Shown here: positions 1 to 64,000 of the stretch, one piece after another
Layout of the letters: the number at the start of each line of letters is the position of its first letter
Numbering within the stretch: the stretch's first letter is position 1
Assembly (NCBI RefSeq): GCF_009931435.1
Contig: NZ_CP043414.1
Origin: Escherichia coli
Lineage (GTDB): Bacteria > Pseudomonadota > Gammaproteobacteria > Enterobacterales > Enterobacteriaceae
Strand: one strand, 5' to 3'
DNA: 64,000 bases
Translations under genes and position numbers: made by a program
The notes under the pieces: model-generated
Seen by the model: the letters and a program-made list of their open reading frames with translations, nothing else
What the model was told of the DNA's origin: nothing
Database searches by the model: none

Positions 1-245
1 TGCTGAAAGCAGGGAGGCAAAGCGGGGAAAGCGGAGTCGATCGTTACTTTGAGCAACAGGTTTCGCTGGCGGCATTTACCGATGCAACGGCAACCACACT
101 TGATGATATACCCGTTACCTGGGCCAGCACGCCAGCGCGGGAACTTGGTACCACACTTGCGGATCGCATGATGCAAAAAATCACCCATGAAGAGACGCAT
201 TCACGCAATCTTATTATTCCCGCCCGGCTCATTGCGGCGAAATAA
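1..245 (+). CDS. malI: LacI-family maltose-regulon repressor MalI, 3' portion (5' end outside window)
   Basis: Open frame 3..245 ending in TAA at 243-245, C-terminus ...LIIPARLIAAK; lies directly upstream of hdhA as in K-12 gene order. Confidence 0.55.
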   Translation, partial: LKAGRQSGESGVDRYFEQQVSLAAFTDATATTLDDIPVTWASTPARELGTTLADRMMQKITHEETHSRNLIIPARLIAAK

Positions 246-356
246 TCCTCTCTTTATCTGCTATACCTGGTAGTGTCCTTTCCTCAAGGTTAATGATAAA
301 AAATGTGGCACACAGGCGGTGCCTTTTATTTTTACTGAAGTTCACAGGAGGTTTAT

Positions 357-1124
357 GTGTTTAATTCTGACAACCTGAGACTCGACGGAAAATGCGCCAT
401 CATTACAGGTGCGGGTGCAGGTATTGGTAAAGAAATCGCCATTACATTCGCGACAGCTGGCGCATCTGTGGTGGTCAGTGATATTAACGCCGATGCAGCT
501 AATCATGTTGTAGATGAAATTCAACAACTGGGTGGTCAGGCATTTGCCTGCCGCTGCGATATTACTTCCGAACAGGAACTCTCTGCACTGGCAGACTTTG
601 CCGTCAGTAAGCTGGGTAAAGTTGATATCCTGGTTAACAACGCCGGTGGCGGTGGTCCTAAACCGTTTGATATGCCAATGGCAGATTTTCGCCGTGCTTA
701 TGAACTGAATGTATTTTCTTTTTTCCATCTGTCACAACTTGTTGCGCCAGAAATGGAAAAAAATGGCGGTGGCGTTATTCTGACCATTACTTCTATGGCG
801 GCAGAAAATAAAAATATAAACATGACCTCCTATGCATCATCTAAAGCTGCGGCCAGTCATCTGGTCAGAAATATGGCGTTTGACCTGGGTGAAAAAAATA
901 TTCGGGTGAATGGCATTGCGCCGGGGGCAATATTAACCGATGCCCTGAAATCCGTTATTACCCCAGAAATTGAACAGAAAATGTTGCAACACACACCAAT
1001 CAGACGTCTGGGCCAACCGCAAGATATTGCTAACGCGGCGCTGTTCCTTTGCTCGCCTGCAGCCAGCTGGGTAAGCGGACAAATCCTCACGGTCTCCGGT
1101 GGGGGGGTACAGGAGCTCAATTAA
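357..1124 (+). CDS. hdhA: 7-alpha-hydroxysteroid dehydrogenase (SDR family)
   Basis: 255-aa ORF, GTG start preceded by AGGAGG, TGAGAGIG Rossmann motif, recognised HdhA sequence. Confidence 0.9.
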   Translation: MFNSDNLRLDGKCAIITGAGAGIGKEIAITFATAGASVVVSDINADAANHVVDEIQQLGGQAFACRCDITSEQELSALADFAVSKLGKVDILVNNAGGGGPKPFDMPMADFRRAYELNVFSFFHLSQLVAPEMEKNGGGVILTITSMAAENKNINMTSYASSKAAASHLVRNMAFDLGEKNIRVNGIAPGAILTDALKSVITPEIEQKMLQHTPIRRLGQPQDIANAALFLCSPAASWVSGQILTVSGGGVQELN

Positions 1125-1344
1125 TACACTAACGGACCGGTAAACAACCGTCCGTGTTGTTTACCGGGATAAACTCATCAACGTCTCTGCTAAACAACTG
1201 GCAACCAAATCACGGCTATTGGTTAACCAATTTGCGAGTGAAAAGTATACGAATAGAGTGTGCCTTCGCACTATTCAACAGCAATGATAGGCGCTCACCT
1301 GACAACGCGGTAAACTAGTTATTCACGCTAACTATAATGGTTTA

Positions 1345-1935
1345 ATGATGGATAACATGCAGACTGAAGCACAACCGACACGGACCCGGATCCTCAATGC
1401 TGCCAGAGAGATTTTTTCAGAAAATGGATTTCACAGTGCCTCGATGAAAGCCATCTGTAAATCCTGCGCCATTAGTCCCGGGACGCTCTATCACCATTTC
1501 ATCTCCAAAGAAGCCTTGATTCAGGCGATTATCTTACAGGACCAGGAGAGGGCGCTGGCCCGTTTCCGGGAACCGATTGAAGGGATTCATTTCGTTGACT
1601 ATATGGTCGAGTCTATTGTCTCTCTCACCCATGAGGCCTTTGGGCAACGGGCGCTGGTGGTCGAAATTATGGCGGAAGGGATGCGTAACCCACAGGTCGC
1701 CGCCATGCTTAAAAATAAGCATATGACGATCACGGAATTTGTTGCCCAGCGGATGCGTGATGCCCAGCAAAAAGGCGAGATAAGCCCAGACATCAACACG
1801 GCAATGACTTCACGTTTACTGCTGGATCTGACCTACGGTGTACTGGCCGATATCGAAGCGGAAGATCTGGCGCGTGAAGCGTCGTTTGCTCAGGGATTAC
1901 GCGCGATGATTGGCGGTATCTTAACCGCATCCTGA
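1345..1935 (+). CDS. uidR: TetR-family repressor of the uid operon
   Basis: 196-aa ORF with N-terminal TetR HTH, directly upstream of uidA. Confidence 0.9.
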   Translation: MMDNMQTEAQPTRTRILNAAREIFSENGFHSASMKAICKSCAISPGTLYHHFISKEALIQAIILQDQERALARFREPIEGIHFVDYMVESIVSLTHEAFGQRALVVEIMAEGMRNPQVAAMLKNKHMTITEFVAQRMRDAQQKGEISPDINTAMTSRLLLDLTYGVLADIEAEDLAREASFAQGLRAMIGGILTAS

Positions 1936-2272
1936 TTCTCTCTCTTTCCGCGGGCTGGTGACAACTGAGCCCGCGTTTCATATCGTAATTTCTCTGTGCA
2001 AAAATTATCCTTCCCGGGTTCGGAGAATTCCCCCCAAAATATTCGTCGTAGCCATATGTCATGAGAGTTTATCGTTTTTAAGATACCCGAACGAACGTTC
2101 GATTGCTTATTTTATGGCTTCTGTCAACGCTGTTTTAAAGATTAATGCGATCTATATCACGCTGTGGGTATTGCAGTTTTTGGTTTTTTGATCGCGGTGT
2201 CAGTTCTTTTTATTTCCATTTCTCTTCCATGGGTTTCTCACAGATAACTGTGTGCAACACAGAATTGGTTAA

Positions 2273-5505
<3,233 letters not shown>

Positions 5506-5543
5506 TATTCAATAAAAATAATCAGAACATCAAAGGTGCAACT

Positions 5544-6809
5544 ATGAGAAAAATAGTGGCCATGGCCGTTATTTGCCTGACGGCTGCCTCTGGCCTTACC
5601 TCTGCTTACGCGGCGCAACTGGCTGACGATGAAGCGGGACTACGCATCAGACTGAAAAACGAATTGCGCAGGGCGGATAAGCCCAGTGCTGGCGCGGGAA
5701 GAGATATATACGCATGGGTACAGGGAGGATTGCTCGATTTCAATAGTGGTTATTATTCCAATATTATTGGCGTTGAAGGCGGGGCGTATTATGTTTATAA
5801 ATTAGGTGCTCGTGCTGATATGAGTACCCGGTGGTATCTTGATGGTGATAAAAGTTTTGGCTTTGCCCTGGGTGCAGTAAAAATAAAACCCAGTGAAAAT
5901 AGCCTGCTTAAATTAGGTCGCTTCGGGACGGATTATAGTTATGGTAGCTTACCTTATCGTATTCCGTTAATGGCTGGCAGTTCGCAACGTACATTACCGA
6001 CAGTTTCTGAAGGAGCATTAGGTTACTGGGCTTTAACGCCAAATATTGATCTGTGGGGAATGTGGCGGTCACGAGTATTTTTATGGACCGATTCAACAAC
6101 CGGTATTCGTGATGAAGGGGTTTATAACAGCCAGACGGGAAAATACGATAAACATCGCGCACGTTCTTTTTTAGCCGCCAGTTGGCATGATGATACCAGT
6201 CGCTATTCTCTGGGGGCATCGGTACAGAAAGATGTTTCCAATCAGATACAAAGTATTCTCGAGAAAAGCATACCGCTCGACCCGAATTATACGTTGAAAG
6301 GGGAGTTGCTCGGCTTTTACGCGCAACTCGAAGGTTTAAGTCGTAATACCAGCCAGCCCAATGAAACGGCGTTGGTTAGTGGACAATTGACCTGGAATGC
6401 GCCGTGGGGAAGCGTATTTGGCAGTGGTGGTTATTTGCGCCATGCAATGAATGGTGCCGTGGTGGACACCGACATTGGCTATCCCTTTTCATTAAGTCTT
6501 GATCGTAACCGTGAAGGAATGCAGTCCTGGCAATTGGGCGTCAATTATCGTTTAACTCCGCAATTTACGCTGACATTTGCACCGATTGTGACTCGCGGCT
6601 ATGAATCCAGTAAACGAGATGTGCGGATTGAAGGCGCGGTTATCTTAGGTGGTATGAACTATCGGGTCAGCGAAGGGCCGTTACAAGGGATGAATTTCTT
6701 TCTTGCTGCCGATAAAGGGCGGGAAAAGCGCGATGGCAGTACACTGGGCGATCGCCTGAATTACTGGGATGTGAAAATGAGTATTCAGTATGACTTTATG
6801 CTGAAGTAA
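5544..6809 (+). CDS. uidC: outer-membrane glucuronide porin
   Basis: 421-aa ORF with signal peptide, third gene of uid operon. Confidence 0.9.
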   Translation: MRKIVAMAVICLTAASGLTSAYAAQLADDEAGLRIRLKNELRRADKPSAGAGRDIYAWVQGGLLDFNSGYYSNIIGVEGGAYYVYKLGARADMSTRWYLDGDKSFGFALGAVKIKPSENSLLKLGRFGTDYSYGSLPYRIPLMAGSSQRTLPTVSEGALGYWALTPNIDLWGMWRSRVFLWTDSTTGIRDEGVYNSQTGKYDKHRARSFLAASWHDDTSRYSLGASVQKDVSNQIQSILEKSIPLDPNYTLKGELLGFYAQLEGLSRNTSQPNETALVSGQLTWNAPWGSVFGSGGYLRHAMNGAVVDTDIGYPFSLSLDRNREGMQSWQLGVNYRLTPQFTLTFAPIVTRGYESSKRDVRIEGAVILGGMNYRVSEGPLQGMNFFLAADKGREKRDGSTLGDRLNYWDVKMSIQYDFMLK

Positions 6810-6817
6810 GAAAAAAC

Positions 6818-6845
6818 GCCGGAGAGAAAAATCTCCGGCATTTTG
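6818..6845. terminator. bidirectional intrinsic terminator between convergent uidC and ydgA
   Basis: GCCGGAGA/TCTCCGGC stem with T-rich runs on both strands. Confidence 0.6.
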
Positions 6846-6853
6846 GCTGTGAA

Positions 6854-8362
6854 TTACTGCTGCGGAATAGCGGGTACAGCCGGAACGTTTAATGCCGGCA
6901 TCGCAAACATGCCAACAAAATCTTCCAGTGGCATTTTCTGGCCGTTTAACGTGATCTGACCGTTAGCATATTGCAGGCTGGTGGTGATGGTATTGTCCTG
7001 CAAGGTGGTCAGACGGAACATCTGCCCCATTGCTGATGCACCTTCAACTTGCTGTTTCGCCAGTTTTTTCGCTTGATCTTCCTGATAACCTTCCAGCTTC
7101 GCTACCTGAGTCATCAACTCAGTTGCCATATCCACCGGAATGGTCAGTTTCGCATCCAGAGATTTAACCGAGCGGTCTACTTCCTGTGCCAGCGTTTGCG
7201 GCGCTTCTTTTGTCGTTGCCGGATCTTTCAGGAACAGCGACAGATTCAACGCACTTTCACCCTGACTGTTTTTCCAGCTTAACGGCGCGATAGTGATCAC
7301 CGGATCGCCTTTCAACATCAGCGGCAGGGCGCTAAAGAAGGCTTCCGTCACTTTCTCCTGATAAAGTTCGGGATTGTTGGCAATCTCTGGCTGTGCCAGA
7401 AGCGCCTGAGTTTGCGCGTTATATTGCTGACTAAACTGATGCCAGGCTTCGCCATCAATCTGGCCGACTTTTAAAGTCAGCTTGCCGCTGCCCAGATCCT
7501 GATTCTGTACCTTAAGGCTATTTAGCGAGTAATCCAGTTGGCTATTGATCGTTTTACCGTCATTGACCAGATCCGATTTACCGCTGATCTCCATGCCTTC
7601 CAGCAGTGCCAGTTCTTTGCCTTCCACTGAAATGGTCATTTTCTCCAGCGACAGTTTTTGGTTTCCTACGCGCTCACCAAAACTTGCCAGCGTGCTGGAA
7701 CCGTCGGTTTTCAGATTATTAAAGGTCAACTGCACTTTCTGGTTGTATTCGTTAACCGCGTCTATCCGACCACTTTGCGCCTCCCCTGAAAGGGAGATAG
7801 TTTTACCGTCTCTGTCAGCATTTAACTGGAACTCGCCGCCGCTAAAGGCGACTTTTTCATCCTTTTGCTCGTAATTCAGTGGCTTGAGCGAAATATCGGA
7901 ACTGGAATCACCGCTATAACCAATGCGGGAGTTAATCTCAAAAGGCGTTTCACCCTTTGCCATATCAAACAGTGGCTTGCTTACTTCGTTATTGACCAGC
8001 GTGGTTTGAATTGATGCCATAGACGGGATCAGGTTCAGTTTTTTAAGCTGGGCAAAGGGGAAGGGGCCATGATCAACTGATTCGTTGAAGATGACGCTCT
8101 GACCACTTTTAATCCACGGATTTTCTTTTCCGGCAACGGGTTTCACCAACAGCTGCAACTGGCTGCTGAATACGCCGCGATGATAGTTTTGATAACTTAC
8201 TTCCAGGTTGGATTCAGGAGCTGTCAGTTTGAGTTGCGCGTTCGCCTGCGCGACCATGTCTTCGAGATGGGTTTCTATCTTCTTGCCTGTATACCATGCG
8301 CCGCCTGTCCAGACTACGCCTAGCGCAACAATGACGCCTACCGCTACCAGCGATTTATTCAT
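6854..8362 (-). CDS. ydgA: DUF945 family periplasmic protein YdgA
   Basis: 502-aa ORF with N-terminal signal anchor; K-12 synteny. Confidence 0.85.
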   Translation of the reverse strand: MNKSLVAVGVIVALGVVWTGGAWYTGKKIETHLEDMVAQANAQLKLTAPESNLEVSYQNYHRGVFSSQLQLLVKPVAGKENPWIKSGQSVIFNESVDHGPFPFAQLKKLNLIPSMASIQTTLVNNEVSKPLFDMAKGETPFEINSRIGYSGDSSSDISLKPLNYEQKDEKVAFSGGEFQLNADRDGKTISLSGEAQSGRIDAVNEYNQKVQLTFNNLKTDGSSTLASFGERVGNQKLSLEKMTISVEGKELALLEGMEISGKSDLVNDGKTINSQLDYSLNSLKVQNQDLGSGKLTLKVGQIDGEAWHQFSQQYNAQTQALLAQPEIANNPELYQEKVTEAFFSALPLMLKGDPVITIAPLSWKNSQGESALNLSLFLKDPATTKEAPQTLAQEVDRSVKSLDAKLTIPVDMATELMTQVAKLEGYQEDQAKKLAKQQVEGASAMGQMFRLTTLQDNTITTSLQYANGQITLNGQKMPLEDFVGMFAMPALNVPAVPAIPQQ

Positions 8363-8384
8363 AATGATTATCCATAAAATGAAA

Positions 8385-8405
8385 TCAGGCGGACTGGCCG
8401 CCTGA
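8385..8405 (-). terminator. intrinsic terminator downstream of manA
   Basis: TCAGGCGG/CCGCCTGA stem followed by T-rich tract on minus strand. Confidence 0.55.
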
Positions 8406-8462
8406 AGGTGTTATAAGCCTTTAATAAGCTTAGCAAGAGATGTTAATTTTTTCAGTAAGCTC

Positions 8463-9638
8463 TTACAGCTTGTTGTAAACACGCGCTAAACGGCCGTGGC
8501 CTTTGACAGTCACCGGTGATTCGTTGGCGGCAATAAACGCTGATTCACCCGGTTTAAGCTGTAACTGCTGAGAACCTTTACACAGCGTTGCATCGCCTTC
8601 GACGCAGAACAAAATGGCGGCACTCTGCTGGCTGATGGTGGTTTCTTTATCACTAAGGTCATGCAGCGAGAAGGCAAAATCATCCACCGGAATCGGGAAG
8701 TCCAGTTCTGCACCTTGTTTCACTGGCTGGGTCAACAACTGGTTAGCCGGTTTGGCTTCGAACTTCACGTTGGCAACCAGTTCCGGAATATCAATATATT
8801 TAGGCGTCAGACCCGCACGCAGCACGTTATCGGAGTTCGCCATCACTTCCAGCGCCACACCTTGCAGGTAAGCGTGCGGCGTTTCAGCGAACAGGAACAT
8901 CGCTTCGCCAGGATTCAATTTCACCACATTCAGCAACAGCGGGGAGAACAGACCGCTGTCATCCGGGTAAAATTCAGAAATTAAACGAATCGTTTGCCAC
9001 GGTTCACCCTGCTGACTGTCGAGCGCCGATTTTAAAATCGCCAGCGCGCGGGATTTTTCTTCCCCCTGCATATTCAGCAGGCTGGCGAACAGTTCGCTTA
9101 AACGTTCGGCATCAGGCTGTTGTAAAAAGTGAGCAATCGCCGGATGTGCACCTGCGACTGGCTGGAGTAGGGAGACAATCTCGGAAAACTCACGAAACGC
9201 GTTCATCGCAAGGAAAGGCGTCAGCGCAAAAACCAGCTCCGGCTTGTGGTTAGGATCTTTATAGTTACGCTCAGCGGCATCCATCGGAATACCTGCAGCA
9301 TTTTCTTTGGCAAAACCGATTTCAGAATTGCGTTTGTTTGGATGAACCTGAATGGAGAGCGGCTGTGCTGCGCACAATACTTTGAACAGGAAAGGTAGTT
9401 CGCCAAAGCGTTTGGCAACGGCCTCTCCGAGCAGAGTCGATTTATCACTCTCAATCACATCACGCAGTGAAACGATATCTCCGGCGGCATTCTTCACCTG
9501 TGAACTGCTTTTCGGATGTGCGCCCATCCACAGCTCGGCCATCGGCTGGCTGGACGGATTTTCCATACCATAAAGTTCAGTCAACGCCGTTTTGCTGCCC
9601 CAGGCATAGTTTTGCACTGAGTTAATGAGTTTTTGCAT
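8463..9638 (-). CDS. manA: mannose-6-phosphate isomerase
   Basis: ORF 8463..9716; start set at internal Met (MQKLINSVQNYAWGSK...) giving 391 aa. Confidence 0.9.
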   Translation of the reverse strand: MQKLINSVQNYAWGSKTALTELYGMENPSSQPMAELWMGAHPKSSSQVKNAAGDIVSLRDVIESDKSTLLGEAVAKRFGELPFLFKVLCAAQPLSIQVHPNKRNSEIGFAKENAAGIPMDAAERNYKDPNHKPELVFALTPFLAMNAFREFSEIVSLLQPVAGAHPAIAHFLQQPDAERLSELFASLLNMQGEEKSRALAILKSALDSQQGEPWQTIRLISEFYPDDSGLFSPLLLNVVKLNPGEAMFLFAETPHAYLQGVALEVMANSDNVLRAGLTPKYIDIPELVANVKFEAKPANQLLTQPVKQGAELDFPIPVDDFAFSLHDLSDKETTISQQSAAILFCVEGDATLCKGSQQLQLKPGESAFIAANESPVTVKGHGRLARVYNKL

Positions 9639-9836
9639 GATCAATCCCTGTTTAAATGTGGAAATTAATCCCGCTATTAAAGCAAGAATCCTACGGGAAG
9701 TAACCTGGAGCAGCAAAAAGTCGTACTAGTCTCAGTTTTTGTTAAAAAAGTGTGTAGGATATTGTTACTCGCTTTTAACAGGGCAACGGAACACCCGCCC
9801 AGAGCATAACCAAACCAGGCAGTAAGTGAGAGAACA

Positions 9837-11483
9837 ATGTCAAACAAACCCTTTCATTATCAGGCTCCTTTTCCACTCAAAAAAGATGATACTGAGTATT
9901 ACCTGCTAACCAGCGAACACGTTAGCGTATCTGAATTTGAAGGGCAGGAGATTTTGAAAGTCGCACCCGAAGCGTTAACTTTGTTGGCGCGTCAAGCGTT
10001 TCATGATGCGTCATTTATGCTGCGTCCGGCTCACCAACAACAGGTGGCCGACATTCTGCGTGACCCGGAAGCCAGCGAAAATGATAAATATGTGGCGCTG
10101 CAATTCCTGCGTAACTCCGACATCGCGGCAAAAGGCGTTCTGCCAACCTGTCAGGATACCGGCACCGCGATTATTGTTGGTAAAAAAGGGCAGCGTGTAT
10201 GGACCGGTGGCGGTGATGAAGCAGCGCTGGCGCGCGGTGTCTATAACACTTATATCGAGGATAATCTGCGCTACTCGCAAAACGCGCCGCTGGATATGTA
10301 TAAAGAGGTGAATACCGGCACTAACTTACCAGCGCAGATCGATCTTTATGCCGTTGATGGTGACGAGTACAAGTTCCTCTGTATCGCCAAAGGTGGCGGT
10401 TCGGCAAACAAGACGTATCTCTATCAGGAAACCAAAGCGTTACTGACGCCGGGGAAACTGAAAAATTACCTGGTTGAGAAGATGCGCACGCTGGGTACGG
10501 CGGCCTGTCCTCCGTATCATATTGCGTTCGTTATTGGTGGAACTTCTGCAGAAACGAATCTTAAAACGGTGAAACTGGCTTCCGCTAAATACTATGATGA
10601 ACTGCCAACGGAAGGAAATGAGCACGGTCAGGCGTTCCGCGATGTGGAACTTGAAAAAGAATTGCTGATCGAAGCGCAAAATCTTGGTCTGGGTGCGCAG
10701 TTTGGTGGTAAATACTTCGCTCACGACATCCGCGTGATTCGCCTGCCACGTCACGGCGCATCCTGCCCGGTCGGTATGGGCGTCTCCTGTTCTGCTGACC
10801 GTAATATCAAAGCGAAGATCAACCGTCAGGGGATCTGGATCGAAAAACTGGAACATAATCCAGGCAAATATATCCCGGAAGAGCTGCGCAAAGCGGGAGA
10901 AGGCGAAGCGGTGCGCGTTGACCTTAACCGTCCGATGAAAGAGATCCTCGCACAGTTGTCGCAGTATCCCGTTTCTACACGCTTATCGCTGAATGGCACG
11001 ATTATCGTCGGTCGTGATATTGCTCACGCCAAACTGAAAGAGCGGATGGATAACGGTGAAGGGCTGCCGCAGTACATCAAAGATCATCCGATTTACTATG
11101 CGGGTCCGGCCAAAACGCCGGAAGGTTATGCCTCCGGTTCTCTTGGCCCAACGACCGCCGGACGGATGGATTCTTATGTCGATCAACTGCAAGCGCAGGG
11201 CGGCAGTATGATCATGCTGGCGAAAGGCAACCGCAGCCAGCAGGTGACGGATGCCTGTAAAAAACACGGCGGTTTCTACCTCGGTAGTATCGGTGGTCCG
11301 GCAGCAGTATTGGCGCAGGGAAGTATTAAGAGCCTGGAATGTGTTGAATATCCGGAACTGGGAATGGAAGCCATCTGGAAAATTGAAGTAGAAGATTTCC
11401 CGGCGTTTATCCTTGTGGATGATAAAGGAAATGACTTCTTCCAGCAGATACAACTCACACAGTGCACCCGCTGTGTGAAATAA
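9837..11483 (+). CDS. fumA: class I fumarate hydratase (Fe-S, aerobic)
   Basis: 548-aa ORF, recognised class I fumarase. Confidence 0.9.
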
Positions 11484-11488
11484 ACAGA

Positions 11489-11512
11489 GCCGCCCTTCGG
11501 GGCGGTTTTTTT
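11489..11512 (+). terminator. intrinsic terminator after fumA
   Basis: GCCGCCC-TTCG-GGGCGG hairpin followed by T7 run. Confidence 0.75.
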
Positions 11513-11625
11513 ACATGGCACGAAAGACCAAACATTTGTTATCAAATAGTAAATAATGAGTGAGCTAAAAGTTGCTTAACGAAAGCAAAACAGAAAGAAA
11601 AAATTAATCAGGTGAGGAGCAGGCC

Positions 11626-15333
<3,708 letters not shown>

Positions 15334-15336
15334 CGC

Positions 15337-16056
15337 TTATTCCCATGCATGAGGCGCAAAAAGATAGCCTTTGTTACGCACAGTTTTAATGCGATAAGGT
15401 TCTGCGGCGTTATCGAGCAGTTTTTTTCTTAATCGCGAAATAGCCACATCCACGCTACGATCCAGACCATCATAACTGACGCCACGTAAGTTCTTCAGCA
15501 ATGCATCGCGGTCCATGATTTGCCCGGCATGAGTGGCTAATTCCCACAATAATTCGAAATCAGCCGTCGAGAGCGAGATTTCAGCATTAGCCAGAGTGAC
15601 TACGCGGTTGATGGGATCGATAGTCAACGTGCCGAAATGCATGGCTTTGTAGGGAGTCAGCGTCGTTTCCTGAAGACCTTTGCTCAGTGTGGCTTGCTCA
15701 TTCTGACGCAAATGCAAACGTAAACGCGCTAACAAAACAGCAGGGGGCGTCGTTTTGAGAATATAGTCGCAGGCACCCATTTCTAGTGCCAGGATGTGGT
15801 TCATATCGCTATCGAGAGAGGTTAGAAGAACAATCGGTCCGGACCACTTTGCGCGTAAATCACGACAAATGGTCATGCCGTCCTTGCCTGGTAGCATGAT
15901 ATCGAGTAACACCAAATCCGGATTTTCTCGCAGAATAGTTTCTTCGGCCTGGTCGCCGCGCGGCTCTACGGTAACCTGCATATCATGTTTTGCCAGGTAC
16001 GCGGCAATCAGTGAACCGACTTCCGCATCATCTTCCACAAATACGATAGTGTTCAT
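15337..16056 (-). CDS. rstA: OmpR-family response regulator RstA
   Basis: ORF 15337..16116; start set at MNTIVFVEDD giving 239 aa. Confidence 0.9.
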   Translation of the reverse strand: MNTIVFVEDDAEVGSLIAAYLAKHDMQVTVEPRGDQAEETILRENPDLVLLDIMLPGKDGMTICRDLRAKWSGPIVLLTSLDSDMNHILALEMGACDYILKTTPPAVLLARLRLHLRQNEQATLSKGLQETTLTPYKAMHFGTLTIDPINRVVTLANAEISLSTADFELLWELATHAGQIMDRDALLKNLRGVSYDGLDRSVDVAISRLRKKLLDNAAEPYRIKTVRNKGYLFAPHAWE

Positions 16057-16184
16057 ATTATTCACGGTAGATATAAAAACGTCACAATACACCGCGCTGT
16101 TTTTACTTACTATCAATCGTTTCTAAACAAGGTTTCATCAGGTATTCTACTGGTGACTTGTTATGGAAGTGTTAAGGTAAAAAG

Positions 16185-16520
16185 ATGGGGCTGGTAATCA
16201 AAGCCGCGCTCGGTGCGCTGGTAGTGCTGTTGATTGGTGTTTTAGCAAAAACGAAAAATTATTATATCGCCGGGCTGATTCCACTTTTCCCGACCTTTGC
16301 GCTCATCGCGCATTATATTGTTGCCAGCGAACGCGGCATTGAAGCCTTACGCGCAACCATCATTTTTAGCATGTGGTCGATTATTCCCTATTTTGTTTAC
16401 CTGGCGTCGCTGTGGTATTTCACCGGAATGATGCGCTTGCCCGCCGCTTTTGTTGGTTCTGTTGCATGCTGGGGGATAAGCGCATGGGTGTTGATTATAT
16501 GCTGGATTAAGCTGCATTAA
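16185..16520 (+). CDS. ydgC: GlpM-family inner membrane protein
   Basis: 111-aa hydrophobic ORF; K-12 synteny. Confidence 0.8.
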   Translation: MGLVIKAALGALVVLLIGVLAKTKNYYIAGLIPLFPTFALIAHYIVASERGIEALRATIIFSMWSIIPYFVYLASLWYFTGMMRLPAAFVGSVACWGISAWVLIICWIKLH

Positions 16521-17239
16521 CGCAGATGACGACCGCCATCAAGAGGGAAACTGCGTCCGGTGACAAAGCAGCTGGTAAGTAAGTAATCGACCAGGTCGAT
16601 CACTTCTTTCTCGCCAGGCGCGGTTTTCATCAGTGATTTATTCAGCGCCTGTTGTCGATATTCGGCATCATCATGCTCATTAAACAGGATCAGCGATGGC
16701 GCAATAGAATTCACTTTCACTTCCGGTGCCAGCTTGCGGGCAAACGAGCGGGTCATATTATCCAGTGCCGCTTTGCTTGCAGCATAGGCAATATGTTTGT
16801 CGCTACCGCGCTCCACCACATAATCGGTAAAGTGAATGATATCGCTGGCGGCGTGTCCGTGCCCACGCAGTAATCTTTCCAGCGCGTGGTTAAGTAGGTA
16901 TGGGACATTAACGTGGATCTGCATCATGCAGGCCAGTACGTCGGTGAGTGGCATACCTGGTTTTTCTGCCATCCACGCACTGGCATTGTGCAACACCGCA
17001 CGCAGGCCGTGGGTGCTTTTTAGCACTTCATCGGCAAACGCCATCACACCGTCGTTGGTCGAAAAATCAGCCTGAATACACAGCGCACCCGCATTCATCA
17101 GCCCATCAATGGCAGGATAGTGTGTCCGATAGCTGACTATCACCGGTTGCTTTTGATTAATGAAATGCCATGCGAGGGCGAGGCCGATGCGACGGCCGCC
17201 TCCAGTAATTAATATTGGCAAGGGCTGGGTTTTACCCAT
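16517..17239 (-). CDS. folM: dihydromonapterin reductase (SDR)
   Basis: 240-aa ORF with N-terminal GGGRRIG Rossmann motif. Confidence 0.9.
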   Translation of the reverse strand: MGKTQPLPILITGGGRRIGLALAWHFINQKQPVIVSYRTHYPAIDGLMNAGALCIQADFSTNDGVMAFADEVLKSTHGLRAVLHNASAWMAEKPGMPLTDVLACMMQIHVNVPYLLNHALERLLRGHGHAASDIIHFTDYVVERGSDKHIAYAASKAALDNMTRSFARKLAPEVKVNSIAPSLILFNEHDDAEYRQQALNKSLMKTAPGEKEVIDLVDYLLTSCFVTGRSFPLDGGRHLR

Positions 17240-17275
17240 CGTTATCTCCTTTGCTATCCAACGATGGGATGAACG

Positions 17276-18658
17276 TTATCCCACCAGCATCCAGGTCGCC
17301 GGAACTGAGGCAATTAACAGCATGCCAATCAGCACCATTTCCTGACGATTCAGTACATTATCATGTGTATGCGTTTTACGCGCGTACAGGAAGACCAGTA
17401 GCCCTGGCGCATACAGAACGACGGACAACAGCAGATGCATTGGACCAGAGGCGTACAATAACCATAAGCCATAAATGCAGGCACCGACACCTACCGCTTT
17501 ATGCAGTGGACGGGTTGCAATTTTCAGCAAGAACGCGCCGACCAGGAAATAAGGCACCAGAATCATTTCTGAGGCGATGGTCAGCAATGTGTTGTAATCG
17601 GAACCGGTCAGCCAGATCAGTACCAGACAAATTTGCACGCAGATATTGGTCAGCCACAGTGAGGCGGATGGCGCGGCTTGTGCGTTCTGGCGCGCGAAAA
17701 TGCGCGGGAATGCTTTATGGGTGGCTGCCAGGAACGGAACTTCTGCCGCCATGATGGTCCAGCTTAAGTACGCACCGCAAACGGAAACGATCAAACCGGC
17801 AGCGATGATGATTTCGCCCCACGGTCCCATCATTTCCACCATCAGACCGGCCATTGACGGGTTACGAATTTCAGCCAGTTCAGGACGTGCTACCACGCCC
17901 AGCGAAAGCAGCGTTACCAGCAAGTAAACGCCCAGAGCGGAGAGAACCGCCAGCAGTGTTGCTTTACCTACATCACGTTTATTACGCGCACGCGCCGAAA
18001 CGACCACAGCACCTTCCACACCAATGAAAACCCACAGGGTGATCAGCATGGTGTTTTTCACCTGTTCCCATACCGGTACGCCAAGTGCAAGGCCAGTAAA
18101 GTCGAGCTTGAAGGTGTCCAGTTTGAACATCATCATCGCCAGCACAATAAACAGGCCCAGCGGCAACAATTTTGCCAGTGTCGCCACCAGGTTAATGCTG
18201 GCAGCGGTTTGTACCCCGCGCAGGATCAAAAAGTGAACAATCCACAATAAAGCCGAGGCACCGACGATCGATTGCCAGGTATTGCCATCGCCAAACAGAC
18301 GCAATTCCGGCGTGTCCGTAAAAAAGCTTAACGCGGAAAAAACGATCACCAGATAGGAGACGTTGGCGATAACCGCGCACAGCCAGTACCCCCATGCGGA
18401 ACAAAAGCCGATTAACTCACCAAATCCTTCGCGGGCATAGGTAAAGATGCCGCCGTCAAGCTCGGGGCGAATGCGTGTGAGGATCAGCATGGCAAAGGCC
18501 AGCAATAAAATGCCAGCACCAGTAATGCTCCAGCCGATGAGCAGTGCTGCCGGGCTGGCAACTGCCGCCATATTTTGCGGCAGACTGAAAACACCCGCGC
18601 CCAGCATTGAGCTTAATACCAGCGCGGTGAGTGCGCTCAGTCCCAGTTTCTTTTCCAT
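17276..18658 (-). CDS. ydgI: putative arginine:ornithine antiporter (APC family)
   Basis: 460-aa polytopic membrane ORF; K-12 synteny. Confidence 0.85.
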   Translation of the reverse strand: MEKKLGLSALTALVLSSMLGAGVFSLPQNMAAVASPAALLIGWSITGAGILLLAFAMLILTRIRPELDGGIFTYAREGFGELIGFCSAWGYWLCAVIANVSYLVIVFSALSFFTDTPELRLFGDGNTWQSIVGASALLWIVHFLILRGVQTAASINLVATLAKLLPLGLFIVLAMMMFKLDTFKLDFTGLALGVPVWEQVKNTMLITLWVFIGVEGAVVVSARARNKRDVGKATLLAVLSALGVYLLVTLLSLGVVARPELAEIRNPSMAGLMVEMMGPWGEIIIAAGLIVSVCGAYLSWTIMAAEVPFLAATHKAFPRIFARQNAQAAPSASLWLTNICVQICLVLIWLTGSDYNTLLTIASEMILVPYFLVGAFLLKIATRPLHKAVGVGACIYGLWLLYASGPMHLLLSVVLYAPGLLVFLYARKTHTHDNVLNRQEMVLIGMLLIASVPATWMLVG

Positions 18659-18795
18659 CGATATCCAGTGGTTAAAACGTGATTAGAAGAATAAATATTA
18701 GGGCAAAACGCATAAAAATGGAGTTTGCCACTGAAGCGCGGGATTTTACGAAGAGATGTGTCTGCATGCAATGGTCGTGGGGAAATTTGTGACTA

Positions 18796-18825
18796 AAAAT
18801 GCGAAAGGCGGCATTAAGCCGCCTT
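18796..18825 (-). terminator. intrinsic terminator after ydgH
   Basis: AAGGCGGC/GCCGCCTT stem followed by T5 on minus strand. Confidence 0.65.
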
Positions 18826-18843
18826 ATAGTGGTAACTGAATAG

Positions 18844-19788
18844 TTATTTATACAGATCTGCGCTAACGGTGAGGTTATTACCACGTTCCTGCCACTGGCG
18901 GGTGATGTGGTAATACTTAGCGCCTTTCTTCGCGGCACGTTTCGCAACCTGATAGGAGACTTCGGTCATGTTGCCATAGTTGCCAGAGAATTTGATGCTG
19001 TCGAATGGAACCATCATCGCTGCTGTTGCTTTGTTCAGTTCTTCGACTTTAGTACCATCAGGAAGCGTGACAGTGTAACGCCCGCCTTTTGATGACTGGG
19101 TTTCAAAGAAGCGACCAACTTCAGAACTTGGTGATGCGGTTGTCGCAACCCCTGGGATCTCTACTTTCTTCGCTGCTTCGCCACCCGCAGCCAGAGCTGC
19201 ACGTCCCGCTTCGGAATCTGCCGGGATCACATCCGGGCTTTGTACGACGCGTTTCTTAGCATCTTTTTTATAGATGAACGCTGTAATGCGCTGGTTACCG
19301 CCCTGGTTAGCATCGATTTGACGAACAATGTAGAAAGCGTAAGCGCCTTTCGCTTTTGCCGCTTTGGTGATGGCGTCATTGACTTCAGGCTGGCTACGAT
19401 AGAAGCCCTGAACGGTAACCGTATCAAACGGTTCAATCAGAACGGCCTGATCTTTTGGCAGTTCGACAACACCGTTGATAACGCGATTACTTGTTTCTTC
19501 GGCTTTTTCAGCATCGGCTTTATAGAGGTCAGCGACCACACGCCAGTTACCGCTGTTACCAAAATCAGAAGTGTCGACAACATAAAAAGAGGCGGCACCT
19601 TCTTTATCAGCGCGACGAGAAACGGCTTTCACCGCTTCGCCAATAGCATTAAAACGACCGGTAACCACTACACGGTCAAAAGGTTTAACCGCTGCCGCTT
19701 GCTCCGGTGTCAGTTCTGTTGCTGCGTTAACGGAAAAGGCCGTAGCAGAAAGCAGTGCCGACGCCAGGAGGGTGTTCTTAAGCTTCAT
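18844..19788 (-). CDS. ydgH: DUF1471 periplasmic protein YdgH
   Basis: 314-aa ORF with signal peptide and three internal repeats. Confidence 0.85.
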   Translation of the reverse strand: MKLKNTLLASALLSATAFSVNAATELTPEQAAAVKPFDRVVVTGRFNAIGEAVKAVSRRADKEGAASFYVVDTSDFGNSGNWRVVADLYKADAEKAEETSNRVINGVVELPKDQAVLIEPFDTVTVQGFYRSQPEVNDAITKAAKAKGAYAFYIVRQIDANQGGNQRITAFIYKKDAKKRVVQSPDVIPADSEAGRAALAAGGEAAKKVEIPGVATTASPSSEVGRFFETQSSKGGRYTVTLPDGTKVEELNKATAAMMVPFDSIKFSGNYGNMTEVSYQVAKRAAKKGAKYYHITRQWQERGNNLTVSADLYK

Positions 19789-20248
19789 AAAAATAATCCT
19801 TCGCCTTGCGCAAACCAGGTACTGGTATTGTTATTAACGAGAAACGTGGCTGATTATTGCATTTAAACGGTGTAACTGTCTGCGTCATTTTTCATATCAC
19901 ATTCCTTAAGCCAATTTTAATCCTGTTCAAATGACGGTCTATGCTTAAAAAACAGCCGTATCAGCATCAATACTACTGAAGCAACTGAATTGTATAAGTT
20001 AATTTAATGTTAAGTAATGATTCGTGCCGGGGCGATATCACGTTTTACCTGTCCACCGAAGATAATTATCAGTCTTTATCTAGCGTTCTAAGGTGTTTAT
20101 CCCACTATCACGGCTGAATCGTTAATATTTTGCGAGTTCACGCCGAAATACTGATTTTTGGCGCTAGATCACAGGCATAATTTTCAGTACGTTATAGGGC
20201 GTTTGTTACTAATTTATTTTAACGGAGTAACATTTAGCTCGTACATGA

Positions 20249-21844
<1,596 letters not shown>

Positions 21845-21851
21845 GGGGTAA

Positions 21852-23243
<1,392 letters not shown>

Positions 23244-23247
23244 ACTT

Positions 23248-23280
23248 GACGGCCTCTGCGGAGGCCGTCACTCTTTATTG
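23248..23280 (+). terminator. intrinsic terminator after pntB
   Basis: GACGGCCTC-TGCG-GAGGCCGTC perfect 9-bp stem followed by T-rich tail. Confidence 0.7.
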
Positions 23281-24302
23281 AGATCGCTTAACAGAACGGC
23301 GATGCTTTGACCTCCCGCTGTTTGTTCAAGCGCAATTTTGACAATAATTGTCAACGGCACGGAAAGCAGCATACCCACCGGTCCTAACAACCATCCCCAA
23401 AAAATCAACGACAGAAATACCACCAATGTGGAAAGCCCCAGCCCACGCCCCATGATCCGCGGCTCCAGAATATTGCCGAAGACCAGATTAATCAGCAGAT
23501 ATCCCGCCAGCACCAGCAACGCTTCGTAGAAGCCATTAAACACCAGTACCTGAGCGATAGGGGGGATTGCCGCGAGGACTGAACCAATATTCGGGATGTA
23601 ATTAAGCGCAAAGGCCAGCAATCCCCAGACAAAAGCGAAGCGAACATCGAGTGCGGCGAGCATCGCCCAGGCGACCAGGCCGGTGATGATGCTGATGGCT
23701 GTTTTCAGCACCAGATAATGAGACACACTGTCAATCGCGCGCTGAATCGCCGCCATCCCTTCAACCGGACGCGCCATCATTTGCTGAAATTTTCCGGGCA
23801 ATTGTGGCACTTCGAGCAGCATAAACAACACCGTCAGCAGCAATAAAAATATTGATGACATGGCATTAGATAACTGCGTCAATAAGTTGGTGAGCAACGT
23901 CATCGCCGCGTTCGGATCAATGTAATGCGCCAGTTGGTCAACTGAGACGTCAATCCCTACGCGTTGCAACAACGGCTCAAGAGCTTGCAGCGGCGTCATA
24001 ATAGAGTTGCGATATTGCGGTAACGTCCGCGTCAACTCGTTGAGCGCGGAACCCAGATAAGCTAACAGCAACACCATAGCCATCACGATGATGGTCATCA
24101 AAATCGACACCGCCAGTACACGCGGCACTCGCCAGCGGACCATGTGTTGCACCAGCGGGTTAAGAATAACAGCAATAAATAATGCGAGAATAAACGGCAC
24201 GATGATCTCGGCGGCAAAACGGATACCGCAGAGAATAATGACCAGCATTCCCAACATAATGACGATTTTTAGACCATTGAGCGTGATGATCGGCTTTGCC
24301 AT
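23268..24302 (-). CDS. tqsA: autoinducer-2 exporter TqsA (AI-2E family)
   Basis: 344-aa polytopic membrane ORF; K-12 synteny. Confidence 0.85.
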
Positions 24303-24713
24303 GCTTGTCCCCGTTTTTTCTTTCTTTGCTAATAATAATGTCTTTTTCGTTCCGTCATCATAACGAAAATCAAACTGCTCAGGTAAAGAAGTGAAAATAT
24401 TTTGAGTTAATTCTTAAGCTATGATACAAATCAGGCGTGTTCAACTACCGAGGACAATTATCATCCGCGATGATGAGAAGCAACACTGCGGATAATTGTA
24501 ATATTATGGACAATTTGTTCAGGACGTTATTTTCTACATTTACCCATCTTCGTACCTCATCCACTATTTTGCTCGTAGGTGAGCAGCACTGGCGCAACGC
24601 GCTTTAGTCCTTTCTTCTGCCTAACCTTGCGCTATGCGCGGGGCTTGATCACTTTGCTCTGGTTTCGCTGAATTGAGCGAAAGATAAAATAATTCTCTTG
24701 CAGGAGAAGGACG

Positions 24714-25079
24714 ATGTATATTTATTGGATTTTATTAGGTCTGGCTATTGCTACGGAAATTACCGGCACGCTGTCAATGAAATGGGCGAGCGTCAGTGAG
24801 GGTAATGGCGGTTTTATTTTAATGCTGGTGATGATTTCTCTGTCGTATATATTTCTCTCCTTCGCCGTTAAAAAAATCGCCTTAGGCGTAGCTTATGCGC
24901 TGTGGGAAGGTATCGGTATTTTATTGATTACCTTGTTTAGCGTTTTGTTATTCGATGAAAGTTTATCGCTGATGAAAATTGCCGGGTTAACGACCCTGGT
25001 GGCTGGGATTGTATTAATCAAATCAGGTACCCGTAAAGCGTGTAAACCTGAGCCGGAGGTGAACCATGGCGCAGTTTGA
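24714..25079 (+). CDS. mdtJ: SMR-family spermidine exporter subunit MdtJ
   Basis: 121-aa four-helix SMR ORF. Confidence 0.9.
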
Positions 25080-25395
25080 ATGGGTACACGCCGTCTGGCT
25101 GGCATTGGCAATCGTGCTGGAAATCGTTGCTAATGTCTTTTTGAAATTTTCTGACGGCTTTCGTCGCAAAATCTATGGTTTGCTCTCCCTGGCGGCGGTG
25201 CTGGCTGCCTTTAGTGCGCTTTCTCAAGCCGTTAAAGGGATTGACTTGTCTGTAGCCTATGCATTGTGGGGCGGATTTGGTATTGCCGCCACGTTAGTCG
25301 CAGGTTGGGTTTTGTTTGGTCAACGTTTAAATCGCAAAGGCTGGATTGGCCTGGTCTTGCTGTTGGCTGGAATGATTATGGTGAAGTTTGCCTGA
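25066..25395 (+). CDS. mdtI: SMR-family spermidine exporter subunit MdtI
   Basis: 109-aa SMR ORF overlapping mdtJ by 14 nt. Confidence 0.9.
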
Positions 25396-25400
25396 TGAAC

Positions 25401-25430
25401 ACGCTGCCCGTGCTGTCGGGCAGCGTTTGA
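25401..25430. terminator. GC-rich hairpin between convergent mdtI and ydgD
   Basis: ACGCTGCCCG/CGGGCAGCGT perfect 10-bp inverted repeat; weak U-tracts. Confidence 0.45.
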
Positions 25431-25433
25431 ATG

Positions 25434-26255
25434 CTATTTTTGCAAAAGTTGGTCTAGCTTGTCGCGAAAACCAGTGACAGAAATGGCCCGGTTATCGGCA
25501 CGCCAGCGATCTTTCGCGGCAGGAGCCGAACTTTGCACGCCAATTAACTGCCAGCCGTCATCGGTATGCAACATCAGAGGCGAACCGCTGTCACCCGGCA
25601 AGGTATCGCACTGATGTGACATCACCGACGTTTGCGCCCAGCCAGTTACTTCACAGTTTTGATGACTGTACAACGTATCGAGATGATCTTCAGGGTATCC
25701 CGCTTGAGTCACTTTTCGACCTGCCGCTTTTAATGCGGCGGTAAGTGCGGCTTTATCTCCCGCAAATAACGGCAATGGTGTAATGCCAGAAGGGGGATTA
25801 CGTAGCACAATCAAACCGAAGTCCCACGGCGCAGCTGCGGGAGGAACAATCCAACCATCCCCATCTGCTTTTAACCGCTTTCCCAGTGTCGGGTCAACGC
25901 GGCCTTCTATGTCGTGGATCTCATAGCGCCAAAGACCTTTATTTGACACAAAACGCAGCGCCACCGCTTTATCGGCTTTACCCTTTGGCGGCGTCAATAA
26001 ACAGTGTCCTGCCGTTAATGCCAGATTGGGTGCAATTAGCGTCGCCGTACATAAATTGCCGCTGGCCGTTTCCAGTTGCCCAACCGCATCCCACGGTGAT
26101 TGGGTCGTGTCATTCACTGGCACACGATCATCATGACCAAAAAACAGGGTGCTGACCTCATCGTTTGCCGATTTGGCAACGTCTGGTTTATCTGCAAACA
26201 CAAAAGCAGACGTCAAACTAATTGCACCCAACACTACTGCAATGGTTGTACGCAT
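25434..26255 (-). CDS. ydgD: putative trypsin-like serine peptidase YdgD
   Basis: 273-aa ORF with signal peptide, TAGHC and GDSGSP motifs. Confidence 0.85.
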
Positions 26256-26530
26256 ATCACACTCTGGTGGGTAATTATGATTATTAAAAGCAAACCCTCA
26301 TAAATACTATAGACGGGACGGGATGAAAGTGGGAGCAAAATCAGATAACTACGATCAGGAAAGATAAAAACGGGTGGCAATCAGTGCGCATAAAATAAGG
26401 ATGATAAGAATGAACTCAAAGCGATAACGGCCCACCATACTACCCTCCGCTAAAGGCGGTGCCAAACGTTACCCGCTTAGCACCGTAATTTTCAGGCGCG
26501 AGGGGGCGCGCCAGCATTACTGTTGAAAAC

Positions 26531-26839
26531 TTACGCTGCGGGTTGTGCAGCAGGTTTTGCCGGTTGCTGATGGCTGTGTTTCTTGGCGTGTTTCTTCGCT
26601 GCCTGCGCTTTTTGTTCAGGGGCTTTCTGTTCAGCTTTCGCATTTTTATGATGCTTTTTAGCCGCCTGCGCTTTCTGGGCAGGTGCTGCTTTATGCTGTT
26701 TTTTATGATGTGTAGTTTTCGCCGGCGCTGCTTTGGTGGTCGTCGCAGTCGGAGCAGGTGTGGTCGCAGTCTCTGCAGCAAAGGCGGCAGAAGACAGACC
26801 CATAGCAGCGGCAACAACCAGAGCTAATACTTTTTTCAT
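26531..26839 (-). CDS. asr: acid shock protein Asr
   Basis: ORF 26531..26866; start set at MKKVLALVV (102 aa); Lys/Ala/His-rich repeats. Confidence 0.85.
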
Positions 26840-27261
26840 TGTCATACCCTCAATTTGTTTTTTCATTTAACCCCACTGCGGGGCCGTTGAAATAACTATA
26901 TCCCTGGGAATGGCAGACTTCCGTGAGTGGTTGGTTTCAGCGTGTAACGATATGTACAAACGTTAAATAAATTACAGCGTTGATAATAACGTATTGTGAC
27001 TTAAGGGAAATTTAGCTACCAATAATAGTAGTCTTGATCGGGTTAACTATTTTACTACTTACAAAGCGGTAGAATAACTGCGCATCAGTAATAAATGACA
27101 CACAGCAAAATGAATCCGTTTATTTGGGTACTTATAATCCTGATGACACTAGATGCGCTGCGGGAATTGGCTGGCGCTTCGTCTATTTTAGGATGGCTAT
27201 TAACGTTGGTTTGAGCAGGCAATAAGTCCGGATGGGTATTTACCGCAGTCCGGACTTATTT

Positions 27262-28515
27262 TTAGGCGTGCAGACGACGATGCAAACGCGTCCCGACCAG
27301 CAGAGCAATGACCAGCATCAGAGCAATAAATGCGCCGACGCCGTTCCAGCCATAGTTATGCCAGAAAACACCACCCAGCGTCCCGGCAATACTCGACCCC
27401 AGATAGTAACTGAACAGATACAGCGAGGAGGCCTGGCCTTTAGCGCGTTTTGCGCGGGGGCCGATCCAGCTGCTGGCAACTGAGTGGGCTGCGAAGAATC
27501 CGGCTGAGAAGAGTAACATTCCGGCAAAGATTAGCCACAGCGAGCTGAATAAGGTCATCAGTAAACCAAACAGCATAACCCCCGTCGAAAACAACATCAC
27601 CGGACCGCGCCCATAACGGGTGGTCATGGTTCCGGCTTTGGGTGAGCTCCATGTACCGGTCAAATAAGCCAGCGATAATAAGCCAACCACGGCCTGACTG
27701 ACATGCCAGGGGGAGAGCATCAACCGATAGCCGATGTAATTAAACAGCGTGACGAACGACCCCATCAGCAAAAAGCCTTCTGCGAACAATAACGGCAATC
27801 CCCGGTCACGCCAGTGCAGACGAAAGTTGATAAATAACGTCTTTGGTCGCAGGGAAGTCGGGCGAAAATGGCGTGATTCCGGGAGGATTTTCCAGAACAT
27901 CAACGCCGAGGTCAGCGCGAAACAGCCGATAGCCGCCAGAGCAATTCGCCAGTTGAAAAAGTCCGTGAAGACACCGCTAATTAAGCGTCCGCTCATGCCG
28001 CCAATTGAGTTGCCGCTGATATACAACCCCATCGAAAAGGCCACGAAACTGGGGTGGATTTCCTCGCTAAGATAAGTCATGCCAACAGCTGCAACGCCAC
28101 TTAACGAAAGCCCAATCAAGGCGCGCATAATCAAAATGCCGTGCCAGCTGGTCATCATTGTCGAAAGTAACGTACAAATGGAGGCCAACAGTAGCGCCGT
28201 GACCATCACTGGTTTGCGACCAATGGCATCGGATAGCGGGCCAGTAAACAGCAAACCGATAGCCAACATCGCCGTTGAAATGGACAGTGAAATACTACTG
28301 TTCGCAGGCGTTAAGCCAAACTCCTGCGAAAGCACCGGAAGGATAGGTTGCACACAATAGAGAAGTGCGAAGGTTGCCAGTCCGGCAGAGAAAAGCGCCA
28401 GGGTGACGCGCATAAATTGCGGCGTACCGCGTTTAATAAATTGATTTGGCTGAGAAATGCTTTGCTTGTCAGTGACGCTTGCCGGAGCGCCATCAACAGT
28501 TGTAGTACGGCTCAC
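27262..28515 (-). CDS. ynfM: MFS transporter YnfM
   Basis: 417-aa 12-TM ORF; K-12 synteny. Confidence 0.85.
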   Translation of the reverse strand: MSRTTTVDGAPASVTDKQSISQPNQFIKRGTPQFMRVTLALFSAGLATFALLYCVQPILPVLSQEFGLTPANSSISLSISTAMLAIGLLFTGPLSDAIGRKPVMVTALLLASICTLLSTMMTSWHGILIMRALIGLSLSGVAAVGMTYLSEEIHPSFVAFSMGLYISGNSIGGMSGRLISGVFTDFFNWRIALAAIGCFALTSALMFWKILPESRHFRPTSLRPKTLFINFRLHWRDRGLPLLFAEGFLLMGSFVTLFNYIGYRLMLSPWHVSQAVVGLLSLAYLTGTWSSPKAGTMTTRYGRGPVMLFSTGVMLFGLLMTLFSSLWLIFAGMLLFSAGFFAAHSVASSWIGPRAKRAKGQASSLYLFSYYLGSSIAGTLGGVFWHNYGWNGVGAFIALMLVIALLVGTRLHRRLHA

Positions 28516-28621
28516 TTGAAATCCTTGCTAAATATGCCTGTGGATCAGGCTTATGAATAGATTAGGAAAATCGAATTGTTCTGTCTAATATATTAATAAT
28601 CTCAAATAAGATGTTTTAAAT

Positions 28622-29515
28622 ATGAATATTGAACTTCGTCATCTGCGTTACTTTGTTGCTGTTGCGGAAGAGCTGCATTTCGGGCGCGCCGCTGCCCGCC
28701 TGAATATTTCGCAACCACCGCTAAGTCAGCAGATTCAGGCGCTGGAGCAACAAATTGGTGCCCGACTGCTGGCACGGACCAATCGCAGTGTATTGCTGAC
28801 GGAAGCAGGAAAACAGTTTCTTGCAGATAGTCGGCAAATCCTGTCTATGGTGGATGACGCTGCCGCTCGCGCTGAAAGGCTGCATCAGGGCGAAGCGGGG
28901 GAGTTGCGCATTGGTTTTACTTCGTCCGCTCCTTTTATTCGGGCGGTGTCCGATACGTTATCGCTGTTTCGTCGTGATTATCCCGATGTCCATTTACAAA
29001 CCCGCGAAATGAACACTCGCGAGCAAATCGCTCCGCTCATTGAAGGAACGCTGGATATGGGATTGCTGCGTAACACAGCGTTACCGGAGACGCTTGAACA
29101 CGCAGTCATCGTCCATGAACCGCTTATGGCGATGATCCCGCACGATCATCCCCTGGCAAATAACCCGAGTGTAACGCTGGCTGAACTGGCGAAAGAACCC
29201 TTTGTCTTTTTTGATCCGCACGTAGGGACAGGGCTGTATGACGATATTCTCGGGCTGATGAGACGTTACAATTTGACGCCCGTCATCACTCAGGAGGTGG
29301 GTGAGGCAATGACCATCATCGGTCTGGTTTCCGCTGGTCTGGGTGTTTCAATTTTGCCTGCGTCATTTAAACGTGTTCAGCTCAACGAAATGCGCTGGGT
29401 GCCGATTGCTGAAGAGGATGCGGTTTCTGAAATGTGGTTGGTCTGGCCGAAACACCATGAACAAAGTCCGGCTGCGCGTAACTTTCGTATTCATCTGCTG
29501 AATGCTCTCAGGTGA
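28622..29515 (+). CDS. ynfL: LysR-family transcriptional regulator YnfL
   Basis: 297-aa ORF with N-terminal LysR HTH, divergent from ynfM. Confidence 0.85.
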   Translation: MNIELRHLRYFVAVAEELHFGRAAARLNISQPPLSQQIQALEQQIGARLLARTNRSVLLTEAGKQFLADSRQILSMVDDAAARAERLHQGEAGELRIGFTSSAPFIRAVSDTLSLFRRDYPDVHLQTREMNTREQIAPLIEGTLDMGLLRNTALPETLEHAVIVHEPLMAMIPHDHPLANNPSVTLAELAKEPFVFFDPHVGTGLYDDILGLMRRYNLTPVITQEVGEAMTIIGLVSAGLGVSILPASFKRVQLNEMRWVPIAEEDAVSEMWLVWPKHHEQSPAARNFRIHLLNALR

Positions 29516-29649
29516 GGGAAATTTCAGCGAAAAAGCCCGAAAAATGTGCTGTTAATCACATGCCTAAGTAAAAATTTGACGACACGTATTGAAGTGCTTC
29601 ACCATAGCCTACAGATTATTTCGGAGCGCGAAAATATAGGGAGTATGCG

Positions 29650-30870
29650 GTGGTTGCTGAAAACCAGCCTGGGCACATTGATCAAATAAAGCAGACCAAC
29701 GCGGGCGCGGTTTATCGCCTGATTGATCAGCTTGGTCCAGTCTCGCGTATCGATCTTTCCCGTCTGGCGCAACTGGCTCCTGCCAGTATCACCAAAATTG
29801 TCCGTGAGATGCTCGAAGCACACCTGGTGCAAGAGCTGGAAATCAAAGAAGCGGGGAACCGTGGCCGTCCGGCGGTGGGGCTGGTGGTTGAAACTGAAGC
29901 CTGGCACTATCTTTCTCTGCGCATTAGTCGCGGGGAGATTTTCCTTGCTTTGCGCGATCTGAGCAGCAAACTGGTGGTGGAGGAGTCGCAGGAACTGGCG
30001 TTAAAAGATGACTCGCCATTGTTGGATCGTATCATTTCCCATATCGATCAGTTTTTTATCCGCCATCAGAAAAAACTTGAGCGTCTGACTTCTATTGCCA
30101 TTACCTTGCCGGGAATTATTGATACGGAAAATGGTATTGTACATCGCATGCCGTTCTACGAGGATGTAAAAGAGATGCCGCTCGGCGAGGCGCTGGAGCA
30201 GCATACCGGCGTACCGGTTTATATTCAGCATGATATCAGCGCATGGACGATGGCTGAGGCCTTGTTTGGTGCCTCACGCGGGGCGCGCGATGTGATTCAG
30301 GTGGTTATCGATCACAACGTGGGGGCGGGCGTCATTACCGATGGTCATCTGCTACACGCAGGCAGCAGTAGCCTCGTGGAGATTGGTCACACGCAGGTCG
30401 ACCCATATGGGAAACGCTGTTATTGCGGGAATCACGGCTGCCTCGAAACCATTGCCAGTGTGGACAGTATTCTTGAGTTGGCACAGCTGCGTCTCAATCA
30501 ATCCATGAGCTCGATGTTACACGGACAGCCGTTAACCGTTGACTCATTGTGTCAGGCGGCATTGCACGGCGATCTGCTGGCAAAAGACATCATTACCGGG
30601 GTAGGCGCACATGTTGGGCGCATTCTTGCCATCATGGTGAATTTATTTAACCCACAAAAAATACTGATTGGCTCACCGTTAAGTAAAGCAGCAGATATCC
30701 TCTTCCCGGTCATCTCGGATAGCATCCGTCAGCAGGCCCTTCCTGCGTATAGTAAGCACATTAGCGTTGAGAGTACCCAGTTTTCTAACCAGGGTACGAT
30801 GGCGGGCGCTGCGCTGGTAAAAGACGCGATGTATAACGGTTCTTTGTTGATTCGTCTGTTGCAGGGTTAA
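29650..30870 (+). CDS. mlc: ROK-family global repressor Mlc (DgsA)
   Basis: 406-aa ORF, GTG start, Cys/His zinc motif (CYCGNHGC). Confidence 0.9.
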   Translation: MVAENQPGHIDQIKQTNAGAVYRLIDQLGPVSRIDLSRLAQLAPASITKIVREMLEAHLVQELEIKEAGNRGRPAVGLVVETEAWHYLSLRISRGEIFLALRDLSSKLVVEESQELALKDDSPLLDRIISHIDQFFIRHQKKLERLTSIAITLPGIIDTENGIVHRMPFYEDVKEMPLGEALEQHTGVPVYIQHDISAWTMAEALFGASRGARDVIQVVIDHNVGAGVITDGHLLHAGSSSLVEIGHTQVDPYGKRCYCGNHGCLETIASVDSILELAQLRLNQSMSSMLHGQPLTVDSLCQAALHGDLLAKDIITGVGAHVGRILAIMVNLFNPQKILIGSPLSKAADILFPVISDSIRQQALPAYSKHISVESTQFSNQGTMAGAALVKDAMYNGSLLIRLLQG

Positions 30871-30994
30871 CATTTTTTAACTGTTCTACCAAAATTTGCG
30901 CTATCTCAATTTGGGCCAGGAAAGCATAACTTAGACTTTCAAGGTTAATTATTTTCCTGGTTTATATTTGTGAAGCATAACGGTGGAGTTAGTG

Positions 30995-31690
30995 ATGCTG
31001 AAGCGTTTCTTTATTACCGGTACAGACACTTCTGTAGGGAAAACGGTGGTTTCCCGCGCATTGCTACAAGCGTTAGCCTCCCAGGGAAAAACGGTTGCGG
31101 GATATAAACCCGTAGCGAAGGGGAGCAAAGAGACACCCGAAGGGCTGCGTAATAAAGATGCCCTGGTGTTGCAGAGTGTTTCAACCATCGAACTGCCTTA
31201 TGAAGCAGTTAATCCTATCGCGTTAAGCGAAGAAGAAAGTAGCGTGGCGCACAGTTGCCCAATCAATTACACCCTCATTTCAAACGGCCTGGCAAACCTG
31301 ACCGATAAAGTCGATCATGTGGTGGTCGAAGGTACTGGCGGTTGGCGCAGTCTGATGAATGATTTGCGTCCGCTCTCTGAATGGGTGGTGCAGGAACAAC
31401 TGCCGGTGTTGATGGTTGTCGGTATTCAGGAAGGTTGCATTAACCATGCACTGCTGACAGCTCAGGCGATTGCCAACGACGGGCTGCCGCTCATTGGCTG
31501 GGTGGCTAACCGAATCAACCCAGGACTGGCGCATTATGCGGAAATCATTGATGTGCTGGGTAAAAAACTTCCAGCACCGCTCATTGGTGAACTGCCTTAT
31601 TTACCGCGCGCCGAACAGCGTGAACTGGGGCAATACATCCGCTTAGCTATGCTGCGCAGTGTGCTGGCGGTAGATAGAGTCACGGTGTAA
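30995..31690 (+). CDS. ynfK: dethiobiotin synthetase paralog YnfK
   Basis: ORF 30983..31690; start at [17 protein letters not shown] (P-loop), 231 aa. Confidence 0.85.
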
Positions 31691-32899
31691 CGTCCGCGAG
31701 ATTACCGACGCAATTACGCAGGCTATCAATAAACCGGGGAGTAGCTGATACTCCCCGGTCATTTCACATATCATCAACGTCGACATAATCGGCGCGTGCG
31801 TGGTTGCCGCCAACAGTGTCGCCATCCCGGTCAATCCGAGTAAAAGCGTAATTTCTTCGCCATCAGGGAACCATAATCCCAGGCTACGACCATACAACAT
31901 GCCAATGGCAAGACCGATAAATAGCGTCGGTGTAAAGACACCACCGGGTGCGCCGGAACCGCTACTCGCCAGCACGGCACACAGTTTACAAAGGAAGATC
32001 CCGCCAATGATCATTAACAGTGGTGGGGCGGTTAAAAAGGATTGTACGGTGCTATAGCCGTTGCCCCACACTGCAGGTGTGAACAGGGAAAGCAGACCCA
32101 CGATCAACCCGCCTAGTGCCAGTTGCCAGGGCGGCGCAAGTTTGAGACTCACAAATCCACGATGACAGGCGTTCATTAACGTTAACAACAGTGGTCCGCA
32201 CAGACCTGCCAGCACACCTGTACTGATAATCAGCGCATAGTCACGAGCCTGAACCGTCACTGAGAGTTGTACGCTGTAGAGTAACGCGTCGCTATGATTA
32301 ATCAGATTGCTAACCAGCAATGCCACGACGGCGGAAATAATCACCGGGCCGAGAGAGGCCAACATCATAGTGCCAAACAGCACTTCGGCTATAAATAAAC
32401 TGCCAGCAAGCGGGGCACGATAGGCCGCAGCCATTCCCGCCGCGGCCCCACAGGCGATCCATAATTTCCACTCCTGGCGTGGCGTAAAACGTTGGGCAAA
32501 ACAGGAGGCGGCAAGGGCAGCTAAAAGAATCATCGCACCTTCGCGACCAATTGCACTGCCGCTGGTTACTACCAGCAGCGAGGCAAGCGATTTAACCAGG
32601 CTTGCTGCGTAATCGAACTGTCCATCGGTTTGCAACGCTTCTATGTAATCGGTCGGCGCATGAGGGCGTTGTTGGGTAAATTTCTGCCAGCCCATCAGCA
32701 ACAAACCCGCCGCCAGTCCGCCGAGCGCCGGAGTTAGCAGCCGTCGCCAGGGGGAAAGGTTTGTCGCTGCATTGACCAGACTGCCGGAGTCATTATTGAG
32801 GAACAACCACTCCAGTAGCAGCATCGCGTGACGAAACGCGGCAACGGCAAAGGCCGCAAGAATACCGACTATTGTTGCGATAAGCAGACGGCGGAACAT
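31643..32899 (-). CDS. clcB: CLC-family voltage-gated chloride channel ClcB
   Basis: ORF 31643..32959; start set at [11 protein letters not shown] giving 418 aa. Confidence 0.85.
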
Positions 32900-33092
32900 A
32901 GTGCGCAGATCCGGATAGCTGTGTAGATGGTGCATGAGCAGAAATGGACAATGAAACACGAGCGACTATTTTGCGGCAAAACAGGTTATCGGCAAAAGCA
33001 GTGCGTGCTTAAAGCGATAAAATACGTGACGTTGTAACGTATTATTGCCGAATAACGCGTGATTGTCGCCATCCGGCAATATTGCGGCAACT

Positions 33093-33707
33093 TTATCGAA
33101 ACAGTGGTTTAACCGCGACAGGAATCAACAGTTGTGATTGCCATTGCGCCAGCGTTAAGCGAGCCAGTTCACCCAGCGCACGGTAGAAAGGGTGTTCTGC
33201 TTTTTCGATAAAAACGTCGAGAAAACGTGTTGACCACGGAAAAAGATGCCATGCCAGCAATTCTTCGCATTCTGTCTGGCGACCATTCTCCGCCAACCAT
33301 GCAACCATCAACAGCAGTGAGCCAAAATGATCTTCCGGTTCATTTTGCTTCATTTCAAACTGAATGCCTTTCTCGCGCATCCACTGACGAAGTGCCAATG
33401 TTGAATCGCCAAACATCACAGATTCGCGATCCAGCCAGACAGATCCCCATGGAGGAGACGGCAGAGCCCACGGGCCGACAAATAGACGCTGCCAGGCCTG
33501 GGTTCGAGTCTCTTCACTCTGTGTTTGAAACGCCGTCACCAGCGGCGCTAATGACGCTTCTGGTAGAGGCCACTGAGTTTCCCAGCCGTCACTGGTGAGT
33601 ACCGCAACCAGAGGTGCGGCTTCTGCACTCTCTGGAGCGTAATAAAACAGCGCGCCCAACACGCGCGCCGCGACAGAAAAATTATCTTGCTGTGAAAAAT
33701 GGGTCAT
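33093..33707 (-). CDS. dmsD: Tat proofreading chaperone DmsD
   Basis: ORF 33093..33716; start at MTHFSQQDNF giving 204 aa. Confidence 0.9.
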   Translation of the reverse strand: MTHFSQQDNFSVAARVLGALFYYAPESAEAAPLVAVLTSDGWETQWPLPEASLAPLVTAFQTQSEETRTQAWQRLFVGPWALPSPPWGSVWLDRESVMFGDSTLALRQWMREKGIQFEMKQNEPEDHFGSLLLMVAWLAENGRQTECEELLAWHLFPWSTRFLDVFIEKAEHPFYRALGELARLTLAQWQSQLLIPVAVKPLFR

Positions 33708-33749
33708 TCCTAACATCCTGAAATGTGCGGGTTGCCCCGCACCAATTTG

Positions 33750-34604
33750 TTAACCTGCAATAGCCATTCCTACCGTCATGTGCAGGCCATAAAAGAGCAC
33801 ACGCCCGATCATCTCACCGCCAAGTATGAGGATTAGCCCCAGAATAAGTCCGGCAACGTGAGGTTCACGGCGACGAATGAGCGGACAAAGCCAGCATCCT
33901 AGACCTGCGCATAACAATACCACACGCCAGACCTGTAAGGAGGCGTAATCTGGTACCAGTGCGCTGGCTTGTTGTACGGATGAGTGAATAGACGCCAGAG
34001 ACAAACCTTGCAGCACAATCACCCCGGCACAAGCGATCAGCGCCAGAACGCTAATGATGGCAAATGGTGTGGTATTAAATGTAACGCGGGCTGCCCGCAG
34101 AATTGCGGCAGCAAGTATTGGACCGCTCAATAAAACTGTCAGGAAGAAAGCCAGCGTAGTGTAACCGTTATGCCAGGTTGGCACAGTGTCGATTTGATAC
34201 ACGCAGGTCATCATCCAGACGAAAATGACGCCGAGCGCCATGCTGACAAGTAACCAGAGTTTCCCCAGCGCTTGCGGCATTTTACCAATGACCGCCACCA
34301 GCCACCATAATCCGCCAACGGCAAAAAATATTGAACCGGCAGCAATCTCGTTACTCAGGCCGGAAGCTCCGATTCGATTCAGCGAGTTAAACGCCCGCAG
34401 TGGCGATCCCAGGTGCATGACAGAGGCAATAAACCCGATGCCCATCAGCAGCCAGAGGAAAAACATGCCACGGACAATACGCTGACGGTCTGCGTCATTT
34501 TTGCTGGCGAACCAGCCGATTCCGCTAATAATCAGCGCGCCTACGACGCATTGGCCCAATACGGTAAAGATAACCAGTGGCCATTCGTGCCATCCATTTC
34601 CCAT
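33750..34604 (-). CDS. ynfH: DMSO reductase-like membrane anchor subunit YnfH
   Basis: 284-aa polytopic ORF, DmsC paralog. Confidence 0.85.
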   Translation of the reverse strand: MGNGWHEWPLVIFTVLGQCVVGALIISGIGWFASKNDADRQRIVRGMFFLWLLMGIGFIASVMHLGSPLRAFNSLNRIGASGLSNEIAAGSIFFAVGGLWWLVAVIGKMPQALGKLWLLVSMALGVIFVWMMTCVYQIDTVPTWHNGYTTLAFFLTVLLSGPILAAAILRAARVTFNTTPFAIISVLALIACAGVIVLQGLSLASIHSSVQQASALVPDYASLQVWRVVLLCAGLGCWLCPLIRRREPHVAGLILGLILILGGEMIGRVLFYGLHMTVGMAIAG

Positions 34605-34605
34605 T

Positions 34606-35223
34606 TTAAACTTCCTCCGGATTAGCCAGGTAACCAGTGGTATCGCCGGTCGGGCGGCTGTTGGCGTTAGGTTTGATTACGATATTAGGTTTTGTAAAAT
34701 GCGCGCGCGGCAGTGGCGCGACGGCAGCCAGAGTACCGTGTTTCTGGCGCAGTTCTTCAATTGGACCGAATTCAAGTGCACGCAGCGGGCAGGATTCGAC
34801 ACATATGGGTTGTTTCCCCTCGGCGACGCGCGAATAACAACCATCGCACTTCGTCATGTGTCCTTTTTCAGCATTGTACTGTGGCGCGCCGTACGGACAG
34901 GCCATGTGGCAGTAGCGGCAGCCGATACAAACGTCTTCATCAACCACCACAAAGCCATCTTCACGCTTATGCATTGCGCCGCTGGGGCAGACTTTTGTAC
35001 ATGCGGGGTCATCGCAATGGTTACAGGAGATGGAGAGATAATAAGCGAACACGTTCTGGTGCCAGACGCCATTATCTTCCTGCCAGTCGCCGCCAGCGTA
35101 TTCATAAATACGGCGGAAACTGACTTCCGGGCCAAGATCTTTAAAATCTTTGCACGCCAGTTCGCAGGTTTTACAGCCAGTACAGCGGCTGGAATCGATA
35201 AAAAATCCATATTGTGTGGTCAT
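34606..35223 (-). CDS. ynfG: 4Fe-4S ferredoxin subunit YnfG (DmsB paralog)
   Basis: 205-aa ORF with four CxxCxxCxxxCP clusters. Confidence 0.9.
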   Translation of the reverse strand: MTTQYGFFIDSSRCTGCKTCELACKDFKDLGPEVSFRRIYEYAGGDWQEDNGVWHQNVFAYYLSISCNHCDDPACTKVCPSGAMHKREDGFVVVDEDVCIGCRYCHMACPYGAPQYNAEKGHMTKCDGCYSRVAEGKQPICVESCPLRALEFGPIEELRQKHGTLAAVAPLPRAHFTKPNIVIKPNANSRPTGDTTGYLANPEEV

Positions 35224-35233
35224 GGGCTACTCC

Positions 35234-37660
35234 TTAAACCTTTTCGATCTGGACGAGATTGCTGTGCGACGGGTTTCCCTTTGCCAGCGGTGAAGGGCGG
35301 TGAGAGGTCAGAATATTGATACTGCCGCCGTGATCGACCCGGTCACCAAACATATCCGCTTTAAGCCACGCACCTTGCCCGATGGCGGTAACGCCAGGCA
35401 GAATACGCGGAGTCACTTTTGCGGCAATCAGCATTTCTCCATTATTGTTAAATACCCGCACTGTATCGCCATGACGGATACCGCGTGCCTGAGCATCAAT
35501 GGGGTTGATCCACACCTCTTGTGGGCAGGCCTGCTGTAACACATCAATATTGCCGTAACTGGAGTGGGTACGCGCTTTGTAGTGGAAGCCCGTTAGCTGC
35601 AGTGGATAGGTTTTGCGCAGGGGATCGTCCCAGCCATCAAAACCTGGGGTATACGCAGGAAGGGGATGAATTATTTCATCTTTTTTCAATTCCCATGTGT
35701 CAGCAATCGTCGCCAGCCGTTCAGAATAAATTTCGATTTTCCCCGAAGGTGTTTTCAACGGGTTTGCCTGTGGATCTTCACGGAATGCGCGGAAAGCGAC
35801 GTAATGTTCTTCCGGGCATTTTTTCTTAAAGATCCCGGTCGTTTTCATCTCCTCGTAGTCCGGCATCTCAGGGTTACGTTCCTTCGTTTTCGCATGGAGA
35901 TATTTGATCCATTCATGCTGACTGCGACCTTCAGTAAAGGTTTGATAAACGTCTGGTCCTAAGCGTTTGGCGACTTCACTCAGCATCCAGTAGATGGGTT
36001 TGCGTTCAAATTTTGCTGAGGTTGCGGGTTGGGCGAGGATCACATAGCCCATATTCCCTGCAGATTCATGAGAGATAAGGTCTTCTTGCTCTGTTGGCAT
36101 CAGGTCGGGCAACAGGATATCGCAATACTTAGCCGAGGCCGTCATGAAGTGGTCAATGCCAACAATCATCTCGCACTTGCTGTCATCCTGAAGCACCTCA
36201 TGGGTGTGATTGATGTCGCCATGTTGATTGATCAATGTGTTACTGGCGTAGCACCATAAAAACTTGATTGGCACATCCAGTTTTTCTTTTCCACGAATAC
36301 CATCACGGGTCGCGGTCATTTCCGTACCGTGGTCGATGGCATCTGTCCATGTAAAGACGGAAATCTGCGTTTTAACAGGATTATCAAGCATCGGGAACCA
36401 TTCGACCCCCAGATCCCAGCTACCTTCGCGTACACCTGAGTTGCCGCCGTTTATGCCGACGTTACCGGTGAGAACGGAAAGCATGGCAATAGCGCGGGAC
36501 GTTTGCTCACCGTTGGAGTGTCGTTGTGGCCCCCAACCCTGACAAATATAAGCAGGTTTTGCGGAACCGATCTCTCGTGCCAACTGGATAATTTTTTCTT
36601 CCGGGATGCTGGTGATTTTTGCTGCCCATTCCGGCGTTTTAGCTATGCCGTCAGGCCCTTCGCCCAGAATATAGGCTTTATAATGCGCGTTACGTGGTGC
36701 GTTGGCGGGCAGCGTTTTTTCATCGTAACCAACACAATATTTGTCGAGAAATGGCTGATCGACCATGTTTTCCGTAATCAGTACCCAGGCAATCGCACAG
36801 GCCAGTGCGCCATCGGTGCCGGGGCGAATGGGCAGCCATTCATCTTCACGCCCGGCAGCTGTGTCGTTATAACGTGGATCAATGACGATCATGCGTGCGT
36901 TTGAACGTTCGCGGGCTTGCTCGACGTAGTAAGTGACACCACCGCCGCTCATCCGGGTTTCTGCCGGGTTATTTCCGAACATAACGACCAGCTTCGTATT
37001 GGCGATATCATCCGGACTGTTGCCATCATTGGCACCGAACATATAACTCATTGCGGCACTGATCTGTGCGGTACTGTAGCTGCCATAGCGACTGAGAAAA
37101 CCACCACAAGAGTTCATCAGACGGTACGGGACGTTTGAGTTGGTGATGTTTCCGCCATCTACGCCTGTTCCGTACAGGACATGTACAGCCTCATTGCCGT
37201 AATCTTTTAGGATCCGCCGAAGATTATCACTGATGGTATCCAGGGCTTCGTTCCAACTTATCCGTTCAAATTTACCTTCACCGCGCTTGCCGACGCGCTT
37301 CATGGGATATTTCAGCCGATCAGGATGATTCATCCGTCGGCGGATAGAGCGCCCGCGTAAACAGGCCCGAACCTGATGATTGCCGTAAACGTCGTCACCT
37401 GTCGTATCAGACTCCACCCAGTACACAGTGTCATCTTTCACATGCAAACGTAACAGACAGCGGCTCCCGCAGTTAACGGTGCAGGAACTCCAGACCGCTT
37501 TCTCTTCTACCGGAGCCTCTGCCGCTCGGACCATTTGGGAAAATGGCAGAGTGAAAGCACTGCTTGCCAGCGCGAGACTGCCAAGTGCGGAGGTTTTCAT
37601 CAGACTTCTACGGCTGATTTCAGCCTTCATGAGCGCCTCTGTGGTATGGATTTTCATCAT
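35234..37660 (-). CDS. ynfF: Tat-exported molybdoenzyme catalytic subunit YnfF (DmsA paralog)
   Basis: 807/808-aa ORF (two adjacent Met codons), twin-arginine motif SRRSLMK. Confidence 0.9.
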   Translation of the reverse strand: MMKIHTTEALMKAEISRRSLMKTSALGSLALASSAFTLPFSQMVRAAEAPVEEKAVWSSCTVNCGSRCLLRLHVKDDTVYWVESDTTGDDVYGNHQVRACLRGRSIRRRMNHPDRLKYPMKRVGKRGEGKFERISWNEALDTISDNLRRILKDYGNEAVHVLYGTGVDGGNITNSNVPYRLMNSCGGFLSRYGSYSTAQISAAMSYMFGANDGNSPDDIANTKLVVMFGNNPAETRMSGGGVTYYVEQARERSNARMIVIDPRYNDTAAGREDEWLPIRPGTDGALACAIAWVLITENMVDQPFLDKYCVGYDEKTLPANAPRNAHYKAYILGEGPDGIAKTPEWAAKITSIPEEKIIQLAREIGSAKPAYICQGWGPQRHSNGEQTSRAIAMLSVLTGNVGINGGNSGVREGSWDLGVEWFPMLDNPVKTQISVFTWTDAIDHGTEMTATRDGIRGKEKLDVPIKFLWCYASNTLINQHGDINHTHEVLQDDSKCEMIVGIDHFMTASAKYCDILLPDLMPTEQEDLISHESAGNMGYVILAQPATSAKFERKPIYWMLSEVAKRLGPDVYQTFTEGRSQHEWIKYLHAKTKERNPEMPDYEEMKTTGIFKKKCPEEHYVAFRAFREDPQANPLKTPSGKIEIYSERLATIADTWELKKDEIIHPLPAYTPGFDGWDDPLRKTYPLQLTGFHYKARTHSSYGNIDVLQQACPQEVWINPIDAQARGIRHGDTVRVFNNNGEMLIAAKVTPRILPGVTAIGQGAWLKADMFGDRVDHGGSINILTSHRPSPLAKGNPSHSNLVQIEKV

Positions 37661-37717
37661 TACTCACTTATTGCTTTTCAAACAAAATGTCATGCCAGAA
37701 TTTATGGTTGTAGTGGG

Positions 37718-40144
37718 TTATATTTTTTCGATCTCGACCAGATTAGTGTGCTGCGGGTTTCCCTTCGCCAGTGGTGAAGGGCGCAGAGTGGTTAGCGTAT
37801 TTACACAGCCGCCGTGGTCGATTTTATCGCCAGACATATTGGCCTCGTGCCAGGCTCCCTGGCCCATAGCGCTAACTCCAGGGAGAATGCGTGGTGTCAC
37901 TTTGGCTGGTAGCCGAACTTCGCCACGATGGTTAAACACCCGCACCATATCGCCGTTGGCAATCCCACGTTTCTGTGCATCTATAGGGTTGATCCACACT
38001 TCCTGACGGCAGGCTGCCTTCAGGACATCAATGTTGCCGTAGGTCGAGTGAGTACGGGATTTGTAATGGAAACCAAACAGTTGCAGTGGGAAGGTACTAC
38101 GTTCAGGGGAGTCCCAGCCTTCAAAGGTTGAGGCATAAACCGGCAGTGGGCTTATCACTTCATCTTTTTCCAGTTCCCAGGTACGGGCAATTTCCGCCAG
38201 CTTGCTGGAATAAATTTCAATCTTACCGGAAGGCGTTTTAAGTGGATTTGCCTCGGGGTCGTCACGAAATGCTTTGTAGGCGACAAAATGACCATTGGGA
38301 TCTTTACGCTTATAGATACCCATTTTTTTCAGTTCGTCGTAAGACGGTAACGCCGGATCTTTGGCAAGCATTTTGGCGTACAGATGTTGTAACCATTGTT
38401 CCTGGGTGCGACCTTCAGTGAACTTTTGATAGACGTCAGGTCCAAGACGATTCGCGACTTCACTCAGGATCCAGTAAATCGGTTTGCGTTCGAATTTTTC
38501 GCTGGTGACTGGCTGGAGGAAAATGAGATATCCCATGTTACCGGCGTAATCGTTAGGAATAATATCTTCCTGCTCAACGGTCATCAGGTCTGGCAGCAGA
38601 ATGTCGGCATATTTTGCCGATGAGGTCATAAAGTTTTCGATGACCACAATCATTTCGCATTTCGATTCGTCCTGCAGAATTTCATGCGTTTTGTTAATGT
38701 CAGAATGCTGATTAACCAAGGTATTTCCCGCGTAGTTCCAGATGAACTTAATGGGCACATCCAGTTTATCTTTGCCGCGGACGCCGTCGCGGATTGCCGT
38801 CATTTGCGGGCCATGATCGATAGCATCCGTCCAGCTGAAGCAGGAGATTGATGTTTTGACCGGATTATCCAGCACCGGCAGGCGTTCTATGGTAATGGTA
38901 TAGGTGGATTCACGCGCGCCACTATTTCCGCCGCTGATGCCGACATTGCCCGTCAGAATAGGCAACATCGCAATAGCGCGTGCGGTCAGCTCACCGTTTG
39001 CCTGGCGTTGCGGTCCCCAACCCTGGCAGATATAAGCGGGTTTTGCTGTGCCGATTTCACGCGCCAGTTTGATGATACGGTCCACCGGGATACCGGTAAT
39101 TTGCGAAGCCCACTGCGGCGTTTTCGCTGTGTTATCATCACCTTCACCAAGAATATAGGCTTTATAGTGACCATTTTTTGGTGCATCTGCGGGTAAGGTT
39201 TTTTCGTCATAGCCGACGCAGTATTTATCGAGAAAAGGTTGATCAACGAGATTTTCGTTAATCAATACCCAGGCAATACCCGCAACCAGCGCGGCATCGG
39301 TGCCCGGGCGAATAGGAAGCCATTCGTCTTCACGACCGGCAGCCGTATCGGTATATCGCGGATCGATAACAATCATTTTTGCGTTCGATTTCTCGCGCGC
39401 TTTTTCAAGAAGATAAGTGATGCCACCGCCGCTCATGCGGGTTTCTGCCGGGTTGTTACCAAACATCACGACCAGCTTGCTGTTTTCAATATCCGTGGTG
39501 CTGTTGCCATCATTACTGCCGTAGGTGTAGGGCATGGCACAGGAAATTTGCGCGGTGCTGTAGGAGCCATACTGATTGAGTGAACCGCCGTAGCAGTTCA
39601 TCAGGCGTTTGACCGCCGAGGCTGATGGTGAAGAGCGGGTCATATTGCCGCCAACAATCCCCGAAGAGTACTGAATATATACAGCCTCATTGCCATATTG
39701 TTCGACGGTTTTTTTCAGGCTACTGGCGATAGTATCCAGGGCTTCATCCCAGCTAATCCGTTCGAATTTGCCTTCGCCGCGTTTGCCCACGCGTTTCATT
39801 GGGTAATTCAAGCGATCGGGATGATTAATACGCCGACGGATGGACCGACCGCGCAAACAGGCGCGTACTTGATGATTGCCATACTCGTCGCTGCCGGTGT
39901 TGTCAGTTTCCACCCAGGTGACTTCATTATCTTTAACATGTAGACGAAGTGCACAGCGGCTACCACAGTTGACGGAACAGGCACCCCAGACCACTTTTTC
40001 GCTGGCCTGTTGTACCGCTGCCGCTGCACTGCGCAGGGTGAACGGTAAAGAAAAACCGCCTGCAGCCAGCGCCAGAGAACCTATCGCGGTAGATTTAACG
40101 AGTGTTCTGCGGCTGATGCCCACCATTTGTTCATTTTTGGACAT
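37718..40144 (-). CDS. ynfE: Tat-exported selenate/DMSO reductase catalytic subunit YnfE
   Basis: 808-aa ORF, twin-arginine motif SRRTLVK, paralog of ynfF. Confidence 0.9.
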   Translation of the reverse strand: MSKNEQMVGISRRTLVKSTAIGSLALAAGGFSLPFTLRSAAAAVQQASEKVVWGACSVNCGSRCALRLHVKDNEVTWVETDNTGSDEYGNHQVRACLRGRSIRRRINHPDRLNYPMKRVGKRGEGKFERISWDEALDTIASSLKKTVEQYGNEAVYIQYSSGIVGGNMTRSSPSASAVKRLMNCYGGSLNQYGSYSTAQISCAMPYTYGSNDGNSTTDIENSKLVVMFGNNPAETRMSGGGITYLLEKAREKSNAKMIVIDPRYTDTAAGREDEWLPIRPGTDAALVAGIAWVLINENLVDQPFLDKYCVGYDEKTLPADAPKNGHYKAYILGEGDDNTAKTPQWASQITGIPVDRIIKLAREIGTAKPAYICQGWGPQRQANGELTARAIAMLPILTGNVGISGGNSGARESTYTITIERLPVLDNPVKTSISCFSWTDAIDHGPQMTAIRDGVRGKDKLDVPIKFIWNYAGNTLVNQHSDINKTHEILQDESKCEMIVVIENFMTSSAKYADILLPDLMTVEQEDIIPNDYAGNMGYLIFLQPVTSEKFERKPIYWILSEVANRLGPDVYQKFTEGRTQEQWLQHLYAKMLAKDPALPSYDELKKMGIYKRKDPNGHFVAYKAFRDDPEANPLKTPSGKIEIYSSKLAEIARTWELEKDEVISPLPVYASTFEGWDSPERSTFPLQLFGFHYKSRTHSTYGNIDVLKAACRQEVWINPIDAQKRGIANGDMVRVFNHRGEVRLPAKVTPRILPGVSAMGQGAWHEANMSGDKIDHGGCVNTLTTLRPSPLAKGNPQHTNLVEIEKI

Positions 40145-40243
40145 AACTCACTCCCTGTTCTTTATCGTTATATAAAAGTTTATATATTGAATATTTAGCG
40201 CGCTAACAATAGAGGGAGTCTACCCATTTTGGGTTAAGAATTA

Positions 40244-40257
40244 TTAATGCATATCAA
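40244..40257 (-). promoter_or_regulatory. FNR-like binding site upstream of ynfE
   Basis: TTAAT-GCAT-ATCAA, one mismatch to TTGAT-N4-ATCAA, about 100 bp upstream of ynfE start. Confidence 0.35.
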
Positions 40258-40342
40258 TAGAAGGGTATGAGTAATAAGGCGGGATTATGTTGTATGTTCA
40301 TATCGCCGGACCTGTTGAATCCGGCGTTTAGTCAATAATGTG

Positions 40343-40648
40343 TTACTGCGGTTCGGCAGGCGCGCCATCCTGAGTAGACTGCGCGGGGGCAGAGACATTA
40401 CCGCTGGTGGTGCGGGTGTAAAGAATTTTATGCGTATCATTGGCGCAATGCCCGACGACCTGGGAATCAGGCTGATCAACCTGGTCATTGGGTACAATAC
40501 TTAACGTGAAGCTGCTTTCGGGTACGCCATTATTGATAATGCGCTGTGATATATCGCTCTGTATGCGCTCACAGGAAACCGGCACGGCGAGTACCGCGGG
40601 TGAGGTGAGTGCGAGCAGAAGCGCGGCACAGCAAGTTGAGAGTTTCAT
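40343..40648 (-). CDS. ynfD: DUF1161 secreted protein YnfD
   Basis: ORF 40343..40690; start at MKLSTCCAALLLA (101 aa) with signal peptide. Confidence 0.8.
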   Translation of the reverse strand: MKLSTCCAALLLALTSPAVLAVPVSCERIQSDISQRIINNGVPESSFTLSIVPNDQVDQPDSQVVGHCANDTHKILYTRTTSGNVSAPAQSTQDGAPAEPQ

Positions 40649-40755
40649 CATAAGCTCCTTACGCGAATATAACTTCTTTAAGCATAGCATTTAACGTGTA
40701 AAGTACTGTATTTGCTACTATGATTGAGAATCATCTCTACTGTCTGGTGACTGTT

Positions 40756-41466
40756 GTGAAATACAAATTACTACCATGCTTACTCGCGATATTACTCACA
40801 GGATGTGACCGCACAGAGGTAACACTTTCATTTACCCCTGAGATGGCCAGTTTCTCTAATGAATTCGATTTTGATCCGCTGCGTGGTCCGGTAAAAGATT
40901 TCACTCAGACATTAATGGATGAGCAAGGGGAAGTAACGAAGCGTGTTTCGGGGACTTTGTCGGAAGAAGGCTGTTTTGATTCACTCGAATTACTGGATCT
41001 GGAAAATAATACCGTGGTTGCCCTGGTATTGGACGCCAATTATTACCGTGATGCCCAGACGCTGGAGAAAAGAGTTCGTTTGCAGGGAAAATGCCAGCTA
41101 GCAGAATTACCTTCTGCCGGGGTGAGTTGGGAAACCGATGATAATGGCTTCGTGATTAAAGCCAGCAGCAAACAGATGCAGATGGAATATCGCTATGATG
41201 ATCAGGGTTATCCGCTGGGTAAAACCACGAAAAGTAACGACAAAACATTATCTGTTAGCGCTACGCCATCAACGGATCCGATCAAAAAATTAGATTACAC
41301 AGCGGTTACTTTACTGAATAATCAACGGGTAGGTAATGTAAAACAGAGCTGTGAATATGACAGTCACGCCAATCCGGTGGACTGTCAGCTAATCATTGTT
41401 GATGAAGGAGTAAAACCCGCCGTCGAACGGGTTTATACCATCAAAAATACAATAGATTATTATTAA
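40756..41466 (+). CDS. ynfC: UPF0257 lipoprotein YnfC
   Basis: ORF 40720..41466; GTG start giving MKYKLLPCLLAILLTGC lipobox, 236 aa. Confidence 0.8.
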   Translation: MKYKLLPCLLAILLTGCDRTEVTLSFTPEMASFSNEFDFDPLRGPVKDFTQTLMDEQGEVTKRVSGTLSEEGCFDSLELLDLENNTVVALVLDANYYRDAQTLEKRVRLQGKCQLAELPSAGVSWETDDNGFVIKASSKQMQMEYRYDDQGYPLGKTTKSNDKTLSVSATPSTDPIKKLDYTAVTLLNNQRVGNVKQSCEYDSHANPVDCQLIIVDEGVKPAVERVYTIKNTIDYY

Positions 41467-41468
41467 TG

Positions 41469-42029
41469 CTATTGTGCGGTCGGCTTCAGGAGAGTCTGCC
41501 CCGGTGTTTTGTGCTCTGCCAGATACTGATGCTGGAATATGCACATACGAATGGCATTACGATATTGACCATTAATAAAGAACTCATGCATCAATTCACC
41601 TTCAACCGTAAAGCCAAGCTTACGGTAAATGTGAATTGCTTTTTCGTTCTCTTTATCGACGATCAGATACAGCTTATAAAGATTGAGAACGGTGAAGCCA
41701 TAGTCCATTGCTAATTTTGCGGCGCGGGTAGCCAGACCTTTCCCCTGATATTCCGGGGAGATAATTATCTGAAATTCTGCGCGGCGATGGACATGGTTAA
41801 TTTCCACCAGCTCCACCAGACCGGCTTTTTCGCCGTCACATTCCACCACAAAGCGCCGTTCGCTCTGATCGTGAATATGCTTATCGTACAGATCAGAGAG
41901 TTCAACAAAGGCTTCGTAGGGTTCCTCAAACCAGTAACGCATCACACTGGCGTTATTGTCGAGTTGATGTACATAGCGTAAATCTTCACGCTCCAGCGGG
42001 CGTAGCTTAACACTGTGGGCGCTTGGCAT
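41469..42029 (-). CDS. speG: spermidine N1-acetyltransferase
   Basis: 186-aa GNAT ORF, recognised SpeG. Confidence 0.9.
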
Positions 42030-42063
42030 AACGTGTCCTTACATTCCTTAAATCAATAACAGG

Positions 42064-42405
42064 TTAGGGGGTAATAACGCGGCCAGTTCGACGGTCCAGG
42101 CAGCGCAATGTATTTGGCTCCCAGTAGGCATTGATATTGGCGCTTTGCTCACATTTATCGCGGTTATCAAAAGCGGCGTCGGCTTTATCCCACTCTTTTT
42201 CAGTGCGTTTATTCACTTTCTGGCGCAGATTGCGCGTGTCATTCCATTGCTCTTTTTCCATAGCGGCGTGCTGGCGGCTTTGTGCACTGTCGCCAGACTC
42301 AATCACCAGTTTGTTAGTTTCGGCATGAACAGTTGTGCTCAATGCCAGTGTGCAAGGCAGCAGAAAAGCGAGCAGGCCAATTCGTTTGCTGAGAGTAGTT
42401 TTCAT
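42064..42405 (-). CDS. ynfB: UPF0482 secreted protein YnfB
   Basis: 113-aa ORF with signal peptide. Confidence 0.8.
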
Positions 42406-42539
42406 AATTCATTCCCTGTATGAATGATTAAAGGTGATTCTACACCATCCACTGCGAACGCAAAACGTACCAGGAGGATGTTTATATTGATGATATTATG
42501 TCGTCCTATAACTATACATGATGTCAATAAGTGACAAAG

Positions 42540-42866
42540 ATGATTAAAACAACGTTACTGTTTTTTGCTACTGCGCTGTGTGAAATTATTGGATGCTTTC
42601 TGCCCTGGTTGTGGTTAAAACGAAACGCCAGTATCTGGCTGTTGCTTCCGGCGGGGATTTCTCTGGCACTGTTTGTCTGGTTGTTAACGTTGCATCCTGC
42701 GGCGAGTGGGCGTGTTTACGCGGCTTATGGTGGCGTTTATGTCTGCACGGCGTTGATTTGGCTGCGCGTTGTGGATGGCGTAAAACTGAGTCTTTATGAC
42801 TGGACGGGGGCGTTGATTGCGCTTTGCGGCATGTTGATCATTGTTGCGGGCTGGGGGCGCGCGTAA
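42540..42866 (+). CDS. ynfA: UPF0060 inner membrane protein YnfA
   Basis: ORF 42531..42866; start at MIKTTLLFF giving 108 aa. Confidence 0.8.
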
Positions 42867-43071
42867 GGACATAAATCCATTTTATCAATAAGATACAAGG
42901 AAGTGTCAGCTGACAAAAGGTATTCTATTTCATCTTTTGTCAACCATTCACGGCGCAAATATACGCCTTTTTTTGTGATCACTCCGGCTTTTTTCGATCC
43001 TCATACTTGTATGGTAGTAGCTCAGTTGCGTAGATTTCATGCATCACGACAAGCGATGCAAGGAATCGAAC

Positions 43072-44286
43072 ATGAAGATCGTAAAGGCTGAAGTTTTTGT
43101 TACCTGTCCGGGGCGTAATTTCGTCACATTAAAAATCACCACTGAGGACGGTATTACGGGCCTTGGGGATGCCACCCTCAATGGACGTGAGCTTTCCGTG
43201 GCCTCTTATTTGCAGGATCACCTTTGTCCGCAGCTTATTGGTCGCGATGCACAGCGTATCGAAGATATCTGGCAGTTTTTCTATAAAGGTGCTTACTGGC
43301 GTCGCGGTCCGGTGACGATGTCGGCCATTTCAGCGGTTGATATGGCGCTGTGGGATATTAAAGCCAAAGCTGCCAACATGCCGCTTTACCAGTTACTCGG
43401 CGGCGCGTCTCGTGAAGGGGTGATGGTTTATTGCCATACCACCGGTCACAGTATTGATGAAGCTCTGGATGATTATGCCCGTCATCAGGAGCTGGGATTC
43501 AAAGCCATCCGCGTGCAGTGCGGAATCCCTGGTATGAAAACCACCTACGGCATGTCGAAAGGCAAAGGTCTGGCTTATGAACCCGCAACCAAAGGACAGT
43601 GGCCGGAAGAGCAGCTGTGGTCGACGGAGAAATACCTCGATTTCATGCCGAAATTGTTTGACGCGGTACGTAACAAGTTTGGTTTTAATGAACATTTGCT
43701 GCATGACATGCACCATCGCTTAACGCCTATTGAAGCGGCGCGCTTTGGTAAAAGCATTGAAGATTATCGCATGTTCTGGATGGAAGACCCGACGCCTGCG
43801 GAAAACCAGGAATGCTTCCGCCTGATTCGCCAACACACCGTCACGCCAATTGCAGTGGGTGAAGTCTTCAACAGCATCTGGGACTGCAAACAGCTGATTG
43901 AAGAACAACTTATCGACTATATCCGCACCACGCTGACTCACGCGGGGGGGATTACCGGTATGCGCCGGATTGCCGATTTTGCTTCGTTGTATCAGGTACG
44001 TACTGGCTCACACGGTCCTTCCGATTTGTCACCAGTCTGCATGGCTGCGGCGCTGCACTTTGATCTGTGGGTCCCCAATTTCGGTGTCCAGGAATACATG
44101 GGCTATTCCGAACAAATGCTCGAAGTCTTCCCGCACAACTGGACTTTCGATAACGGCTATATGCATCCGGGAGACAAACCGGGTCTTGGCATCGAATTCG
44201 ATGAAAAGCTGGCGGCGAAATATCCCTATGAACCTGCTTATCTGCCAGTCGCACGTCTGGAAGATGGCACGCTGTGGAACTGGTAA
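43072..44286 (+). CDS. rspA: starvation-sensing protein RspA (enolase superfamily, mannonate dehydratase-like)
   Basis: ORF 43039..44286; start at [10 protein letters not shown] giving 404 aa. Confidence 0.9.
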
Positions 44287-44297
44287 GGAGTAAGATA

Positions 44298-45317
44298 ATG
44301 AAAAGCATTTTAATTGAAAAACCGAATCAACTGGCAATTATCGAACGCGAAATACCCACCCCGTCAGCGGGTGAAGTTCGAGTAAAAGTGAAACTTGCCG
44401 GAATTTGTGGTTCAGATAGCCATATTTATCGTGGGCATAATCCTTTTGCGAAATATCCGCGCGTCATTGGACATGAATTCTTTGGCGTCATTGATGCAGT
44501 GGGTGAAGGCGTGGAAAGCGACAGAGTCGGTGAACGCGTTGCTGTCGATCCGGTGGTCAGCTGTGGGCATTGCTATCCGTGCTCTATAGGTAAGCCGAAC
44601 GTTTGTACGACACTGGCTGTATTAGGTGTGCACGCTGACGGTGGTTTCAGTGAATATGCCGTGGTGCCGGCAAAAAATGCGTGGAAAATTCCTGAAGCAG
44701 TGGCCGATCAATATGCGGTGATGATCGAACCTTTTACCATTGCGGCTAACGTTACCGGTCATGGTCAACCGACTGAAAATGATACCGTTCTGGTTTACGG
44801 TGCAGGTCCAATCGGCCTGACGATCGTTCAGGTATTAAAAGGCGTCTATAACGTTAAGAATGTGATTGTTGCCGATCGCATTGATGAACGACTGGAAAAA
44901 GCGAAAGAGAGCGGGGCAGACTGGGCGATTAATAACAGCCAGACACCGCTTGGCGAGATTTTCGCTGAAAAAGGCATAAAGCCGACATTAATTATCGATG
45001 CGGCTTGTCATCCTTCAATCCTGAAAGAAGCCGTAACGCTGGCTTCTCCAGCGGCACGTATTGTATTGATGGGCTTCTCCAGTGAACCGTCTGAAGTGAT
45101 TCAGCAAGGAATTACCGGAAAAGAACTCTCTATTTTCTCTTCACGCTTAAATGCAAATAAATTCCCGGTCGTTATCGACTGGTTAAGTAAAGGGTTAATT
45201 AAACCAGAAAAACTAATTACCCATACGTTTGATTTCCAGCATGTTGCTGATGCCATTAGTTTATTTGAACAGGATCAAAAGCATTGCTGCAAAGTCTTAC
45301 TCACTTTTTCTGAATAA
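44298..45317 (+). CDS. rspB: starvation-sensing protein RspB (Zn-dependent alcohol dehydrogenase family)
   Basis: ORF 44274..45317; start at MKSILIEKPN giving 339 aa; GHEFFG and CGxCxxC zinc motifs. Confidence 0.9.
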   Translation: MKSILIEKPNQLAIIEREIPTPSAGEVRVKVKLAGICGSDSHIYRGHNPFAKYPRVIGHEFFGVIDAVGEGVESDRVGERVAVDPVVSCGHCYPCSIGKPNVCTTLAVLGVHADGGFSEYAVVPAKNAWKIPEAVADQYAVMIEPFTIAANVTGHGQPTENDTVLVYGAGPIGLTIVQVLKGVYNVKNVIVADRIDERLEKAKESGADWAINNSQTPLGEIFAEKGIKPTLIIDAACHPSILKEAVTLASPAARIVLMGFSSEPSEVIQQGITGKELSIFSSRLNANKFPVVIDWLSKGLIKPEKLITHTFDFQHVADAISLFEQDQKHCCKVLLTFSE

Positions 45318-45374
45318 TACCAATAACGGCGAGTAAGTAGTACGCATCTTACCTCTTTTTTAGAGATAACCATT

Positions 45375-45467
45375 ATGACAATAGAAAAACACGAAAGAAG
45401 CACTAAGGATTTGGTGAAAGCAGCAGTATCGGGATGGCTGGGCACTGCGCTTGAATTTATGGATTTC
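45375..45467 (+). pseudogene. ydfJ: 5' fragment (31 codons) of ydfJ-like MFS metabolite:H+ symporter gene, truncated by prophage insertion
   Basis: ATG at 45375 gives MTIEKHERSTKDLVKAAVSGWLGTALEFMDF (the G-x-x-LEW/F-DF motif preceding TM1 of MHS transporters), then diverges and stops after 11 codons beside the integrase gene. Confidence 0.5.
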
Positions 45468-45504
45468 AAGAGTCATACGTGTCAACTATTTGATAAATAT
45501 TAAA

Positions 45505-46800
45505 TTAATTTTTCATTGCTTCGTTATGGGGCATGGTTGGGGCAAACTCGCTTAACTGTGTATTTAACAAAGCTACCTGTGCATTATTGTTTTCAGACAT
45601 CCATTTTCCGTATACCTGAAATACCATTTGCGCATCTGCATGGCCCATCTGGTTTGCTATAAATGCTGGGTTAGCACCAGCTGTCAGCGACCAGCAGGCA
45701 TAAGTATGTCTCGACTGATATGATTTTCGATGGCGGAGTCCGGCACGTTTTATCGCTGCGTCCCACATCTGCCTTATTGAGTCAACGGTAAAATGGTCAC
45801 CATAATTTTTTACTCTCGCTGACACTTCAGGTTGAAAAACAAAGGTGCATTTATGTTTTTCTGTTCTGCCATACTCTCTGAGGTGAACATCAATGATATG
45901 CTCTTTGCTCAGTCTCGTTAATGTCATCTGACTCCGGAGAGCGTCGATTGCTGGCTTAATAAGATGAATGACCCGATTGGTTCCCGCCTGTGTTTTTGGT
46001 ACCGTGAAACGGTCTTTTGCTAAATTTCTCCTGATCATCATTGTTCCATTTTTCAGATCTATGTCCTCCCATCCAAGTGCACACAGCTCACCAGGGCGAA
46101 CGCCAGTATAAACAGAAACACACCATAAATTTTTGGCTTGCTGATTTCTGCACGCATCGATAAGACGGATGAATTCCTCCCGCGAAAGAGGATCCGGAAT
46201 GGTTCTTGATTCCTTTAATGGCGAGATCCCCTTAAACGGGTTATCTGCCAGGTAACCGTTATCAACACCAAACTGGAACACGGCGTTAAGATTTGTCATG
46301 TAATTATTTACAGTTACAGCCGATCTCCCTGGTTGTGTAACAATATAGTTACTTTTGGGGATCTGGTATCCAGTCAGTAGCTCTTTACGAACCTCCAGTA
46401 ATTTTTCTTTATTAATCGATGAGGCAAGATTTTTTTCACCGATTATGCTCAGGATATTTTTGATGACGGCACGGTATGTGTTGAGTGATGTTTTTGCGAC
46501 TTCAGTTTCTTTCAGTGCCAGAAATTTTTCAGCCAGTTCTTTTATGGTTAAATCTTGTCGGGCCTCACCAAATTTTTCCAGATTGCGTGAGGAGGGAAAC
46601 TGTTTTGCATAGTCGAAAACACCAGTTTTTATTGCGTAACAAACAGAGGCGCGTAGCTCACCTGCAACGCGCCTGTTTTTTGCTGTGTCAGGAACCCCCA
46701 GGTTTTCCCTGACTCTTACGCCTTTATAAACAAACCAGATACGTAATTTCCCTCCATGGTTTTCCACGCCTGTCGGATATTTCATTTCAACTTCTCTCAT
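45505..46800 (-). CDS. int: tyrosine site-specific integrase
   Basis: 431-aa ORF (start possibly at second Met, 46785); C-terminal RHRKSYQSRHTYAC...VYGKW tyrosine recombinase motifs. Confidence 0.9.
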   Translation of the reverse strand: MREVEMKYPTGVENHGGKLRIWFVYKGVRVRENLGVPDTAKNRRVAGELRASVCYAIKTGVFDYAKQFPSSRNLEKFGEARQDLTIKELAEKFLALKETEVAKTSLNTYRAVIKNILSIIGEKNLASSINKEKLLEVRKELLTGYQIPKSNYIVTQPGRSAVTVNNYMTNLNAVFQFGVDNGYLADNPFKGISPLKESRTIPDPLSREEFIRLIDACRNQQAKNLWCVSVYTGVRPGELCALGWEDIDLKNGTMMIRRNLAKDRFTVPKTQAGTNRVIHLIKPAIDALRSQMTLTRLSKEHIIDVHLREYGRTEKHKCTFVFQPEVSARVKNYGDHFTVDSIRQMWDAAIKRAGLRHRKSYQSRHTYACWSLTAGANPAFIANQMGHADAQMVFQVYGKWMSENNNAQVALLNTQLSEFAPTMPHNEAMKN

Positions 46801-46819
46801 TAGTTAGTGTGGCTTTTAG

Positions 46820-47071
46820 TCAAGTAAGATGACGTCTTGGTCTTGCTGATGCCTGGCGCTCAATCCAGCGATCAATTTCTTCCAGGTTGTAAAAGCATGG
46901 ACTGTTATCCCATGGCATACCGTCATGAGCGACATGCTTATATTCCCTTCCTTCCATAAACGATTTTTCCCGGGCCTTTTTTAACGTACCTTTTTTTATT
47001 CCTTTCAGCGCAATTAACTGCTCTTCGGATACCCATTTGCCGGGAGAGACAATCATGATTACTTCGCTCAT
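46820..47071 (-). CDS. xis: lambda Xis-like excisionase
   Basis: 83-aa ORF directly upstream of int; shares the GREY core with lambda Xis. Confidence 0.65.
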   Translation of the reverse strand: MSEVIMIVSPGKWVSEEQLIALKGIKKGTLKKAREKSFMEGREYKHVAHDGMPWDNSPCFYNLEEIDRWIERQASARPRRHLT

Positions 47072-47143
47072 CGATTTCTTTATCTCTTACATCAGACGAG
47101 CGCCGGTTGCAGAATACCAGTCACAACCGGCGACAGTTGAACA

Positions 47144-49615
47144 TTAAGAATCAGCCTGACTCGGGATCAGTTTTTGCCAGATAGCTGAAACGCATTTTGC
47201 CTGGTAACGGGCGTCATCAAGTGCATTATGGCGCTCACCTTCGAATGGAATAGCCGTTCTGGCATCGAAGTCTATGGCTTTCCCCAGCTCAACGATTGTG
47301 CGTACATCGCGATCGTTGTAGTAACGCCACGGGCAGGGGATCCCCTGCCGTTCGTATGAACGGCGCAAAATCGTGTTGTCGAAGTTGGCTCCATTTCCCC
47401 AGACCTGAACAAAAAATTCACCGGAGTTTTCGTCGATAAATTCCCGCAATTGTAACAGTGCATCATCTAACGGGATTTCATCGGTCATAATGGCAGATTG
47501 CGCTTCGCGTGATTGTTTAAGCCACCATTTAATGGTGTCCCGATCAATGACTCCGCCAGCAGTTTCCAGATCGATAGTCTTACTAAATTCCGGTCCCATA
47601 TCTCCGGTTTGCGGATCGAAAAATATTGCACCTATTGAGATAATCGGGGCATCGGGATTTTTTCCCATGGTTTCAAGGTCGATCATCAGATGAATCCCCG
47701 CTCTGCTGGTGGATGTGAGATTATGATGACCGTTCGCCTTAATTAAGGGATCTGACGCCTCGCCAGTTTCACTATCGCTGGCATGATGCTGATTGCCGCC
47801 AGTGTTCTCCTTGTGCTGATGCGCAGTGCCTTCCATTTCCTCCGGATCATTTTCCTGAACTTCAGGCTGATTCTCTCCATCGAATATTTCCTGGTATGTT
47901 GCGTCACCCATCACCGCACCACAATCAGGGCAGTTGCCGCCACCGCTATGACCGCAGGCGGTGCAGATCTTTTCCGGTTCCTGTTGCACTACTGGTTCAG
48001 GTTGTTTCGTTTCTGGCTCGTTTTGTTGCGTATTTGGGCTGTTTTGTTCCGCTTTCTGGTCGTTCTGTTCCGTTTCTTGCTGGTTCTGGTTCACAGAATC
48101 GCGGGTCTGGATCCCCTTAACCCATTTCGGATCATTCGGGTCGCTAATCCCTTCAACAAATTCACCACGTGATACTGCAAGCAGTTCATCGGCGTCAGGC
48201 TGGCTGATATTGGCTGCCTGCATAATTTTGTTTACTTCGTCAGCGGTAACTTTTACTGACCCTGGTTGTGCGGTCGTGTCAGATGCACCAGTATTTTGTT
48301 GTGAACCTGAGTATGTACCGTTTTTGCGGGCGAAATATTCTTCTTTCGTGATTTCAGTAGCCCCAGCAGACAGCGCCTTATCCAGACCAGAAAGTTTGTT
48401 TGCGCGACCGTATTTTTCGCCATCCTTGTCGGTGAAGAGGAAGTAGAACGGCCCCTCACGTTCTACAGATGGTTCGACTTCCACTTTGCATTCGGTTTTT
48501 TCGTTGTCTGGAATTGCCGTTTCCACTGCATCAGTTTCTGGTACTGGCGACGAGAGAGTATCAGTTGCGCTCTGATTTGTTCCTTCATCTTCAAACACGC
48601 CCTTTGTAGTCAGGTATTCAGTAATGTATTTGTTCAGTGCCACAGGGTCTTTGTGAATGTCGATCGGACGTTCACGGACAAGGCCAAAAATAGTCTGGCG
48701 GTCGTAGCGAAGGGCATCAGGCTGTTTGCGCATTGATGCCGAGATACGCTTCCAGTCTTCGCGGTCGTTGTCGATAACTTCATTTTTTGCCCAGCGATGG
48801 ATGCTGCCGTCAATGTTTCCGGCATCTACATCACCAGGCCAGAGAGCGTAGGCCAGTTCGTCATCCAGTGTTTTCCATGTCTGCTTGTATTCGCGATGAA
48901 TGGCAGCAATGACCGGGTTGATTTTTCCTGTTGAATTTTCAGTGTGCTGTTGATTGGCTCTGGCGCGGGCGAGATCAACAACAGACGTGTATTTTCCGGC
49001 TTCCTTGCGTTCACCTTCGCGACGTTTTTTCCAGATGCGCATCTCTGCCTGAATTTCGGGCCATTTGGCACCAGGCTTACATTTATGCTTAACCCACCCG
49101 ATGGCATGCAGCTTAAGCTCCGGATACATAGCGTTAACTTCTGGCATTTTCATCAACGCTTCAACGATATGGCCGTCGAATGTTGCCATGTCTTCCTGCA
49201 ACAATTCCTGTGCGCTAATCACCATATCAACAGTGATGTTTTCACATGTGTGGAACTTAACCATGACAGCGTTCTGTACTTCAGGGGCTAGGTTGTCAAA
49301 AGTGACGTTCATCGGATCGGATTCAGTCTCGACCGGGACAAAGGAAGCAGACGCCTCATCCCAGCGGTTTTCCTGCATATATTCAGCATCCCAGGAATCG
49401 AGGGCAGGGCGGGGTATACCGGGTTTATCCTCGCAAACAAGAAATTTATAAGCGCAGTCCTGAGCAGCCGGATAATGTTCCAGGAATTGCCAGTGAAATT
49501 TTGCGCGGGCGCGACGTTCATCACCGGCTTCAATGGCAGTGGCTACAGCGACGGCACCTTCTTCCTTTATTGCCTGTTCGTCCGGAATGGCGGCGCAAAT
49601 AAAGACTTTACTCAT
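47144..49615 (-). CDS. prophage exonuclease with C-terminal DEDDh 3'-5' exonuclease domain
   Basis: 823-aa ORF; MIDLETMG (Exo I), WGNGANFD (Exo II), H-x4-D (Exo III); CTACG...CPDCG zinc knuckle; Q/E/N-rich linker. Confidence 0.8.
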   Translation of the reverse strand: MSKVFICAAIPDEQAIKEEGAVAVATAIEAGDERRARAKFHWQFLEHYPAAQDCAYKFLVCEDKPGIPRPALDSWDAEYMQENRWDEASASFVPVETESDPMNVTFDNLAPEVQNAVMVKFHTCENITVDMVISAQELLQEDMATFDGHIVEALMKMPEVNAMYPELKLHAIGWVKHKCKPGAKWPEIQAEMRIWKKRREGERKEAGKYTSVVDLARARANQQHTENSTGKINPVIAAIHREYKQTWKTLDDELAYALWPGDVDAGNIDGSIHRWAKNEVIDNDREDWKRISASMRKQPDALRYDRQTIFGLVRERPIDIHKDPVALNKYITEYLTTKGVFEDEGTNQSATDTLSSPVPETDAVETAIPDNEKTECKVEVEPSVEREGPFYFLFTDKDGEKYGRANKLSGLDKALSAGATEITKEEYFARKNGTYSGSQQNTGASDTTAQPGSVKVTADEVNKIMQAANISQPDADELLAVSRGEFVEGISDPNDPKWVKGIQTRDSVNQNQQETEQNDQKAEQNSPNTQQNEPETKQPEPVVQQEPEKICTACGHSGGGNCPDCGAVMGDATYQEIFDGENQPEVQENDPEEMEGTAHQHKENTGGNQHHASDSETGEASDPLIKANGHHNLTSTSRAGIHLMIDLETMGKNPDAPIISIGAIFFDPQTGDMGPEFSKTIDLETAGGVIDRDTIKWWLKQSREAQSAIMTDEIPLDDALLQLREFIDENSGEFFVQVWGNGANFDNTILRRSYERQGIPCPWRYYNDRDVRTIVELGKAIDFDARTAIPFEGERHNALDDARYQAKCVSAIWQKLIPSQADS

Positions 49616-49707
49616 TTTGTTTTACCTCATTACAGATTTAAGGGTGAACAAATCCCTGCCATTGCTGGCATATAAGAATGAAATCGGATGTTTATTACGG
49701 AACTGTT

Positions 49708-49899
49708 TTAAAGACCTGCCGGGATTTCGTTATTATCCTGGTGAATAACTTTATCGACCGGGTAACAGTTACCGGGAATTTTCTGTTCGGTTGCTGCAGT
49801 CACACACTCCTGCATTGTCCTGTGAACACTGACTGCAATATCAACTGGCTCTCCGGAAACAAGAAAAACTGTCAGAACAAGTGCAAATGCTGTATTCAT
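49708..49899 (-). CDS. ydfD: small lysis-inducing protein YdfD-like
   Basis: 63-aa ORF from MNTAFALVLTVFL (hydrophobic N-terminus); start overlaps dicB stop in ATGA. Confidence 0.6.
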   Translation of the reverse strand: MNTAFALVLTVFLVSGEPVDIAVSVHRTMQECVTAATEQKIPGNCYPVDKVIHQDNNEIPAGL

Positions 49900-50084
49900 T
49901 GCCAGCATCCTTTTTGTATCGGACGTAAACGGGCCAACATTGAAAGAATGCATATTTTATTTAATAGCTCCCGTTCGTGTTTTCTCTTGTTAATGGCATC
50001 TTCAGTAAATACAGGGTTACTGATAGTGACACCAATTTCAAAACAACCTTCAGACGTATTAACGTTTGGTAATAACGTTTCCAT
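49896..50084 (-). CDS. dicB: cell-division inhibitor DicB
   Basis: 62-aa ORF METLLPNVNTSEGCFEIGVTISNPVFTEDAINKRK..., recognised DicB. Confidence 0.85.
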   Translation of the reverse strand: METLLPNVNTSEGCFEIGVTISNPVFTEDAINKRKHERELLNKICILSMLARLRPIQKGCWQ

Positions 50085-50255
50085 TATCGCGTCCTCAACA
50101 ATGAATTTTGTGATGCGGTGCCTGGTGCTTCCAGGTGACGTTAACCAGTTAACAATTAACGCCGGATACAGAGAATCCACCCATAACACTGTTTTTGGTT
50201 TTAACTGTTCCGCGTGCGCTCAGCCGCATTCACCGCATCACAAAATTCACTTTAA

Positions 50256-50311
50256 AAAGGGCGGCAGAGCAGTCACGGAGTAAAACTGATACCGCCAAAC
50301 GTCACCAGAAA
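50256..50311 (-). ncRNA. dicF: DicF small regulatory RNA
   Basis: Minus strand reads TTTCTGGTGACGTTTGGCGGTATCAGTTTTACTCCGTGACTGCTCTGCCGCCC plus T-run, matching DicF as recalled; about 170 nt upstream of dicB. Confidence 0.75.
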
Positions 50312-50652
50312 ATTGATAACAGAGGGCGTTGCAGCGGGGTTGTCACTTAAGCGTATGGTCAACCTGACAACCCGGTGTCCTCAACGGGGGAAGGAATAAC
50401 CCCGCCATACTTACCGCCGCGCCATTTCGCGGATTGCCACAACCGGAAGCGCACGGTCGACGAAAATTTAACGACAGGCTATCTATGAACCAGCTACCTC
50501 GCCGTGCGCTTTCGCGTTATGGTCTGACTTTTCAGGGAAATATCCTTTCAGTAAACTGTCAGTGCCGGATGCTCACCCGTGTCCGGCGCAAGCACTCCAC
50601 CTTACCCGTGGAGAACTCCTTAATTACCAACCTTAGCTTCGTTGGTTAGCTA

Positions 50653-50871
50653 TTAACGCGGGTATGTAATCATTCTGGCAATGGTTAATGCCGCTGCTTT
50701 TTCCAGATTGGTGATATCCTGCTCCAGAGAGGACAGATTTTCAGCCTGCTTAGCCCTGACTTCATTAGCCCATTTCAGATCCTGCGCTGCATTAATTTTC
50801 TGGTGCATCCACTCATAAAGTTCATCATTGGTATAGTCTGGCGCGATGATGACGGGTTCTCGTTTCTGCAT
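50653..50871 (-). CDS. ydfC: YdfC-like prophage protein
   Basis: 72-aa ORF in the dicB operon position. Confidence 0.6.
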   Translation of the reverse strand: MQKREPVIIAPDYTNDELYEWMHQKINAAQDLKWANEVRAKQAENLSSLEQDITNLEKAAALTIARMITYPR

Positions 50872-50900
50872 ACTGATTCCTCGCGGTGCTGTTTCGCTTA

Positions 50901-51029
50901 TCAGCCATTAGATTTTGCCGAACTGGAAAGCGCCTGTTTAAATTCGTTGAAGCTGTGAGCTTCTTCGCCTTCGGCAAGGCCTTCGAAGTATTCTTCGTAA
51001 GCCTTTTCCATGATTGTGTCGAAATCCAT
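50901..51029 (-). CDS. ydfB: YdfB-like small acidic protein
   Basis: 42-codon ORF (MDFDTIMEKAYEEYFEGLAEG...) found by manual translation; below ORF-track cutoff. Confidence 0.5.
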   Translation of the reverse strand: MDFDTIMEKAYEEYFEGLAEGEEAHSFNEFKQALSSSAKSNG

Positions 51030-51030
51030 A

Positions 51031-51186
51031 TCACCCACCTGAATTTCTTTCCAGCCAGCGACGCGCTCCAGATTCGGTTTTAAACGTTTTGCTTTTGGTA
51101 TACGTCATTGCGGTGAACGTACCGTCCTGGTTGGGGAACACGCCACATACCAGAGATTCGCTGTTGCCAAGATTGATAGTATCCAT
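51031..51186 (-). CDS. ydfA: YdfA-like prophage protein
   Basis: 51-aa ORF from MDTINLGNSESLVCGVF; first gene downstream of the repressor. Confidence 0.6.
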   Translation of the reverse strand: MDTINLGNSESLVCGVFPNQDGTFTAMTYTKSKTFKTESGARRWLERNSGG

Positions 51187-51451
51187 GCTGACCTCATTTC
51201 CCCTTAACGCCGGGGTAGCGGAACAAAAACCTGCTGCATAGTTATTAAAGTTGTACCCTGCCGTCATGTTCTTACGCCTCGGGCTGGCTACTTAACCCCT
51301 GACCACTGCCTGGTAACTCGAAGTATTGCCCTGCATTCTGTGGAGCGGGGTGAGTTGGTATGAAAAGAAGGATACCCATAGGTATTTAAAAAGTAAATAC
51401 CCATGGGTGACTTTTTGCAGTGTCTTAACTGGTGACTAGTTGTTTGGTGAG

Positions 51452-51871
51452 CTATGATGCGTTTTGTGCTTTCTTTTTACGGATTTCTTCGTAGATCATA
51501 TTGTAATACTGTTTTTTCTCTTCAAGAGTTTTTAATAAGTTATCCGCTTCACTTTCTGGCAGTTCGTCTAAGAGATCTAAAAAAATACGTTGTCGTGGCG
51601 TTAGAACCCTTGTTTCATAACTGGAGGCTGTGTTCGTTGATGATGAAACGATACCATCCATCCATCCCCGGGGTAACCCAAAGGACTCTTCGATAATCTC
51701 CACCATATCATCAGCGATCCGTTTTTTTCCCTTTTTCCCCTCTGGGTACAACATTCTTGATACATAAGAAGGCTCGCGCCCGATCTTTCTGGCCACGTTA
51801 ACCGCTTTACCATCGCATTTCTCATCACGAATTTTGATGAGTTGCTGTCGTCTAAATTCATATTTGTCCAT
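51452..51871 (-). CDS. prophage repressor, DicA-like C-terminal domain with distinct N-terminal HTH
   Basis: 139-aa ORF; HTH-like VARKIGREPSYVSRM; C-terminal LDLLDELPESEADNLL resembles DicA; no SD before ATG. Confidence 0.7.
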   Translation of the reverse strand: MDKYEFRRQQLIKIRDEKCDGKAVNVARKIGREPSYVSRMLYPEGKKGKKRIADDMVEIIEESFGLPRGWMDGIVSSSTNTASSYETRVLTPRQRIFLDLLDELPESEADNLLKTLEEKKQYYNMIYEEIRKKKAQNAS

Positions 51872-51971
51872 AGGTAAATAATAGATGCGATTACTGCAAG
51901 GTAAACAACCTGTGGGTATTGACTTTTGTTTACCTGTAGGTATTCTTTGCTGTGTTTACTAAGGAGTAGCT
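51872..51971. promoter_or_regulatory. divergent promoter/operator region of the immunity switch
   Basis: AGGTAAATAA (51873), AGGTAAACAA (51899) and inverted TTGTTTACCT (51927) repeats around TTGACT; AAGGAG RBS for cro-like gene. Confidence 0.5.
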
Positions 51972-52253
51972 ATGGAAGAATTAAGAATATTTCTCAATTC
52001 TCTTTCGTCAGATGAACAGCGTATGTTTGCATGCGAGTGTGGTACCAGCATCGGTTATCTAAGAAAGGCATTGAGTAAAGGTCAAGTGTTAGGGGCATCG
52101 TTATGTGTCCTTATTGAGCGAGCCAGTAATGGTGAAGTTACACGTCAGCAACTAAGGCCTTTTGATTGGATGAATATTTGGCCCGAGCTGGAAGATACCA
52201 AAACGTTAACACAACCACTTTCTAGGAGCTTGATTCATGAAAATCAAGCATGA
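51972..52253 (+). CDS. Cro/YdaS-like HTH regulator
   Basis: 93-aa ORF divergent from repressor with AAGGAG RBS. Confidence 0.65.
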   Translation: MEELRIFLNSLSSDEQRMFACECGTSIGYLRKALSKGQVLGASLCVLIERASNGEVTRQQLRPFDWMNIWPELEDTKTLTQPLSRSLIHENQA

Positions 52254-52662
52254 ACACATCCGCATGGCGATGAATGCCTGGGCGCATCCGGACGGTGAAA
52301 AAGTTCCGGCAGCTGAAATAACCAGGGCTTATTTTGAACTGGGTATGACGTTCCCAGAACTGCATGACGACAGCCATCCGGAAGCCCTGGCTCGCAATAC
52401 CCAGAAAATTTTCCGCTGGGTAGAGAAAGACACCCCTGATGCAGTTGAAAAAATTCAGGCGTTGTTACCAGCGATCGAAAAGGCAATGCCACCTTTGCTG
52501 GTGGCCAGAATGCGCAGCCACAGTTCAGCTTATTTTCGGGAGCTGGTGGAGACGCGGGAGCGACTGGTGAGAGACGCTGATGATTTTGTCGCAGTGGCAA
52601 TCGCCGGTTTCAATCAGATGAACCGTGGTGGCCCGGCAGGAAATGCTGTGGCAGTGCATTGA
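52237..52662 (+). CDS. YdaT-like (CII-like) regulator
   Basis: 141-aa ORF starting MKIKHEHI as in Rac YdaT (recalled); 17-nt overlap with preceding gene. Confidence 0.55.
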   Translation: MKIKHEHIRMAMNAWAHPDGEKVPAAEITRAYFELGMTFPELHDDSHPEALARNTQKIFRWVEKDTPDAVEKIQALLPAIEKAMPPLLVARMRSHSSAYFRELVETRERLVRDADDFVAVAIAGFNQMNRGGPAGNAVAVH

Positions 52663-52733
52663 GTGATAATAGCCATATCGAATCGCTTCCGGCAACTCGT
52701 GAGTAAAAAGATTCGGTATCAGAAGAGGTGAGT

Positions 52734-53804
52734 ATGGCTAACGCCTGGCTCAGATTATGGCATGACATGCCAAATGACCCTAAGTGGCGAACAATTGCCA
52801 GGGTGTCAGGGCAGCCAATTGCAACAGTGATGGCAGTGTATATCCACCTCCTGGTGAGCGCGTCACGAAATGTCACGCGAGGTCACATTGATGTCACGAC
52901 AGAAGATTTGGCAAGTGCGCTCGACGTGACAGAAGAGGTAATTGATTCAATTTTGCAGACGATGCAGGGGCGGGTACTTGATGGTGATTTAATCACTGGA
53001 TGGGAAAAACGCCAGGTGCTTAAAGAGGACAACGGCAATATTTCGCAAACCGCAAAATCTCCTGCAGAGCGCAAGAGGGCGCAGCGAGAGAGGGAAAGAA
53101 AGCGGGAACAAAATGGCGATTGTCACGGCGCATCACGAAATGTCACGCACATGTCACGACGAGTCACGACAGATAAAGATACAGATAAAGATACAGATCA
53201 AGAAGATCAAAACACTATGGTCCATGGCGTAAAAAACGCTACGAACCAGGCAGGGGATGTTCAGACCGTCAATCCTGGTCAGCCAGCAGGCACGACACCG
53301 GAAGCCGATTCAGCGTATGCGCTGAAACCCGATTCGGGCGCTGTGCAGCAGGTGATGACCCAAAGGCCGGAACAATCACACCAACTGCAGCAGCCTGAAG
53401 CCGATTCCGCCATTCAGCGGGAAGCCGATCGGGTAGTCCCGGAAAACACCGGGCTGTCTGTGGGACGAGTGGATTATCCGGATGTGTTCGAACAGGTCTG
53501 GCGGGAGTACCCGTTGCGTGCCGGAGCAAACCCGAAGAAATCCGCTTTCAGTGCCTGGAAGGCCAGATTACGCGAGGGGGTGCCACCAGAGGCCATGCTG
53601 GATGGCGTGAGGCGTTACGCAAGATACTTGGCGGCTACCGGGAAAACGGGAACGGAATTTGTTCAGCGAGCGACGACGTTTTTTGGACCGGACCGGAATT
53701 TTGAGAACCCCTGGTTGCTCCCGGTAAGCGGCACGAACAACCAGCGTTGTGTGAATCATATTTCTGAACCGGATAACGAAATTCCGCCGGGCTTCAGGGG
53801 GTAA
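52734..53804 (+). CDS. replication-module protein (YdaU-like, putative initiator)
   Basis: ORF 52728..53804, ATG at 52734 after AGAGGTGAG; N-terminal WLRLWHDMPNDPKW; contains iteron clusters and an acidic DKDTDKDTD linker. Confidence 0.6.
   Translation: MANAWLRLWHDMPNDPKWRTIARVSGQPIATVMAVYIHLLVSASRNVTRGHIDVTTEDLASALDVTEEVIDSILQTMQGRVLDGDLITGWEKRQVLKEDNGNISQTAKSPAERKRAQRERERKREQNGDCHGASRNVTHMSRRVTTDKDTDKDTDQEDQNTMVHGVKNATNQAGDVQTVNPGQPAGTTPEADSAYALKPDSGAVQQVMTQRPEQSHQLQQPEADSAIQREADRVVPENTGLSVGRVDYPDVFEQVWREYPLRAGANPKKSAFSAWKARLREGVPPEAMLDGVRRYARYLAATGKTGTEFVQRATTFFGPDRNFENPWLLPVSGTNNQRCVNHISEPDNEIPPGFRG
52861..53169 (+). repeat. iteron-like repeats (putative prophage origin) inside the replication gene
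   Basis: GTCACG-type motifs at about 52862, 52872, 52882, 52893 (inverted at 52925) and 53122, 53132, 53142, 53153, 53163; TCACGAAATGTCACGC occurs twice. Confidence 0.55.
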
Positions 53805-53844
53805 GTGTTAATTTCTGGTCATGAGGTAATTTTCAGGAGGGCTT

Positions 53845-54270
53845 GTGGCAAAAGTTTTTACACAAGAAGAGCGGGAAAAAATTAAAGGGCAGGTTGTTGA
53901 ACTCGTACGCCAGAGTGGGCGCGAGACGTTACGACAACTGGAAACTAAAACTGGGGCAACAAGATATCTGATGAGCGTTCTGGCCAGAGAGCTGGTTGCC
54001 AGTGGCGATGTATACAACTCTGGTTACGGGTTATTCCCGTCTGAACAGGAGCGTAAGGACTGGCAAAATGCCCGTAAAAAGCTCTCAAGGGCAAAGCTGA
54101 AGAAACCATCTGCGGTTGATCCGGACCTTATCTGGTCATTACCTGACGGAGAAATACGTCGCTACGATAGTTGTCTAAACATAATCTGTCGCGAGTGCCG
54201 GAAGAGCGAAGTTATGCAGCGCATTATGGCATTTTATCAGGGAAATGTTAGGTATTTTAGACGTTACTAG
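53845..54270 (+). CDS. hypothetical basic protein (141 aa), replication-module associated
   Basis: GTG start 7 nt after CAGGAGG; GC similar to prophage backbone; no family recognised. Confidence 0.55.
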   Translation: MAKVFTQEEREKIKGQVVELVRQSGRETLRQLETKTGATRYLMSVLARELVASGDVYNSGYGLFPSEQERKDWQNARKKLSRAKLKKPSAVDPDLIWSLPDGEIRRYDSCLNIICRECRKSEVMQRIMAFYQGNVRYFRRY

Positions 54271-54497
54271 ATTAAAGGGCATTAGTTCAGATATGCATTG
54301 ACATTTTCATGGCACAAGGTAGAGCTAGCGTGGTTGTTCGCTTTGTGCCAAGAGTGGTCATTGATAATATTTTGGTGGGTTACATCTGTCAATGTTTCAG
54401 GTGATATGATATACAAATAGCCAGACTTAGACTGGCATGCTGTTTATTTTTATATTATGGGTGTGCCACATGGATTTAAAACTTATTGAGATATGAC

Positions 54498-55523
54498 ATG
54501 GATACTTTTCATAATATTTTGCTTGAGCACATAGACAGCCTTTTAAAAGAGAGACTTGATTTATCTGGTGACGCTGATATCGAAAAAGAAATTAATAACC
54601 TAATTCCCAAAATAGTCATTGTCGTTAAAAAATCTCTTATTGGCTCGGCCAATGCAATGCTTAGAGAACATCGTTCTCTTTGTGATGAATTTGTTGAGAG
54701 AAATATTTCAAGATGGGCAGAGGCTTTTGATTTGCTCGAAACACTTATAGTGATATGCACGGAGTCCGGTGAAGAGTTCAATCGTTCTTATAGACCACAA
54801 GCTGCCTCTGAAGAGGATGTGGTTTTTGATTTAGTCGTTCGGCATCACGCAAGAGCTTGCCACATCGCCAACGAAATTTTGTGTCTCTTAAAGAATGGAT
54901 TTGCAGATGCTGCCCAAGCGAGATGGCGAGCACTTCATGAGGTAGCAGCCACAGCTATGTTTATAGCAAAGCATGGAAAAGAGTGTGCTGAGCGCTTTTA
55001 CTACCATGAAGTGGTTGATTCATATACTGGAATGTTGGAACACAAAAAGTACGAGCACCGGTTAGAAGCAAAAGGTCCAACTATTGAAGAAATAGCTGAG
55101 TGCAAAGTTCAATTTGATCTATTAATAAAAAAATACGGCAAAAAATATGCAGATAATTATGGGTGGGCATCTTATATTTTCCCTAACCATAATAAAGTGG
55201 GGTTTGGAGCTATTGAGAAAGATGTTCAGTTAGAACACATGCGCCCTTATTATAAGTGGGCGAGTCAGAATGTACACACCGGTTCCAAGGCAATGAGAAA
55301 TAGGCTTGGTCTCTGTGAAACTGGTGATGATATATTATTGGTCGGGCAAAGTGATTCAGGAATGGCTGATCCAGCCCATGCTACTGCTATTAGTTTGATG
55401 CAGATTACTGTGACACTTTTATTCTTAAAACCAACCATTGATCATGCCGTCATTTCAAAAATAATACAGGATTATTCTGATGAGATTGGAAATGTATTTC
55501 TTAAAATTGATAAGGGTAATTAA
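54498..55523 (+). CDS. orphan AT-rich hypothetical protein (341 aa from ATG; 345 aa from TTG at 54486), function unknown
   Basis: Uninterrupted 1-kb ORF; visibly AT-rich versus flanks (about 38-40% GC by eye); no TM segments, no P-loop; no recognised homologue. Confidence 0.7.
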   Translation: MDTFHNILLEHIDSLLKERLDLSGDADIEKEINNLIPKIVIVVKKSLIGSANAMLREHRSLCDEFVERNISRWAEAFDLLETLIVICTESGEEFNRSYRPQAASEEDVVFDLVVRHHARACHIANEILCLLKNGFADAAQARWRALHEVAATAMFIAKHGKECAERFYYHEVVDSYTGMLEHKKYEHRLEAKGPTIEEIAECKVQFDLLIKKYGKKYADNYGWASYIFPNHNKVGFGAIEKDVQLEHMRPYYKWASQNVHTGSKAMRNRLGLCETGDDILLVGQSDSGMADPAHATAISLMQITVTLLFLKPTIDHAVISKIIQDYSDEIGNVFLKIDKGN

Positions 55524-55905
55524 AAATTGGAAAAGTGATAGTATATTCTTGTTTTTTTACTGGTAATTAAATGTTTTTAAAGTTACTAGTTCACACCTAT
55601 CGAACGTCCGGTCTTCGCCCAAAGCGGACTAGAAGGTTAGCTTGCGTCGGATTTGGCGTATTTAAAGAATCGCTGGTGGTTACTGGTTGTTGTGTTCCAT
55701 TTCTACAGAACAAAATCACAGAAACTATACCCAATAGTTGTATCTCATCAATGATGAGAGAGCCTCATATTTATCAGGACTGGTGTACGTCCAATACAGG
55801 AGGTTGTCGTGCTGGTTCTCAAATGTGCGCTGGCTATTGCAGCTGTAATGGCAATTTATTGTCTTGCTGTTGTTCTTATGGATCGCCTTTCTGATTGATT
55901 TTATA

Positions 55906-56109
55906 TTGGCCAGGTGACGGGAGTTAAGTAGAATGGCTGCGGGTGCTTGAGGCTATCTGTCTCAGGCATGAACACCAAAGGCAGATAGAGAAAAGCCCCA
56001 GTTAACATTACGCGTCCTGCAAGACGCTTAACATTAATCTGAGGCTCAATCTATGAACGGCAAATCTAGGTTAGCCTCTTACGTGCCGAAAGGCAAGGAG
56101 AAGCAGGCT
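55906..56109 (+). promoter_or_regulatory. hok promoter and 5' leader
   Basis: TTGGCC-17 bp-TAGAAT; leader GCGGGTGCTTGAGG (55939-55952) complementary to 3' CCTCAATGCACCCGC (56315-56329), consistent with hok fold-back pairing. Confidence 0.5.
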
Positions 56110-56265
56110 ATGAAGCAGCAAAAGGCGATGTTAATCGCCCTGATCGTCATCTGTTTAACCGTCATAGTGACGGCACTGGTAACGAGGAAAGACCTCTGCG
56201 AGGTACGAATCCGAACCGGCCAGACGGAGGTCGCTGTCTTCACAGTCTACGAACCTGAGGAGTAA
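56110..56265 (+). CDS. hokD: Hok/Gef-family type I toxin
   Basis: 51-aa MKQQKAMLIALIVICLTVIVTALVTRKDLCEVRIRTGQTEVAVFTVYEPEE, near-identical to K-12 HokD/RelF as recalled. Confidence 0.9.
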   Translation: MKQQKAMLIALIVICLTVIVTALVTRKDLCEVRIRTGQTEVAVFTVYEPEE

Positions 56266-56333
56266 GAGACTTGGCGAGGGAGAAATCCCTCGCCACCTCT
56301 GATGTGTCAGGCATCCTCAATGCACCCGCACTT

Positions 56334-56358
56334 AACCCGCTTCGGCGGGTTTATTTTA
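56334..56358 (+). terminator. intrinsic terminator of hok mRNA
   Basis: AACCCGC-TTCG-GCGGGTT hairpin followed by TATTTTAT. Confidence 0.7.
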
Positions 56359-56723
56359 TCTGTAAATATTTTTATAAAAATAATGCCCACACACAGCATA
56401 AAACAAAAAGTATCACAGATAAAAAAGGAGCGTAATGTGCAGATTTGTTGTTTTCCATATTTACTCACTTTAACATAATCAATATTGATATGGTTGTTGT
56501 TTCGGTGGTTTCAAACGAGATGTTATGGTGATCTGGTAAAATTGCATAACATTAAAATTTAATTTATCTAATCGCTTTTAATAATAAGCGTTGTGTTTAT
56601 CCCAATAATCTGTTGTTTGACTTTTATTCCATTAATGTAGGGGCTTTACACTGGAACCAGTTTATTTATACTTTATACGCCAGCCTGAACAACTGGCACC
56701 TGCTGCGCCAGCAGAGACAACCG

Positions 56724-57002
56724 ATGGCGCACGATACCAAATTACACAATTCTGATGATTCTGCCGTCTTTGCCAGCAGGTGCGGACGGCGTTTTCATGC
56801 ATTCAAATCGGACTGGTTCCAGCATCCACCATGCACTGAAGAGCAGGCTGAATGGATAATTCAGTGTTACCGCAGGCGCGGATACGAGGTTAAAAAAGCC
56901 CTTAGCCTCGACTACCGTCACTGGATAATCTCAGTCAGATTGCCTTACTCCGAACGCCCACCGCGTCCGTCCCACACATTCCAGCAACGCATCTGGAGGT
57001 AA
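56724..57002 (+). CDS. rem: Rem-like prophage protein (start uncertain; ORF opens at 56613)
   Basis: ORF upstream of ydfU in the K-12 Qin rem position; start chosen at first ATG. Confidence 0.45.
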   Translation: MAHDTKLHNSDDSAVFASRCGRRFHAFKSDWFQHPPCTEEQAEWIIQCYRRRGYEVKKALSLDYRHWIISVRLPYSERPPRPSHTFQQRIWR

Positions 57003-57003
57003 C

Positions 57004-58053
57004 GTGCGGGTATTACTTCGACCTGTTCTGGTACCGGAACTCGGGCTGGTGATCGTTAAGCCGGGCCGTGAATCCATGCCGGTATTCCACAATACCCGGT
57101 TACTGGTGGAGCCGGAACCGAAAAGCATGCGTAATCTGCCGTCCGGGGTCGTTCCTGCCGTTGGCCAGCCGCTGGCGGAAGACAAAACATTGCTGCCGTT
57201 TTTTAGTAACGAACGGGTGATTCGTGCTGCTGGCGGCGTTGGCTCATTGTCTGACTGGCTATTACGTCATGTTACATCCTGCCAGTGGCCTAATGGCGAT
57301 TACCATCACACTGAAACAGTCATTCACCGTTATGGTACCGGCGCAATGGTGTTGTGTTGGCACTGCGACAACCAACTGCGTGACCAGACATCGGAATCAC
57401 TGGAGCTGCTTGCTCAACAAAATCTGACAGCATGGGTGATTGACGTCATCCGTCACGCAATAAGCGGTACGCAGGAGCGGGAATTATCTTTGGCTGAATT
57501 ATCCTGGTGGGCGGTCTGCAATCAGGTGGTGGATGCACTACCTGAGGCTGTATCGCGTCGTTCGCTGGGATTACCAGCGGAAAAAATCTGCTCGGTGTAC
57601 CGCGAAAGCGACATCGTACCGGGAGAGCAGACCGCCACCAGCATATTGAAACAACGCACAAAAAATCTTGCACCGTTGCCTTACGCCCACCAGCAACAAA
57701 AACTACCACAGGAAAAGACGGTGGTAAGCATCACCGTTGATCCAGAGTCTCCGGAATCTTTCATGAAGCTGCCTAAACGTCGCCGCTGGGTTAAGGAGAA
57801 ATACACACGTTGGGTTAAGACACAGCCGTGTGCTTGCTGCGGTATGCCAGCCGACGATCCGCATCATCTGATTGGTCACGGGCAGGGCGGAATGGGAACA
57901 AAAGCACATGATCTCTTTGTGTTGCCTTTGTGCAGAAAGCATCACAACGAGCTGCATACGGATACAGTGGCATTTGAAGAGAAGTATGGCTCCCAACTGG
58001 AGCTGATATTTCGTTTTATCGATCGCGCGCTGGCAATTGGCGTACTGGCGTAA
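57004..58053 (+). CDS. ydfU: YdfU-like protein (DUF968) with C-terminal HNH-like Cys/His motif
   Basis: 349-aa ORF, GTG start; CACCG...DDPHHLIGHG...CRKHHNELH. Confidence 0.8.
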   Translation: MRVLLRPVLVPELGLVIVKPGRESMPVFHNTRLLVEPEPKSMRNLPSGVVPAVGQPLAEDKTLLPFFSNERVIRAAGGVGSLSDWLLRHVTSCQWPNGDYHHTETVIHRYGTGAMVLCWHCDNQLRDQTSESLELLAQQNLTAWVIDVIRHAISGTQERELSLAELSWWAVCNQVVDALPEAVSRRSLGLPAEKICSVYRESDIVPGEQTATSILKQRTKNLAPLPYAHQQQKLPQEKTVVSITVDPESPESFMKLPKRRRWVKEKYTRWVKTQPCACCGMPADDPHHLIGHGQGGMGTKAHDLFVLPLCRKHHNELHTDTVAFEEKYGSQLELIFRFIDRALAIGVLA

Positions 58054-58066
58054 GTGGAGAACGAGC

Positions 58067-58819
58067 ATGAACCTTGAAGCCTTACCAAAATATTACTCCC
58101 CAAAATCTCCAAAATTGAGCGATGACGCTCCAGCGACAGGCACCGGTTGTTTAACAATTACGGATGTAATGGCAGCGCAGGGGATGGTGCAGTCGAAAGC
58201 ACCACTTGGGTTGGCCTTATTTCTGGCAAAAGTTGGTGTTCAGGACCCTCAGTTTGCGATTGAAGGCCTGCTAAATTACGCGATGGCACTGGATAACCCG
58301 ACATTGAACAAATTGAGTGAAGAAATCCGGTTACAGATTATTCCTTACCTCGTGAGTTTTGCCTTTGCTGATTACTCCAGGTCTGCGGCAAGTAAGGCTC
58401 GCTGTGAGCATTGTTCAGGTACGGGATTTTATAATGTATTGCGCGAAGTGGTGAAACACTACAGACGCGGGGAATCTGTAATCAAGGAAGAATGGGTGAA
58501 GGAACTATGTCAGCATTGCCATGGTAAGGGCGAAGCCAGCACAGCGTGCAGAGGGTGTAAGGGTAAAGGGATTGTTCTGGATGAAAAAAGAACCCGGTTT
58601 CATGGCGTACCGGTATATAAGATTTGTGGGCGTTGTAATGGAAACCGGTTTAGTCGTTTACCGACCACGCTGGCACGACGTCATGTCCAGAAGCTGGTAC
58701 CAGACCTGACCGATTATCAGTGGTATAAGGGGTATGCGGACGTCATTGGTAAACTGGTAACAAAGTGCTGGCAGGAAGAAGCATACGCGGAAGCGCAATT
58801 GAGGAAGGTGACGAGATAA
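58067..58819 (+). CDS. quuQ: late-gene antiterminator Q-like protein
   Basis: ORF 58037..58819; start at MNLEALPKYY (250 aa); four CxxC zinc-finger repeats. Confidence 0.85.
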   Translation: MNLEALPKYYSPKSPKLSDDAPATGTGCLTITDVMAAQGMVQSKAPLGLALFLAKVGVQDPQFAIEGLLNYAMALDNPTLNKLSEEIRLQIIPYLVSFAFADYSRSAASKARCEHCSGTGFYNVLREVVKHYRRGESVIKEEWVKELCQHCHGKGEASTACRGCKGKGIVLDEKRTRFHGVPVYKICGRCNGNRFSRLPTTLARRHVQKLVPDLTDYQWYKGYADVIGKLVTKCWQEEAYAEAQLRKVTR

Positions 58820-58850
58820 ATGATTTTTGCTGAAGATGGCGACATGATGT

Positions 58851-58879
58851 TTGCATTTTTCAAAAAATATGGATAAAAT
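58851..58879 (+). promoter_or_regulatory. candidate late promoter (pR'-like)
   Basis: TTGCAT-17 bp-TAAAAT, about 30 bp after Q stop and 50 bp before a strong terminator. Confidence 0.35.
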
Positions 58880-58926
58880 TTTTTCAACGATGGGCTTTGT
58901 ATACCCGACGTTAAGAAAAAGTAGAA

Positions 58927-58955
58927 AACCCGCTGATGAGCGGGTTTTGTGCTTT
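58927..58955 (+). terminator. intrinsic terminator after Q (tR'-like)
   Basis: AACCCGCT-GATG-AGCGGGTT stem followed by TTGTGCTTT. Confidence 0.7.
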
Positions 58956-59240
58956 AAATGGGGCAATGGTAATGTTGAATCTCATCCCGGGACTCATGTC
59001 TGTTAACTTATTATTTAGCTGGTGACTTGGTTATTTGCCTGATGTTTAAAATGTTTTCTTCCAGTACAATGCCCCTAAACACAATGAGTCTGCTTATTAT
59101 ATTATTAGCAGAGCTATTACGGCCAAAGTACAGCATAAGCTTTTAAAGCCAATCAACCAGTCATCAAGACAGACGGGGTTATTCATAAAAACTCTCCATG
59201 TGTGATCCGATGGGGCCTGAAATTAAAGCTTTAATATAGC

Positions 59241-59453
59241 TCATGAAAGGTAAACATTGGCAGCTGAAGGGCCACGCAGACCATTTATCCGGCAAAATTC
59301 CACGCGTAATCCGGTGGTAATTTCTTCTGCATCGCGGAGATTGAGCGCTGAAACATGAAGCTGGACATCGATACGACCATCGGATGGGGTGATAAGACCC
59401 TTGCCGCTTTTGCCGTCAAAGGTTTTGACAATTCCTGTCATTTTACGGGACAA
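59241..59453 (-). CDS. cspF: cold-shock-domain protein CspF-like
   Basis: 70-aa CSD ORF divergent from cspB. Confidence 0.85.
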
Positions 59454-59753
59454 AAAAATTCCTTAATACTGATAACTTGGCGCACTATACACACGTTCCT
59501 GAAGAAAGCTATAGTTTTTTGATGGGGTTGAAGATGGCTGGATGTCTAAAATAAACATTGCTTCATATGTTCAACTATGCGTTAATGATTGCGTCGGTTT
59601 GAAGAACAGACGATATACGAAGTAGTTTACTAAAGCAGTTCTCATTTCAGGTGTTATTCACTTATTCCTTCTTTGAGTCTCTCCAATTAAGTACGAAGTC
59701 GTTTCTGTTATGCAAACCATTTATGCCGAAAGGCTCAAGTTAAGGAATGTAGA

Positions 59754-59969
59754 ATGTCAAATAAAATGACTGGTTTAGTAAAATGGTTTAACGCTGATAA
59801 AGGTTTCGGCTTTATTTCTCCTGTTGATGGTAGTAAAGATGTGTTTGTGCATTTTTCTGCGATTCAGAATGATAATTATCGAACCTTATTTGAAGGTCAA
59901 AAGGTTACCTTCTCTATAGAGAGTGGTGCTAAAGGTCCTGCAGCAGCAAATGTCATCATTACTGATTAA
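59754..59969 (+). CDS. cspB: cold-shock protein CspB
   Basis: 71-aa ORF with RNP1-like KGFGFI motif; about 300-nt upstream leader typical of cold-shock genes. Confidence 0.9.
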
Positions 59970-60250
59970 AATTCATCGCTCGTCTGTATACGATAACGAA
60001 GAAGGCTGATGCCTGAGTAGAGATACGGACAGAGTAGTGAATATTGGATTTCTTTAATAAAAATTAAGGAGGTCCAATACATGAAACAATGGCCAGCATA
60101 TTTGGCAAAATCTTAATCAGGAAAAGTATGCTAACCATTGTGGTGAAGTGCAGGTTTGCTGCATGAATAGTTTTACAGCAGAAGCTAACTGCTGGCATGG
60201 CAAAACAAAGTGCGTAAGTGGATGACTCCCACAAAAAGCACCACAATCTC

Positions 60251-60275
60251 AAACCCGCTCAGGCGGGTTTTTTAT
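60251..60275 (+). terminator. intrinsic terminator
   Basis: AAACCCGC-TCAG-GCGGGTTT hairpin followed by T4. Confidence 0.7.
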
Positions 60276-60332
60276 TATCTGCTTTAAATATATTATTAAA
60301 ATATAAAAAATACTTGTTACTAATAAAATCAA

Positions 60333-60503
60333 TCAGGCTACAGCTTTAAGATTTGTCTGGAATACTTTGTTGCAATGAGGGCAGATCAAAAGGGCACCTT
60401 TTTGTACTCTTGAAAAACTGTGTTCTGACTCTTGGGTGCAGTTTGGGCAGGAACATTTAACGAGATAATTACGGCGTGATTTTGAGTCTTTACGTTCTGA
60501 CAT
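60333..60503 (-). CDS. ydfK: YdfK/YnaE-like zinc-ribbon protein
   Basis: ORF 60333..60554; start at MSERKDSKSRRNY (56 aa) with AGGAAA RBS; CSCPNC...CPHC. Confidence 0.6.
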   Translation of the reverse strand: MSERKDSKSRRNYLVKCSCPNCTQESEHSFSRVQKGALLICPHCNKVFQTNLKAVA

Positions 60504-60722
60504 AGGCTTTTCCTGTATAAATGGCCGTATACAGTACACTAAATATGAAAACATTTCTCGTATTATTATTTTATATATGACTTTCTTTCAAAATAATTAC
60601 TCACATTTTTAATGTGTATGTTTCTTTAGCGCCGTTGAGAACAGCGTGTGCTGTCAAAACTACCCCGTAGACTCCGATCTTTTCAAACATATTGCACCAT
60701 CCGTGTACATCGGGGTGAGGAT

Positions 60723-60938
60723 ATGAAATCAATGGATAAGTTAACAACAGGTGTTGCCTATGGCACATCGGCGGGTAATGCTGGTTTCTGGGCATTGCAG
60801 TTACTCGATAAAGTAACTCCGTCACAGTGGGCTGCAATCGGTGTGCTGGGTAGCCTGGTTTTTGGCCTGCTGACGTATCTGACAAATCTTTATTTCAAGA
60901 TTAAAGAAGACAGGCGTAAGGCTGCGAGAGGAGAGTAA
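60723..60938 (+). CDS. essQ: phage 21 S-type pinholin (dual-start)
   Basis: ORF 60648..60938; start at MKSMDKL (Met1/Met4) after GGGGTGAGG RBS; 71 aa resembling S21 as recalled. Confidence 0.85.
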
Positions 60939-60942
60939 TCCA

Positions 60943-61250
60943 ATGACTCAAGACTATGAACTGGTCGTGAAAGGAGTCCGTAATTTTGAGAATAAAGTTA
61001 CGGTAACTGTAGCCTTACAGGACAAAGAACGCTTTGACGGTGAAATTTTTGACCTGGATGTCGCCATGGACCGTGTTGAAGGAGCTGCGCTGGAGTTTTA
61101 TGAGGCAGCAGCCAGAAGGAGCGTCCGGCAAGTCTTCCTGGAAGTAGCAGAAAAATTGTCAGAAAAAGTTGAGTCTTATCTGCAGCATCAGTACTCCTTT
61201 AAGATTGAAAATCCTGCCAATAAGCACGAGCGTCCTCATCATAAATATAT

Positions 61251-61254
<4 letters not shown>
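60943..61254 (+). CDS. ydfR: YdfR-like protein (DUF1327)
   Basis: 103-aa ORF between holin and endolysin. Confidence 0.7.
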
Positions 61255-62278
<1,024 letters not shown>

Positions 62279-62641
62279 GGTAATATTAAATCGGAACATT
62301 TACATCGCGGAATGTAAAATTTAAATAAAAAGGACTCTTCCATGAGCCAAAATTCCTGAAATCTTAAGGGTAAGATAAAAGGTCTTAATCAGAATGACAC
62401 GTTATTATTAATAAATAAAGCTATTCTTTCATTGCTGTGTTTTTCTTTACAAAAGTAATCCTTGCTATGGGTGGTTAATCATGCGTTAATGGTGTTCTGG
62501 TTTGTTACAAATTTATCTGAAGCAGTCATTGTTATAATTTTATTATTTGTACCTCTTGAGATTTCCTTGTTGGTTTTTCTCTCTGATATTTTTTTTCGGA
62601 CCATTCTGCCCAAGGGCTAATTTCTTCAAAAGGTAATAATT

Positions 62642-62854
62642 ATGTCTAACAAAATGACTGGTTTAGTGAAATGGTTTAACCCTGAAAAAGGTTTTGGTTT
62701 CATCACGCCGAAAGATGGCAGCAAAGATGTGTTTGTCCATTTCTCAGCAATTCAGAGCAACGATTTCAAAACATTAACTGAGAATCAGGAAGTTGAATTT
62801 GGTATTGAGAACGGACCTAAAGGCCCTGCCGCTGTTCATGTAGTGGCGCTTTGA
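62642..62854 (+). CDS. cspI: cold-shock protein CspI
   Basis: 70-aa CSD ORF with KGFGFI motif and AT-rich leader. Confidence 0.9.
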
Positions 62855-63058
62855 GGTAGACAATATTACAAACCATATTCACTTTAGATGCCCGTGTTGT
62901 CATGGTTCCCAGTATAGAACATCATCTTTTGATGTTTCTGACATGAATCCTTTCGGGGCAAAATGTATCTTTTGTAAATCAATGATGATTACATTTGATA
63001 ATATTTCACAATACTTAAATGCCAGCCGTCTGTCGTTGGATTTAAAAAAGTGAAAATG

Positions 63059-63081
63059 AAGGCTCCTTCGGGAGCTTTTTT
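63059..63081 (+). terminator. intrinsic terminator after cspI
   Basis: AAGGCTCC-TTCG-GGAGCTTTTTT. Confidence 0.7.
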
Positions 63082-63125
63082 GCTTGGTATCTATTCGATG
63101 GATACTCACATACTACGGTAACATC

Positions 63126-63356
63126 ATGAAAAAAATCATAGTTTTTTTTAACTCTGAACCAGCAGTGGTAGTGCCAGCGATGACTGGAGTTAACACCATC
63201 ATGCGTGAATATCCAAATGGCGAAAAAACACACCTTACTGTAATGGCCGCAGGGTTTCCATCTCTGACCGGAGATCATAAAGTCATTTATGTAGCCGCGG
63301 ATCGACATGTTACTTCAGAAGAAATTCTGGAAGCAGCAATAAGGCTCTTGAGTTGA
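63126..63356 (+). CDS. hypothetical protein (YnfN-like position)
   Basis: ORF 63084..63356 (TTG); first ATG at 63126 gives 76 aa; identity not recognised with confidence. Confidence 0.4.
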   Translation: MKKIIVFFNSEPAVVVPAMTGVNTIMREYPNGEKTHLTVMAAGFPSLTGDHKVIYVAADRHVTSEEILEAAIRLLS

Positions 63357-63527
63357 TTTGATGCTATTGTATTGATAATTCAGGAAAATTCTCTTTGTCT
63401 GTTTGTGTAAAATTTAGACTATCGTATGTTGATTATTGCGATGTTTCATCTTATCTTTTACACGTTTGCACCATATAATCGACTTACTGTGTAACTGGAA
63501 AGTCATAACAGACTAAAAGAGGAAATG

Positions 63528-63701
63528 ATGAATATTGAAAACTTAAAAACAAAAGCAGAAGCAGATATTTCTGAATATATAACAAAAAAAATTATTGAAC
63601 TTAAGAAAAAGACCGGGAAAGAAGTTACCAGTATTCAGTTTACCGCACGGGAAAAAATGACGGGTCTTGAAAGCTATGATGTCAAGATTAATTTAATCTG
63701 A
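63528..63701 (+). CDS. gnsB: GnsA/GnsB-family protein
   Basis: 57-codon ORF by manual translation (MNIENLKTKAEADISEYITKKIIELKKKTGKEV...), AAGAGGAAA RBS; below ORF-track cutoff. Confidence 0.75.
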   Translation: MNIENLKTKAEADISEYITKKIIELKKKTGKEVTSIQFTAREKMTGLESYDVKINLI

Positions 63702-64000
63702 TGTATTCAATAATAAAATTTATCCATAAACCTCGTTTTTACGGGGTTTTGTTATATTTGAATGGTTCCGAATATCTAAATCACAATTGTTGATGGTTTT
63801 TATTAAACCAATGCAGTCCGGCTCAGGAGTGAGAGAAGCCGGACGTTATGGTTTAGCGTGGTAAGATCTGTGTAGTTTTCTGGATGCTTTCAGTAAATAG
63901 TAATGAGTTATCAAAGGCATAGTAATATCTTTGGTGTTCCTGGATATTTGTAACCCATCGGAAAACTCCTGCTTTAGCAAGATTTTCCCTGTATTGTTGA

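Follow-up and report, generated by a model that had tools for sequence, protein, structure and literature searches.

The replication initiator gene and its prophage context

The 64-kb window (the whole stretch of DNA that was analysed) includes a prophage with a replication initiator gene of the replisome-organizer type. The gene follows a cII-like gene in a lambdoid early right operon, with CII-like and Cro-like regulators encoded immediately upstream. Its 356-residue product matched phrog_3729, 'replication initiation protein' (E 1e-255), and the PGAP annotation, in which the coding sequence starts at the ATG at 52734, calls it 'phage replisome organizer protein'. The gene was found at full length in 1646 of 5426 complete E. 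coli genomes (about 30%), and it also occurs in hundreds of IMG/VR contigs. Its coding regions are as follows.

52734..53804, + strand: initiator gene, replisome-organizer type, 356 aa
52734..53105, + strand: coding region of the N-terminal winged-helix domain (residues ~1-124), presumed to bind the iterons
53220..53741, + strand: coding region of the linker remainder and C-terminal domain, presumed to recruit the host replisome (phrog_18526; C-terminal half of phrog_1701)
53742..53801, + strand: C-terminal 20-residue tail QRCVNHISEPDNEIPPGFRG, matching the tails of host DnaT and Rac YdaU

The predicted structure of the N-terminal domain is a winged helix, with a helix-turn-helix followed by a beta wing, and structural matches were found to CRP-type DNA-binding domains and to the N-terminal domain of DnaD. 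The Pfam model Phage_rep_org_N (PF09681) aligned over 1-119 of its 121 positions at sub-threshold E-values, 0.24 with the full protein and 0.015 with the domain alone, and none of 30 relatives matched it at E ≤ 0.001. A PDB sequence search with a profile of the domain gave no match. The original prediction described the reading frame as YdaU-like, which does not apply to this part of the protein. No DUF1376 match was obtained with Pfam, and the BLASTP similarity to YdaU was confined to the low-complexity linker and the 19-residue tail.

The C-terminal half of phrog_1701, which the window protein matches, belongs to a family described as 'DnaD-like helicase loader'. The tail shares 14 of 20 residues with E. 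coli K-12 DnaT (BLASTP E 4e-8) and 13 of 19 with YdaU (E 9e-6), and the NCBIfam DnaT model matched at positions 156-179 only, below its cut-off. Downstream of the initiator gene lie a Ren-like/DUF977 gene and then a DUF5677 gene; no phage helicase-loader, helicase or P-like gene was found after the initiator in this prophage. In some relatives a helicase or loader gene comes next. The sequence of the DnaT-like tail suggests a way in which a phage initiator could load host DnaB without a phage loader, and the hand-off from DnaT to DnaB/DnaC has been described as unknown (PMC5778457).

Two phased repeat arrays inside the initiator gene

Two clusters of GTCACG-type motifs at 10-11 bp spacing had been predicted within the gene, together with one inverted copy. 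Both clusters and the inverted copy were found by direct reading and by a search for GTCACG.

52862..52898, + strand: array 1, four direct units (GTCACG 52862, GTCACG 52872, GTCACA 52882, GTCACG 52893)
52925..52930, - strand: inverted unit (CGTGAC on the + strand), 32 bp past the final direct unit of array 1
53122..53168, + strand: array 2, five direct units (GTCACG 53122, ATCACG 53132, GTCACG 53142, 53153 and 53163)

The two arrays thus comprise nine GTCACG-type units, with steps of 10, 10 and 11 bp in array 1 and of 10, 10, 11 and 10 bp in array 2. Each includes a single one-base variant, GTCACA at 52882 and ATCACG at 53132. A 16-nt unit said to be common to both clusters, TCACGAAATGTCACGC, is indeed present at 52863 and 53133, and the enclosing 21-mers are 95% identical.

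The 64-kb window holds 34 exact GTCACG matches, eight of them within the 310 bp that span both arrays, and GTCAC sites succeeding each other at 10/11 or 20-22 bp occur only in these arrays. The initiator gene therefore holds regularly spaced direct repeats in excess of chance. No second phased GTCACG cluster, which might be an oriR analogue, was found elsewhere in the window. A loose GTCACG trio at 50272-50342 was rejected as a candidate; it is unphased and overlaps the DicF RNA gene, in which two of its three sites lie.

Array 2 starts at nucleotide 388 of the gene and is located in the linker that follows the winged-helix domain. Array 1 is positioned about 260 bp upstream; in the structure model, the residues that it encodes run from the end of helix 29-45 through loop 46-55 to the first residue of helix 56-63.

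The repeats are selected as DNA

The repeat units occupy all three reading frames, those of array 1 being in frames 2, 0, 1 and 0. When residues 1-160 were recoded synonymously in 20,000 trials, the mean number of forward GTCACG copies was 0.8 and the maximum 5, against 7 observed; none of the trials reached 7. Conservation was then compared in 17 genes that have a GTCACG core and share about 60% nucleotide identity. Third-codon conservation was 0.976 within the cores and 0.615 outside (Mann-Whitney p = 1e-6), a contrast that persisted when only codons with an invariant amino acid were considered, and the cores of array 1 were almost invariant in these genes. Aligning homologues for repeat number, a check proposed with the original prediction, showed that array 2 varies from 3 to 5 units: five in E. 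coli, four in Pseudomonas phage genes and three in Aeromonas. The length of the protein therefore changes while the unit stays.

These results indicate that the repeats are selected as DNA beyond the needs of the encoded protein. Repeats explained by protein conservation alone, lacking periodicity in homologues, had been named as the outcome that would speak against an origin; we found constraint at the DNA level and phasing in the homologues. Both copies of TCACGAAATGTCACGC translate to SRNVT, in agreement with the predicted peptide repeat. SRNVT and DKDTDKDTD, the latter encoded just downstream of array 2, are by-products of DNA elements that are placed where the protein tolerates them, in a variable loop and in the linker. 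Relatives without array 1 retain only AS-x4-RG in the corresponding loop, and the protein sequence of the linker carrying array 2 is otherwise unconserved.

Core variation among relatives

A first scan of IMG/VR, for which a mixed alignment was used, recovered nothing but copies 99-100% identical to the window gene; these informed on polymorphism rather than divergence. A second scan, built on distant members, gave a diverse set of relatives. In Aeromonas, Pseudomonas, Ralstonia and metagenomic phage relatives, arrays were found at matching positions of the gene with altered cores. The other cores of distant relatives are GCAACG, GTGACG, GAAACG, GTAACG, CGAACGC and GGACAC, which brings the total to seven core types at equivalent gene positions. 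Chains of at least three phased copies were present in 38 of 43 distinct genes, as compared with 1 of 42 upstream segments, 0 of 38 downstream segments and 0 of 43 shuffled sequences. Phased repeats are lacking in five related genes (L122-L127) whose C-terminal part is different, and in a Microcystis phage homologue (35% identity) no obvious repeats were found on reading of the sequence.

Array 1 is absent from several relatives, and array 2 is present in such members. Where relatives with the GTCACG core do have array 1, the inverted unit is kept at the equivalent position in 17 of 18, and in the GCAACG and GTGACG clades the inverted copy switches along with the core.

The core differs among relatives and tracks the N-terminal DNA-binding domain rather than the C-terminal part. 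The GTCACG core was found with at least five unrelated C-terminal parts, and one C-terminal cluster bears three different cores. The C-terminal part is exchanged among relatives independently of the core; for Stx phage 75/02, it is the only part in common with the window gene. Since the repeats are physically linked to the domain inside the gene, co-variation with the N-terminal domain alone does not prove which protein binds them; for the residues that array 1 encodes, co-variation with the core is built in, and the independent core changes are few.

An A-rich tract adjoins array 2

Array 2 is directly followed by an AT-rich, easily melted element.

53169..53219, + strand: A-rich tract with a tandem repeat, low GC content and low stability, a probable DNA unwinding element

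As had been noted, a 12-bp tandem repeat after array 2 encodes the DKDTDKDTD linker; it consists of 2.9 copies of ACAGATAAAGAT at 53169-53203. Two GATC sites are located in the tract, at 53196 and 53205. The GC minimum of the gene (30%) is at 53180-53219, and its least stable 40-mer begins at 53173, with a dG of -43.4 against a gene mean of -57.2 (sd 3.7). This 40-mer is 3.7 sd off the gene mean and belongs to the most unstable 0.9% of the window. The tandem is polymorphic in length across 80 near-identical copies of the gene, and a GATAAAGA-type or purine-rich run is found 3' of array 2 in nearly all relatives.

No DnaA boxes were found in or beside the arrays, and they were not enriched in the window; to our knowledge, such boxes are not needed by iteron origins of the kind embedded in an initiator gene. 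A promoter and terminator scan gave nothing above chance. One weak minus-strand promoter-like site within array 2 is accounted for by the resemblance of GTGACA to TTGACA.

A putative origin within the gene of its own initiator

The two arrays and the A-rich tract most probably constitute an iteron-type (theta) origin that is embedded in the gene of its own initiator. The proposal that phased repeats in the replication gene form a prophage origin passed every computational test applied to the sequence. An embedded-iteron origin is an already known kind of element, and this instance is unannotated: the annotated records that were examined have only a coding sequence over the array stretch, with no origin feature. 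The searchable literature yielded no report of experimental binding, unwinding or initiation in this initiator family and no mention of GTCACG iterons or of an origin for it, although an earlier in-silico prediction is possible.

From the sequence we infer initiator binding, unwinding at the tract, helicase recruitment and an initiation site at this locus, in the following order. Upon prophage induction or infection, rightward early transcription would provide the 356-aa initiator. Its N-terminal winged-helix domain would bind the GTCACG units, and with one unit per turn the monomers would be placed on one face of the DNA. Binding would occur at array 2, the probable core initiator-binding site of the origin, and probably at array 1 too. 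The nucleoprotein complex, together with negative supercoiling, would then melt the A-rich tract at 53169-53219. Finally, the C-terminal domain with its DnaT-like tail would recruit the host DnaB helicase, presumably with DnaC.

A different role that deserves attention, although we consider it rather unlikely, is that the arrays bind the initiator or another replication protein for control, by autoregulation, as an oriR-like roadblock or through handcuffing, with the true origin elsewhere. The presence of two separate arrays, the dispensability of array 1 in some relatives and the location of the arrays in the path of rightward early transcription would all fit such a role. There is also a precedent in SPP1, the initiator of which (G38P) binds a second region, oriR, where forks may stall (PMC3485210, PMC6316719). 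Control alone does not account for the position of array 2 beside the least stable DNA of the gene, with an A- or purine-rich run after it in nearly all relatives. Moreover, its layout is that of a proven initiating site, SPP1 oriL, unlike a bare binding array, and the 64-kb window has no other phased GTCAC cluster.

It is improbable that the linker DNA, i.e., the iterons and the GATAAAGATACAGATAAAGA tract, chiefly serves as a common recombination joint that promotes module exchange among phage replication genes. Swapping of C-terminal parts immediately downstream of the tract, the length variation of the tandem and the occurrence of an almost identical tract, AATAAAGATACAGATAAAGATC, at the domain junction of the unrelated Rac ydaU gene are what a joint would predict. 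It would leave unexplained the phasing, the clade-specific core, array 1, the inverted copy and the synonymous constraint on the 6-bp cores. Where an origin lies at a domain boundary, as it does in lambdoid O genes, recombination there may be a side effect.

Slightly less probable still is that the repeats serve another DNA-binding protein, which would come from the host or be a phage regulator encoded nearby, e.g., a CII/YdaT-like protein. Physical linkage makes the co-variation compatible with a closely linked second gene, and the CII-like and Cro-like regulators immediately upstream would be candidates, but GTCACG arrays persist in Aeromonas and Pseudomonas phages with different flanking genes. 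With hosts as different as Enterobacteria, Pseudomonas and Ralstonia, a single host factor of changing specificity is unlikely. That the repeats merely follow from the SRNVT peptide or ordinary protein conservation, without DNA function, is hardly credible: SRNVT does occur twice and array 1 does lie within a conserved domain, but the use of three frames, the recoding result (0.8 vs 7), the near-invariant synonymous core positions and the varying copy number of array 2, in a linker unconserved as protein, contradict it.

If the arrays and tract are an origin, a recognised origin gives a concrete landmark for prophage annotation. The origin reading would also account for the odd peptide motifs (SRNVT, DKDTDKD), which would be translated DNA elements. 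With at least six core sequences on one scaffold, the relatives offer material for studying how a winged helix reads two to three bases and for building orthogonal replicons, and the gene family illustrates clearly how protein and DNA constraints can overlap.

Comparison with known systems

The original prediction drew a parallel with lambda, which holds in that the iterons are inside the initiator gene. In lambda and Stx phages, iterons and an AT-rich region are found in the middle of gene O (PMC7466680, PMC6022878); as here, they are positioned at the boundary of the DNA-binding N-terminal and C-terminal recruitment domains, and the initiator gene follows a cII-like gene. The number of iterons in gene O differs among relatives, 4 vs 6 (PMC7466680). 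The parallel does not extend to the repeats themselves. Lambda iterons are 19-bp imperfect inverted repeats (PMC7466680), whereas the units described here have a 6-bp core, are all direct within the arrays, occur once per helical turn and are distributed over two arrays instead of one. Assignment to the lambda O/ori-lambda class was rejected on account of the 6-bp direct units, the lack of an O-family Pfam match and the lack of a P gene.

Rac YdaU and the window protein share a TNKDTDKD linker, encoded by AATAAAGATACAGATAAAGATC, and a tail ending in IPPGFRG. Rac has been reported to possess an active origin, oriJ (PMC3945230). Directly before the AATAAAGATACAGATAAAGATC tract, Rac ydaU has its own phased repeats of about 11 bp (GATGTTCAA type), the sequence of which differs from that of the window repeats. 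Furthermore, Rac encodes the DnaC-like YdaV, and the N-terminal domain of YdaU is unrelated to that of the window protein.

Iteron plasmids combine a winged-helix Rep protein (RepE of F, RepA of pPS10 and pSC101, Pi of R6K) with direct repeats and an adjacent AT-rich element, and their specificity differs between relatives. Plasmid iterons are about 17-22 bp long, are spaced by about two helical turns and lie outside the rep gene, whereas the units found here have a 6-bp core, recur every turn and are within coding sequence. With the N-terminal domain of DnaD, which acts in Firmicute initiation and restart, the identity is 8%, and CRP-type winged helices score slightly higher; we know of no indication that DnaD is an iteron-specific binder.

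By analogy, the closest model is oriL of the Bacillus phage SPP1, rather than lambda. In gene 38 of SPP1, five GAAACGACA/GAAAAAGACA units recur every 11 bp from nucleotide 360 onwards and are followed by an A-rich tract. The units are inside the StyI-HindIII fragment, which measured exactly 356 bp in the sequence. Published work shows that G38P binds this 356-bp fragment, which is both necessary and sufficient for in vitro replication (PMC5737612, PMC6316719). In both systems the origin is inside its own initiator gene; the repeats occupy the linker just behind the N-terminal domain (nt 360-410 in SPP1 gene 38, nt 388-434 in the window gene) and lead directly into an A-rich tract that begins with GATAAA. 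The SPP1 core, GAAACG, recurs in L098 and L124, which are related to the window gene, and both G38P and the window protein match the C-terminal half of phrog_1701. SPP1 also has a second binding region, oriR, 13 kb away; its putative counterpart here is array 1, about 260 bp away in the same gene.

Homology of the N-terminal domain to G38P was undetectable (hhalign probability 0.2 with a 30-sequence profile). Phg_2220_C (PF09524) is present in G38P (E 2e-20) and was not found in the window protein by Pfam, and pairwise BLASTP of the C-terminal parts aligned the right region at a non-significant E of 0.19. Because no homology of the N-terminal domains is detectable and the Pfam match is sub-threshold, the parallel with SPP1 is one of architecture. 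The systems also differ in that SPP1 encodes its own loader and helicase (G39P and G40P) and this prophage neither, and in that the host here is Gram-negative and the phage temperate and lambdoid.

Taking these comparisons jointly, we tentatively propose, as a reading that is more speculative than the origin itself, that one origin design extends from SPP1 to proteobacterial lambdoid prophages. The shared design may consist of G-N-N-A-C-G units that recur once per turn within the linker of the initiator itself, with a GATAAA-type unwinding tract after them. Phage specificity would then be set by the two or three bases before an invariant ACG (GTC/GCA/GTG/GAA/GTA-ACG). A further array would be written into the coding sequence of the winged helix, so that a change of the site would alter the protein too. 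The E. coli version would need no phage helicase loader, with an initiator ending in a copy of the host DnaT tail. If true, this reading would provide a simple, switchable set of protein-DNA recognition elements and a new route for helicase recruitment.

Phased repeats inside the initiator gene

The replication gene of the prophage contains two clusters of GTCACG-type units (arrays 1 and 2), followed by A-rich DNA (the tract). The features are, in window coordinates:

52734-53804 (+): initiator ORF, 356 aa, full-length match to phrog_3729 (replication initiation protein)
52862, 52872, 52893 (+): GTCACG units of array 1, with GTCACA at 52882; steps of 10, 10 and 11 bp
52925-52930: single inverted GTCACG copy, after array 1, found by motif search
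53122, 53142, 53153, 53163 (+): GTCACG units of array 2, with ATCACG at 53132; steps of 10, 10, 11 and 10 bp
53169-53203: 12-bp tandem ACAGATAAAGAT, 2.9 copies, directly after array 2, encoding DKDTDKDTD

Direct reading of 52400-53700 and a motif search recovered the two clusters with 10-11 bp spacing and one inverted copy that the original prediction had described. The 16-nt unit TCACGAAATGTCACGC is indeed common to both arrays and translates to SRNVT both times, and the tandem proposed to encode a DKDTDKDTD linker was likewise found. The 310 bp of the arrays hold 8 of the 34 exact GTCACG matches in the 64 kb window, and no GTCAC sites spaced 10/11 or 20-22 bp occur outside the arrays in the whole window. 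Read in reverse complement, the iteron looks like a -35 hexamer, so array 2 also contains a weak promoter-like site (53146-53119, minus strand; GTGACA, 16 nt, GACAAT; 9/12 matches), which may be a chance match.

All three reading frames are used by the nine direct units: 2, 0, 1, 0 in array 1 and 1, 2, 0, 2, 0 in array 2. When the amino acids of residues 1-160 were held and codons were redrawn from local usage in 20,000 trials, forward GTCACG appeared 0.8 times on average and 5 times at most, against 7 observed. We also aligned by codon 17 core-sharing genes from E. coli, Aeromonas and Pseudomonas phages, and IMG/VR contigs, which are only about 60% identical in nucleotides to the window gene. 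Third-codon conservation was 0.976 inside cores versus 0.615 elsewhere (p = 1e-6), a result that was unchanged when only codons for invariant residues were considered. It is the DNA of the repeats that is constrained, not the protein.

Arrays are kept while the core changes

The N-terminal domain is about 70% identical in Aeromonas phage pAEv1818 and Pseudomonas phage phita81A, where both arrays and the inverted copy sit at positions matching the window gene. Repeat number, which the original prediction proposed to compare among homologues, does vary: array 2 has 5 units in the window and 3 and 4 in the Aeromonas and Pseudomonas phage genes, so protein length changes there. Several members lack array 1 and keep array 2, making array 2 the constant element. 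Ralstonia phage Firinga has GCAACG at both array positions, and CGAACGC is the core in one metagenomic phage.

A second IMG/VR scan supplied 43 distinct genes for a survey of cores, which were GTCACG, GCAACG, GTGACG, GAAACG, GTAACG, CGAACGC and GGACAC, nearly all containing ACG. At least three copies of one 5-mer at 10/11-bp steps were present in 38 of the 43, compared with 1/42 upstream segments, 0/38 downstream segments and 0/43 shuffles. A change of core is matched by a change in the inverted copy. Core and C-terminal part vary independently: GTCACG occurs with at least five unrelated C-terminal parts and three different cores occur within one C-terminal cluster; linkage to the N-terminal domain is automatic because the repeats sit inside the gene, which limits the argument from co-variation. 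Among 80 near-identical E. coli-type copies (L005-L084) iteron number does not vary, 79 have intact cores, and the window's ATCACG is a rare variant of GTCACG.

In five IMG/VR relatives (L122, L123, L125, L126 and L127) the same N-terminal domain runs to about residue 110 and then gives way to a different continuation, …NYVYYVVDTERDVVKIGISRNPW…. Phased iterons and the A-rich tract were found in none of the five, which may not be initiators.

The A-rich tract

GC content drops to 30% at 53180-53219. The least stable 40-mer of the gene begins at 53173 (dG -43.4 versus a gene mean of -57.2, sd 3.7) and is among the most unstable 0.9% of the window. The tract contains two GATC sites, and in nearly all relatives array 2 continues directly into AGATAAAGATA..., CAGATACAGATA... 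or AGAGAAGATAAGAG.... Translation of this tract yields the acidic linker. Across the same 80 copies, whose N-terminal domains are in other respects 99-100% identical, the GATAAAGATACA tandem (12/6-bp) has anywhere from about 1.5 to over 5 units; these changes preserve the reading frame, so they alter linker length alone.

Initiator protein and prophage setting

The NCBI pipeline names the gene product a phage replisome organizer protein. Pfam gave no DUF1376 or lambda O domain match in the protein, and Phage_rep_org_N matched only below threshold, spanning the whole model. The label YdaU-like in the original prediction is wrong for the DNA-binding domain, because the BLASTP match to K-12 YdaU is confined to the low-complexity linker and the final 19 residues. 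An AlphaFold2 model of residues 1-129 (30-sequence alignment, mean pLDDT 83) shows three helices (29-45, 56-63 and 67-77) and then a beta wing. Array 1 codes for the end of the first long helix, a loop and the helix that precedes the recognition helix. In relatives that lack array 1, this loop retains only AS-x4-RG; array 1 therefore occupies positions that the protein tolerates. The C-terminal 20 residues (QRCVNHISEPDNEIPPGFRG, 53742-53801) share 70% identity with the final 20 of E. coli DnaT (E 4e-8) and also resemble the Rac YdaU tail. The tail may be what connects the initiator to host DnaB/DnaC or to the restart primosome.

Upstream lie genes for a repressor, a Cro-like protein and a CII/YdaT-like protein. 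The next gene downstream is Ren-like/DUF977, not a helicase loader, and no phage helicase-loader gene follows the initiator. Further features of the region are:

50259-50310 (-): DicF RNA, near the replication gene
54486-55523: 345-aa ORF, second gene after the initiator; phrog_27456 (function unknown), called DUF5677 by PGAP
55941-56115 (+): sok antisense RNA of a hokD-type toxin locus
59593-59985 (+): cspA-type 5' UTR thermoregulator (cold-shock gene)

In a closely matching genome, rspAB adjoins the Qin-like prophage and dicB, ydfC and ydfU are present; together with the three RNA elements, these genes mark a Qin-like lambdoid prophage that retains its replication gene. The 345-aa ORF, within a low-GC stretch past the replication module, may be an accessory (moron-like) gene. 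Of 5426 complete E. coli genomes, 1646 carry the window gene at full length.

Proposed mechanism and alternatives

DNA-level constraint, conserved arrays, the tract and a layout like that of oriL, the origin of phage SPP1, make the predicted phased-repeat prophage origin within the replication gene the best-supported reading, and a highly probable one. We infer its steps and the initiation site: the encoded winged-helix domain would bind the units on one helix face, the bound complex would melt the adjoining tract, and the C-terminal part with its DnaT-like tail would recruit the host helicase. Against the same evidence, an array that binds the protein for control only, with the origin elsewhere, is unlikely. 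We regard it as improbable that repeats and tract form a recombination joint, and very improbable that the repeats are sites for another protein. A protein-level artefact is hardly tenable: the recoding and third-position tests contradict protein conservation as the sole source of the repeats, and the homologues are phased too.

An origin within an initiator gene is textbook knowledge. In the literature searched, in which review coverage was incomplete, nothing was found that describes this origin or GTCACG iterons. The changing core, the placement of an array within the sequence that codes for the winged helix, and the DnaT-like tail deserve a bench test.

Comparison with known origins

The parallel with lambda drawn in the original prediction holds in part. 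In lambda and Stx phages, too, the middle of gene O holds iterons and an AT-rich region, but these iterons are 19-bp inverted repeats, unlike those of the window (PMC7466680, PMC6022878). In E. coli K-12, Rac ydaU (L131 2470-2660), an unrelated DUF1376 initiator-like gene, contains GATGTTCAA-type repeats phased at about 11 bp, then AATAAAGATACAGATAAAGATC, a tract almost the same as the window's, and CCCCCCC-TAAAT-CCCCCCC-GGGGG. Many relatives of the window gene likewise carry a C-run motif of this type after the tract. An active origin, oriJ, has been reported for Rac (PMC3945230), and the phased repeats and tract of ydaU may be its sequence basis.

The layout of array 2 and tract, at the same place in the gene, is found in SPP1. 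There oriL, inside gene 38, comprises direct repeats bound by the replisome organizer G38P and an AT-rich unwinding element, and for replication in vitro a HindIII-StyI fragment of 356 bp is both necessary and sufficient (PMC5737612; PMC6316719). Within L133, the SPP1 sequence, the StyI (7802) and HindIII (8158) sites lie exactly 356 bp apart, and the fragment carries GAAACGACA, GAAACGACA, GAAAAAGACA, GAAAAAGACA and GAAACGG at 11-bp steps from gene nt 360, with GATAAACAACAATGATAACAATGAAAACAATGATAAC after the repeats. The core of these repeats (7939-8045), GAAACG, is identical to that of L098 and L124, two proteobacterial-type relatives of the window gene, which could reflect homology beyond detection or convergence. 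N-terminal homology between the window protein and G38P is not detectable by sequence, and their C-terminal parts are linked only via a common PHROG (phrog_1701, DnaD-like helicase loader). With protein-family membership unproven, the window element is filed, by analogy, as one that works like oriL and G38P.

Follow-up and report, generated by a model that had tools for sequence, protein, structure and literature searches.

Within the stretch of 64,000 nucleotides of Escherichia coli DNA analysed here, which we refer to as the window, a lambdoid prophage carries a small gene directly behind its replication initiator gene. A first-pass annotation had placed this gene in the slot where lambdoid phages usually encode a helicase loader, either lambda P or a DnaC-like protein, even though its product appeared far too small for this task. 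The locus raises the question of whether a protein of this kind helps to load the replicative helicase, or whether it belongs to a family that resides beside replication genes for another reason.

Gene order in the window matches that of the E. coli chromosome between malI/uidA and ynfC, and a Qin-type lambdoid prophage, inserted near ynfC/speG/rspAB, extends from ~45.5 kb onwards. The gene of interest, named here for its Pfam family DUF977, is separated from the upstream initiator gene by 40 nt (Table 1). The strong ribosome binding site, the GTG start and the location behind the initiator that had been noted at first pass are all borne out, as is the description of the product as small, basic and devoid of a P-loop: the 141-residue protein has a pI of 9.74 (9.9 for lambda Ren) and its sequence lacks the GxxxxGK[ST] motif. 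The upstream sequence GGTAATTTTCAGGAGGGCTT is identical in 40 related loci. RefSeq places WP_001151208.1, a “DUF977 family protein,” at identical coordinates in E. coli chromosomes that are 99.8% identical, and the ratio of nonsynonymous to synonymous change (dN/dS) among 52 distinct alleles is ~0.10. The open reading frame is a real gene under purifying selection. It is also an ordinary and very common prophage gene, whose DNA is found in 4071 of the 5426 complete E. coli genomes (75%) in up to five copies per genome, and DUF977-family genes are likewise carried by plaque-forming phages, including mEp460 and HannyBb.

Table 1. Features of the prophage replication region and of the DUF977 gene, in window coordinates.
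Feature	Coordinates	Strand	Remarks
Promoter-like site, pR position ahead of cro-like gene	51919..51946	+	Consensus match only
cro-like gene, YdaS family	51972..52253	+	Head of rightward operon
cII-like gene, YdaT family	52237..52662	+	Head of same rightward operon as cro-like gene
Initiator / replisome organizer, 358 aa, DnaT-like C-terminal tail (…ISEPDNEIPPGFRG)	52728..53804	+	Sole replication gene of the module
Shine–Dalgarno sequence AGGAGG	53835..53840	+	4 nt before the GTG of the DUF977 gene
DUF977 / Ren-like coding sequence, 141 aa	53845..54270	+	GTG start, TAG stop; open reading frame list, Pfam, PHROG, RefSeq, dN/dS
Winged helix-turn-helix, residues 7–64	53863..54036	+	Helices 7–24, 29–36 and 40–53, strands 57–59 and 62–64; pLDDT 96–98
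Long basic helix after the wing, residues 67–86	54043..54102	+	8 K+R in 20 residues; near-invariant W73
Linker, residues 87–111	54103..54177	+	pLDDT 55–67; gapped and length-variable in alignment; holds non-conserved C110
Signature helix NIICRECRKSEVMQRIMAFY, residues 112–131	54178..54237	+	Helical in models of the window protein and Ren
DUF5677 gene, 345 aa, low GC	54486..55523	+	Directly downstream of DUF977; position variable in related phages

The region downstream of the DUF977 gene differs in character. An island of low GC content (54300..55900; 0.36–0.40 versus ~0.50 in the flanks) holds the DUF5677 gene, which looks like a moron; unrelated genes occupy its position in related phages. 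The AT-rich stretch behind DUF977 contains 18 promoter-like sites where 8 are expected. One of these, a sigma-70 promoter-like site on the minus strand at 54392..54364 (TTGACA, 17-nt spacer, TATTAT; 11 of 12 consensus positions), lies ~90 nt beyond the DUF977 stop codon and points antisense into the gene, and may have arisen by chance given the enrichment of such sites there. A weak bidirectional hairpin is present at 54420–54436. Farther downstream, with the hokD region on one side and rusA and Q on the other, a gene for a 349-residue DUF968 or HNH-endonuclease-like protein (57004..58053) is typical of the nin-equivalent region of Qin-type prophages. A PADLOC search yielded no match for the DUF977, initiator, DUF5677 or DUF968 genes.

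The identity of the protein is best approached through its sequence family. Residues 1 to 135 match positions 1 to 133 of the 134-position Pfam DUF977 profile (PF06163; E = 2.6e-28), with a score of 99.2 bits against a curated gathering threshold of 22.1 bits; NCBIfam holds no model for DUF977. The protein also matches phrog_142, “Ren-like exclusion protein” (E = 2.4e-44, profile positions 1–113 of 116), and the same profile recognizes the 96-residue Ren protein of phage lambda (NP_040633; E = 1.6e-41, positions 11–110). When a profile made from 14 DUF977 sequences was aligned by hhalign with a profile made from four Ren-type sequences, with no sequence in common, the two matched over 91 columns spanning the winged helix and the C-terminal motif (probability 97.9%, E = 6.3e-13). 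Moreover, protein lengths in the family form a continuum, in which members of 115–122 residues bridge the 131–155-residue DUF977 proteins and the 95–97-residue Ren-type proteins. Because the two proteins share a PHROG match, because disjoint profiles align, and because lengths are continuous, the window protein can be tied to lambda Ren. Identity between the two is 21% in an alignment of 21 sequences, and pairwise BLAST detected the C-terminal motif alone (NIICRECRKSEVMQRIMAFY against NLVFKECRQSAAMKRVLAVY). At this level of sequence identity, function may have diverged.

When 1.84 billion cluster representatives were searched exhaustively, the DUF977/Ren family amounted to only 177 clusters. 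The window protein is 65–95% identical to phage proteins annotated as LygF, DUF977 or Ren-like, and is a typical member of the Pfam DUF977 “LygF” proteins of Rac-type, Stx and mEp460-type phages, from which it shows no substantive difference. In the literature, the name LygF leads to unrelated lysozyme genes or to a bare gene list of the Salmonella Enteritidis Sdr I region; it is a label from that region with no function attached. A full-text search for the name DUF977 led to a single paper, which mentions it as a winged-helix domain of unknown function fused to some Fic proteins. Eight proteins (P0150, P0191, P0222, P0226, P0236, P0243, P0259 and P0260) carry five to nine tandem DUF977-like winged-helix repeats, among which the 581-residue P0150 has a signal-peptide-like N terminus and eight near-identical repeats of ~70 residues. 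These tandem-repeat proteins lack the Ren C-terminal signature. A weak member of 115 residues that does have the signature helix (P0267) is the only one in the family encountered away from phage replication genes. It is encoded beside relaxase, MobC and NikA-like genes on a 5.7-kb contig of GCA_014330145.1 (L092) that resembles a small mobilisable plasmid.

The architecture of the protein agrees with this assignment. The AlphaFold2 model, computed from the alignment of 21 sequences (mean pLDDT 82.5, pTM 0.58), confirms the winged-helix region that had been suspected from the sequence, and follows it with a basic helix, a linker and C-terminal helices covering residues 113–139, whose relative placement is uncertain (pLDDT 55–82 after residue 87). 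In the model of lambda Ren the elements occur in the same order without the linker. The window protein is 45 residues longer than Ren, owing to a helix 1 that is extended at its N terminus and to ~26 residues inserted ahead of the signature helix, and this inserted linker is predicted to be a disordered segment added in DUF977 proteins relative to Ren. The two proteins otherwise resemble each other in matching the same PHROG profile, in being basic and in sharing the C-terminal signature, N-x4-E-C-R-x-S-x2-M-x-R-[VI]-[LM]-A-x-[YW]. Across the 21 aligned sequences, including Ren, C118, S121, M124 and R126 are invariant and N112 and W73 are near-invariant. The C-terminal helix is where the invariant residues are concentrated, while the recognition helix (residues 40–53) is among the least conserved parts of the winged helix-turn-helix. 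Conservation of a protein partner would explain this distribution better than conservation of an operator.

The C-terminal cysteines (CLNIICRECRK) had been singled out at first pass as a cluster. We rejected a zinc-binding cluster or zinc ribbon, which would require three or four conserved Cys/His ligands, because C118 alone is invariant: C115 is limited to the long subfamily, with F, I or V at its position in Ren and the short members, and C110 is exchanged for R, Y, Q, K and other residues in close homologues. There is no conserved metal site. Fold searches with the window protein returned winged helix-turn-helix domains only, with the ArsR, MarR, IscR and GntR repressors as the closest. Zalpha domains (ZBP1, PKZ, ADAR1) were also considered. 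In these, an Asn and a Tyr of the recognition helix, together with a Trp of the wing, contact Z-DNA. In a HMMER alignment, the Asn and Tyr of PKZ align to a consensus Arg and Lys, which correspond to S44 and R48 of the window protein, and the candidate was rejected. The resemblance to Zalpha is that of a generic compact winged helix-turn-helix.

We then compared the position of the gene across relatives. In lambda the order is O-P-ren, and O, P and ren are described as terminally overlapping genes in the supplement of a preprint (Thomason et al., bioRxiv 10.1101/2021.04.19.439022). One related locus (L090) retains this arrangement, wherein Phage_rep_O and Phage_lambda_P genes are followed by a DUF977-family gene of 115 codons, with stop and start overlapping. 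Stx phages carry an initiator, a DnaC-like AAA+ gene (PF01695, E = 8e-19), DUF1627 and then DUF977, and the Rac-SA53 prophage has YdaU, a lambda-P-like gene (PF06992) and DUF1627 ahead of “LygF.” Another locus (L089) encodes a YdaU-like protein (DUF1376 plus DnaT domain), DUF1627 and DUF977 with no loader. Finally, DUF977 directly follows the initiator in the window, in the isolated phages mEp460 and HannyBb, and in two further loci (L088 and L093). A sample of IMG/VR loci gave the same picture. Among the 63 loci with enough upstream sequence and a DUF977 protein at least 88% identical to that of the window, 44 have the direct arrangement and 19 have a loader cassette (15 DnaC-like, four lambda-P-like), each followed by DUF1627.

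The most informative comparison is between two loci, L011 and L013, whose initiators are identical at 323 of 325 residues (99%) and whose DUF977 proteins are identical at 138 of 141 (98%). The sole difference between them is a DnaC-like plus DUF1627 cassette lying between initiator and DUF977 in L013. This cassette, at −1554 to −16 relative to DUF977, encodes a DnaC-like AAA+ protein of 248 residues and a DUF1627 protein of 256 residues, and also occurs at 2950–4486 of another locus (L004). The DUF1627 protein of the cassette has two N-terminal helix-turn-helix-like modules. Start codons of DUF977 genes across related loci number 56 GTG and 21 ATG; in the examples inspected they track the architecture, with GTG and AGGAGG at a direct initiator junction and ATG and GGAGG after DUF1627.

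DUF977 is thus present irrespective of whether a phage carries a helicase loader, or which kind, and is found together with both PF01695 and PF06992 genes. The loader is an optional cassette that is absent from the window prophage, and DUF977 is the constant downstream gene. Because DUF977 follows the replication module whatever its content, its position is the ren slot rather than the loader slot, and loss or gain of the loader cassette as a module accounts for the small protein seen where a loader was expected. Like ren in lambda, the window gene comes immediately behind the replication genes of the pR operon. In lambda, however, ren overlaps P, whereas the window gene stands 40 nt from the initiator with its own strong ribosome binding site, and the window prophage has neither an upstream P gene nor annotated rexAB genes. 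With genuine helicase loaders (lambda P, PF06992; DnaC/IstB, PF01695; DnaD-like proteins), the window protein has only its neighborhood next to the initiator in common; it shares no sequence or fold similarity with them, lacks Walker motifs and co-occurs with real loaders. No loader-family match was obtained in Pfam, NCBIfam or PHROG, and the Pfam search included the DnaC/IstB, lambda P, DnaD and DciA families at E ≤ 1. Taking family and location together, we consider it very probable that the gene occupies the ren slot and that its product is a long-form Ren-family protein (DUF977, PHROG 142). What had been reported at first pass about position, size, winged helix and the lack of a P-loop stands; equating that position with a loader slot does not.

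If DUF977 does not load the helicase, how might this be accomplished? The annotation of the entire window prophage shows neither a P nor a DnaC-like loader. The 358-residue initiator matches a PHROG “replication initiation protein” profile (E = 1e-255) and is a “phage replisome organizer protein” in RefSeq. Its residues 124–358 match phrog_1701, “DnaD-like helicase loader” (E = 1e-62), as well as “primosomal protein” profiles, and the final 24 (…CVNHISEPDNEIPPGFRG) match the tail at the C terminus of DnaT, an E. coli restart protein proposed to recruit DnaB-DnaC (PMC13377028; PMC13220808). The DnaT-like tail, written ...SEPDNEIPPGFRG, is encoded at ~53730–53801 of the window, and such tails are present on initiators both with and without an adjacent DnaC-like gene. 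Most likely, to judge from these sequence features, the helicase of the window prophage would be loaded by host DnaB-DnaC recruited via the initiator. This is the simplest account because the initiator has a DnaD-like half and a DnaT-like tail and no loader is annotated, and it requires no contribution from DUF977.

O-like initiators with differing N-terminal domains (replisome organizer, HTH_36 or DUF1376) were seen in the window and in loci L004, L006, L011, L013 and L065. Common to them is the tail ...(V/I)S(E/L)PDxxIPPGFRG, which is near-identical to the final ~20 residues of DnaT in E. coli. The window and L011 have different initiators but identical junction DNA, from the tail up to the DUF977 start, a pattern suggestive of a recombination joint within the tail-coding sequence.

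Knowledge of Ren itself comes largely from lambda genetics. As reported in the bioRxiv preprint 10.1101/2021.04.19.439022, lambda ren mutants grow poorly on Rex+ lysogens, where they are subject to Rex exclusion, and suppressors of the ren defect map to O and P. That preprint also describes interactions of Ren with RexA and RexB in a bacterial two-hybrid (BACTH) assay, and a RexB-Ren interaction was found by yeast two-hybrid (PMC3224144). RexB is stated to stabilise lambda O (bioRxiv 10.1101/2021.04.19.439022; PMC3224144). The authors of the preprint suspect a link to replication and call Ren “likely involved in DNA replication” (bioRxiv 10.1101/2021.04.19.439022), and the same source cites Toothman and Herskowitz (1980) for the finding that ren is dispensable for lambda growth on non-lysogens. 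Confident homology to a well-characterised non-replication protein had been named at first pass as the result that would speak against its reading. The homology to lambda Ren is indeed confident, but Ren is genetically defined, non-essential for replication and biochemically poorly understood, and its link to replication is suspected, so that it answers this description only in part.

By homology to Ren, the DUF977 protein would be made together with the initiator and would act as an accessory of the replication module rather than as a core replication factor. Its winged helix and C-terminal helix could bind the replication complex, the sensor proteins of a Rex-type exclusion (abortive-infection) system, or both, and as a result phage replication would escape triggering exclusion. 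We regard such a Ren-like anti-exclusion mechanism, which is proposed by analogy, as having somewhat less than an even chance of applying to the window protein. A weak point is that neither rexA nor rexB is annotated in the window prophage, including next to the repressor gene.

Other roles can be weighed against the same observations. The protein could substitute for a loader or, as an adaptor, connect the initiator at the origin with host DnaB or DnaB-DnaC. Its place directly after the initiator, the lack of any loader in the window prophage, mEp460 and HannyBb, and the constant retention of the gene beside replication genes would all suit such an adaptor, as would the lambda suppressors in O and P and the suspected involvement of Ren in replication that the preprint reports. 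However, a DnaC-like AAA+ gene may be present or absent between one and the same initiator and DUF977 proteins that are 98% identical, lambda-P-type loaders precede other family members, and the window protein has neither a P-loop nor a match to DnaC/IstB, lambda P, DnaD or DciA in Pfam at E ≤ 1. The DnaD-like and DnaT-like parts of the initiator can account for recruitment of the host helicase, and ren is dispensable for lambda on non-lysogens as cited in the preprint. We judge an adaptor of this kind improbable. Equally improbable is the related proposal that, in loader-less modules, a Ren-family protein takes an active part in initiation, for instance by linking the DnaT-tailed initiator to host DnaB-DnaC or by remodelling the complex at the origin, with anti-exclusion in lambda as a side effect. 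If true, it would explain ren in biochemical terms and reveal a new small factor for helicase recruitment.

A somewhat better, though still unlikely, candidate is a sequence-specific regulator whose winged helix binds operators or origin DNA and thereby tunes delayed-early (nin-equivalent) transcription or the timing of origin use. The canonical N-terminal winged helix with repressors as its closest structural matches, the basic helix that follows it and a weak second match to phrog_2391, “DNA binding protein,” are consistent with this role. Yet the recognition helix is poorly conserved and the invariant residues lie in the C-terminal helix, many winged helix-turn-helix domains mediate protein contacts, and the genes downstream of near-identical DUF977 genes are wholly different among phages, leaving no constant target operon. 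Lastly, many Qin-type prophage regions like the one that holds the gene are defective, which, together with the GTG start, might suggest a decaying, functionless remnant of a cryptic prophage. The selection seen across the 52 alleles, the presence of intact copies in thousands of genomes and in plaque-forming phages, and the persistence of the invariant residues down to 20–30% identity effectively refute this reading, to which we assign almost no weight.

On balance, the best overall explanation, and one we favor with some reserve, is that this gene, in the rightward early operon of a Qin-type prophage, encodes a Ren-family accessory to the replication module. The protein is already known to Pfam, RefSeq and PHROGs, and recent phage records label it “Ren-like exclusion protein”; the present analysis documents the DUF977–Ren link through independent profiles, members of intermediate length and synteny. 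The Ren family is nearly universal beside lambdoid replication modules. Near-isogenic phages with and without the loader cassette, of the L013 and L011 types, respectively, offer a convenient system in which to test both Ren-like proteins and DnaT-tailed initiators.

What the first reader, a model, noticed from the sequence alone, without database searches (positions are those of the whole stretch)
54271..55560. AT-rich orphan gene between the prophage replication module and hok: candidate single-gene defence or abortive-infection moron
A 1-kb ORF (ATG 54498 or TTG 54486 to 55523) sits in an AT-rich island (about 38-40% GC by eye versus about 50% for the flanking prophage backbone and host). 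I recognise no family. The product looks soluble and helix-rich, with no P-loop or TM segment. It carries R-x4-6-H pairs (RHHARACH, RWRALH) that are compatible with, but not diagnostic of, a HEPN-type RNase. It occupies the slot where K-12 Qin has relBE (from memory), directly upstream of an intact hok locus. Compositional outlier, moron position, toxin neighbour and lack of a recognisable housekeeping role make it the best candidate for an uncharacterised phage-defence or exclusion function.
Basis: partly seen in the sequence, partly recalled or inferred. Interest (0 to 1): 0.8.

Follow-up and report, generated by a model that had tools for sequence, protein, structure and literature searches.

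The report
HEPN-like DUF5677 gene in prophage hotspot
The AT-rich gene is real but not an orphan: it belongs to the large uncharacterised DUF5677 family, folds like a HEPN RNase, and sits as a mobile one-gene cassette in a variable slot of E. coli prophages, which makes it a good but untested candidate for a new single-protein anti-phage gene.

Summary
A 341-aa ORF (ATG 54498 to stop 55523, + strand) lies in a low-GC island (38.5% GC, GC3 31%; neighbours about 53% GC) between the Qin-like prophage replication genes and an intact hok/sok locus. The "no family" claim is wrong: the protein is Pfam DUF5677 (E 1.5e-33), with more than 3,000 clusters at 50% identity in bacteria and archaea and no published function.

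The gene travels as a 1.3-kb cassette (54336-55630). It is also found on a Salmonella plasmid, P4-like satellites, a P2-like prophage and integrase islands, often beside known defence genes. The DUF977-hokD interval occurs in 4,071 of 5,426 E. coli genomes and holds other cargo elsewhere (SIR2, DUF4209/HEPN, a P-loop ATPase, relBE in K-12).

Best reading: a stand-alone HEPN-type RNase acting as an abortive-infection gene, like HepS of Gifsy-1. This is inferred. Defence is untested here, and one DUF5677 protein from a Bacillota species showed no defence in a small screen.

The parts
54498..55523 (+). DUF5677 gene, 341 aa plus stop. Residues 1-70 form a variable N-terminal helical region, 71-300 a conserved core and 301-341 a moderately variable C-terminal helix.
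   Evidence: ORF. Pfam DUF5677, E 1.5e-33. Orthologs all start at this ATG. AlphaFold pLDDT 93.8, pTM 0.90. dN/dS is 0.50 for the N-terminus and 0.10 for the core.
54921..54941 (+). Codons for R142-W-R-A-L-H147-E148, the family signature and candidate HEPN Rx4H catalytic motif.
   Evidence: Across 72 sequences down to 32% identity: R142 99%, W143 99%, R144 100%, H147 97%, E148 100%.
54336..55630 (+). Mobile cassette: the gene with 162 nt upstream and 107 nt downstream. It is shared at 89.9% nucleotide identity with a Salmonella plasmid.
   Evidence: BLASTN of the window against L019-L022. The Klebsiella prophage copy shares 54379-55511 at 77%.
54428..54456 (+). Candidate own promoter (TAGACT, 17-nt spacer, TATATT), overlapping a small hairpin at 54420-54436. 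The hexamers are roughly conserved in the Salmonella and Klebsiella cassettes.
   Evidence: Consensus scan and alignment A4. This is weak evidence: the hairpin region does not fold better than shuffled sequence (z -0.58).
53845..54270 (+). DUF977 gene, last gene of the replication-side module and left anchor of the variable slot.
   Evidence: Annotation of the near-identical locus L001. This flank occurs in 4,071 of 5,426 E. coli genomes.
54271..54350 (+). Conserved non-coding segment downstream of DUF977, shared by all slot variants, with a TTGACA at 54298. Homology between variants ends at 54347-54368.
   Evidence: Alignment A3 and BLASTN against L016-L018.
55941..56351 (+). hok/sok type I toxin-antitoxin locus and right anchor of the slot: hokD CDS about 56110-56265, terminator-like hairpin 56334-56351.
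   Evidence: Rfam sok, 110 bits; hokD annotation; terminator scan. The right flank shared with other variants restarts at 55614, 55761 or 55862.

Best explanation
The gene encodes a stand-alone, soluble, all-helical enzyme of the DUF5677 family that is a divergent member of the HEPN fold. Its R142-x4-H147 motif most likely forms a metal-independent RNase site.

It is carried as a self-contained one-gene cassette in the accessory slot between the replication module (DUF977) and hok/sok of a Qin-like lambdoid prophage. The most likely role is abortive infection or exclusion. The protein would be made in the lysogen from its own promoter and held inactive. A product of an infecting phage, probably sensed through the fast-evolving N-terminal 70 residues, would switch it on, and it would then cut tRNA, mRNA or rRNA so that the infected cell stops supporting phage growth.

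Shown: family membership, fold similarity, motif conservation, cassette mobility, slot variability and defence-gene neighbours.
Inferred: RNase chemistry, expression in the lysogen, the trigger, and the defence phenotype.
For: Fold:
- The AlphaFold model has pLDDT 93.8.

Motif:
- R142 and H147 are 99% and 97% conserved across 72 sequences down to 32% identity, with a conserved acidic residue (E126, 94%) in the preceding helix.
- Anantharaman 2013 (PMC3710099) lists Ribo L-PSP-HEPN as keeping Rx4-6H and as distantly related to AbiD and AbiF.

Selection: dN/dS is 0.18 overall, 0.10 in the core and 0.50 in the N-terminus.

Solitary and mobile:
- No neighbour is conserved across about 13 contexts.
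- The gene is found in lambdoid prophages (E. coli, Klebsiella), P4-like elements (Enterobacter, Serratia), a P2-like prophage, a Salmonella plasmid, Bacillus phage SPR and 35 IMG/VR contigs.

Defence neighbours:
- dCTP deaminase (PADLOC E 1.3e-168) plus a NACHT protein in Providencia.
- PDC-M01 in Enterobacter.
- PDC-S15 and YoeB/YefM in Kushneria.
- A retron-type RT next to P0127.
- HipAB, PDC-M36A and Eco57I in Serratia.

Slot: other E. coli prophages hold SIR2, DUF4209 (PDC-S39, E 4e-102, with a canonical RNQLAH HEPN motif), an Sll1717 P-loop ATPase, QueH, or relBE in K-12.

Precedent: HepS, a single HEPN protein in the equivalent slot of Gifsy-1, is an Abi tRNA anticodon nuclease (PMC13043305).
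Against: - No sequence method links the protein to any HEPN family. There was no match in Pfam other than DUF5677, in PADLOC, in NCBIfam, in PDB sequence or profile searches or in Foldseek against the PDB. hhalign against the DUF4209 HEPN region gave probability 0.15.
- The residue after the Arg is an invariant Trp, not the usual polar N, D or H.
- In the model the motif lies inside helix 136-159 rather than at a helix end, and there is no Ex3[KR] motif. These depart from the description in PMC3710099.
- A DUF5677 ORF from a Bacillota species, although enriched near defence-marker recombinases, was not among the five protective candidates against six E. faecalis phages.
- Promoter evidence is only a consensus match, and no convincing terminator was found.
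- Expression in the lysogen is unknown.
Confidence: 0.45

Rival explanations
1. The protein is a HEPN-type RNase, but it serves the mobile element rather than defending against phage. It could act as an addiction or stabilisation toxin, or as a weapon against competing plasmids, satellites or prophages.
For: It rides on plasmids next to VapBC, on P4-like satellites and beside hok/sok. In K-12 the same slot holds relBE. The one experimental test of a DUF5677 protein found no phage defence.
Against: No antitoxin-like partner is conserved in any context. A solitary toxin cannot cause post-segregational killing without a labile inhibitor. Several neighbours are bona fide anti-phage genes.
Confidence: 0.15
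2. The protein is a metal-dependent enzyme built on a DinB-like or other four-helix bundle. H117, H147-E148, E240 and H260 would bind the metal, the substrate would be something other than RNA, and the HEPN resemblance would be fold convergence.
Confidence: 0.15
3. The gene benefits the phage during lytic growth or lysogeny. It could degrade host RNA for takeover, or act as counter-defence, rather than exclude other phages.
For: It lies on the rightward early-to-late transcription path, just after the replication genes. The same slot can hold QueH and methyltransferases, which are typical DNA-modification or counter-defence cargo.
Against: Near-identical cassettes function outside phages, on a plasmid, in integrase islands and as lone chromosomal genes. 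The gene is absent from all but one of 50,697 sequenced phage genomes. Only 73 of 5,426 E. coli genomes have it, although 4,071 have the left (DUF977) flank of the slot.
Confidence: 0.1

Closest known systems
HepS (STM14_3211) of Salmonella prophage Gifsy-1 (Sargen et al., Nature 2026, PMC13043305)
   Same: Both are single HEPN-type proteins with no partner gene, encoded in the accessory region after the replication genes of a lambdoid prophage. Both have an Rx4H motif. HepS is constitutively expressed but latent and acts by abortive infection.
   Different: HepS is under 250 aa, with R100-H105. It has been shown experimentally to be a tetramer, to be triggered by tail-tip protein J and to cut tRNA anticodon loops. 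The protein here is 341 aa and belongs to a different family: PDB sequence and profile searches found no match. Its oligomer state, trigger and substrate are unknown.
Ribo L-PSP-HEPN family (Pfam HEPN_RiboL-PSP) and the related AbiD/AbiF HEPN clade (Anantharaman et al. 2013, PMC3710099)
   Different: Identity in the structural alignment is only 9%, and no HMM-level match was found. No L-PSP fusion or ParB operon is present here. DUF5677 has Trp after the Arg, plus extra N- and C-terminal helices.
DUF4209 / C6orf70-type HEPN proteins (PADLOC candidate PDC-S39)
   Same: One occupies the identical DUF977-hokD slot in other E. coli prophages as single-gene cargo. It is a HEPN family by PMC3710099, with a canonical RNQLAH motif, and it is a PADLOC defence candidate (E 4e-102).
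   Different: It is 594 aa, sits on the opposite strand and has its motif near the C-terminus. hhalign found no similarity (probability 0.15).
P2 and P4 defence hotspots (Rousset et al. 2022, PMC9122126)
   Same: The concept is the same: a fixed slot in a temperate phage or satellite that holds interchangeable, AT-rich, often single-gene anti-phage cargo. DUF5677 relatives also sit in P4-like and P2-like elements.
   Different: The slot here is in Qin/Rac-type lambdoid prophages, between DUF977 and hok/sok. I did not check whether it has been catalogued as a hotspot. DUF5677 itself is not in PADLOC-DB v2.

Membership tests
Pfam DUF5677 (PF18928) | Significant match to the family HMM. | tested here: met
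   E 1.5e-33, residues 112-274, covering model positions 3-162 of 166. All 72 aligned relatives also match.
HEPN superfamily | Four-helix up-and-down core fold resembling known HEPN domains. | tested here: met
HEPN superfamily | Conserved Rx4-6H motif. | tested here: met
   R142-WRAL-H147, with R 99% and H 97% conserved across 72 sequences down to 32% identity.
HEPN superfamily | Polar residue (N, D or H) immediately after the Arg. This is typical but not universal. | tested here: not met
   Position 143 is Trp in 71 of 72 sequences. The feature is as described in PMC3710099.
HEPN superfamily | Motif placed at the end of core helix 3 or the start of the loop to helix 4, with the His solvent-exposed. 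| tested here: inconclusive
HEPN superfamily | Second conserved acidic residue in the upstream helix, often within an Ex3[KR] motif. | tested here: inconclusive
   E126 (94% conserved) lies in the preceding helix 108-132, but not in an Ex3[KR] context.
HEPN superfamily | Profile-level sequence similarity to a recognised HEPN family. | tested here: not met
   No HEPN-clan Pfam hit at E <= 10. No hit in PADLOC or the PDB profile search. hhalign against the DUF4209 HEPN region gave probability 0.15, using a single target sequence. HHpred against Pfam and PDB70 could not be run.
HEPN superfamily | Metal-independent RNase activity from a composite site formed by two motifs in a dimer. | not testable with these tools
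   This needs biochemistry, or a multimer model with coordinates.
Anti-phage defence or abortive-infection gene | Match to a known or candidate defence family. | tested here: not met
   PADLOC-DB v2.0.0 returned 0 families at E <= 1.
Anti-phage defence or abortive-infection gene | Recurrent co-location with defence genes or in hotspots of mobile elements. | tested here: met
   The slot alternatives are SIR2, PDC-S39 and an Sll1717 ATPase. Neighbours include dCTPase, NACHT, PDC-M01, PDC-S15, a retron-type RT, HipAB and Eco57I. This is a small, non-random sample of about 13 contexts. A preprint reports DUF5677 enriched near defence-marker recombinases.
Anti-phage defence or abortive-infection gene | Reduces phage plaquing when expressed. 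| not testable with these tools
   The only published test, of a DUF5677 ORF from a Bacillota species expressed in E. faecalis against six phages, did not list it among the protective candidates.
Moron (autonomous accessory gene in a prophage) | Composition different from the neighbours, discrete insertion boundaries and own expression signals. | tested here: met
   GC 0.385 and GC3 0.31, against about 0.53 for the neighbours. The boundaries are 54336-54368 and 55614-55630. The promoter-like site is conserved in the cassette copies. A terminator was not demonstrated.

The most novel reading that the evidence does not exclude
DUF5677 is a previously unrecognised, very widespread family of single-protein HEPN abortive-infection nucleases, with more than 3,000 clusters at 50% identity across bacteria and archaea. 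A fast-evolving N-terminal region would act as the phage sensor. In addition, the DUF977-hok/sok interval, whose left (DUF977) flank occurs in about 75% of complete E. coli genomes, is a lambdoid-prophage defence hotspot whose other uncharacterised occupants (Sll1717-type ATPase, alpha/beta hydrolase, the DUF7167 cluster, DUF4406) would also be new defence genes.
Probability: 0.35. Interest if true: 0.65.

Novelty: new member of a known kind. Interest (0 to 1): 0.5.

Why it matters
A large protein family without a known function (3,113 clusters at 50% identity, in bacteria, archaea, phages, satellites and plasmids) gains a concrete, testable mechanism: an RNase site at R142/H147 that can be checked with two point mutants. 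If it is confirmed, it adds a second, unrelated example of the "solo HEPN in a lambdoid accessory slot" design recently shown for HepS. That design raises the question of how a prophage avoids triggering its own suicide enzyme. The analysis also defines a very common, easily anchored slot in E. coli prophages (DUF977 to hok/sok) that could be mined for further single-gene defence or counter-defence cargo.

Tried and rejected
- PADLOC and NCBIfam scans of the protein returned nothing.
- PDB sequence and profile searches returned nothing.
- Foldseek against the PDB gave no significant hit, best E 0.3.
- A Pfam scan of all 72 aligned relatives, and of an 840-aa fusion protein (P0173), found only DUF5677. 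The N-terminal extensions and fusions therefore gave no functional clue.
- hhalign of the family profile against the HEPN region of the slot-mate DUF4209 gave probability 0.15, which is uninformative because the target was a single sequence.
- I looked for HepS in the Gifsy-1 record of strain LT2 for a direct comparison. The 201-aa candidate STM2620 has no R100-H105 motif, so I dropped this.
- I considered an intrinsic terminator before and after the gene. Neither flank folds better than shuffled sequence (z -0.58 and -0.42), so no terminator is claimed.
- I considered the 777-aa SEC-C protein that follows the gene in Enterobacter as a partner. It is absent in every other context and is split into two ORFs in L003 while the DUF5677 gene is intact, so I rejected it as an obligate partner.
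- I rejected RHHARACH as a catalytic motif because H122 is not conserved.
- I rejected TTG 54486 as the start codon because all orthologs begin at the ATG.

Full report
**What is there.** The ORF is real. It runs from ATG 54498 to the stop at 55523 on the + strand and encodes 341 aa. The alternative TTG at 54486 can be dismissed, because every ortholog starts at the Met of the ATG and RefSeq uses that start.

The composition claim holds on computation. The ORF has GC 0.385 and GC3 0.31. The O-like and DUF968 genes are at 0.53-0.54, the adjacent DUF977 gene is at 0.47, and the window as a whole is at 0.483. The ORF falls at the 2.8th percentile of equal-length windows.

The window is collinear (96-98% identity, 42388-58053) with a Qin-like lambdoid prophage beside ynfA-rspAB.

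**It is not an orphan.** The protein matches Pfam DUF5677 (E 1.5e-33) and PHROG 27456, a family of unknown function. It is annotated "DUF5677 domain-containing protein" in 73 of 5,426 complete E. coli genomes, in 72 of them at 99% identity or more.

The family is large. It has 3,113 clusters at 50% identity with E <= 1e-3, in bacteria and on archaeal plasmids. Full-length 341-343-aa orthologs stay 60-89% identical across Enterobacterales, Vibrio, Colwellia, Francisellaceae, Desulfuromonas, Sulfurovum and Nitrospiraceae. That pattern indicates horizontal spread under strong constraint.

The full-text literature search found only three papers that mention DUF5677, and none gives a function.

**Anatomy of the protein.** There is no Walker A motif, no HExxH and no TM segment. 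AlphaFold2 on a 72-sequence alignment gives a confident all-helical model, with pLDDT 93.8 and pTM 0.90.

Conservation is uneven. The first 70 residues are variable: identity among orthologs is 37-50% over the first 60 residues, and dN/dS is 0.50. The core at 71-300 is tightly held: 64-90% identity by 20-residue block, and dN/dS 0.10.

Across sequences down to 32% identity, these positions are invariant or nearly so: W73, H117, E126, L130, G134, D137, R142, W143, R144, H147, E148, W223, E240, R249, P250, Y252 and H260. RHHARACH is not conserved, because H122 varies.

**Fold.** Sequence methods find nothing beyond DUF5677: PADLOC, NCBIfam, the PDB sequence and profile searches, and Foldseek against the PDB all came back empty or non-significant.

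Fold and motif together make HEPN the best assignment. I put HEPN-superfamily membership at about 0.7.

Four departures are recorded:
- Trp, not a polar residue, follows the Arg.
- The motif sits inside helix 136-159 in the model rather than at a helix end.
- There is no Ex3[KR] motif.
- There is no profile-level link.

**A mobile one-gene cassette in a variable slot.** Window 54336-55630 is 89.9% identical to a segment of a Salmonella plasmid (ParM/ParA/Rep3), where it sits beside a VapBC-type pair. A Klebsiella lambdoid prophage carries a 77%-identical copy in the analogous post-replication position. The three cassettes share their upstream non-coding region, including a promoter-like TAGACT-17-TATATT at 54428-54456. 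I could not show a terminator.

In E. coli the left flank (DUF977 plus about 90 conserved non-coding bases) occurs in 4,071 of 5,426 genomes, at 6,224 places. The DUF5677 cassette fills only 74 places.

In other strains, the same flanks enclose different cargo:
- a SIR2 family protein;
- an Sll1717-type P-loop ATPase;
- a DUF4209 protein, which is PADLOC candidate PDC-S39 (E 4e-102), a HEPN family by PMC3710099, and carries a canonical RNQLAH motif;
- an alpha/beta hydrolase;
- QueH, with or without a methyltransferase;
- a cluster of small genes including DUF7167;
- DUF4406.

Homology between the variants stops at 54347-54368 and resumes at 55614-55862.

**Contexts elsewhere.** No neighbour is conserved, so the gene works alone. 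It recurs on mobile elements and next to defence genes:

| Host or source | Context |
|---|---|
| Enterobacter | Cargo at the end of a P4/PICI-like island. One variant also carries PDC-M01. |
| Serratia | A P4-like satellite, with HipAB, PDC-M36A and Eco57I nearby. |
| Providencia | Integrase, then DUF5677, then a dCTP deaminase (PADLOC dCTPase, E 1.3e-168), then a 2,147-aa NACHT protein. |
| Kushneria | Beside PDC-S15 (FRG domain), MtlR and YoeB/YefM. |
| Metagenome (P0127) | Near a retron-type RT. |
| P2-like prophage (L062) | On the opposite strand, between tail-completion and baseplate genes. |
| Bacillus phage SPR | The only match among 50,697 sequenced phage genomes. |
| IMG/VR | 35 viral contigs. 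|
| Photobacterium, Desulfuromonas, one further genome | A lone chromosomal gene. |

**Mechanism proposed.** By analogy with HepS of Gifsy-1, I propose a latent RNase that an infecting phage switches on. HepS is a single HEPN protein in the accessory region after the replication genes. It is constitutively made, latent, activated by a tail-tip protein, and cuts tRNA anticodon loops (PMC13043305). In the protein here, the variable N-terminus is the likely sensor or autoinhibitory part.

None of this is demonstrated. Against it:
- PADLOC has no model for the family.
- A preprint found DUF5677 enriched beside defence-marker serine recombinases, but did not list the tested Bacillota ORF among the five candidates that protected E. 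faecalis against six phages. A narrow panel in a foreign host is weak negative evidence, but it is the only experiment.

**Verdict.** The finding is a new, uncharacterised member of a known kind: a solo HEPN-type accessory gene in a prophage hotspot. Confidence in the combined statement (HEPN RNase plus abortive-infection role) is about 0.45. It is a solid experimental candidate but not a surprise, so I score interest at 0.5.

Noticed in passing
window 54271-54350: An 80-90-nt non-coding segment just after the DUF977 stop is conserved in all slot variants (SIR2, Sll1717, DUF4209, DUF5677) and contains a TTGACA at 54298. The Salmonella plasmid copy of the cassette begins inside it, at 54336. 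It could be a shared promoter or the recombination point for cargo exchange.
   Followed up: partly
window 56353-56706: Other Qin-like prophages, including K-12, carry the rem gene between hokD and the small gene before DUF968. This window, and L001, instead have about 350 AT-rich bases (GC 0.37-0.39) with no match to the loci that carry rem.
   Followed up: no
window 55941-56115: The Rfam sok match (110 bits, full-length model) is reported on the + strand, the same strand as hokD, although Sok is antisense to the hok leader. I did not resolve which strand the Rfam model represents.
   Followed up: no
window 59551-60650 and 62151-63000: Two stretches are even lower in GC (0.35-0.37) than the finding. 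The first overlaps a full-length cspA thermoregulator match (59593-59985, 159 bits), so it includes a prophage cold-shock gene. The second was not examined and may hold further accessory cargo.
   Followed up: no
window 58054-60696: Collinearity with the reference prophage L001 stops after the DUF968 gene. The RusA/Q/tRNA region of L001 is replaced by different sequence in the window.
   Followed up: no
window 50259-50310 (- strand): A full-length DicF antisense sRNA (Rfam, 76.7 bits) lies in the dicB region, consistent with a Qin-type immunity and cell-division-inhibition module.
   Followed up: no
L002, L004, L005, L006: 9194/9200-11533; L003: 9200-11532: In the Enterobacter P4/PICI-like islands, the DUF5677 gene is always followed about 170 nt later, on the same strand, by a 777-779-aa protein whose only recognised feature is a C-terminal SEC-C motif. 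In L003 this protein is split into two ORFs. It may be separate cargo or a lineage-specific partner.
   Followed up: partly
L036 6406-17026: A compact Providencia island holds a P4-type integrase, DUF5677, a dCTP deaminase (PADLOC dCTPase, E 1.3e-168), three small unknown ORFs and a 2,147-aa NACHT/STAND protein.
   Followed up: partly
L062 5938-6966: A 342-aa DUF5677 relative (41% identical) lies on the opposite strand between the tail-completion and baseplate-assembly genes of a P2-like prophage. From memory, this position resembles the S-V moron slot (orf30) of P2.
   Followed up: partly
L017 2344-3831, L033 3631-4404, L034 1826-3047: Other occupants of the same E. coli slot have no firm defence assignment and could be worth screening: an Sll1717-type P-loop ATPase (495 aa; only a weak PDC-M28C hit), an alpha/beta hydrolase on the opposite strand (no PADLOC hit), and a cluster of four small ORFs including DUF7167.
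   Followed up: partly
L035 1743-3290: In E. coli strain M1, about 1.5 kb between DUF977 and hokD carries no annotated gene. I did not examine what is there.
   Followed up: no
P0173 (840 aa), P0222 (671 aa) and about 420-aa relatives such as P0141: Some DUF5677 proteins carry an extra 70-100 N-terminal residues. Two are fused to long N-terminal regions with apparent hydrophobic (membrane-like) stretches. Pfam, run on P0173 only, recognises just DUF5677.
   Followed up: partly

Follow-up and report, generated by a model that had tools for sequence, protein, structure and literature searches.

Organization of the lygF-hok interval

The window, by which we mean the whole 64,000-nt stretch of Escherichia coli DNA analysed here, carries a Qin-type lambdoid prophage. 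Its genes run from dicB-ydfABC through a repressor/cro/YdaT module to an O-like replication gene (52728-53804) and lygF/DUF977 (53845-54270), and continue, after an insert of 35% GC, with sok/hok (55941-56265), ydfU and a Q-type antiterminator. Our interest lies in the interval between lygF and hok, where an inverted repeat stands upstream of a gene for a DUF5677 protein:

53845-54270, plus strand: lygF (DUF977, Ren-like; Pfam DUF977, E = 2.6e-28), last gene of the conserved replication module
54271-54309, plus strand: conserved non-coding spacer after lygF, holding an invariant TTGACA at 54298-54303
54310-54350, plus strand: inverted repeat hairpin of 18 pairs, with two bulges and 5 standing G.U pairs
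54352-55613, plus strand: DUF5677 cargo cassette, GC about 35% against about 50% (GC profile)
54498-55523, plus strand: DUF5677 gene, 341 aa (Pfam DUF5677, E = 6e-34)
55630-55940, plus strand: hok-side flank, conserved and unannotated, present in 3,611 of 5,426 E. coli genomes
55672-55679: Chi (GCTGGTGG), within the hok-side flank
55941-56115: sok RNA (Rfam, 110 bits)
56053-56265: hok

The lygF product belongs to PHROG 142, a Ren-like exclusion protein, and RefSeq also annotates lygF in identical prophages. The DUF5677 protein falls in PHROG 27456, where no function is assigned; its orthologues align from residue 1, and the likely ribosome-binding site of the gene is GAGA at 54488-54491, 6 nt before the ATG, and this GAGA is conserved. 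Membership among the known defence genes was considered and set aside on the lack of a PADLOC hit, and the single published study to test a DUF5677 ORF does not list that ORF among the active defence genes. Chi enrichment was also ruled out, the 14 Chi sites per 64 kb being the usual density for E. coli.

Association of the inverted repeat with lygF

The flanks of this interval are conserved much more widely than the DUF5677 cassette between them. By megablast, the complete stretch from lygF to hok is present in 71 of 5,426 complete E. coli genomes, and hundreds more match the left flank only, as far as 54345-54368, or the right flank only, from 55603-55615 on. The insert alone (54366-55610) occurs in 72 of the 5,426, always at 99% identity or more and always in this slot. 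The mosaic breakpoint between flank and cargo falls at the 3' edge of the hairpin, at 54345-54371, and in other phages and genomes the end of lygF, the spacer and the hairpin precede unrelated cargos on either strand. These include QueH, DUF4209, a 444-aa gene in reverse orientation, a regulator with a GNAT acetyltransferase, and a 340-aa protein that is not DUF5677 (in MY732; the idea that it is a diverged DUF5677 homologue with a related promoter was rejected at a BLASTP E value of 0.09).

Relatives of the DUF5677 protein (78-85% identity) are found elsewhere: behind the tail genes R and S in P2-like phages (L019 and L025), divergent from the baseplate gene V in L018, and following lambda-P-like replication genes, with no DUF977, in L021-23. 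In all four of these settings, whether P2-like or lambdoid, the relatives lack an adjoining hairpin. All the related lygF flanks examined conserve it, and with one genome taken per species the relatives of LygF amount to 7 loci only, all of them Escherichia-type.

The original prediction had tentatively assigned the inverted repeat, together with an extended -10 element, to the autonomous transcription and regulation of the downstream orphan gene. Its distribution speaks against the regulatory role: the repeat travels with lygF, accompanies at least 29 other cargos, including some on the reverse strand, and is missing at the DUF5677 relatives. An element whose inheritance follows the gene before it, and not the gene behind it, cannot be a dedicated operator of the latter. 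The comparisons across genomes suggest instead that the repeat is the 3'-terminal hairpin of the lygF/replication module rather than an orphan-gene control region, and they do not support its use as a regulatory element of the DUF5677 gene.

Structure and likely role of the hairpin

The motifs behind that prediction are all where it placed them, with TGGCACAA at 54310-54317, GCTAGC at 54324-54329, TTGTGCCA at 54343-54350 and TGATATGAT at 54402-54410. The inverted repeat itself is above chance: a repeat search recovers 11-nt arms at 91% complementarity, and plus-strand RNA from 54304 to 54356 has a folding energy of -22.3 kcal/mol (z = -3.95), matched by 1 of 200 shuffles. GCTAGC does form the tip of the hairpin, but it is not kept as a palindrome, the relatives having GCCAGC, TCTGGC or GCTATC there. 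Nor does dyad symmetry extend along the whole element as DNA, since the arms are Watson-Crick complements over just 8 nt each and the other 10 pairs need G.U, on the plus strand only.

The hairpin is asymmetric between the strands. On the minus strand of the window the fold is worth -15.9 kcal/mol, and all 21 hairpin variants fold at -15 to -20 kcal/mol on the plus strand and at -5 to -13 on the minus, where the G.U pairs become A.C mismatches. A covariance model of the hairpin scores 68 bits on the plus strand and 16.6 on the minus; it finds no further copy in the window, and there is none in K-12 Qin. In the 17 distinct full-length variants, 90.5% of cells are in standard pairs, against 36-54% in slid registers. 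Eight pairs change on one side yet stay paired, mostly in ways that G.U accommodates on the plus strand, and one is compensatory, A:U to G:C. Covariation does not exceed shuffle controls, because the variants are 94% alike, with a single pair changed on both sides; support for the structure comes from strand asymmetry and maintained pairing, and not from covariation statistics. In the haplotypes compared, all with an intact hairpin, mean pairwise divergence is 0.091 in the hairpin and 0.061 in the 39-nt spacer, both lower than the 0.166 at lygF third codon positions, and the hairpin and spacer are therefore under constraint. The hairpin is dispensable in some phages: in L198 and L220-224 lygF is directly coupled to the next gene, and in L153 the junction cuts inside the hairpin.

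What the hairpin might do can be narrowed by elimination. It is GC-rich, as the hairpin of an intrinsic terminator is, and folds at -22.3 kcal/mol, but the stem is followed by AGAGUGGUCAUUG in place of a U-tract and the terminator scan does not list the site; it is therefore not an intrinsic terminator. Neither the hairpin nor the boundary sites described below have an Rfam match at E values up to 5, and no tRNA lies there. The TTGACA at 54298 was considered as the -35 of a -10 element inside the hairpin and rejected, for its distance to the hairpin is 6, 7 or 14 nt in different variants, with shifts of 1 and 7 nt, and the -10 itself matches poorly. A sigma-54 promoter (TGGCAC-N5-TTGC) was rejected as well, no -12 element being seen by eye on either strand. 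We infer that any role of the hairpin would lie in the plus-strand RNA of the replication operon, where it may stabilise the 3' end, mark a processing site or serve as an insulator, rather than in the DNA as an operator.

Palindromes at both edges of the cassette

The right arm of the hairpin overlaps one of two palindromes that share the general form GTCCGCTT-N8-AAGCGGAC and mark the edges of the cassette. The left site (L), a palindrome of about 24 bp, has the consensus GTCCGCTT-TGTGCCAR-RAGCGGAC, and the right site (R) has the consensus GTCCGCTY-YTCGCTCA-AAGCGGAC. In the window they read:

54336-54359: L-site, GTTCGCTT-TGTGCCAA-GAGTGGTC, 4 mismatches to consensus, its outer half and spacer doubling as the right arm of the large hairpin
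55606-55629: R-site, GTCCGGTC-TTCGCCCA-AAGCGGAC, 2 mismatches to consensus

The R-site is the sole match in the window at three or fewer mismatches, and it sits exactly where the conserved hok-side flank starts (55603-55615). Both window sites are degenerate, each folding at -5.6 kcal/mol, and shuffled windows give 2.3 matches at four or fewer mismatches; our argument therefore rests on position, spacer class and comparison, and not on the count of sites.

That comparison aligns the junctions of 63 loci reaching both flanks; their cargos, 853-5,902 nt long, have 29 different starts. On the flank side of each junction, the half-site and most of the spacer hardly vary among the 29 cargos. On the cargo side, the half-site varies with the cargo and shows moderate conservation between unrelated ones. 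The conservation profile steps at the border between spacer and inner half on both sides, and within about 5 nt all similarity is lost, at a position that does not shift with cargo size. An R-site is present in 28 of the 29 cargo types (the exception is L095), in a set of loci chosen for their hok-side flank, a choice that favours R-site-bearing types. The most abundant cargo, the QueH type, has no R-site, and its right junction lies about 250 nt further right.

The same boundary is seen when cargos are followed from one context to another, since a cargo that stands behind different left neighbours begins its identity at N-AAGCGGAC. The Evi cargo is the right part of the L090 cargo, the FCI1 cargo is the second cassette of L096, and the L063 cargo follows, in L048, a second backbone gene of 709 nt, which ends in a different, perfect hairpin abutting the same junction directly after TGTGCCA. 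Long cargos also contain internal sites, 5 observed against 0.6 expected. The possibility that each cassette carries specific terminal inverted repeats of its own was rejected, end identity being no different between own pairs and cross pairs (p = 0.22).

Sites of the two types also occur in combination. Between cassettes, right-type and left-type sites stand 42 nt apart as a 66-nt R-linker-L doublet, and such doublets are found in 703 of the 5,426 E. coli genomes, at varied positions, never annotated, with 1-3 seen per genome. The resulting grammar, L...R-42 nt-L...R, is regular in unrelated phage contigs from enterobacteria (L248, L298, L275, and L270 with the order reversed). An L/R pair brackets flxA-ydfV next to the relBE promoter in K-12 Qin, and one pair brackets a 5.7-kb iron-uptake cluster in a CFT073 island. 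All L/R sites are extragenic and unannotated. As a side observation, a 200-aa 'site-specific integrase' is encoded inside one CFT073 cassette only.

Promoter candidates within the cassette

The region between the L-site and the DUF5677 start codon is AT-rich and holds the following elements:

54361-54385: conserved upstream block, TTGATAATATnTTnGTGGnTTAnAT
54364-54392, minus strand: best sigma-70 match of the spacer, TTGACA-17-TATTAT, 11/12, pointing from the cassette toward the hairpin and lygF
54402-54410, plus strand: P1, candidate extended -10 element TGaTATGAT (TGATATGAT), inside the cassette
54420-54436, plus strand: stem-loop GCCAG-N7-CTGGC with a T-rich run, overlapping the -35 of P2; a terminator-like match on both strands
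54422-54456, plus strand: P2, CAGACT/TAGACT, 17 nt, TATTTT/TATATT, the better-conserved promoter candidate

About 100-135 nt before the ATG (from about 54360/54394) stay with the DUF5677 gene in four contexts, P2-like phages included. Within them lies a second, strongly conserved block, AAATAGCTAGACTTAGACTGGCATGCTGTTTATCTTT, which contains the alignment columns of TAGACT-17-TATCTT. In L018 the gene is divergent from gene V, and read-through therefore cannot express it there.

The form of TGATATGAT fits an extended -10 element (TGnTATAAT, hexamer 5/6), as had been proposed, but its TG shows poor conservation and a -35 is lacking. The hexamer, TATGAT in the window, conforms to TAnnAT in 5 of 7 lineages (TACTAT, TAGTAT and TACAAT elsewhere, two lineages having TGCTAT and CACCAT), and a correctly placed TG stands in 2 of 7. 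The upstream region has 14 promoter-like sites against 5.4 expected, and the promoter scan leaves out TGATATGAT because of the missing -35; alone, the motif would be weak evidence for a promoter. P2 lies 20-45 nt further downstream. Its variant TAGACT-17-TATATT (54428-54456) is, at 9/12, the best plus-strand site that the scan finds upstream of the ATG, and it is the twin, shifted by 6 nt, of TAGACT-17-TATCTT, which occupies identical alignment columns in L018, L019, L025 and L021, with TAT invariant in 7 of 7 lineages. In the orthologues P2 reaches only 8/12, so that a stricter scan does not list it, and the best plus-strand match in the orthologue scans straddles the start codon and cannot serve the gene. 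Neither P1 nor P2 is a strong match to consensus, and which particular -10 the gene would use is uncertain.

On the minus strand, the -10 of the sigma-70 candidate is conserved in L018 and L020; its -35 is 4/6 in L018 and, read by eye, does not match in L020. The stem-loop at 54420-54436 was rejected as a terminator for its weakness (-7.5 kcal/mol, z = -1.45), and by eye its stem survives only in part in the orthologues.

A promoter of the cassette's own, independent of the hairpin, is plausible on the conservation of this region. The observation made in the original prediction is thus confirmed and its interpretation partly supported: autonomous transcription of the orphan gene would fit an upstream block that travels with the gene and the divergent arrangement in L018, but regulation through the inverted repeat is not supported.

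Interpretation of the boundary sites

What is observed is the anatomy and conservation of the interval, the places where junctions fall, the grammar of the cassettes and the hairpin's strand asymmetry; from these we think it probable that the inverted repeat is the terminal hairpin of the lygF module fused to an L-site, that L and R delimit an exchangeable slot between lygF and hok, and that the DUF5677 unit is one cassette of this slot with an upstream block of its own. In that case the L/R repeats would be short conserved linkers through which one cassette is swapped for another. The likeliest route may be recombination between the repeats, by phage RecE/RecT-type functions or by host RecA, as has been proposed for the PeSL motifs discussed below. 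The DUF5677 cassette would bring in its own upstream block of about 130 nt, with TGnTATGAT and the better-conserved TAGACT-17-TATATT.

A tenable alternative, to which we give distinctly less weight, is purely RNA-level and REP-like. The hairpin and the L/R sites would be structural RNA elements (3' stabilisers, processing sites or insulators) selected at the ends of every transcription unit, and, as part of the same proposal and with the same standing, ordinary homologous recombination within the long flanks on the lygF and hok sides would exchange the cargos, the junctions marking where functional sequence ends. The folding of the consensus L-site, R-site and doublet (-13.7, -11.4 and -32.7 kcal/mol) is what such elements would show, as is the plus-strand bias of the large hairpin; the exact palindrome occurs in GC-rich phage contigs in BIME-like clusters with a 45-nt period; and the extragenic position of every site fits well, as do long flanks common to thousands of genomes. 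The details of variation fit less well. Judged by eye, a change in the inner half is as likely to disrupt pairing with the invariant outer half as to preserve it, and the most frequent one (GCGGAC to GCAGAC in L, GTCCGC to GTCTGC in R) tracks the cargo frame and not one RNA strand. An extension of about 9 nt past the palindrome (RTTGCTAA) is conserved yet unable to pair with the flank, and breakpoints recur at the spacer even where the site is the sole shared sequence.

A more far-reaching proposition is that L, R and the 66-nt doublet are the sites of a new cassette-exchange system, integron-like or dif-module-like, in enterobacterial prophages and islands. We hold this to be rather doubtful; if true, the inverted repeat would be the left-hand site here, and a phage or host enzyme would swap accessory and defence genes precisely between sites. 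In its strict form, with L and R as the core sites of a putative recombinase (8-9-bp inverted arms, a 6-8-bp centre, and crossover in the spacers), we consider it unlikely. The 8-8-8 (or 9-6-9) architecture is like that of lox, FRT, dif and the attC 'simple sites' of integrons, the L and R spacers are distinct and consistently oriented, and the division into an invariant flank-side half and a half that goes with the cargo is what crossover in the spacer would leave. Arrays are separated by the two-site doublet, and the flxA-ydfV cassette of K-12 is inverted together with its sites. Against this, no recombinase consistently adjoins the sites in the neighbourhoods examined, and to our knowledge the sites have no likeness to dif, cer, attC cores or gix. 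Neither an empty slot with the flanks joined nor a circular junction is seen in the 5,426 E. coli genomes, and insertion and excision were not observed; the sites are degenerate at many loci, the window included, and the QueH-type cargo disregards the R-site altogether.

It is very improbable that the inverted repeat is an operator and TGATATGAT the promoter of a regulated, autonomously transcribed orphan gene. The named motifs do exist, the extended -10 is of good form (TG, n, then TATGAT at 5/6), a -10-like hexamer stands at the equivalent aligned position in 5 of 7 lineages, and the L018 cassette needs a promoter of its own. The repeat, however, lies 52 nt upstream of the -10, beyond the mosaic junction and in a different module, and it is not co-inherited with the DUF5677 gene or its promoter; it occurs with all those other cargos and is lacking beside the relatives, its DNA palindrome is short, and neither TG nor -35 is conserved. 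As an isolated promoter/operator call the finding would be ordinary; as the edge of a conserved cassette-boundary system it is of real interest.

Finally, a coding explanation of the palindrome, in which a small protein starts at ATG 54309 (MAQGRASVVVRFVP...) and has its conserved 5' coding end in the hairpin and L-site, was rejected on frame evidence and is hardly credible: an ATG (GTG in the Tritos/Evi type) does open a frame through the hairpin, and a peptide-like motif, (N/V)VRFx(S/P)KADI, recurs at sites in unrelated contigs, but the window frame has just 31 codons and by eye no ribosome-binding site, TAG stands at codon 3 in the L122 and L211 types (also by eye), and the frames through sites in other places are short and make no sense as protein, several copies of the motif following each other at a few codons' distance, which is what a translated DNA repeat would give.

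Comparison with known systems

The closest parallel to the reading that we prefer, linkers at the edges of an exchangeable slot, is found in the promoter-early stem-loop (PeSL) motifs of T4-type phages, which have been called 'mobile regulatory cassettes'; they border variable accessory genes in the phage hyperplastic region and are proposed to mediate insertion, deletion and swapping of these genes (PMC2839356, PMC4122927). The L/R sites are like them in being conserved stem-loop motifs that recur where variable genes begin and end. The differences lie in content and host: a PeSL unit, which belongs to virulent myoviruses and is unrelated in sequence, joins an early promoter to a terminator-like stem-loop, whereas L and R are two distinct palindromes with no promoter hexamers, in temperate lambdoid prophages and genomic islands. 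The promoter candidates of our locus lie inside the cassette, are specific to the cargo, and fall outside the L/R sites.

REP and BIME elements, imperfect palindromes of 20-40 bp that stabilise upstream mRNA and are targets of recombination and of insertion sequences, offer a second comparison. Extragenic imperfect palindromes at many loci, arranged in regularly spaced doublets of two sub-types, are features that L/R have in common with REP/BIME (PMC2817692). Unlike REP/BIME, the L/R sites have a sequence unrelated to the E. coli REP consensus, occur in low copy (1-3 doublets per genome), are restricted to prophages and islands, and enclose entire cassettes in a fixed L...R grammar.

Integron arrays, CALINs included, hold single-gene cassettes between imperfect palindromes of about 60-70 nt built from two 'simple sites', each consisting of inverted 7-8-bp boxes around a 7-8-bp spacer. 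The arrays described here are similar in that cassettes are separated by imperfect palindromes built from two sites. By eye, the attC core boxes RYYYAAC/GTTRRRY are absent from the L/R junctions, with GTTRRRY only in occasional cargos (GTTAAGC in Evi), and no integron integrase (IntI) lies beside the arrays in the annotated or Pfam-scanned neighbourhoods. Unlike integron cassettes, L/R cassettes lie on either strand and apparently have promoters of their own.

The morons of lambdoid phages, described by Hendrix and colleagues, are promoter-gene-terminator units of deviant GC. The DUF5677 unit resembles them as a low-GC (35%) accessory gene set between conserved phage genes with a conserved upstream region of its own, but it is bounded by L/R palindromes in place of an intrinsic terminator, and there is no terminator-like site between 55523 and 55830. 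The pdif modules of Acinetobacter plasmids, which are flanked by XerC/D sites, resemble it in another respect, as accessory modules with no recombinase of their own, bounded by short palindromic sites and found in many combinations; the L/R sites are unlike the XerC/XerD arms (11-6-11, GGTGCGCATAA...TTATGTTAAAT).

The cassette-boundary system with L/R palindromes is apparently undescribed: we found no published description of the sites by name or by sequence string, in a literature whose coverage was incomplete, so that an earlier description is possible. Susskind and Botstein reportedly proposed that phage modules are exchanged at special 'linker' sequences. How accessory and defence genes are exchanged at fixed hot spots of lambdoid phages is an old question, and good examples of linkers are few. 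Here dozens of cargos share a slot whose ends are marked by a pair of palindromes, and the linker idea becomes directly testable with defined sites in known lysogens. The recurrence of the same grammar in other prophages, in K-12 Qin and in the CFT073 island also gives annotators a signature by which cargo cassettes can be recognized.

Boundary palindromes beyond the prophage slot

The L and R repeats, the palindromes that mark the left and right boundaries of the cassette, are not limited to prophages, nor are they limited to single-gene cargos. This follows from a genomic island of E. coli CFT073, in which an L-site and an R-site flank a 5.7-kb cluster encoding a TonB-dependent receptor and an ABC transporter, and in which the genes adjoining this cluster form further L...R units. 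An L-type palindrome also lies inside the K-12 gene ydfV (L235 5482-5505), about 85 nt past its start; the annotated ORF thus runs across a cassette junction, and ydfV may not be a real gene.

L345 7042-12785: CFT073 island cluster (E. coli NZ_CP051263.1, ~273.7-279.5 kb)
L235 5398-5703: ydfV, annotated gene (E. coli K-12 NC_000913.3)

Clusters of the same palindrome, with a period of ~45 nt, are present in four IMG/VR phage contigs of GC 0.54-0.59 (L318, L317, L253 and L305), where the spacers include ttgggggta, ttgaccca and atggccca. Translated, these clusters yield the peptide-like artefacts NVRFWPKADI and MSALPPKADI; similar strings are frequent in spurious ORFs of alpha-proteobacteria.

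Cargo and flanks of the slot

At 91 of the ~230 hairpin-bearing loci (for example, L004 1600-2660), the lygF hairpin is followed by a gene for the epoxyqueuosine reductase QueH, which makes QueH the most frequent cargo in this position. The hairpin of QueH-type loci contains a compensatory A:U to G:C change, and their right junction skips the R-site, with ~250 nt of the hok-side flank gone.

At the left end of the DUF5677 cassette, the sequence that best fits the sigma-70 consensus in this region (TTGACA-17-TATTAT, 11/12; 54364-54392, minus strand) points out of the cassette and into the hairpin, antisense to lygF. Its -10 element (TTGATAATAT on the plus strand) is kept in the DUF5677-relative loci L018 and L020, and its -35 element is not conserved. 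A 25-nt direct repeat of 76% identity is also present, with one copy in the cassette upstream block (TTGATAATATTTTGGTGGGTTACAT, 54361-54385) and the other inside the DUF5677 gene, at codons 4-12 (TTCATAATATTTTGCTTGAGCACAT, 54508-54532); this may be chance.

The right end of the slot and the sequence beyond it carry the features below.

55571-55894: 107-aa ORF that crosses the R-site and continues through the conserved flank on the hok side
55672-55679, plus strand: Chi site GCTGGTGG, 43 nt right of the R-site
55941-56265: type I toxin-antitoxin module hok/sok, in the region downstream of the slot
55941-56115: sok (Rfam, 110 bits)
56053-56265: Hok ORF (Pfam)

The 107-aa ORF is probably spurious, since it matches nothing in Pfam, PHROG or PADLOC and is unannotated in the RefSeq copies. 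The window holds 14 Chi sites in all, a normal density for E. coli.

Comparison with related prophages

The prophage of APEC O78 (NC_020163.1) carries an IS2 element that separates DUF977 from the O-like replication gene (L234 5449-6677); it is otherwise identical to the window prophage, which lacks this IS2. In K-12 Qin, the equivalent hokD immediately follows relBE, without the upstream region present at the hok/sok module of the window.

Follow-up and report, generated by a model that had tools for sequence, protein, structure and literature searches.

What is encoded in the 382 bp that separate a DUF5677 gene from the hok/sok locus in an Escherichia coli prophage? The window analysed here, a stretch of 64,000 nucleotides (NZ_CP043414.1), represents a lambdoid (Qin-like) prophage with the gene order replication protein, DUF977 gene, DUF5677 gene, the interval in question, hok/sok, ydfU (DUF968) and Q antiterminator. 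The DUF5677 gene (54486-55523; 345 aa; Pfam DUF5677, E=5.9e-34) stops at 55523 and the -35 element of the hok promoter starts at 55906, which confirms the limits of the interval (55524-55905) given in a preliminary description of this DNA. The interval is 100% identical to positions 2399217-2399598 of APEC O78 (NC_020163) and to the corresponding DNA of other strains. The preliminary description had pointed to a single long, cysteine-rich frame and had considered remnant DNA, a 3' UTR, an unrecognised small RNA or a peptide gene. The interval is a composite of three parts. The best explanation of the whole, which we consider probable, combines a predicted gene for a small membrane peptide, a non-coding remainder and the status of the small gene as a separable module. 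The features are the following:

55524-55604, no strand: tail of the DUF5677 cargo, AT-rich (24% G+C), unconserved in genomes without that cargo
55571-55894, + strand: 107-codon Cys-rich frame, open, judged non-coding, mostly G/T-rich DNA and the small gene read in the wrong frame
55605-55742, no strand: upstream block, judged non-coding, present in most ("class i") copies, right flank of a hypervariable cargo site
55743-55748, + strand: predicted -35 of the small gene, TCTCAT here, TTGAAT or TTGAAG in most alleles
55766-55771, + strand: predicted -10 of the small gene, CATATT, with a predicted start near 55778
55798-55803, + strand: Shine-Dalgarno (SD) sequence AGGAGG, visible in the sequence itself and separated from the GTG by 5 nt
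55809-55898, + strand: 29-codon ORF, GTG to TGA, translated as MLVLKCALAIAAVMAIYCLAVVLMDRLSD, which has one hydrophobic helix and ends in an acidic C-terminus
55906-55934, + strand: hok promoter, TTGGCC (55906-55911), 17 nt, TAGAAT (55929-55934), beginning 8 nt after the stop of the small ORF
55941-56351, + strand: hok/sok locus, with a sok/hok leader recognised by Rfam RF01794 from 55941 to 56115 (110 bits), the hok CDS (56110-56265) and a terminator (56334-56351)

The 107-codon frame is present as described, and its flagging was justified because only 5 of 1000 dinucleotide-preserving shuffles reach this length, which is thus unusual for the composition. An SD sequence is indeed absent, the ATG being preceded by TTTACTGGTAATTAAATG / TTTACTGGTAATTAA. 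The cysteine content had been overestimated: 12 residues are found instead of 16. A length above chance is what a real protein would have in its favour. Against such a protein, the SD is missing and the start codon is located in cargo-specific DNA. Start and length are kept in only 3 of 89 distinct homologues; the open length ranges from 30 to 118 codons with no conserved start, and in 45 of 79 variants the longest version that begins with ATG spans 23 codons. In homologues the frame is interrupted by indels of 1, 2 and 14 nt. On the DNA overlapping the small ORF, its dN/dS is ~2.0 and its third codon positions vary least. The 107-aa product has no family match in searches of Pfam, NCBIfam, PHROGs and PADLOC. 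By these signs the frame is not a gene but an out-of-frame artefact, and we give practically no credence to a real protein at 55571-55894. The many cysteines would be a by-product of the wrong frame being read through a U-rich hydrophobic gene and through G/T-rich DNA. The case illustrates that an eye-catching long ORF may be no more than a short real gene read out of frame.

The preliminary description, which named one long frame only, had passed over the 29-codon ORF and its consensus SD. This ORF is the best-conserved stretch in the first alignment of phage and plasmid homologues. It is intact, with no indels or changes of length, in 88 of 89 distinct homologues, and each of the other ORFs of the interval is broken in most of them. 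Substitutions are distributed over its three codon positions as 87/23/238, and variable sites as 12/3/18. In the 15 N-terminal codons, which lie outside the pattern used for searching, the variable sites number 9/1/13 (P=0.001 for the paucity at position 2). The mean dN/dS over 26 alleles is 0.22. The deepest comparison, between the window and Shigella pCP301 (~78% DNA identity), gives a dN of 0.12 and a dS of 0.52; the GTG start is replaced by ATG in pCP301 and the remaining six residue changes are all conservative. The pINV copy differs mainly at third and first codon positions. Overall divergence is shallow, with a dS of 0.13 in the main class, and all homologues come from mobile elements of Escherichia and Shigella. 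Of 39 upstream variants, 25 share the SD region ACAGGAGGT without change, and a purine-rich, SD-like core (e.g., GGGAGG, AGGAGA or AGGGGG) is retained in most of the remainder.

The 120 IMG/VR loci were found by a pattern located inside the ORF, so that this set favours intact copies. Homologues found by BLAST were checked as a control for this bias. The ORF is intact in all seven phage and plasmid homologues found by BLAST, in three of five E. coli matches fetched from lower in the ranking, and in all three degenerate-pattern matches in species-representative genomes. Two broken copies were encountered, one with an IS3 between the SD and the GTG, the other with a ~110-bp deletion. The marks of a protein-coding sequence, namely a maintained frame, start and length, purifying selection with three-base periodicity, and a spaced SD, are all found in the 29-codon ORF.

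The DNA in front of the ORF has the organization of a promoter. The sequences of five unrelated upstream classes and of pINV become alike from ~66 nt ahead of the start codon. Of 39 distinct upstream variants, 37 contain CATATT, and in 34 of these it is located 43 nt in front of the start codon. A TTGA-type hexamer is located 17 bp upstream of it in 32 of the 37 CATATT-bearing variants (TTGAAT 22, TTGAAG 8, TTGAGT 1, TTGATT 1), and TCTCAT takes this position in three. Across the five classes and pINV, the 17-bp spacer varies in sequence and is constant in length, and the TTGAAT/G and CATATT hexamers persist where all other upstream DNA is replaced. Conserved hexamers around a free spacer have the look of a working sigma-70 promoter, as predicted from these motifs. 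Together with a leader of ~30 nt, the SD and the 29 codons, this promoter would make 55743-55898 (~160 bp) a compact gene.

In the window itself, the -35 hexamer matches the consensus at only 1 of 6 positions, and CATATT matches the -10 consensus at 4 of 6. TCTCAT also creates a palindrome, CTCATCAATGATGAG, at 55744-55758. With this -35, the promoter of the window copy may be weak, and expression of this allele may lean more on read-through from the DUF5677 gene. No terminator-like site was detected between the DUF5677 gene and the ORF, nor from the ORF stop (55898) to the hok terminator (56334), which is the first + strand terminator-like site downstream of that stop. The other + strand site returned by the terminator scan is one weak hairpin inside the ORF (55833-55852). 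Because no terminator-like site intervenes, read-through into the ORF and continuation into hok are likely. The transcript of the small gene probably continues as a 5'-extended hok mRNA, possibly ~580 nt long, and would end at 56334-56351. In a lysogen, the small gene would rely on its own promoter for synthesis of the peptide, as a phage moron does.

The remainder of the interval has a different history. Its leftmost ~80 bp (55524-55604) are covered in only 88 of the 1708 matching genomes; the other matches begin at query positions ~80-97, corresponding to ~55603-55620 of the window, and identity to homologues in this part is 0.12-0.35. The terminator scan found no terminator-like site there. 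Conservation sets in at ~55605, and the DNA to the left of this point changes from locus to locus. The cargo site is hypervariable, with 43 sequence clusters among 113 loci, and its cargoes include AbiH, AIPR, a retron Ec67-family reverse transcriptase, AAA ATPases and DUF262. The adjoining block, 55605-55742, carries indels of 1, 2 and 14 nt, because of which coding can be ruled out. Its mean JC distance is 0.092, compared with a dS of 0.133 for the small ORF (main class), and it is wholly replaced in the other locus classes and in pINV. No function is demonstrated for this block, which we read as DNA linked to the cargo site. As a whole, 55524-55742 looks like non-coding DNA: a cargo tail followed by ~135 bp of near-neutral linked flank, evolving at about the synonymous rate as if hitchhiking.

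No RNA structure or RNA family is supported for the interval. The RNA structure of the 215-nt upstream block is unsupported (RNAalifold covariation term -0.28; 2 of 31 pairs compensatory), and single-sequence folds of the two strands gave z-scores of -0.74 and +0.22. A scan of 53500-57500 against Rfam 15 at E<=10 returned hok/sok, from 55941 on, and chance matches, none of which fall inside 55524-55905. The hairpins at 55606-55645, considered as nut-like or terminator structures, were dropped: their arms are inconsistently complementary across alleles and a U-tract is absent. Of the proposals in the preliminary description, the peptide gene is upheld, with the 29-codon ORF in place of the 107-codon frame, and remnant or otherwise non-coding DNA fits 55524-55742.

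The preliminary description had counted a lack of conservation among the outcomes that would speak against it; instead, a megablast search locates the element at 1930 places, in 1708 of 5426 complete E. coli genomes, about a third. APEC O78, LF82, E24377A and S. flexneri M90T are among its carriers. None of the matches listed has a RefSeq annotation under the element. It is also present in phages Tritos, Evi, mEp460_ev081 and HannyBb, where it is unannotated on this strand. A ~78%-identical copy is located on the pINV plasmids of Shigella and EIEC, 291 nt upstream of icsP, and this upstream region contains an intact small ORF together with a fossil hok promoter. On pCP301, positions 219854-220045 comprise the promoter of the small gene and the fossil promoter. 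A degenerate back-translated pattern, applied to 100,044 species-representative genomes, retrieved only E. albertii and two suspicious MAG contigs. The small gene thus appears to be confined to mobile elements of Escherichia and Shigella.

The peptide has no match in Pfam, NCBIfam or PADLOC, and its sole PHROG match is insignificant (E=0.74). Its exact sequence is deposited only as "hypothetical protein", "Uncharacterised protein" or "membrane protein" (GCZ25347.1; UniRef A0A0M1UIT1), in scattered submissions. A literature search for the sequence and its accessions found them in no paper. Keyword searches of a survey of Hok diversity (bioRxiv 10.1101/2025.08.07.668861) and of the hokW-sokW paper (PMC8621323), both recent, gave no mention of an upstream ORF. 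The peptide is a new, uncharacterised example of the overlooked small hydrophobic proteins of prophages.

The association with hok is close and not obligatory. The hok start is located 211-213 nt (usually 212 nt) downstream of the small-ORF stop in 96 of 114 loci, and hok is absent downstream of the small ORF in the other 18. Where loci of the latter type were examined, the place of hok is taken by an unrelated gene on the reverse strand, together with a bidirectional terminator. Conversely, 110 phage records carry the adjacent hok locus, most of which (including those of Stx phages) are homologous to the window only from 55921-55929, inside the hok promoter; by tblastn, the peptide is present in only four phage records. 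An analogous small ORF upstream of hok was sought in VT2-Sakai and Rac-SA53, and none was found. The peptide gives no BLASTP alignment to the Hok of the window and no PF01848 match at E<=10. The inverted repeats of the hok locus itself resemble the tac/fbi 5'/3' fold-back and the ucb/dcb pairings, which we take to be those described for hok mRNA. The small gene is a separable module: its link to hok is frequent, but either of the two can be found in the absence of the other.

The predicted product of 29 aa is strongly hydrophobic, with a GRAVY of 1.81 (2.7 for the 19-residue core). A single hydrophobic helix spans residues 2-24; Lys5 is located close to the N-terminus, and the C-terminal tail DRLSD is acidic. 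The positive-inside rule suggests an N-in, C-out topology, and the peptide would insert into the inner membrane and act there. No homologue of known function was found. Small bacterial membrane proteins such as MgtS, AcrZ and MgrB are known to modulate larger membrane proteins. Our working guess is that the peptide is a small membrane protein that modulates a membrane function of the host or the phage (exclusion or envelope effects) and is non-toxic at native levels. The consensus SD on an open leader speaks for such tolerance.

Two explanations dispense with a peptide altogether. The conserved DNA could be a cis element of hok/sok or of the phage early operon, i.e., a promoter element, a regulator site or a terminator, in which the ORF is incidental. 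This would agree with the position of the ORF, ending 8 nt before the hok -35 and at a fixed distance from hok in most loci, and with its being the least variable stretch of the locus. However, neither three-base periodicity nor the low dN/dS is expected of an element that acts as DNA or RNA, such an element receives no support from RNA structure or from Rfam, and promoter, SD and ORF are all retained in the 18 loci that lack hok. The element is moreover absent from most hok-bearing phage records, those of Stx phages included, and we hold this explanation to be very unlikely. It is also highly improbable that no gene exists anywhere in the interval, all of it being a 3' UTR or a remnant in decay, with the ORF surviving only through recent divergence of the copies. 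Such decay fits 55524-55742, which is cargo-specific or evolves at roughly the synonymous rate, with indels, and the shallow overall divergence would be in line with it. Against this, the ORF is free of indels and stops while its flanks in the same sequences have many, nonsynonymous change in it is ~5 times rarer than synonymous change, and the promoter hexamers persist across replaced flanks.

A more serious competitor, though still an unlikely one, accepts the peptide and regards it as the toxin of a second type I toxin-antitoxin system beside hok/sok, held in check by an unrecognised antisense or divergent sRNA. The extreme hydrophobicity and the location beside another type I system, on prophages and on a large plasmid, speak for it, and so does the size, since 29 aa is the size class of TisB, ZorO and DinQ. 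A minus-strand promoter-like site (TTAACT, 18 nt, TAAAAT; 55927 to 55898) would yield an RNA antisense to the 3' end of the ORF, and RNAalifold pairs the SD with CCUUUCUG at that end. The antisense -10, however, reads TGAAAT or TGTAAT in most alleles, with loss of the key A at position 2, and the corresponding -35 is located in DNA that differs between classes. The SD/anti-SD pairing is without compensatory changes, and RNAalifold on leader plus ORF gave no covariation supporting a model. Among direct and inverted repeats, none was found through which a trans-sRNA could pair with the translation start region. The predicted mRNA has a short leader and folds no better than shuffles (z = +0.21). 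A consensus SD on an open leader would be unexpected for an unprotected toxin gene, and the peptide is unrelated in sequence to Hok. Of the hallmarks of type I toxins, a small (<60 aa) hydrophobic peptide is thus found and a restraining mRNA fold is not. On sequence grounds, toxicity of this type is possible but unsupported, and a benign small membrane protein, one of the accessory products of the prophage, is favoured over a toxin. A bolder extension, which we regard as distinctly doubtful, would make the peptide a partner of Hok or a second membrane toxin expressed from the 5'-extended hok transcript. The two peptides would then act together in an RNA-controlled module for killing or exclusion, which in roughly one of three complete E. 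coli genomes would border a hotspot of prophage defence genes. The fossil of this module on pINV would supply promoters upstream of icsP.

Several consequences can be pointed out. A conserved predicted gene, located 8 nt upstream of the promoter of the well-studied hok/sok, is unannotated in RefSeq (1708 of 5426 genomes) and in four phages. Should the peptide be produced, the inventory of E. coli and Shigella gains a widespread small membrane protein encoded by prophages. In that case, "hok/sok" deletions or clones derived from these prophages may unnoticed carry or lose a second gene, and the DNA upstream of icsP on the virulence plasmid of Shigella, the object of many studies, would hold an intact copy along with the fossil hok promoter.

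The small gene can be compared with several known systems. Like the toxins of TisB/IstR-1, ZorO/OrzO, ShoB/OhsC and DinQ/AgrB, which measure 26-29 aa, the peptide is short, has a single hydrophobic helix and is encoded on accessory DNA. Those systems have long structured 5' UTRs and an sRNA with 18-20 nt of complementarity (cf. PMC3919570). In contrast, the leader of the small gene is only ~30 nt long and folds no better than shuffles, no complementary repeat was found, and the peptide has no sequence similarity to any of these families. Like the small gene, the hok/sok system (PF01848, RF01794) is found both on large plasmids and on prophages and codes for a small hydrophobic peptide of the membrane, and the two are physically linked. 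The peptide has 29 aa compared with the 51 aa of Hok and is without the periplasmic domain of the latter, and the small gene has no mok-like overlapping frame, long folded leader or demonstrated antisense RNA. Compared with MgtS, AcrZ and MgrB, no partner protein is known and homology to characterised small proteins is absent.

Morons are accessory phage genes with their own expression signals. Unlike them, the small gene has no terminator of its own. The other traits of morons are found: a promoter of its own, as judged by its motifs and with a defective -35 in the window, and a patchy presence in phages (4 records compared with 110 for the adjacent hok locus). As in phage morons and small membrane proteins, an apparently autonomous promoter precedes a tiny single-helix ORF in a prophage early region, and the small gene is present in some related phages, absent from others and missed by standard annotation.

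The hok promoter of the window, which lies downstream of the small 29-codon gene, carries a recombination junction.

Window 55912-55929: recombination junction within the hok promoter, defined by homology breakpoints.

In hok loci of the Stx-phage and Rac type, homology to the window begins only at 55921-55929, and in the hok-less class, divergence from it starts at ~55912. The small gene and hok are thus modules that recombination exchanges separately at this junction. The small gene is naturally disrupted in two E. coli strains. An IS3 element sits between its SD and GTG in DETEC-E601 (L134, ~2920-2960), and HYM1 (L135, ~1480-1530) has lost ~110 bp, from the promoter and SD through codon 10, while retaining the downstream hok.

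The DNA directly left of the conserved block that leads up to the small gene is highly variable.

Window ~54271-55604: hypervariable cargo site, at the same position in the compared loci L002-L006, L022 and L134-L138.

The 113 loci fall into 43 sequence clusters at this site. Its contents include DUF5677 (in the window), AbiH, AIPR, a retron Ec67-family RT, AAA ATPases, DUF262 with AAA, and an acetyltransferase with a regulator. This cargo site of Qin-like lambdoid prophages looks like an anti-phage defence hotspot. PADLOC has no model for DUF5677; a gene with this domain is one of the candidates chosen for antiphage-defence testing (preprint 10.1101/2025.10.07.681051).

The window allele has some particular promoter features. 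At 55743-55758, three substitutions change the -35 of the small-gene promoter from TTGAAT to TCTCAT, thereby creating the perfect palindrome CTCATCAATGATGAG, an allele found in only three of the 39 distinct upstream variants. A second promoter-like site overlaps the hok promoter, back-to-back.

Window 55927-55898, minus strand: promoter-like site TTAACT-18 nt-TAAAAT.

RNA from this predicted site would be antisense to the small ORF. The site may be particular to the window allele or a chance match, since most other alleles have TGAAAT or TGTAAT as the -10, versus TAAAAT in the window.

Some copies carry unexpected taxonomic labels. The E. coli-type small gene is present on two MAG contigs (L130 and L131), binned as Haemophilus and 'Candidatus Scatousia', and the hok locus of PP818812.1, 'Actinobacillus phage vB_Apl-pPE4', is ~96% identical to the E. 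coli hok locus of the window. These are probably cases of binning contamination or mislabelling.

The small gene is also intact on the pINV plasmids of Shigella and EIEC, where it keeps its promoter and SD and begins with ATG.

pCP301 NC_004851.1 (L007), record 219920-220009: pINV small ORF, in the homologous region L007 2534-2760.

Downstream of it, homology runs on through the hok promoter (TTGGCG...TAGAAT) and stops after ~65 nt of hok leader; on pCP301, icsP starts 291 nt past the small-ORF stop. This retained promoter and leader mark the well-studied icsP regulatory region as containing a fossil hok/sok locus.

What the first reader, a model, noticed from the sequence alone, without database searches (positions are those of the whole stretch)
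55906..56358. Complete hok-type type I toxin locus that is not coupled to relBE
Hok ORF (56110-56265) has a sigma70-like promoter (TTGGCC-17-TAGAAT) about 200 nt upstream, a 5' element GCGGGTGCTTGAGG complementary to the 3' element CCTCAATGCACCCGC, and a strong intrinsic terminator, the hallmarks of a self-contained hok mRNA with fold-back inhibition. In K-12 the near-identical hokD is the third gene of relBEF (from memory); here relBE is absent and an in-frame upstream ATG at 56053 exists. An antisense Sok-like RNA would be expected opposite about 55990-56080 but I could not place its promoter.
Basis: partly seen in the sequence, partly recalled or inferred. Interest (0 to 1): 0.5.

Follow-up and report, generated by a model that had tools for sequence, protein, structure and literature searches.

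The report
Intact prophage hok/mok/sok toxin cassette
This is a complete copy of the well-known hok/mok/sok RNA-controlled toxin-antitoxin cassette inside a Qin-type E. coli prophage; most E. coli carry this form, and the relBE-linked K-12 copy is a truncated derivative.

Summary
Window 55906-56358 holds a full hok/mok/sok type I toxin-antitoxin cassette.

Folding pairs tac with fbi and sequesters the mok SD. A 3'-trimmed RNA refolds to tac/ucb plus SD/dcb, as in plasmid R1.

The missing Sok promoter is on the minus strand: TTGCCT (56096-56091), 17 nt, TAACCT (56073-56068). The Sok RNA runs about 56061 to 55991. This stretch is base-for-base identical to the promoter region of sokW in phage 933W, whose Sp5 counterpart was shown experimentally to be a type I TA system.

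Of 5,426 complete E. coli genomes, 3,925 carry at least 80% of this locus. The K-12 relE-hokD junction is in 1,199. relBE is absent from the window.

Two asides deserve a look: a hypervariable patch exactly at the Sok 5' tail, and a conserved, unannotated 29-codon hydrophobic ORF just upstream.

The parts
55906..55934 (+). hok/mok promoter: -35 TTGGCC (55906-55911), 17-nt spacer, -10 TAGAAT (55929-55934).
   Evidence: The -10 is nearly invariant across 66 unique related loci (mean entropy 0.16 bit). The -35 region differs between genomic contexts. The spacing from -10 to the RNA start matches R1.
55941..56358 (+). Full-length hok mRNA, about 415 nt, from the predicted start G55941 to the U-run of the terminator.
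   Evidence: The Rfam leader model starts at 55941. The fold has z = -10. The ends are inferred, not measured.
55941..55952 (+). [quoted passage not shown]
   Evidence: It pairs with 56315-56327 in the full-length MFE fold and with ucb (55993-55999) in the 3'-truncated fold. It is essentially invariant (entropy 0.009).
55994..55999 (+). ucb (upstream complementary box, the anti-SD of mok), AGCCCC.
   Evidence: It pairs with the mok SD region 56041-56046 in the full-length fold and with tac in the truncated fold. It is invariant.
56041..56044 (+). mok Shine-Dalgarno GAGG, 8 nt upstream of the mok ATG.
   Evidence: It aligns to the GaGG of the Rfam consensus.
56053..56265 (+). mok ORF, 70 codons: 19 codons upstream of hok, in frame with it, and sharing its stop.
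   Evidence: The architecture is the same in 933W mokW and in R1, where the ATG is also 57 nt upstream and in frame. The product is 89% identical to MokW. The exact sequence occurs on at least 1,000 contigs.
56046..56067 (.). Hypervariable patch. It is the apical part of the mok-SD/dcb hairpin in hok mRNA (the Sok target loop, covering mok codons 2-5), the 5' tail of Sok on the other strand, and the 6 nt between the Sok -10 and its start.
   Evidence: Mean entropy is 1.03 bit at 56056-56067, against 0-0.2 elsewhere in the leader. About 20 alleles exist, each folding into a hairpin. The 12-nt Sok tails differ at 2-9 positions between main alleles.
56073..56078 (+). dcb (downstream complementary box), AGCCUC.
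   Evidence: It pairs with the mok SD 56041-56046 in the 3'-truncated fold. It is invariant. The basal stem is invariant in 15 alleles, including R1 and the hokC type.
56068..56096 (-). Sok promoter: -35 TTGCCT (56096-56091), 17-nt spacer, -10 TAACCT (56073-56068).
   Evidence: Read. Its position is homologous to R1's TTGCGC-17-TATCCT. It is base-for-base identical to the 933W sokW promoter region. The -35 is invariant and the -10 is TAACCT or TAATCT in 66 loci. It falls below the threshold of the generic scan (7 of 12 matches), so one search does not list it.
55991..56061 (-). Sok antisense RNA, about 71 nt. It has a 14-nt single-stranded 5' tail (GCCGUUCAUAGAUU), a long hairpin and a U-rich 3' end.
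   Evidence: Coordinates were transferred from the sokW misc_RNA of AF125520 through alignment A1. G56061 lies 7 nt after the -10. The fold is -31.9 kcal/mol with z = -5.8. Expression was not tested here.
56096..56100 (+). hok Shine-Dalgarno AGGAG, 9 nt upstream of the hok ATG. It overlaps the Sok -35 on the other strand.
   Evidence: Homology with K-12 hokD begins here.
56110..56265 (+). hok ORF, 51 aa: MKQQKAMLIALIVICLTVIVTALVTRKDLCEVRIRTGQTEVAVFTVYEPEE.
   Evidence: Pfam PF01848 Hok/gef, E = 7.5e-22. PHROG 251 'MokW-like host killing', E = 2.8e-32. RefSeq annotates it as HokD. The exact sequence occurs on at least 1,000 contigs.
56272..56295 (+). 3'-UTR hairpin (10 bp, loop GAAA). It is the likely road-block that stops 3' exonucleolytic trimming.
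   Evidence: It is present in all predicted folds. The role is inferred by analogy with R1 (PMC1635323 and PMC9841398).
56315..56327 (+). fbi (fold-back inhibition) element, CCUCAAUGCACCC.
   Evidence: It pairs with tac 55941-55952, with U56321 bulged. The same pairing is predicted for 933W, the P1-like plasmid copy and the R1 positive control.
56334..56358 (+). Intrinsic terminator of hok mRNA: stem AACCCGC/GCGGGTT, loop TTCG, then a T-run.
   Evidence: It is shared with K-12 hokD but replaced in 933W.

Best explanation
The locus is an intact hok/mok/sok type I toxin-antitoxin cassette of the hokD/hokW lineage. It sits in the early-right region of a Qin-type lambdoid prophage, between the replication genes and the DUF968/RusA/Q genes.

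Proposed mechanism, as in plasmid R1:

1. A weak constitutive promoter (55906-55934) makes a stable mRNA of about 415 nt.
2. The extreme 5' end of that mRNA (tac) pairs with fbi near the 3' end. In this closed form, ucb sequesters the mok Shine-Dalgarno, so neither mok nor the translationally coupled hok is translated, and Sok cannot bind.
3. Slow 3' exonucleolytic trimming removes roughly 40 nt (the terminator and fbi) and stops at the 56272-56295 hairpin.
4. tac then re-pairs with ucb. The mok SD moves into the SD/dcb hairpin, whose apical loop is the Sok target.
5. The unstable ~71-nt Sok RNA is made from TTGCCT-17-TAACCT on the minus strand. It docks through its 14-nt 5' tail and blocks mok, and hence hok, translation. 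RNase III cleaves the duplex.
6. When Sok synthesis stops, Sok decays and the stored truncated mRNA is translated. This could follow prophage induction or SOS, loss of the element, or shut-off of host transcription by an infecting phage. The 51-aa Hok then inserts into the inner membrane and collapses it.
7. In a prophage, the most likely pay-off is earlier or assisted lysis and phage release on induction, as shown for hokW-sokW of Sp5. Prophage retention and abortive infection are alternatives.

What is shown here: the presence, order, spacing and conservation of every element, and the two alternative predicted folds. What is inferred: transcription starts, 3' processing, Sok expression, toxicity and biological role. 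These inferences rest on homology to R1 and Sp5.
For: - **Sequence elements:** all are at the expected positions.
- **Leader:** Rfam RF01794 match at 110 bits, E = 1.2e-25.
- **Closed form:** the full-length MFE pairs 55941-55952 with 56315-56327, and ucb 55994-55999 with the mok SD 56041-56046. z = -10.
- **Open form:** RNAs cut at 56312 or 56300 refold to tac/ucb plus SD/dcb.
- **Positive control:** R1 gives the same 5'-3' pairing. A U-A pair here corresponds to a C-G pair in R1.
- **Sok RNA:** coordinates come from the 933W sokW annotation via alignment. The fold is tail, hairpin and U-run, z = -5.8.
- **Sok promoter:** homologous in position to R1's. Window 56068-56109 is identical in 933W. 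The -35 is invariant across 66 loci.
- **Toxin:** Hok matches Pfam PF01848 at E = 7.5e-22. Mok/Hok is 89% identical to MokW/HokW.
- **Experimental support in a close homologue** (PMC8621323). HokW is toxic. sokW made from its own promoter neutralises it, and -10 mutations abolish this. Both RNAs are seen on Northern blots in a lysogen. sokW disappears and HokW is made after mitomycin C in a RecA-dependent way. Deleting the locus halves phage release.
- **R1 mechanism:** PMC9841398 and PMC1635323.
Against: - No expression data exist for this locus.
- The Sok -10 (TAACCT) matches only 3 of 6 consensus positions, and the generic promoter scan missed it.
- Chromosomal hokA, hokB and hokC loci were reported unable to mediate post-segregational killing or rifampicin activation (cited in preprint 10.1101/2025.08.07.668861). 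An intact sequence therefore does not guarantee activity.
- Hok here has Tyr, not Cys, at position 47. Full toxicity may depend on A-to-I editing.
- The locus sits in a different place in the phage genome than hokW, and its 3' terminator differs. The role in phage release may not transfer.
- MFE predictions of 400-nt RNAs are only indicative.
Confidence: 0.9

Rival explanations
1. The cassette is sequence-intact but functionally silent. It would be a hitch-hiking remnant in a cryptic prophage, producing too little Hok or Sok to matter, as reported for chromosomal hokA/B/C loci.
For: - Chromosomal hok loci were reported not to mediate post-segregational killing and not to be activated by rifampicin (preprint 10.1101/2025.08.07.668861).
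- Both promoters are weak by consensus: 9 of 12 for hok and 7 of 12 for Sok.
- Tyr47 stands in place of the second Cys.
- The host prophage looks like Qin, which is defective in K-12.
Against: - Every regulatory element is intact, and tac, ucb, dcb and the Sok -35 have zero or near-zero entropy across 66 unique loci from different contexts. That argues for ongoing selection.
- The closest tested homologue, with an identical Sok promoter region and the same Tyr, is active from its native single-copy prophage locus (PMC8621323).
- R1 hok is toxic from a single chromosomal copy (PMC9841398).
Confidence: 0.2
2. hok has no working promoter of its own here. It is transcribed only by read-through from the prophage early-right operon, so it behaves as a late-acting lysis accessory rather than a self-contained TA module.
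For: - hok has the same orientation as the upstream replication-region genes and the downstream DUF968/RusA/Q genes.
- Only a weak terminator-like hairpin (55833-55852) lies between the upstream gene and hok.
- The -35 region is not conserved between contexts.
Against: - The -10 TAGAAT is nearly invariant. It sits exactly 7 nt before the tac element, which must be at the RNA's extreme 5' end for the R1-type switch. The geometry is the same as in R1.
- The cassette keeps this -10 in unrelated flanking contexts: 933W, a P1-like plasmid, and several prophage backgrounds.
- hokW mRNA is detected in an uninduced lysogen and is not induced by mitomycin C.
- Read-through may occur in addition. It could even lower Sok by transcriptional interference, but that is speculation.
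Confidence: 0.07
3. The Rfam 'sok' hit on the plus strand (55941-56115) is the antitoxin RNA itself. That would make the antitoxin a 175-nt sense-strand RNA rather than an antisense RNA.
For: Rfam names RF01794 'sok antitoxin (CssrC)', and the hit is on the plus strand.
Against: - The same model hits the hok sense strand, from the tac element to the hok AUG, in plasmid R1, 933W, a P1-like plasmid and a hokC-type locus.
- In R1, Sok is experimentally a 64-nt antisense RNA (PMC1635323).
- In 933W, the annotated sokW is on the opposite strand.
- The model's consensus structure is the tac/ucb and SD/dcb 'open' form of the hok leader.
- The hit is therefore evidence for a hok leader, not for the strand of Sok.
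Confidence: 0.01

Closest known systems
mokW-hokW-sokW of Stx2 phages 933W and Sp5 (VT2-Sakai) (GenBank AF125520 annotation; Takada et al. 2021, PMC8621323)
   Same: - The DNA is 92.8% identical over 90% of the query.
- The tac, ucb, mok SD, dcb and fbi elements, the hok SD and the whole Sok promoter region are identical.
- The in-frame 70-codon mok and 51-codon hok are the same; the protein is 89% identical.
- The Sok architecture is the same.
- Both loci lie in lambdoid prophages.
   Different: - The Sok 5' tail and mok codons 2-5 differ: GCCGUUCAUAGAUU here against GUUCAGCAUGGAUU, 6 of 12 positions.
- The -35 of the hok promoter differs.
- The terminator after fbi is unrelated.
- hokW lies near the right end of the phage genome, next to tail-fibre-side genes. 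This locus lies between the replication genes and the Q antiterminator.
- The C-terminal five residues of Hok differ.
hokD (relF) of the relBEF operon, Qin prophage, E. coli K-12
   Same: - It occupies the same prophage neighbourhood: dicB/DicF upstream, DUF968 (ydfU) and the antiterminator downstream.
- The hok SD, ORF (50 of 51 aa, read from the alignment), 3' UTR, fbi and terminator are homologous (97% over window 56096-56352).
- RefSeq gives both the name HokD.
   Different: - K-12 has relB-relE inserted immediately upstream. It lacks the hok promoter, tac, ucb, the mok start and the Sok gene and its -10.
- This window has all of these and no relBE.
- The K-12 junction is found in 1,199 of 5,426 complete genomes, nearly all at 99% identity or more. 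The complete form is in 3,925. K-12 is therefore the derived state.
hok/sok (parB) of plasmid R1, the experimentally defined prototype
   Same: - The order and spacing of elements are the same: -10, then 6 nt, then tac at +1; ucb; mok SD; in-frame mok 57 nt upstream of hok; dcb; fbi.
- The Sok promoter is on the opposite strand with its -10 next to dcb and its -35 over the hok SD.
- The predicted 5'-3' pairing is the same.
- Both match the same Rfam leader model.
   Different: - Only distant sequence similarity: no DNA-level hit was listed in the plasmid search beyond short leader segments. HokW and R1 Hok are 44% identical (PMC8621323).
- The Sok hairpin here carries a 16-nt insertion relative to the Rfam consensus, so Sok is about 71 nt rather than 64 nt.
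- R1's locus is plasmid-borne and acts in post-segregational killing. This one is prophage-borne.

Membership tests
hok/sok (Hok/Gef) type I toxin-antitoxin family | A toxin ORF of about 50 aa with one transmembrane helix that matches the Hok/Gef profile. | tested here: met
   Pfam PF01848, E = 7.5e-22, full model 1-42. PHROG 251, E = 2.8e-32. NCBIfam Hok models hit at E = 6e-12 but below their curated cut-offs (45 against 73 bits). RefSeq nevertheless names the identical protein HokD.
hok/sok (Hok/Gef) type I toxin-antitoxin family | An overlapping leader ORF, mok, with its own SD upstream of hok. | tested here: met
   ATG at 56053 with GAGG 8 nt upstream, 19 codons, in frame with hok. The layout is the same in 933W mokW and R1. 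Translational coupling itself was not tested.
hok/sok (Hok/Gef) type I toxin-antitoxin family | A cis-encoded antisense Sok RNA. Its promoter lies in the mok/hok-SD region. It has a single-stranded 5' tail over the mok start and a terminator hairpin. | tested here: met
   At sequence level: promoter TTGCCT-17-TAACCT at 56096-56068 (minus strand), homologous to R1's and identical to 933W's. The RNA runs 56061-55991 with a 14-nt tail, a hairpin and a U-run, z = -5.8. Transcription cannot be tested with these tools.
hok/sok (Hok/Gef) type I toxin-antitoxin family | Long-range tac-fbi pairing between the extreme 5' end and the 3' region of the full-length mRNA. | tested here: met
   12 bp with one bulge, 55941-55952 against 56315-56327. 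It is present in the MFE and the centroid, z = -10. Duplex energy is -21.5 kcal/mol. The same pairing appears in the R1 control, with one compensatory U-A to C-G difference. This is prediction only; no probing was done.
hok/sok (Hok/Gef) type I toxin-antitoxin family | Alternative pairings: ucb with the mok SD (closed form), switching to tac with ucb and mok SD with dcb (open form) after 3' trimming. | tested here: met
   Both states were recovered as MFE structures of the full-length and 3'-truncated RNAs. ucb and dcb are invariant in 66 loci. The Rfam consensus structure is the open form.
hok/sok (Hok/Gef) type I toxin-antitoxin family | Hok is toxic and Sok neutralises it. Sok is unstable and hok mRNA is stable. 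| not testable with these tools
   Shown for the 89%-identical HokW/sokW (PMC8621323) and for R1. It is inferred here.
relBEF operon (K-12 arrangement of hokD) | relB and relE lie immediately upstream, with hokD as the third cistron and no hok leader. | tested here: not met
   No relB or relE DNA or protein similarity anywhere in the window. The full leader is present instead.

The most novel reading that the evidence does not exclude
The cassette is near-invariant except for a 22-nt patch (56046-56067). That patch is the Sok 5' recognition tail on one strand and the target loop of hok mRNA on the other. It exists in about 20 alleles that differ at 2-9 of the first 12 Sok nucleotides.

The most novel reading not excluded is that this is diversifying selection for orthogonal Sok specificities. 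The several hokD/hokW-type copies carried by co-resident prophages (median 2, up to 10 places per E. coli genome) would then each stay addicted to their own element, and no prophage's Sok could disarm another's Hok.

A second, smaller possibility concerns the conserved 29-codon hydrophobic ORF that ends 8 nt before the hok -35 (55809-55898). It may be an undescribed small membrane protein gene travelling with this version of the cassette.
Probability: 0.4. Interest if true: 0.4.

Novelty: already known. Interest (0 to 1): 0.1.

Why it matters
As a finding it matters little. It is one more copy of one of the best-studied type I toxin-antitoxin systems. The identical Hok and Mok sequences are each found on at least 1,000 public contigs.

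It does have some practical value for annotation:
- RefSeq labels only the 51-aa 'hokD' CDS here and misses mok, Sok and the regulatory RNA elements.
- The name hokD hides the fact that this copy is complete, whereas K-12 hokD is a 5'-truncated copy without an antitoxin.
- The Rfam 'sok' model marks the hok leader on the sense strand, not the antitoxin RNA.

The side observation on the hypervariable Sok tail gives a cheap, testable handle on cross-talk between multiple prophage-borne hok/sok copies.

Tried and rejected
1. **The generic promoter scan did not find the Sok promoter.** On the minus strand of 55980-56100 it listed nothing, because the promoter scores 7 of 12 and the threshold is 9 of 12. 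I located it by homology instead.
2. **The Rfam 'sok' hit is not evidence for the antitoxin's strand.** The model lies on the hok sense strand even in R1.
3. **Column-wise covariation in the variable hairpin could not be shown.** RNAalifold on 15 alleles kept only the invariant 5-bp SD/dcb stem, with no compensatory pairs. Each allele folds on its own, but in different registers, so I make no covariation claim.
4. **The co-residence test was uninformative.** All 4 same-genome pairs in the IMG/VR sample carry different alleles, but chance alone gives about 0.55.
5. **The weak Rfam hits are chance.** ceN48 and rsmX (E about 0.15, far below gathering) were dismissed; the rsmX hit is just the terminator hairpin.
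6. **No family was found for the 29-aa ORF**, the upstream DUF5677-type ORF or the downstream 92-aa ORF in NCBIfam. PHROGs gave only unknown-function families for the latter two.
7. **No second copy or relBE.** I looked for a second hok copy and for relBE in the window and found neither.
8. **Searches not run.** I did not run the large metagenome or genome scans or structure prediction. The identity of the locus was already settled.
Full report
**1. Observation.**

- The 51-codon hok ORF runs 56110-56265.
- An in-frame ATG at 56053 gives a 70-codon ORF.
- The promoter is TTGGCC (55906-55911), 17 nt, TAGAAT (55929-55934). The consensus scan also reports it.
- GCGGGTGCTTGAGG at 55939-55952 is complementary to CCTCAATGCACCCGC at 56315-56329, with one bulged T.
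- A terminator hairpin at 56334-56351 is followed by a T-run.

This is not chance.
- The stretch 55941-56115 matches Rfam RF01794 at 110 bits (gathering 59, E = 1.2e-25).
- The 420-nt RNA folds at -179.7 kcal/mol, z = -10, with the 5' end paired to the 3' end.

**2. What it is.**

A search of 5,426 complete E. coli genomes finds at least 80% of the 461-bp locus in 3,925 of them. The median is 2 places per genome and the maximum is 10. RefSeq annotates the CDS as hokD.

Among phage records, 102 match. These include 933W (AF125520) and VT2-Sakai/Sp5, where the homologous locus is annotated mokW, hokW and sokW.

The record identical to the window is a Qin-type prophage of E. coli O20:H12. Its gene order is dicB, ydfA, repressor/Cro-like genes, YdaT, replication genes, DUF977, DUF5677, hokD, DUF968, RusA, Q antiterminator, tRNAs and essD. 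DicF and two cspA-type leaders in the window agree with this.

In K-12, relB, relE and hokD are consecutive. Homology to the window starts only at the hok Shine-Dalgarno, window 56096. K-12 hokD therefore lacks the promoter, tac, ucb, mok start and Sok. relBE is absent from the whole window.

The relE-hokD junction occurs in 1,199 of 5,426 genomes, nearly all at 99% identity or more. It is a single derived event, and the complete locus is the common form.

**3. Anatomy compared with the experimentally defined systems.**

Alignment with 933W (A1) transfers the sokW coordinates to window 56061 to 55991 on the minus strand.

Reading that strand gives TTGCCT (56096-56091), a 17-nt spacer, TAACCT (56073-56068), and G56061 seven nucleotides further on. 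In plasmid R1 the homologous positions read TTGCGC-17-TATCCT. In 933W the whole stretch 56068-56109 is identical to the window.

The predicted Sok RNA has a 14-nt single-stranded 5' tail, a long hairpin and a U-rich end (-31.9 kcal/mol, z = -5.8). This matches the R1 description of a stem-loop plus an 11-nt recognition tail (PMC1635323).

The in-frame ATG at 56053 is mok. R1 also has its mok ATG 57 nt upstream of hok and in frame with it. 933W annotates mokW the same way.

The -10 to +1 geometry of the hok promoter (TAGAAT, 6 nt, GGGUGCUUGAGG) mirrors R1 (TATGAT, 6 nt, GGCGCUUGAGG).

**4. RNA switch.**

For the full-length RNA (55941-56358), the MFE structure pairs tac 55941-55952 with fbi 56315-56327. 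It also pairs ucb 55994-55999 with the mok SD region 56041-46.

RNAs cut at 56312 or 56300 mimic the ~39-nt 3' trimming described for R1. Their MFE switches to tac/ucb and mok-SD/dcb (56073-56078).

These are the closed and open conformations described for R1 (PMC9841398). The R1 sequence, folded the same way as a positive control, gives the same 5'-3' pairing. A U-A pair here corresponds to a C-G pair in R1.

The Rfam model called 'sok' hits the hok sense strand, from tac to the hok AUG, in R1, 933W, a P1-like plasmid copy and a hokC-type locus. Its consensus structure is the open leader. It is therefore a model of the hok leader and says nothing about the strand of the antitoxin.

**5. Protein.**

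Mok/Hok matches Pfam PF01848 (E = 7.5e-22) and PHROG 251 'MokW-like host killing'. It is 89% identical to MokW/HokW. The exact Hok and Mok sequences are each on at least 1,000 public contigs.

**6. Mechanism and function.**

The best-supported mechanism is the R1 paradigm set out in the Best explanation section.

The biological role is inferred from the closest tested relative, hokW-sokW in Sp5 (PMC8621323).
- HokW is toxic. sokW expressed from its own promoter neutralises it, and mutations in the sokW -10 abolish that.
- Both RNAs are present in an uninduced lysogen.
- sokW vanishes and HokW appears in the inner membrane after mitomycin C, in a RecA-dependent way.
- Deleting the locus halves phage release.

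Caveats:
- Chromosomal hokA/B/C loci were reported inactive for post-segregational killing.
- The position in the phage genome differs from that of hokW.
- Hok has Tyr47 where a second Cys may be needed.
- Nothing has been measured for this locus.

My confidence is about 0.9 that this is a structurally complete hok/mok/sok cassette working by the R1-type RNA switch. It is lower, about 0.6-0.7, that the cassette is active in vivo in this prophage.

**7. Conservation and two asides.**

I retrieved 80 IMG/VR loci encoding 98-100% identical Hok. They give 66 unique complete cassettes, 3 relE-truncated copies and 2 rearranged copies.

Across the complete cassettes:
- tac, ucb, dcb and the Sok -35 have essentially zero entropy.
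- The Sok -10 varies only between TAACCT and TAATCT.
- The hok -10 is nearly fixed.
- Positions 56046-56067 are hypervariable, with a mean of 1.03 bit at 56056-56067.

That patch covers Sok nucleotides +2 to +6 and neighbouring positions. It is also mok codons 2-5 and the apical loop of the SD/dcb hairpin. About 20 alleles exist. Each folds into a hairpin, and their 12-nt Sok tails differ at 2-9 positions.

The retrieval was by Hok protein identity. The low entropy of the CDS is therefore partly a selection artefact, but the contrast within the non-coding leader is not.

The tail is the recognition element in R1, so the pattern suggests specificity classes. I could not test whether co-resident copies avoid sharing alleles: 4 of 4 pairs differ, which is uninformative. 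RNAalifold found no column-wise covariation in the apical part.

The second aside is a 29-codon ORF at 55809-55898, encoding MLVLKCALAIAAVMAIYCLAVVLMDRLSD.
- It has a GGAGG Shine-Dalgarno 5 nt before its GTG and ends 8 nt before the hok -35.
- It keeps its frame in 17 diverged loci while the sequence upstream of it diverges.
- Its variable sites fall 4/5/13 by codon position, and one locus has an in-frame 3-nt deletion.
- The matching RefSeq records listed carry no annotation there.
- It belongs to no NCBIfam or PHROG family.
- It appears once in GenBank as a hypothetical protein, on 146 contigs.

**8. Verdict.**

The locus is already known: mokW/hokW/sokW-type, the intact form of hokD. It is very common, so its interest as a finding is low.

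Noticed in passing
window 56046-56067: This is a hypervariable patch inside an otherwise near-invariant hok leader. About 20 alleles occur across 66 unique related loci. The patch coincides with the Sok 5' recognition tail, mok codons 2-5 and the target loop. It may define Sok specificity classes among co-resident prophage copies.
   Followed up: partly
window 55809-55898 (+): A conserved, unannotated 29-codon hydrophobic ORF (MLVLKCALAIAAVMAIYCLAVVLMDRLSD) with a GGAGG SD and a GTG start, ending 8 nt before the hok -35. Variation is concentrated at third codon positions (4/5/13), and one locus has an in-frame 3-nt deletion. It matches no known family and is probably a real small membrane protein gene.
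   Followed up: partly
window 55941-56115 (+); also L004 232-403, L001 2521-2695, L005 313-487, L006 388-540: Rfam RF01794, named 'sok antitoxin', matches the hok sense strand from the tac element to the hok AUG, including in plasmid R1. It models the hok mRNA leader in its open form, not the antisense Sok RNA. Annotations derived from it would put 'Sok' on the wrong strand.
   Followed up: yes
window 56246-56252 (CUACGAA; A56249): The Tyr47 codon UAC is followed by G and lies within CUACGAA, the sequence of the tRNA-Arg(ACG) anticodon loop (recalled from memory, not checked with a tool). This fits the TadA A-to-I editing (Tyr to Cys) reported for hokB and, according to a recent preprint, for hokC/D/E. 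The motif is kept in K-12 hokD and 933W hokW.
   Followed up: no
L003 2250-2530 (K-12 relE-hokD junction), compared with window 56096: The relBE insertion that truncates the hok leader is present in 1,199 of 5,426 complete E. coli genomes, nearly all at 99% identity or more. That indicates a single recent event. The truncated hokD keeps fbi and the terminator but has no tac, mok start or Sok.
   Followed up: yes
window 50259-50310 (-), 59593-59985 (+), 62496-62881 (+): DicF sRNA and two cspA-type 5' UTR thermoregulator matches. Together with the dicB...essD gene order in the identical RefSeq record, they identify the window as a Qin-type lambdoid prophage.
   Followed up: no
window about 55900-55925, compared with L001 and L007-L086: The left boundary of the shared cassette falls inside the hok promoter spacer. 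Homology between genomic contexts starts at GTTAAGTAGAAT, so different contexts supply different -35 hexamers (TTGGCC or TTGGCG here, TTTGCG in the 933W type). The right boundary falls just after fbi in 933W, which has a different terminator.
   Followed up: partly
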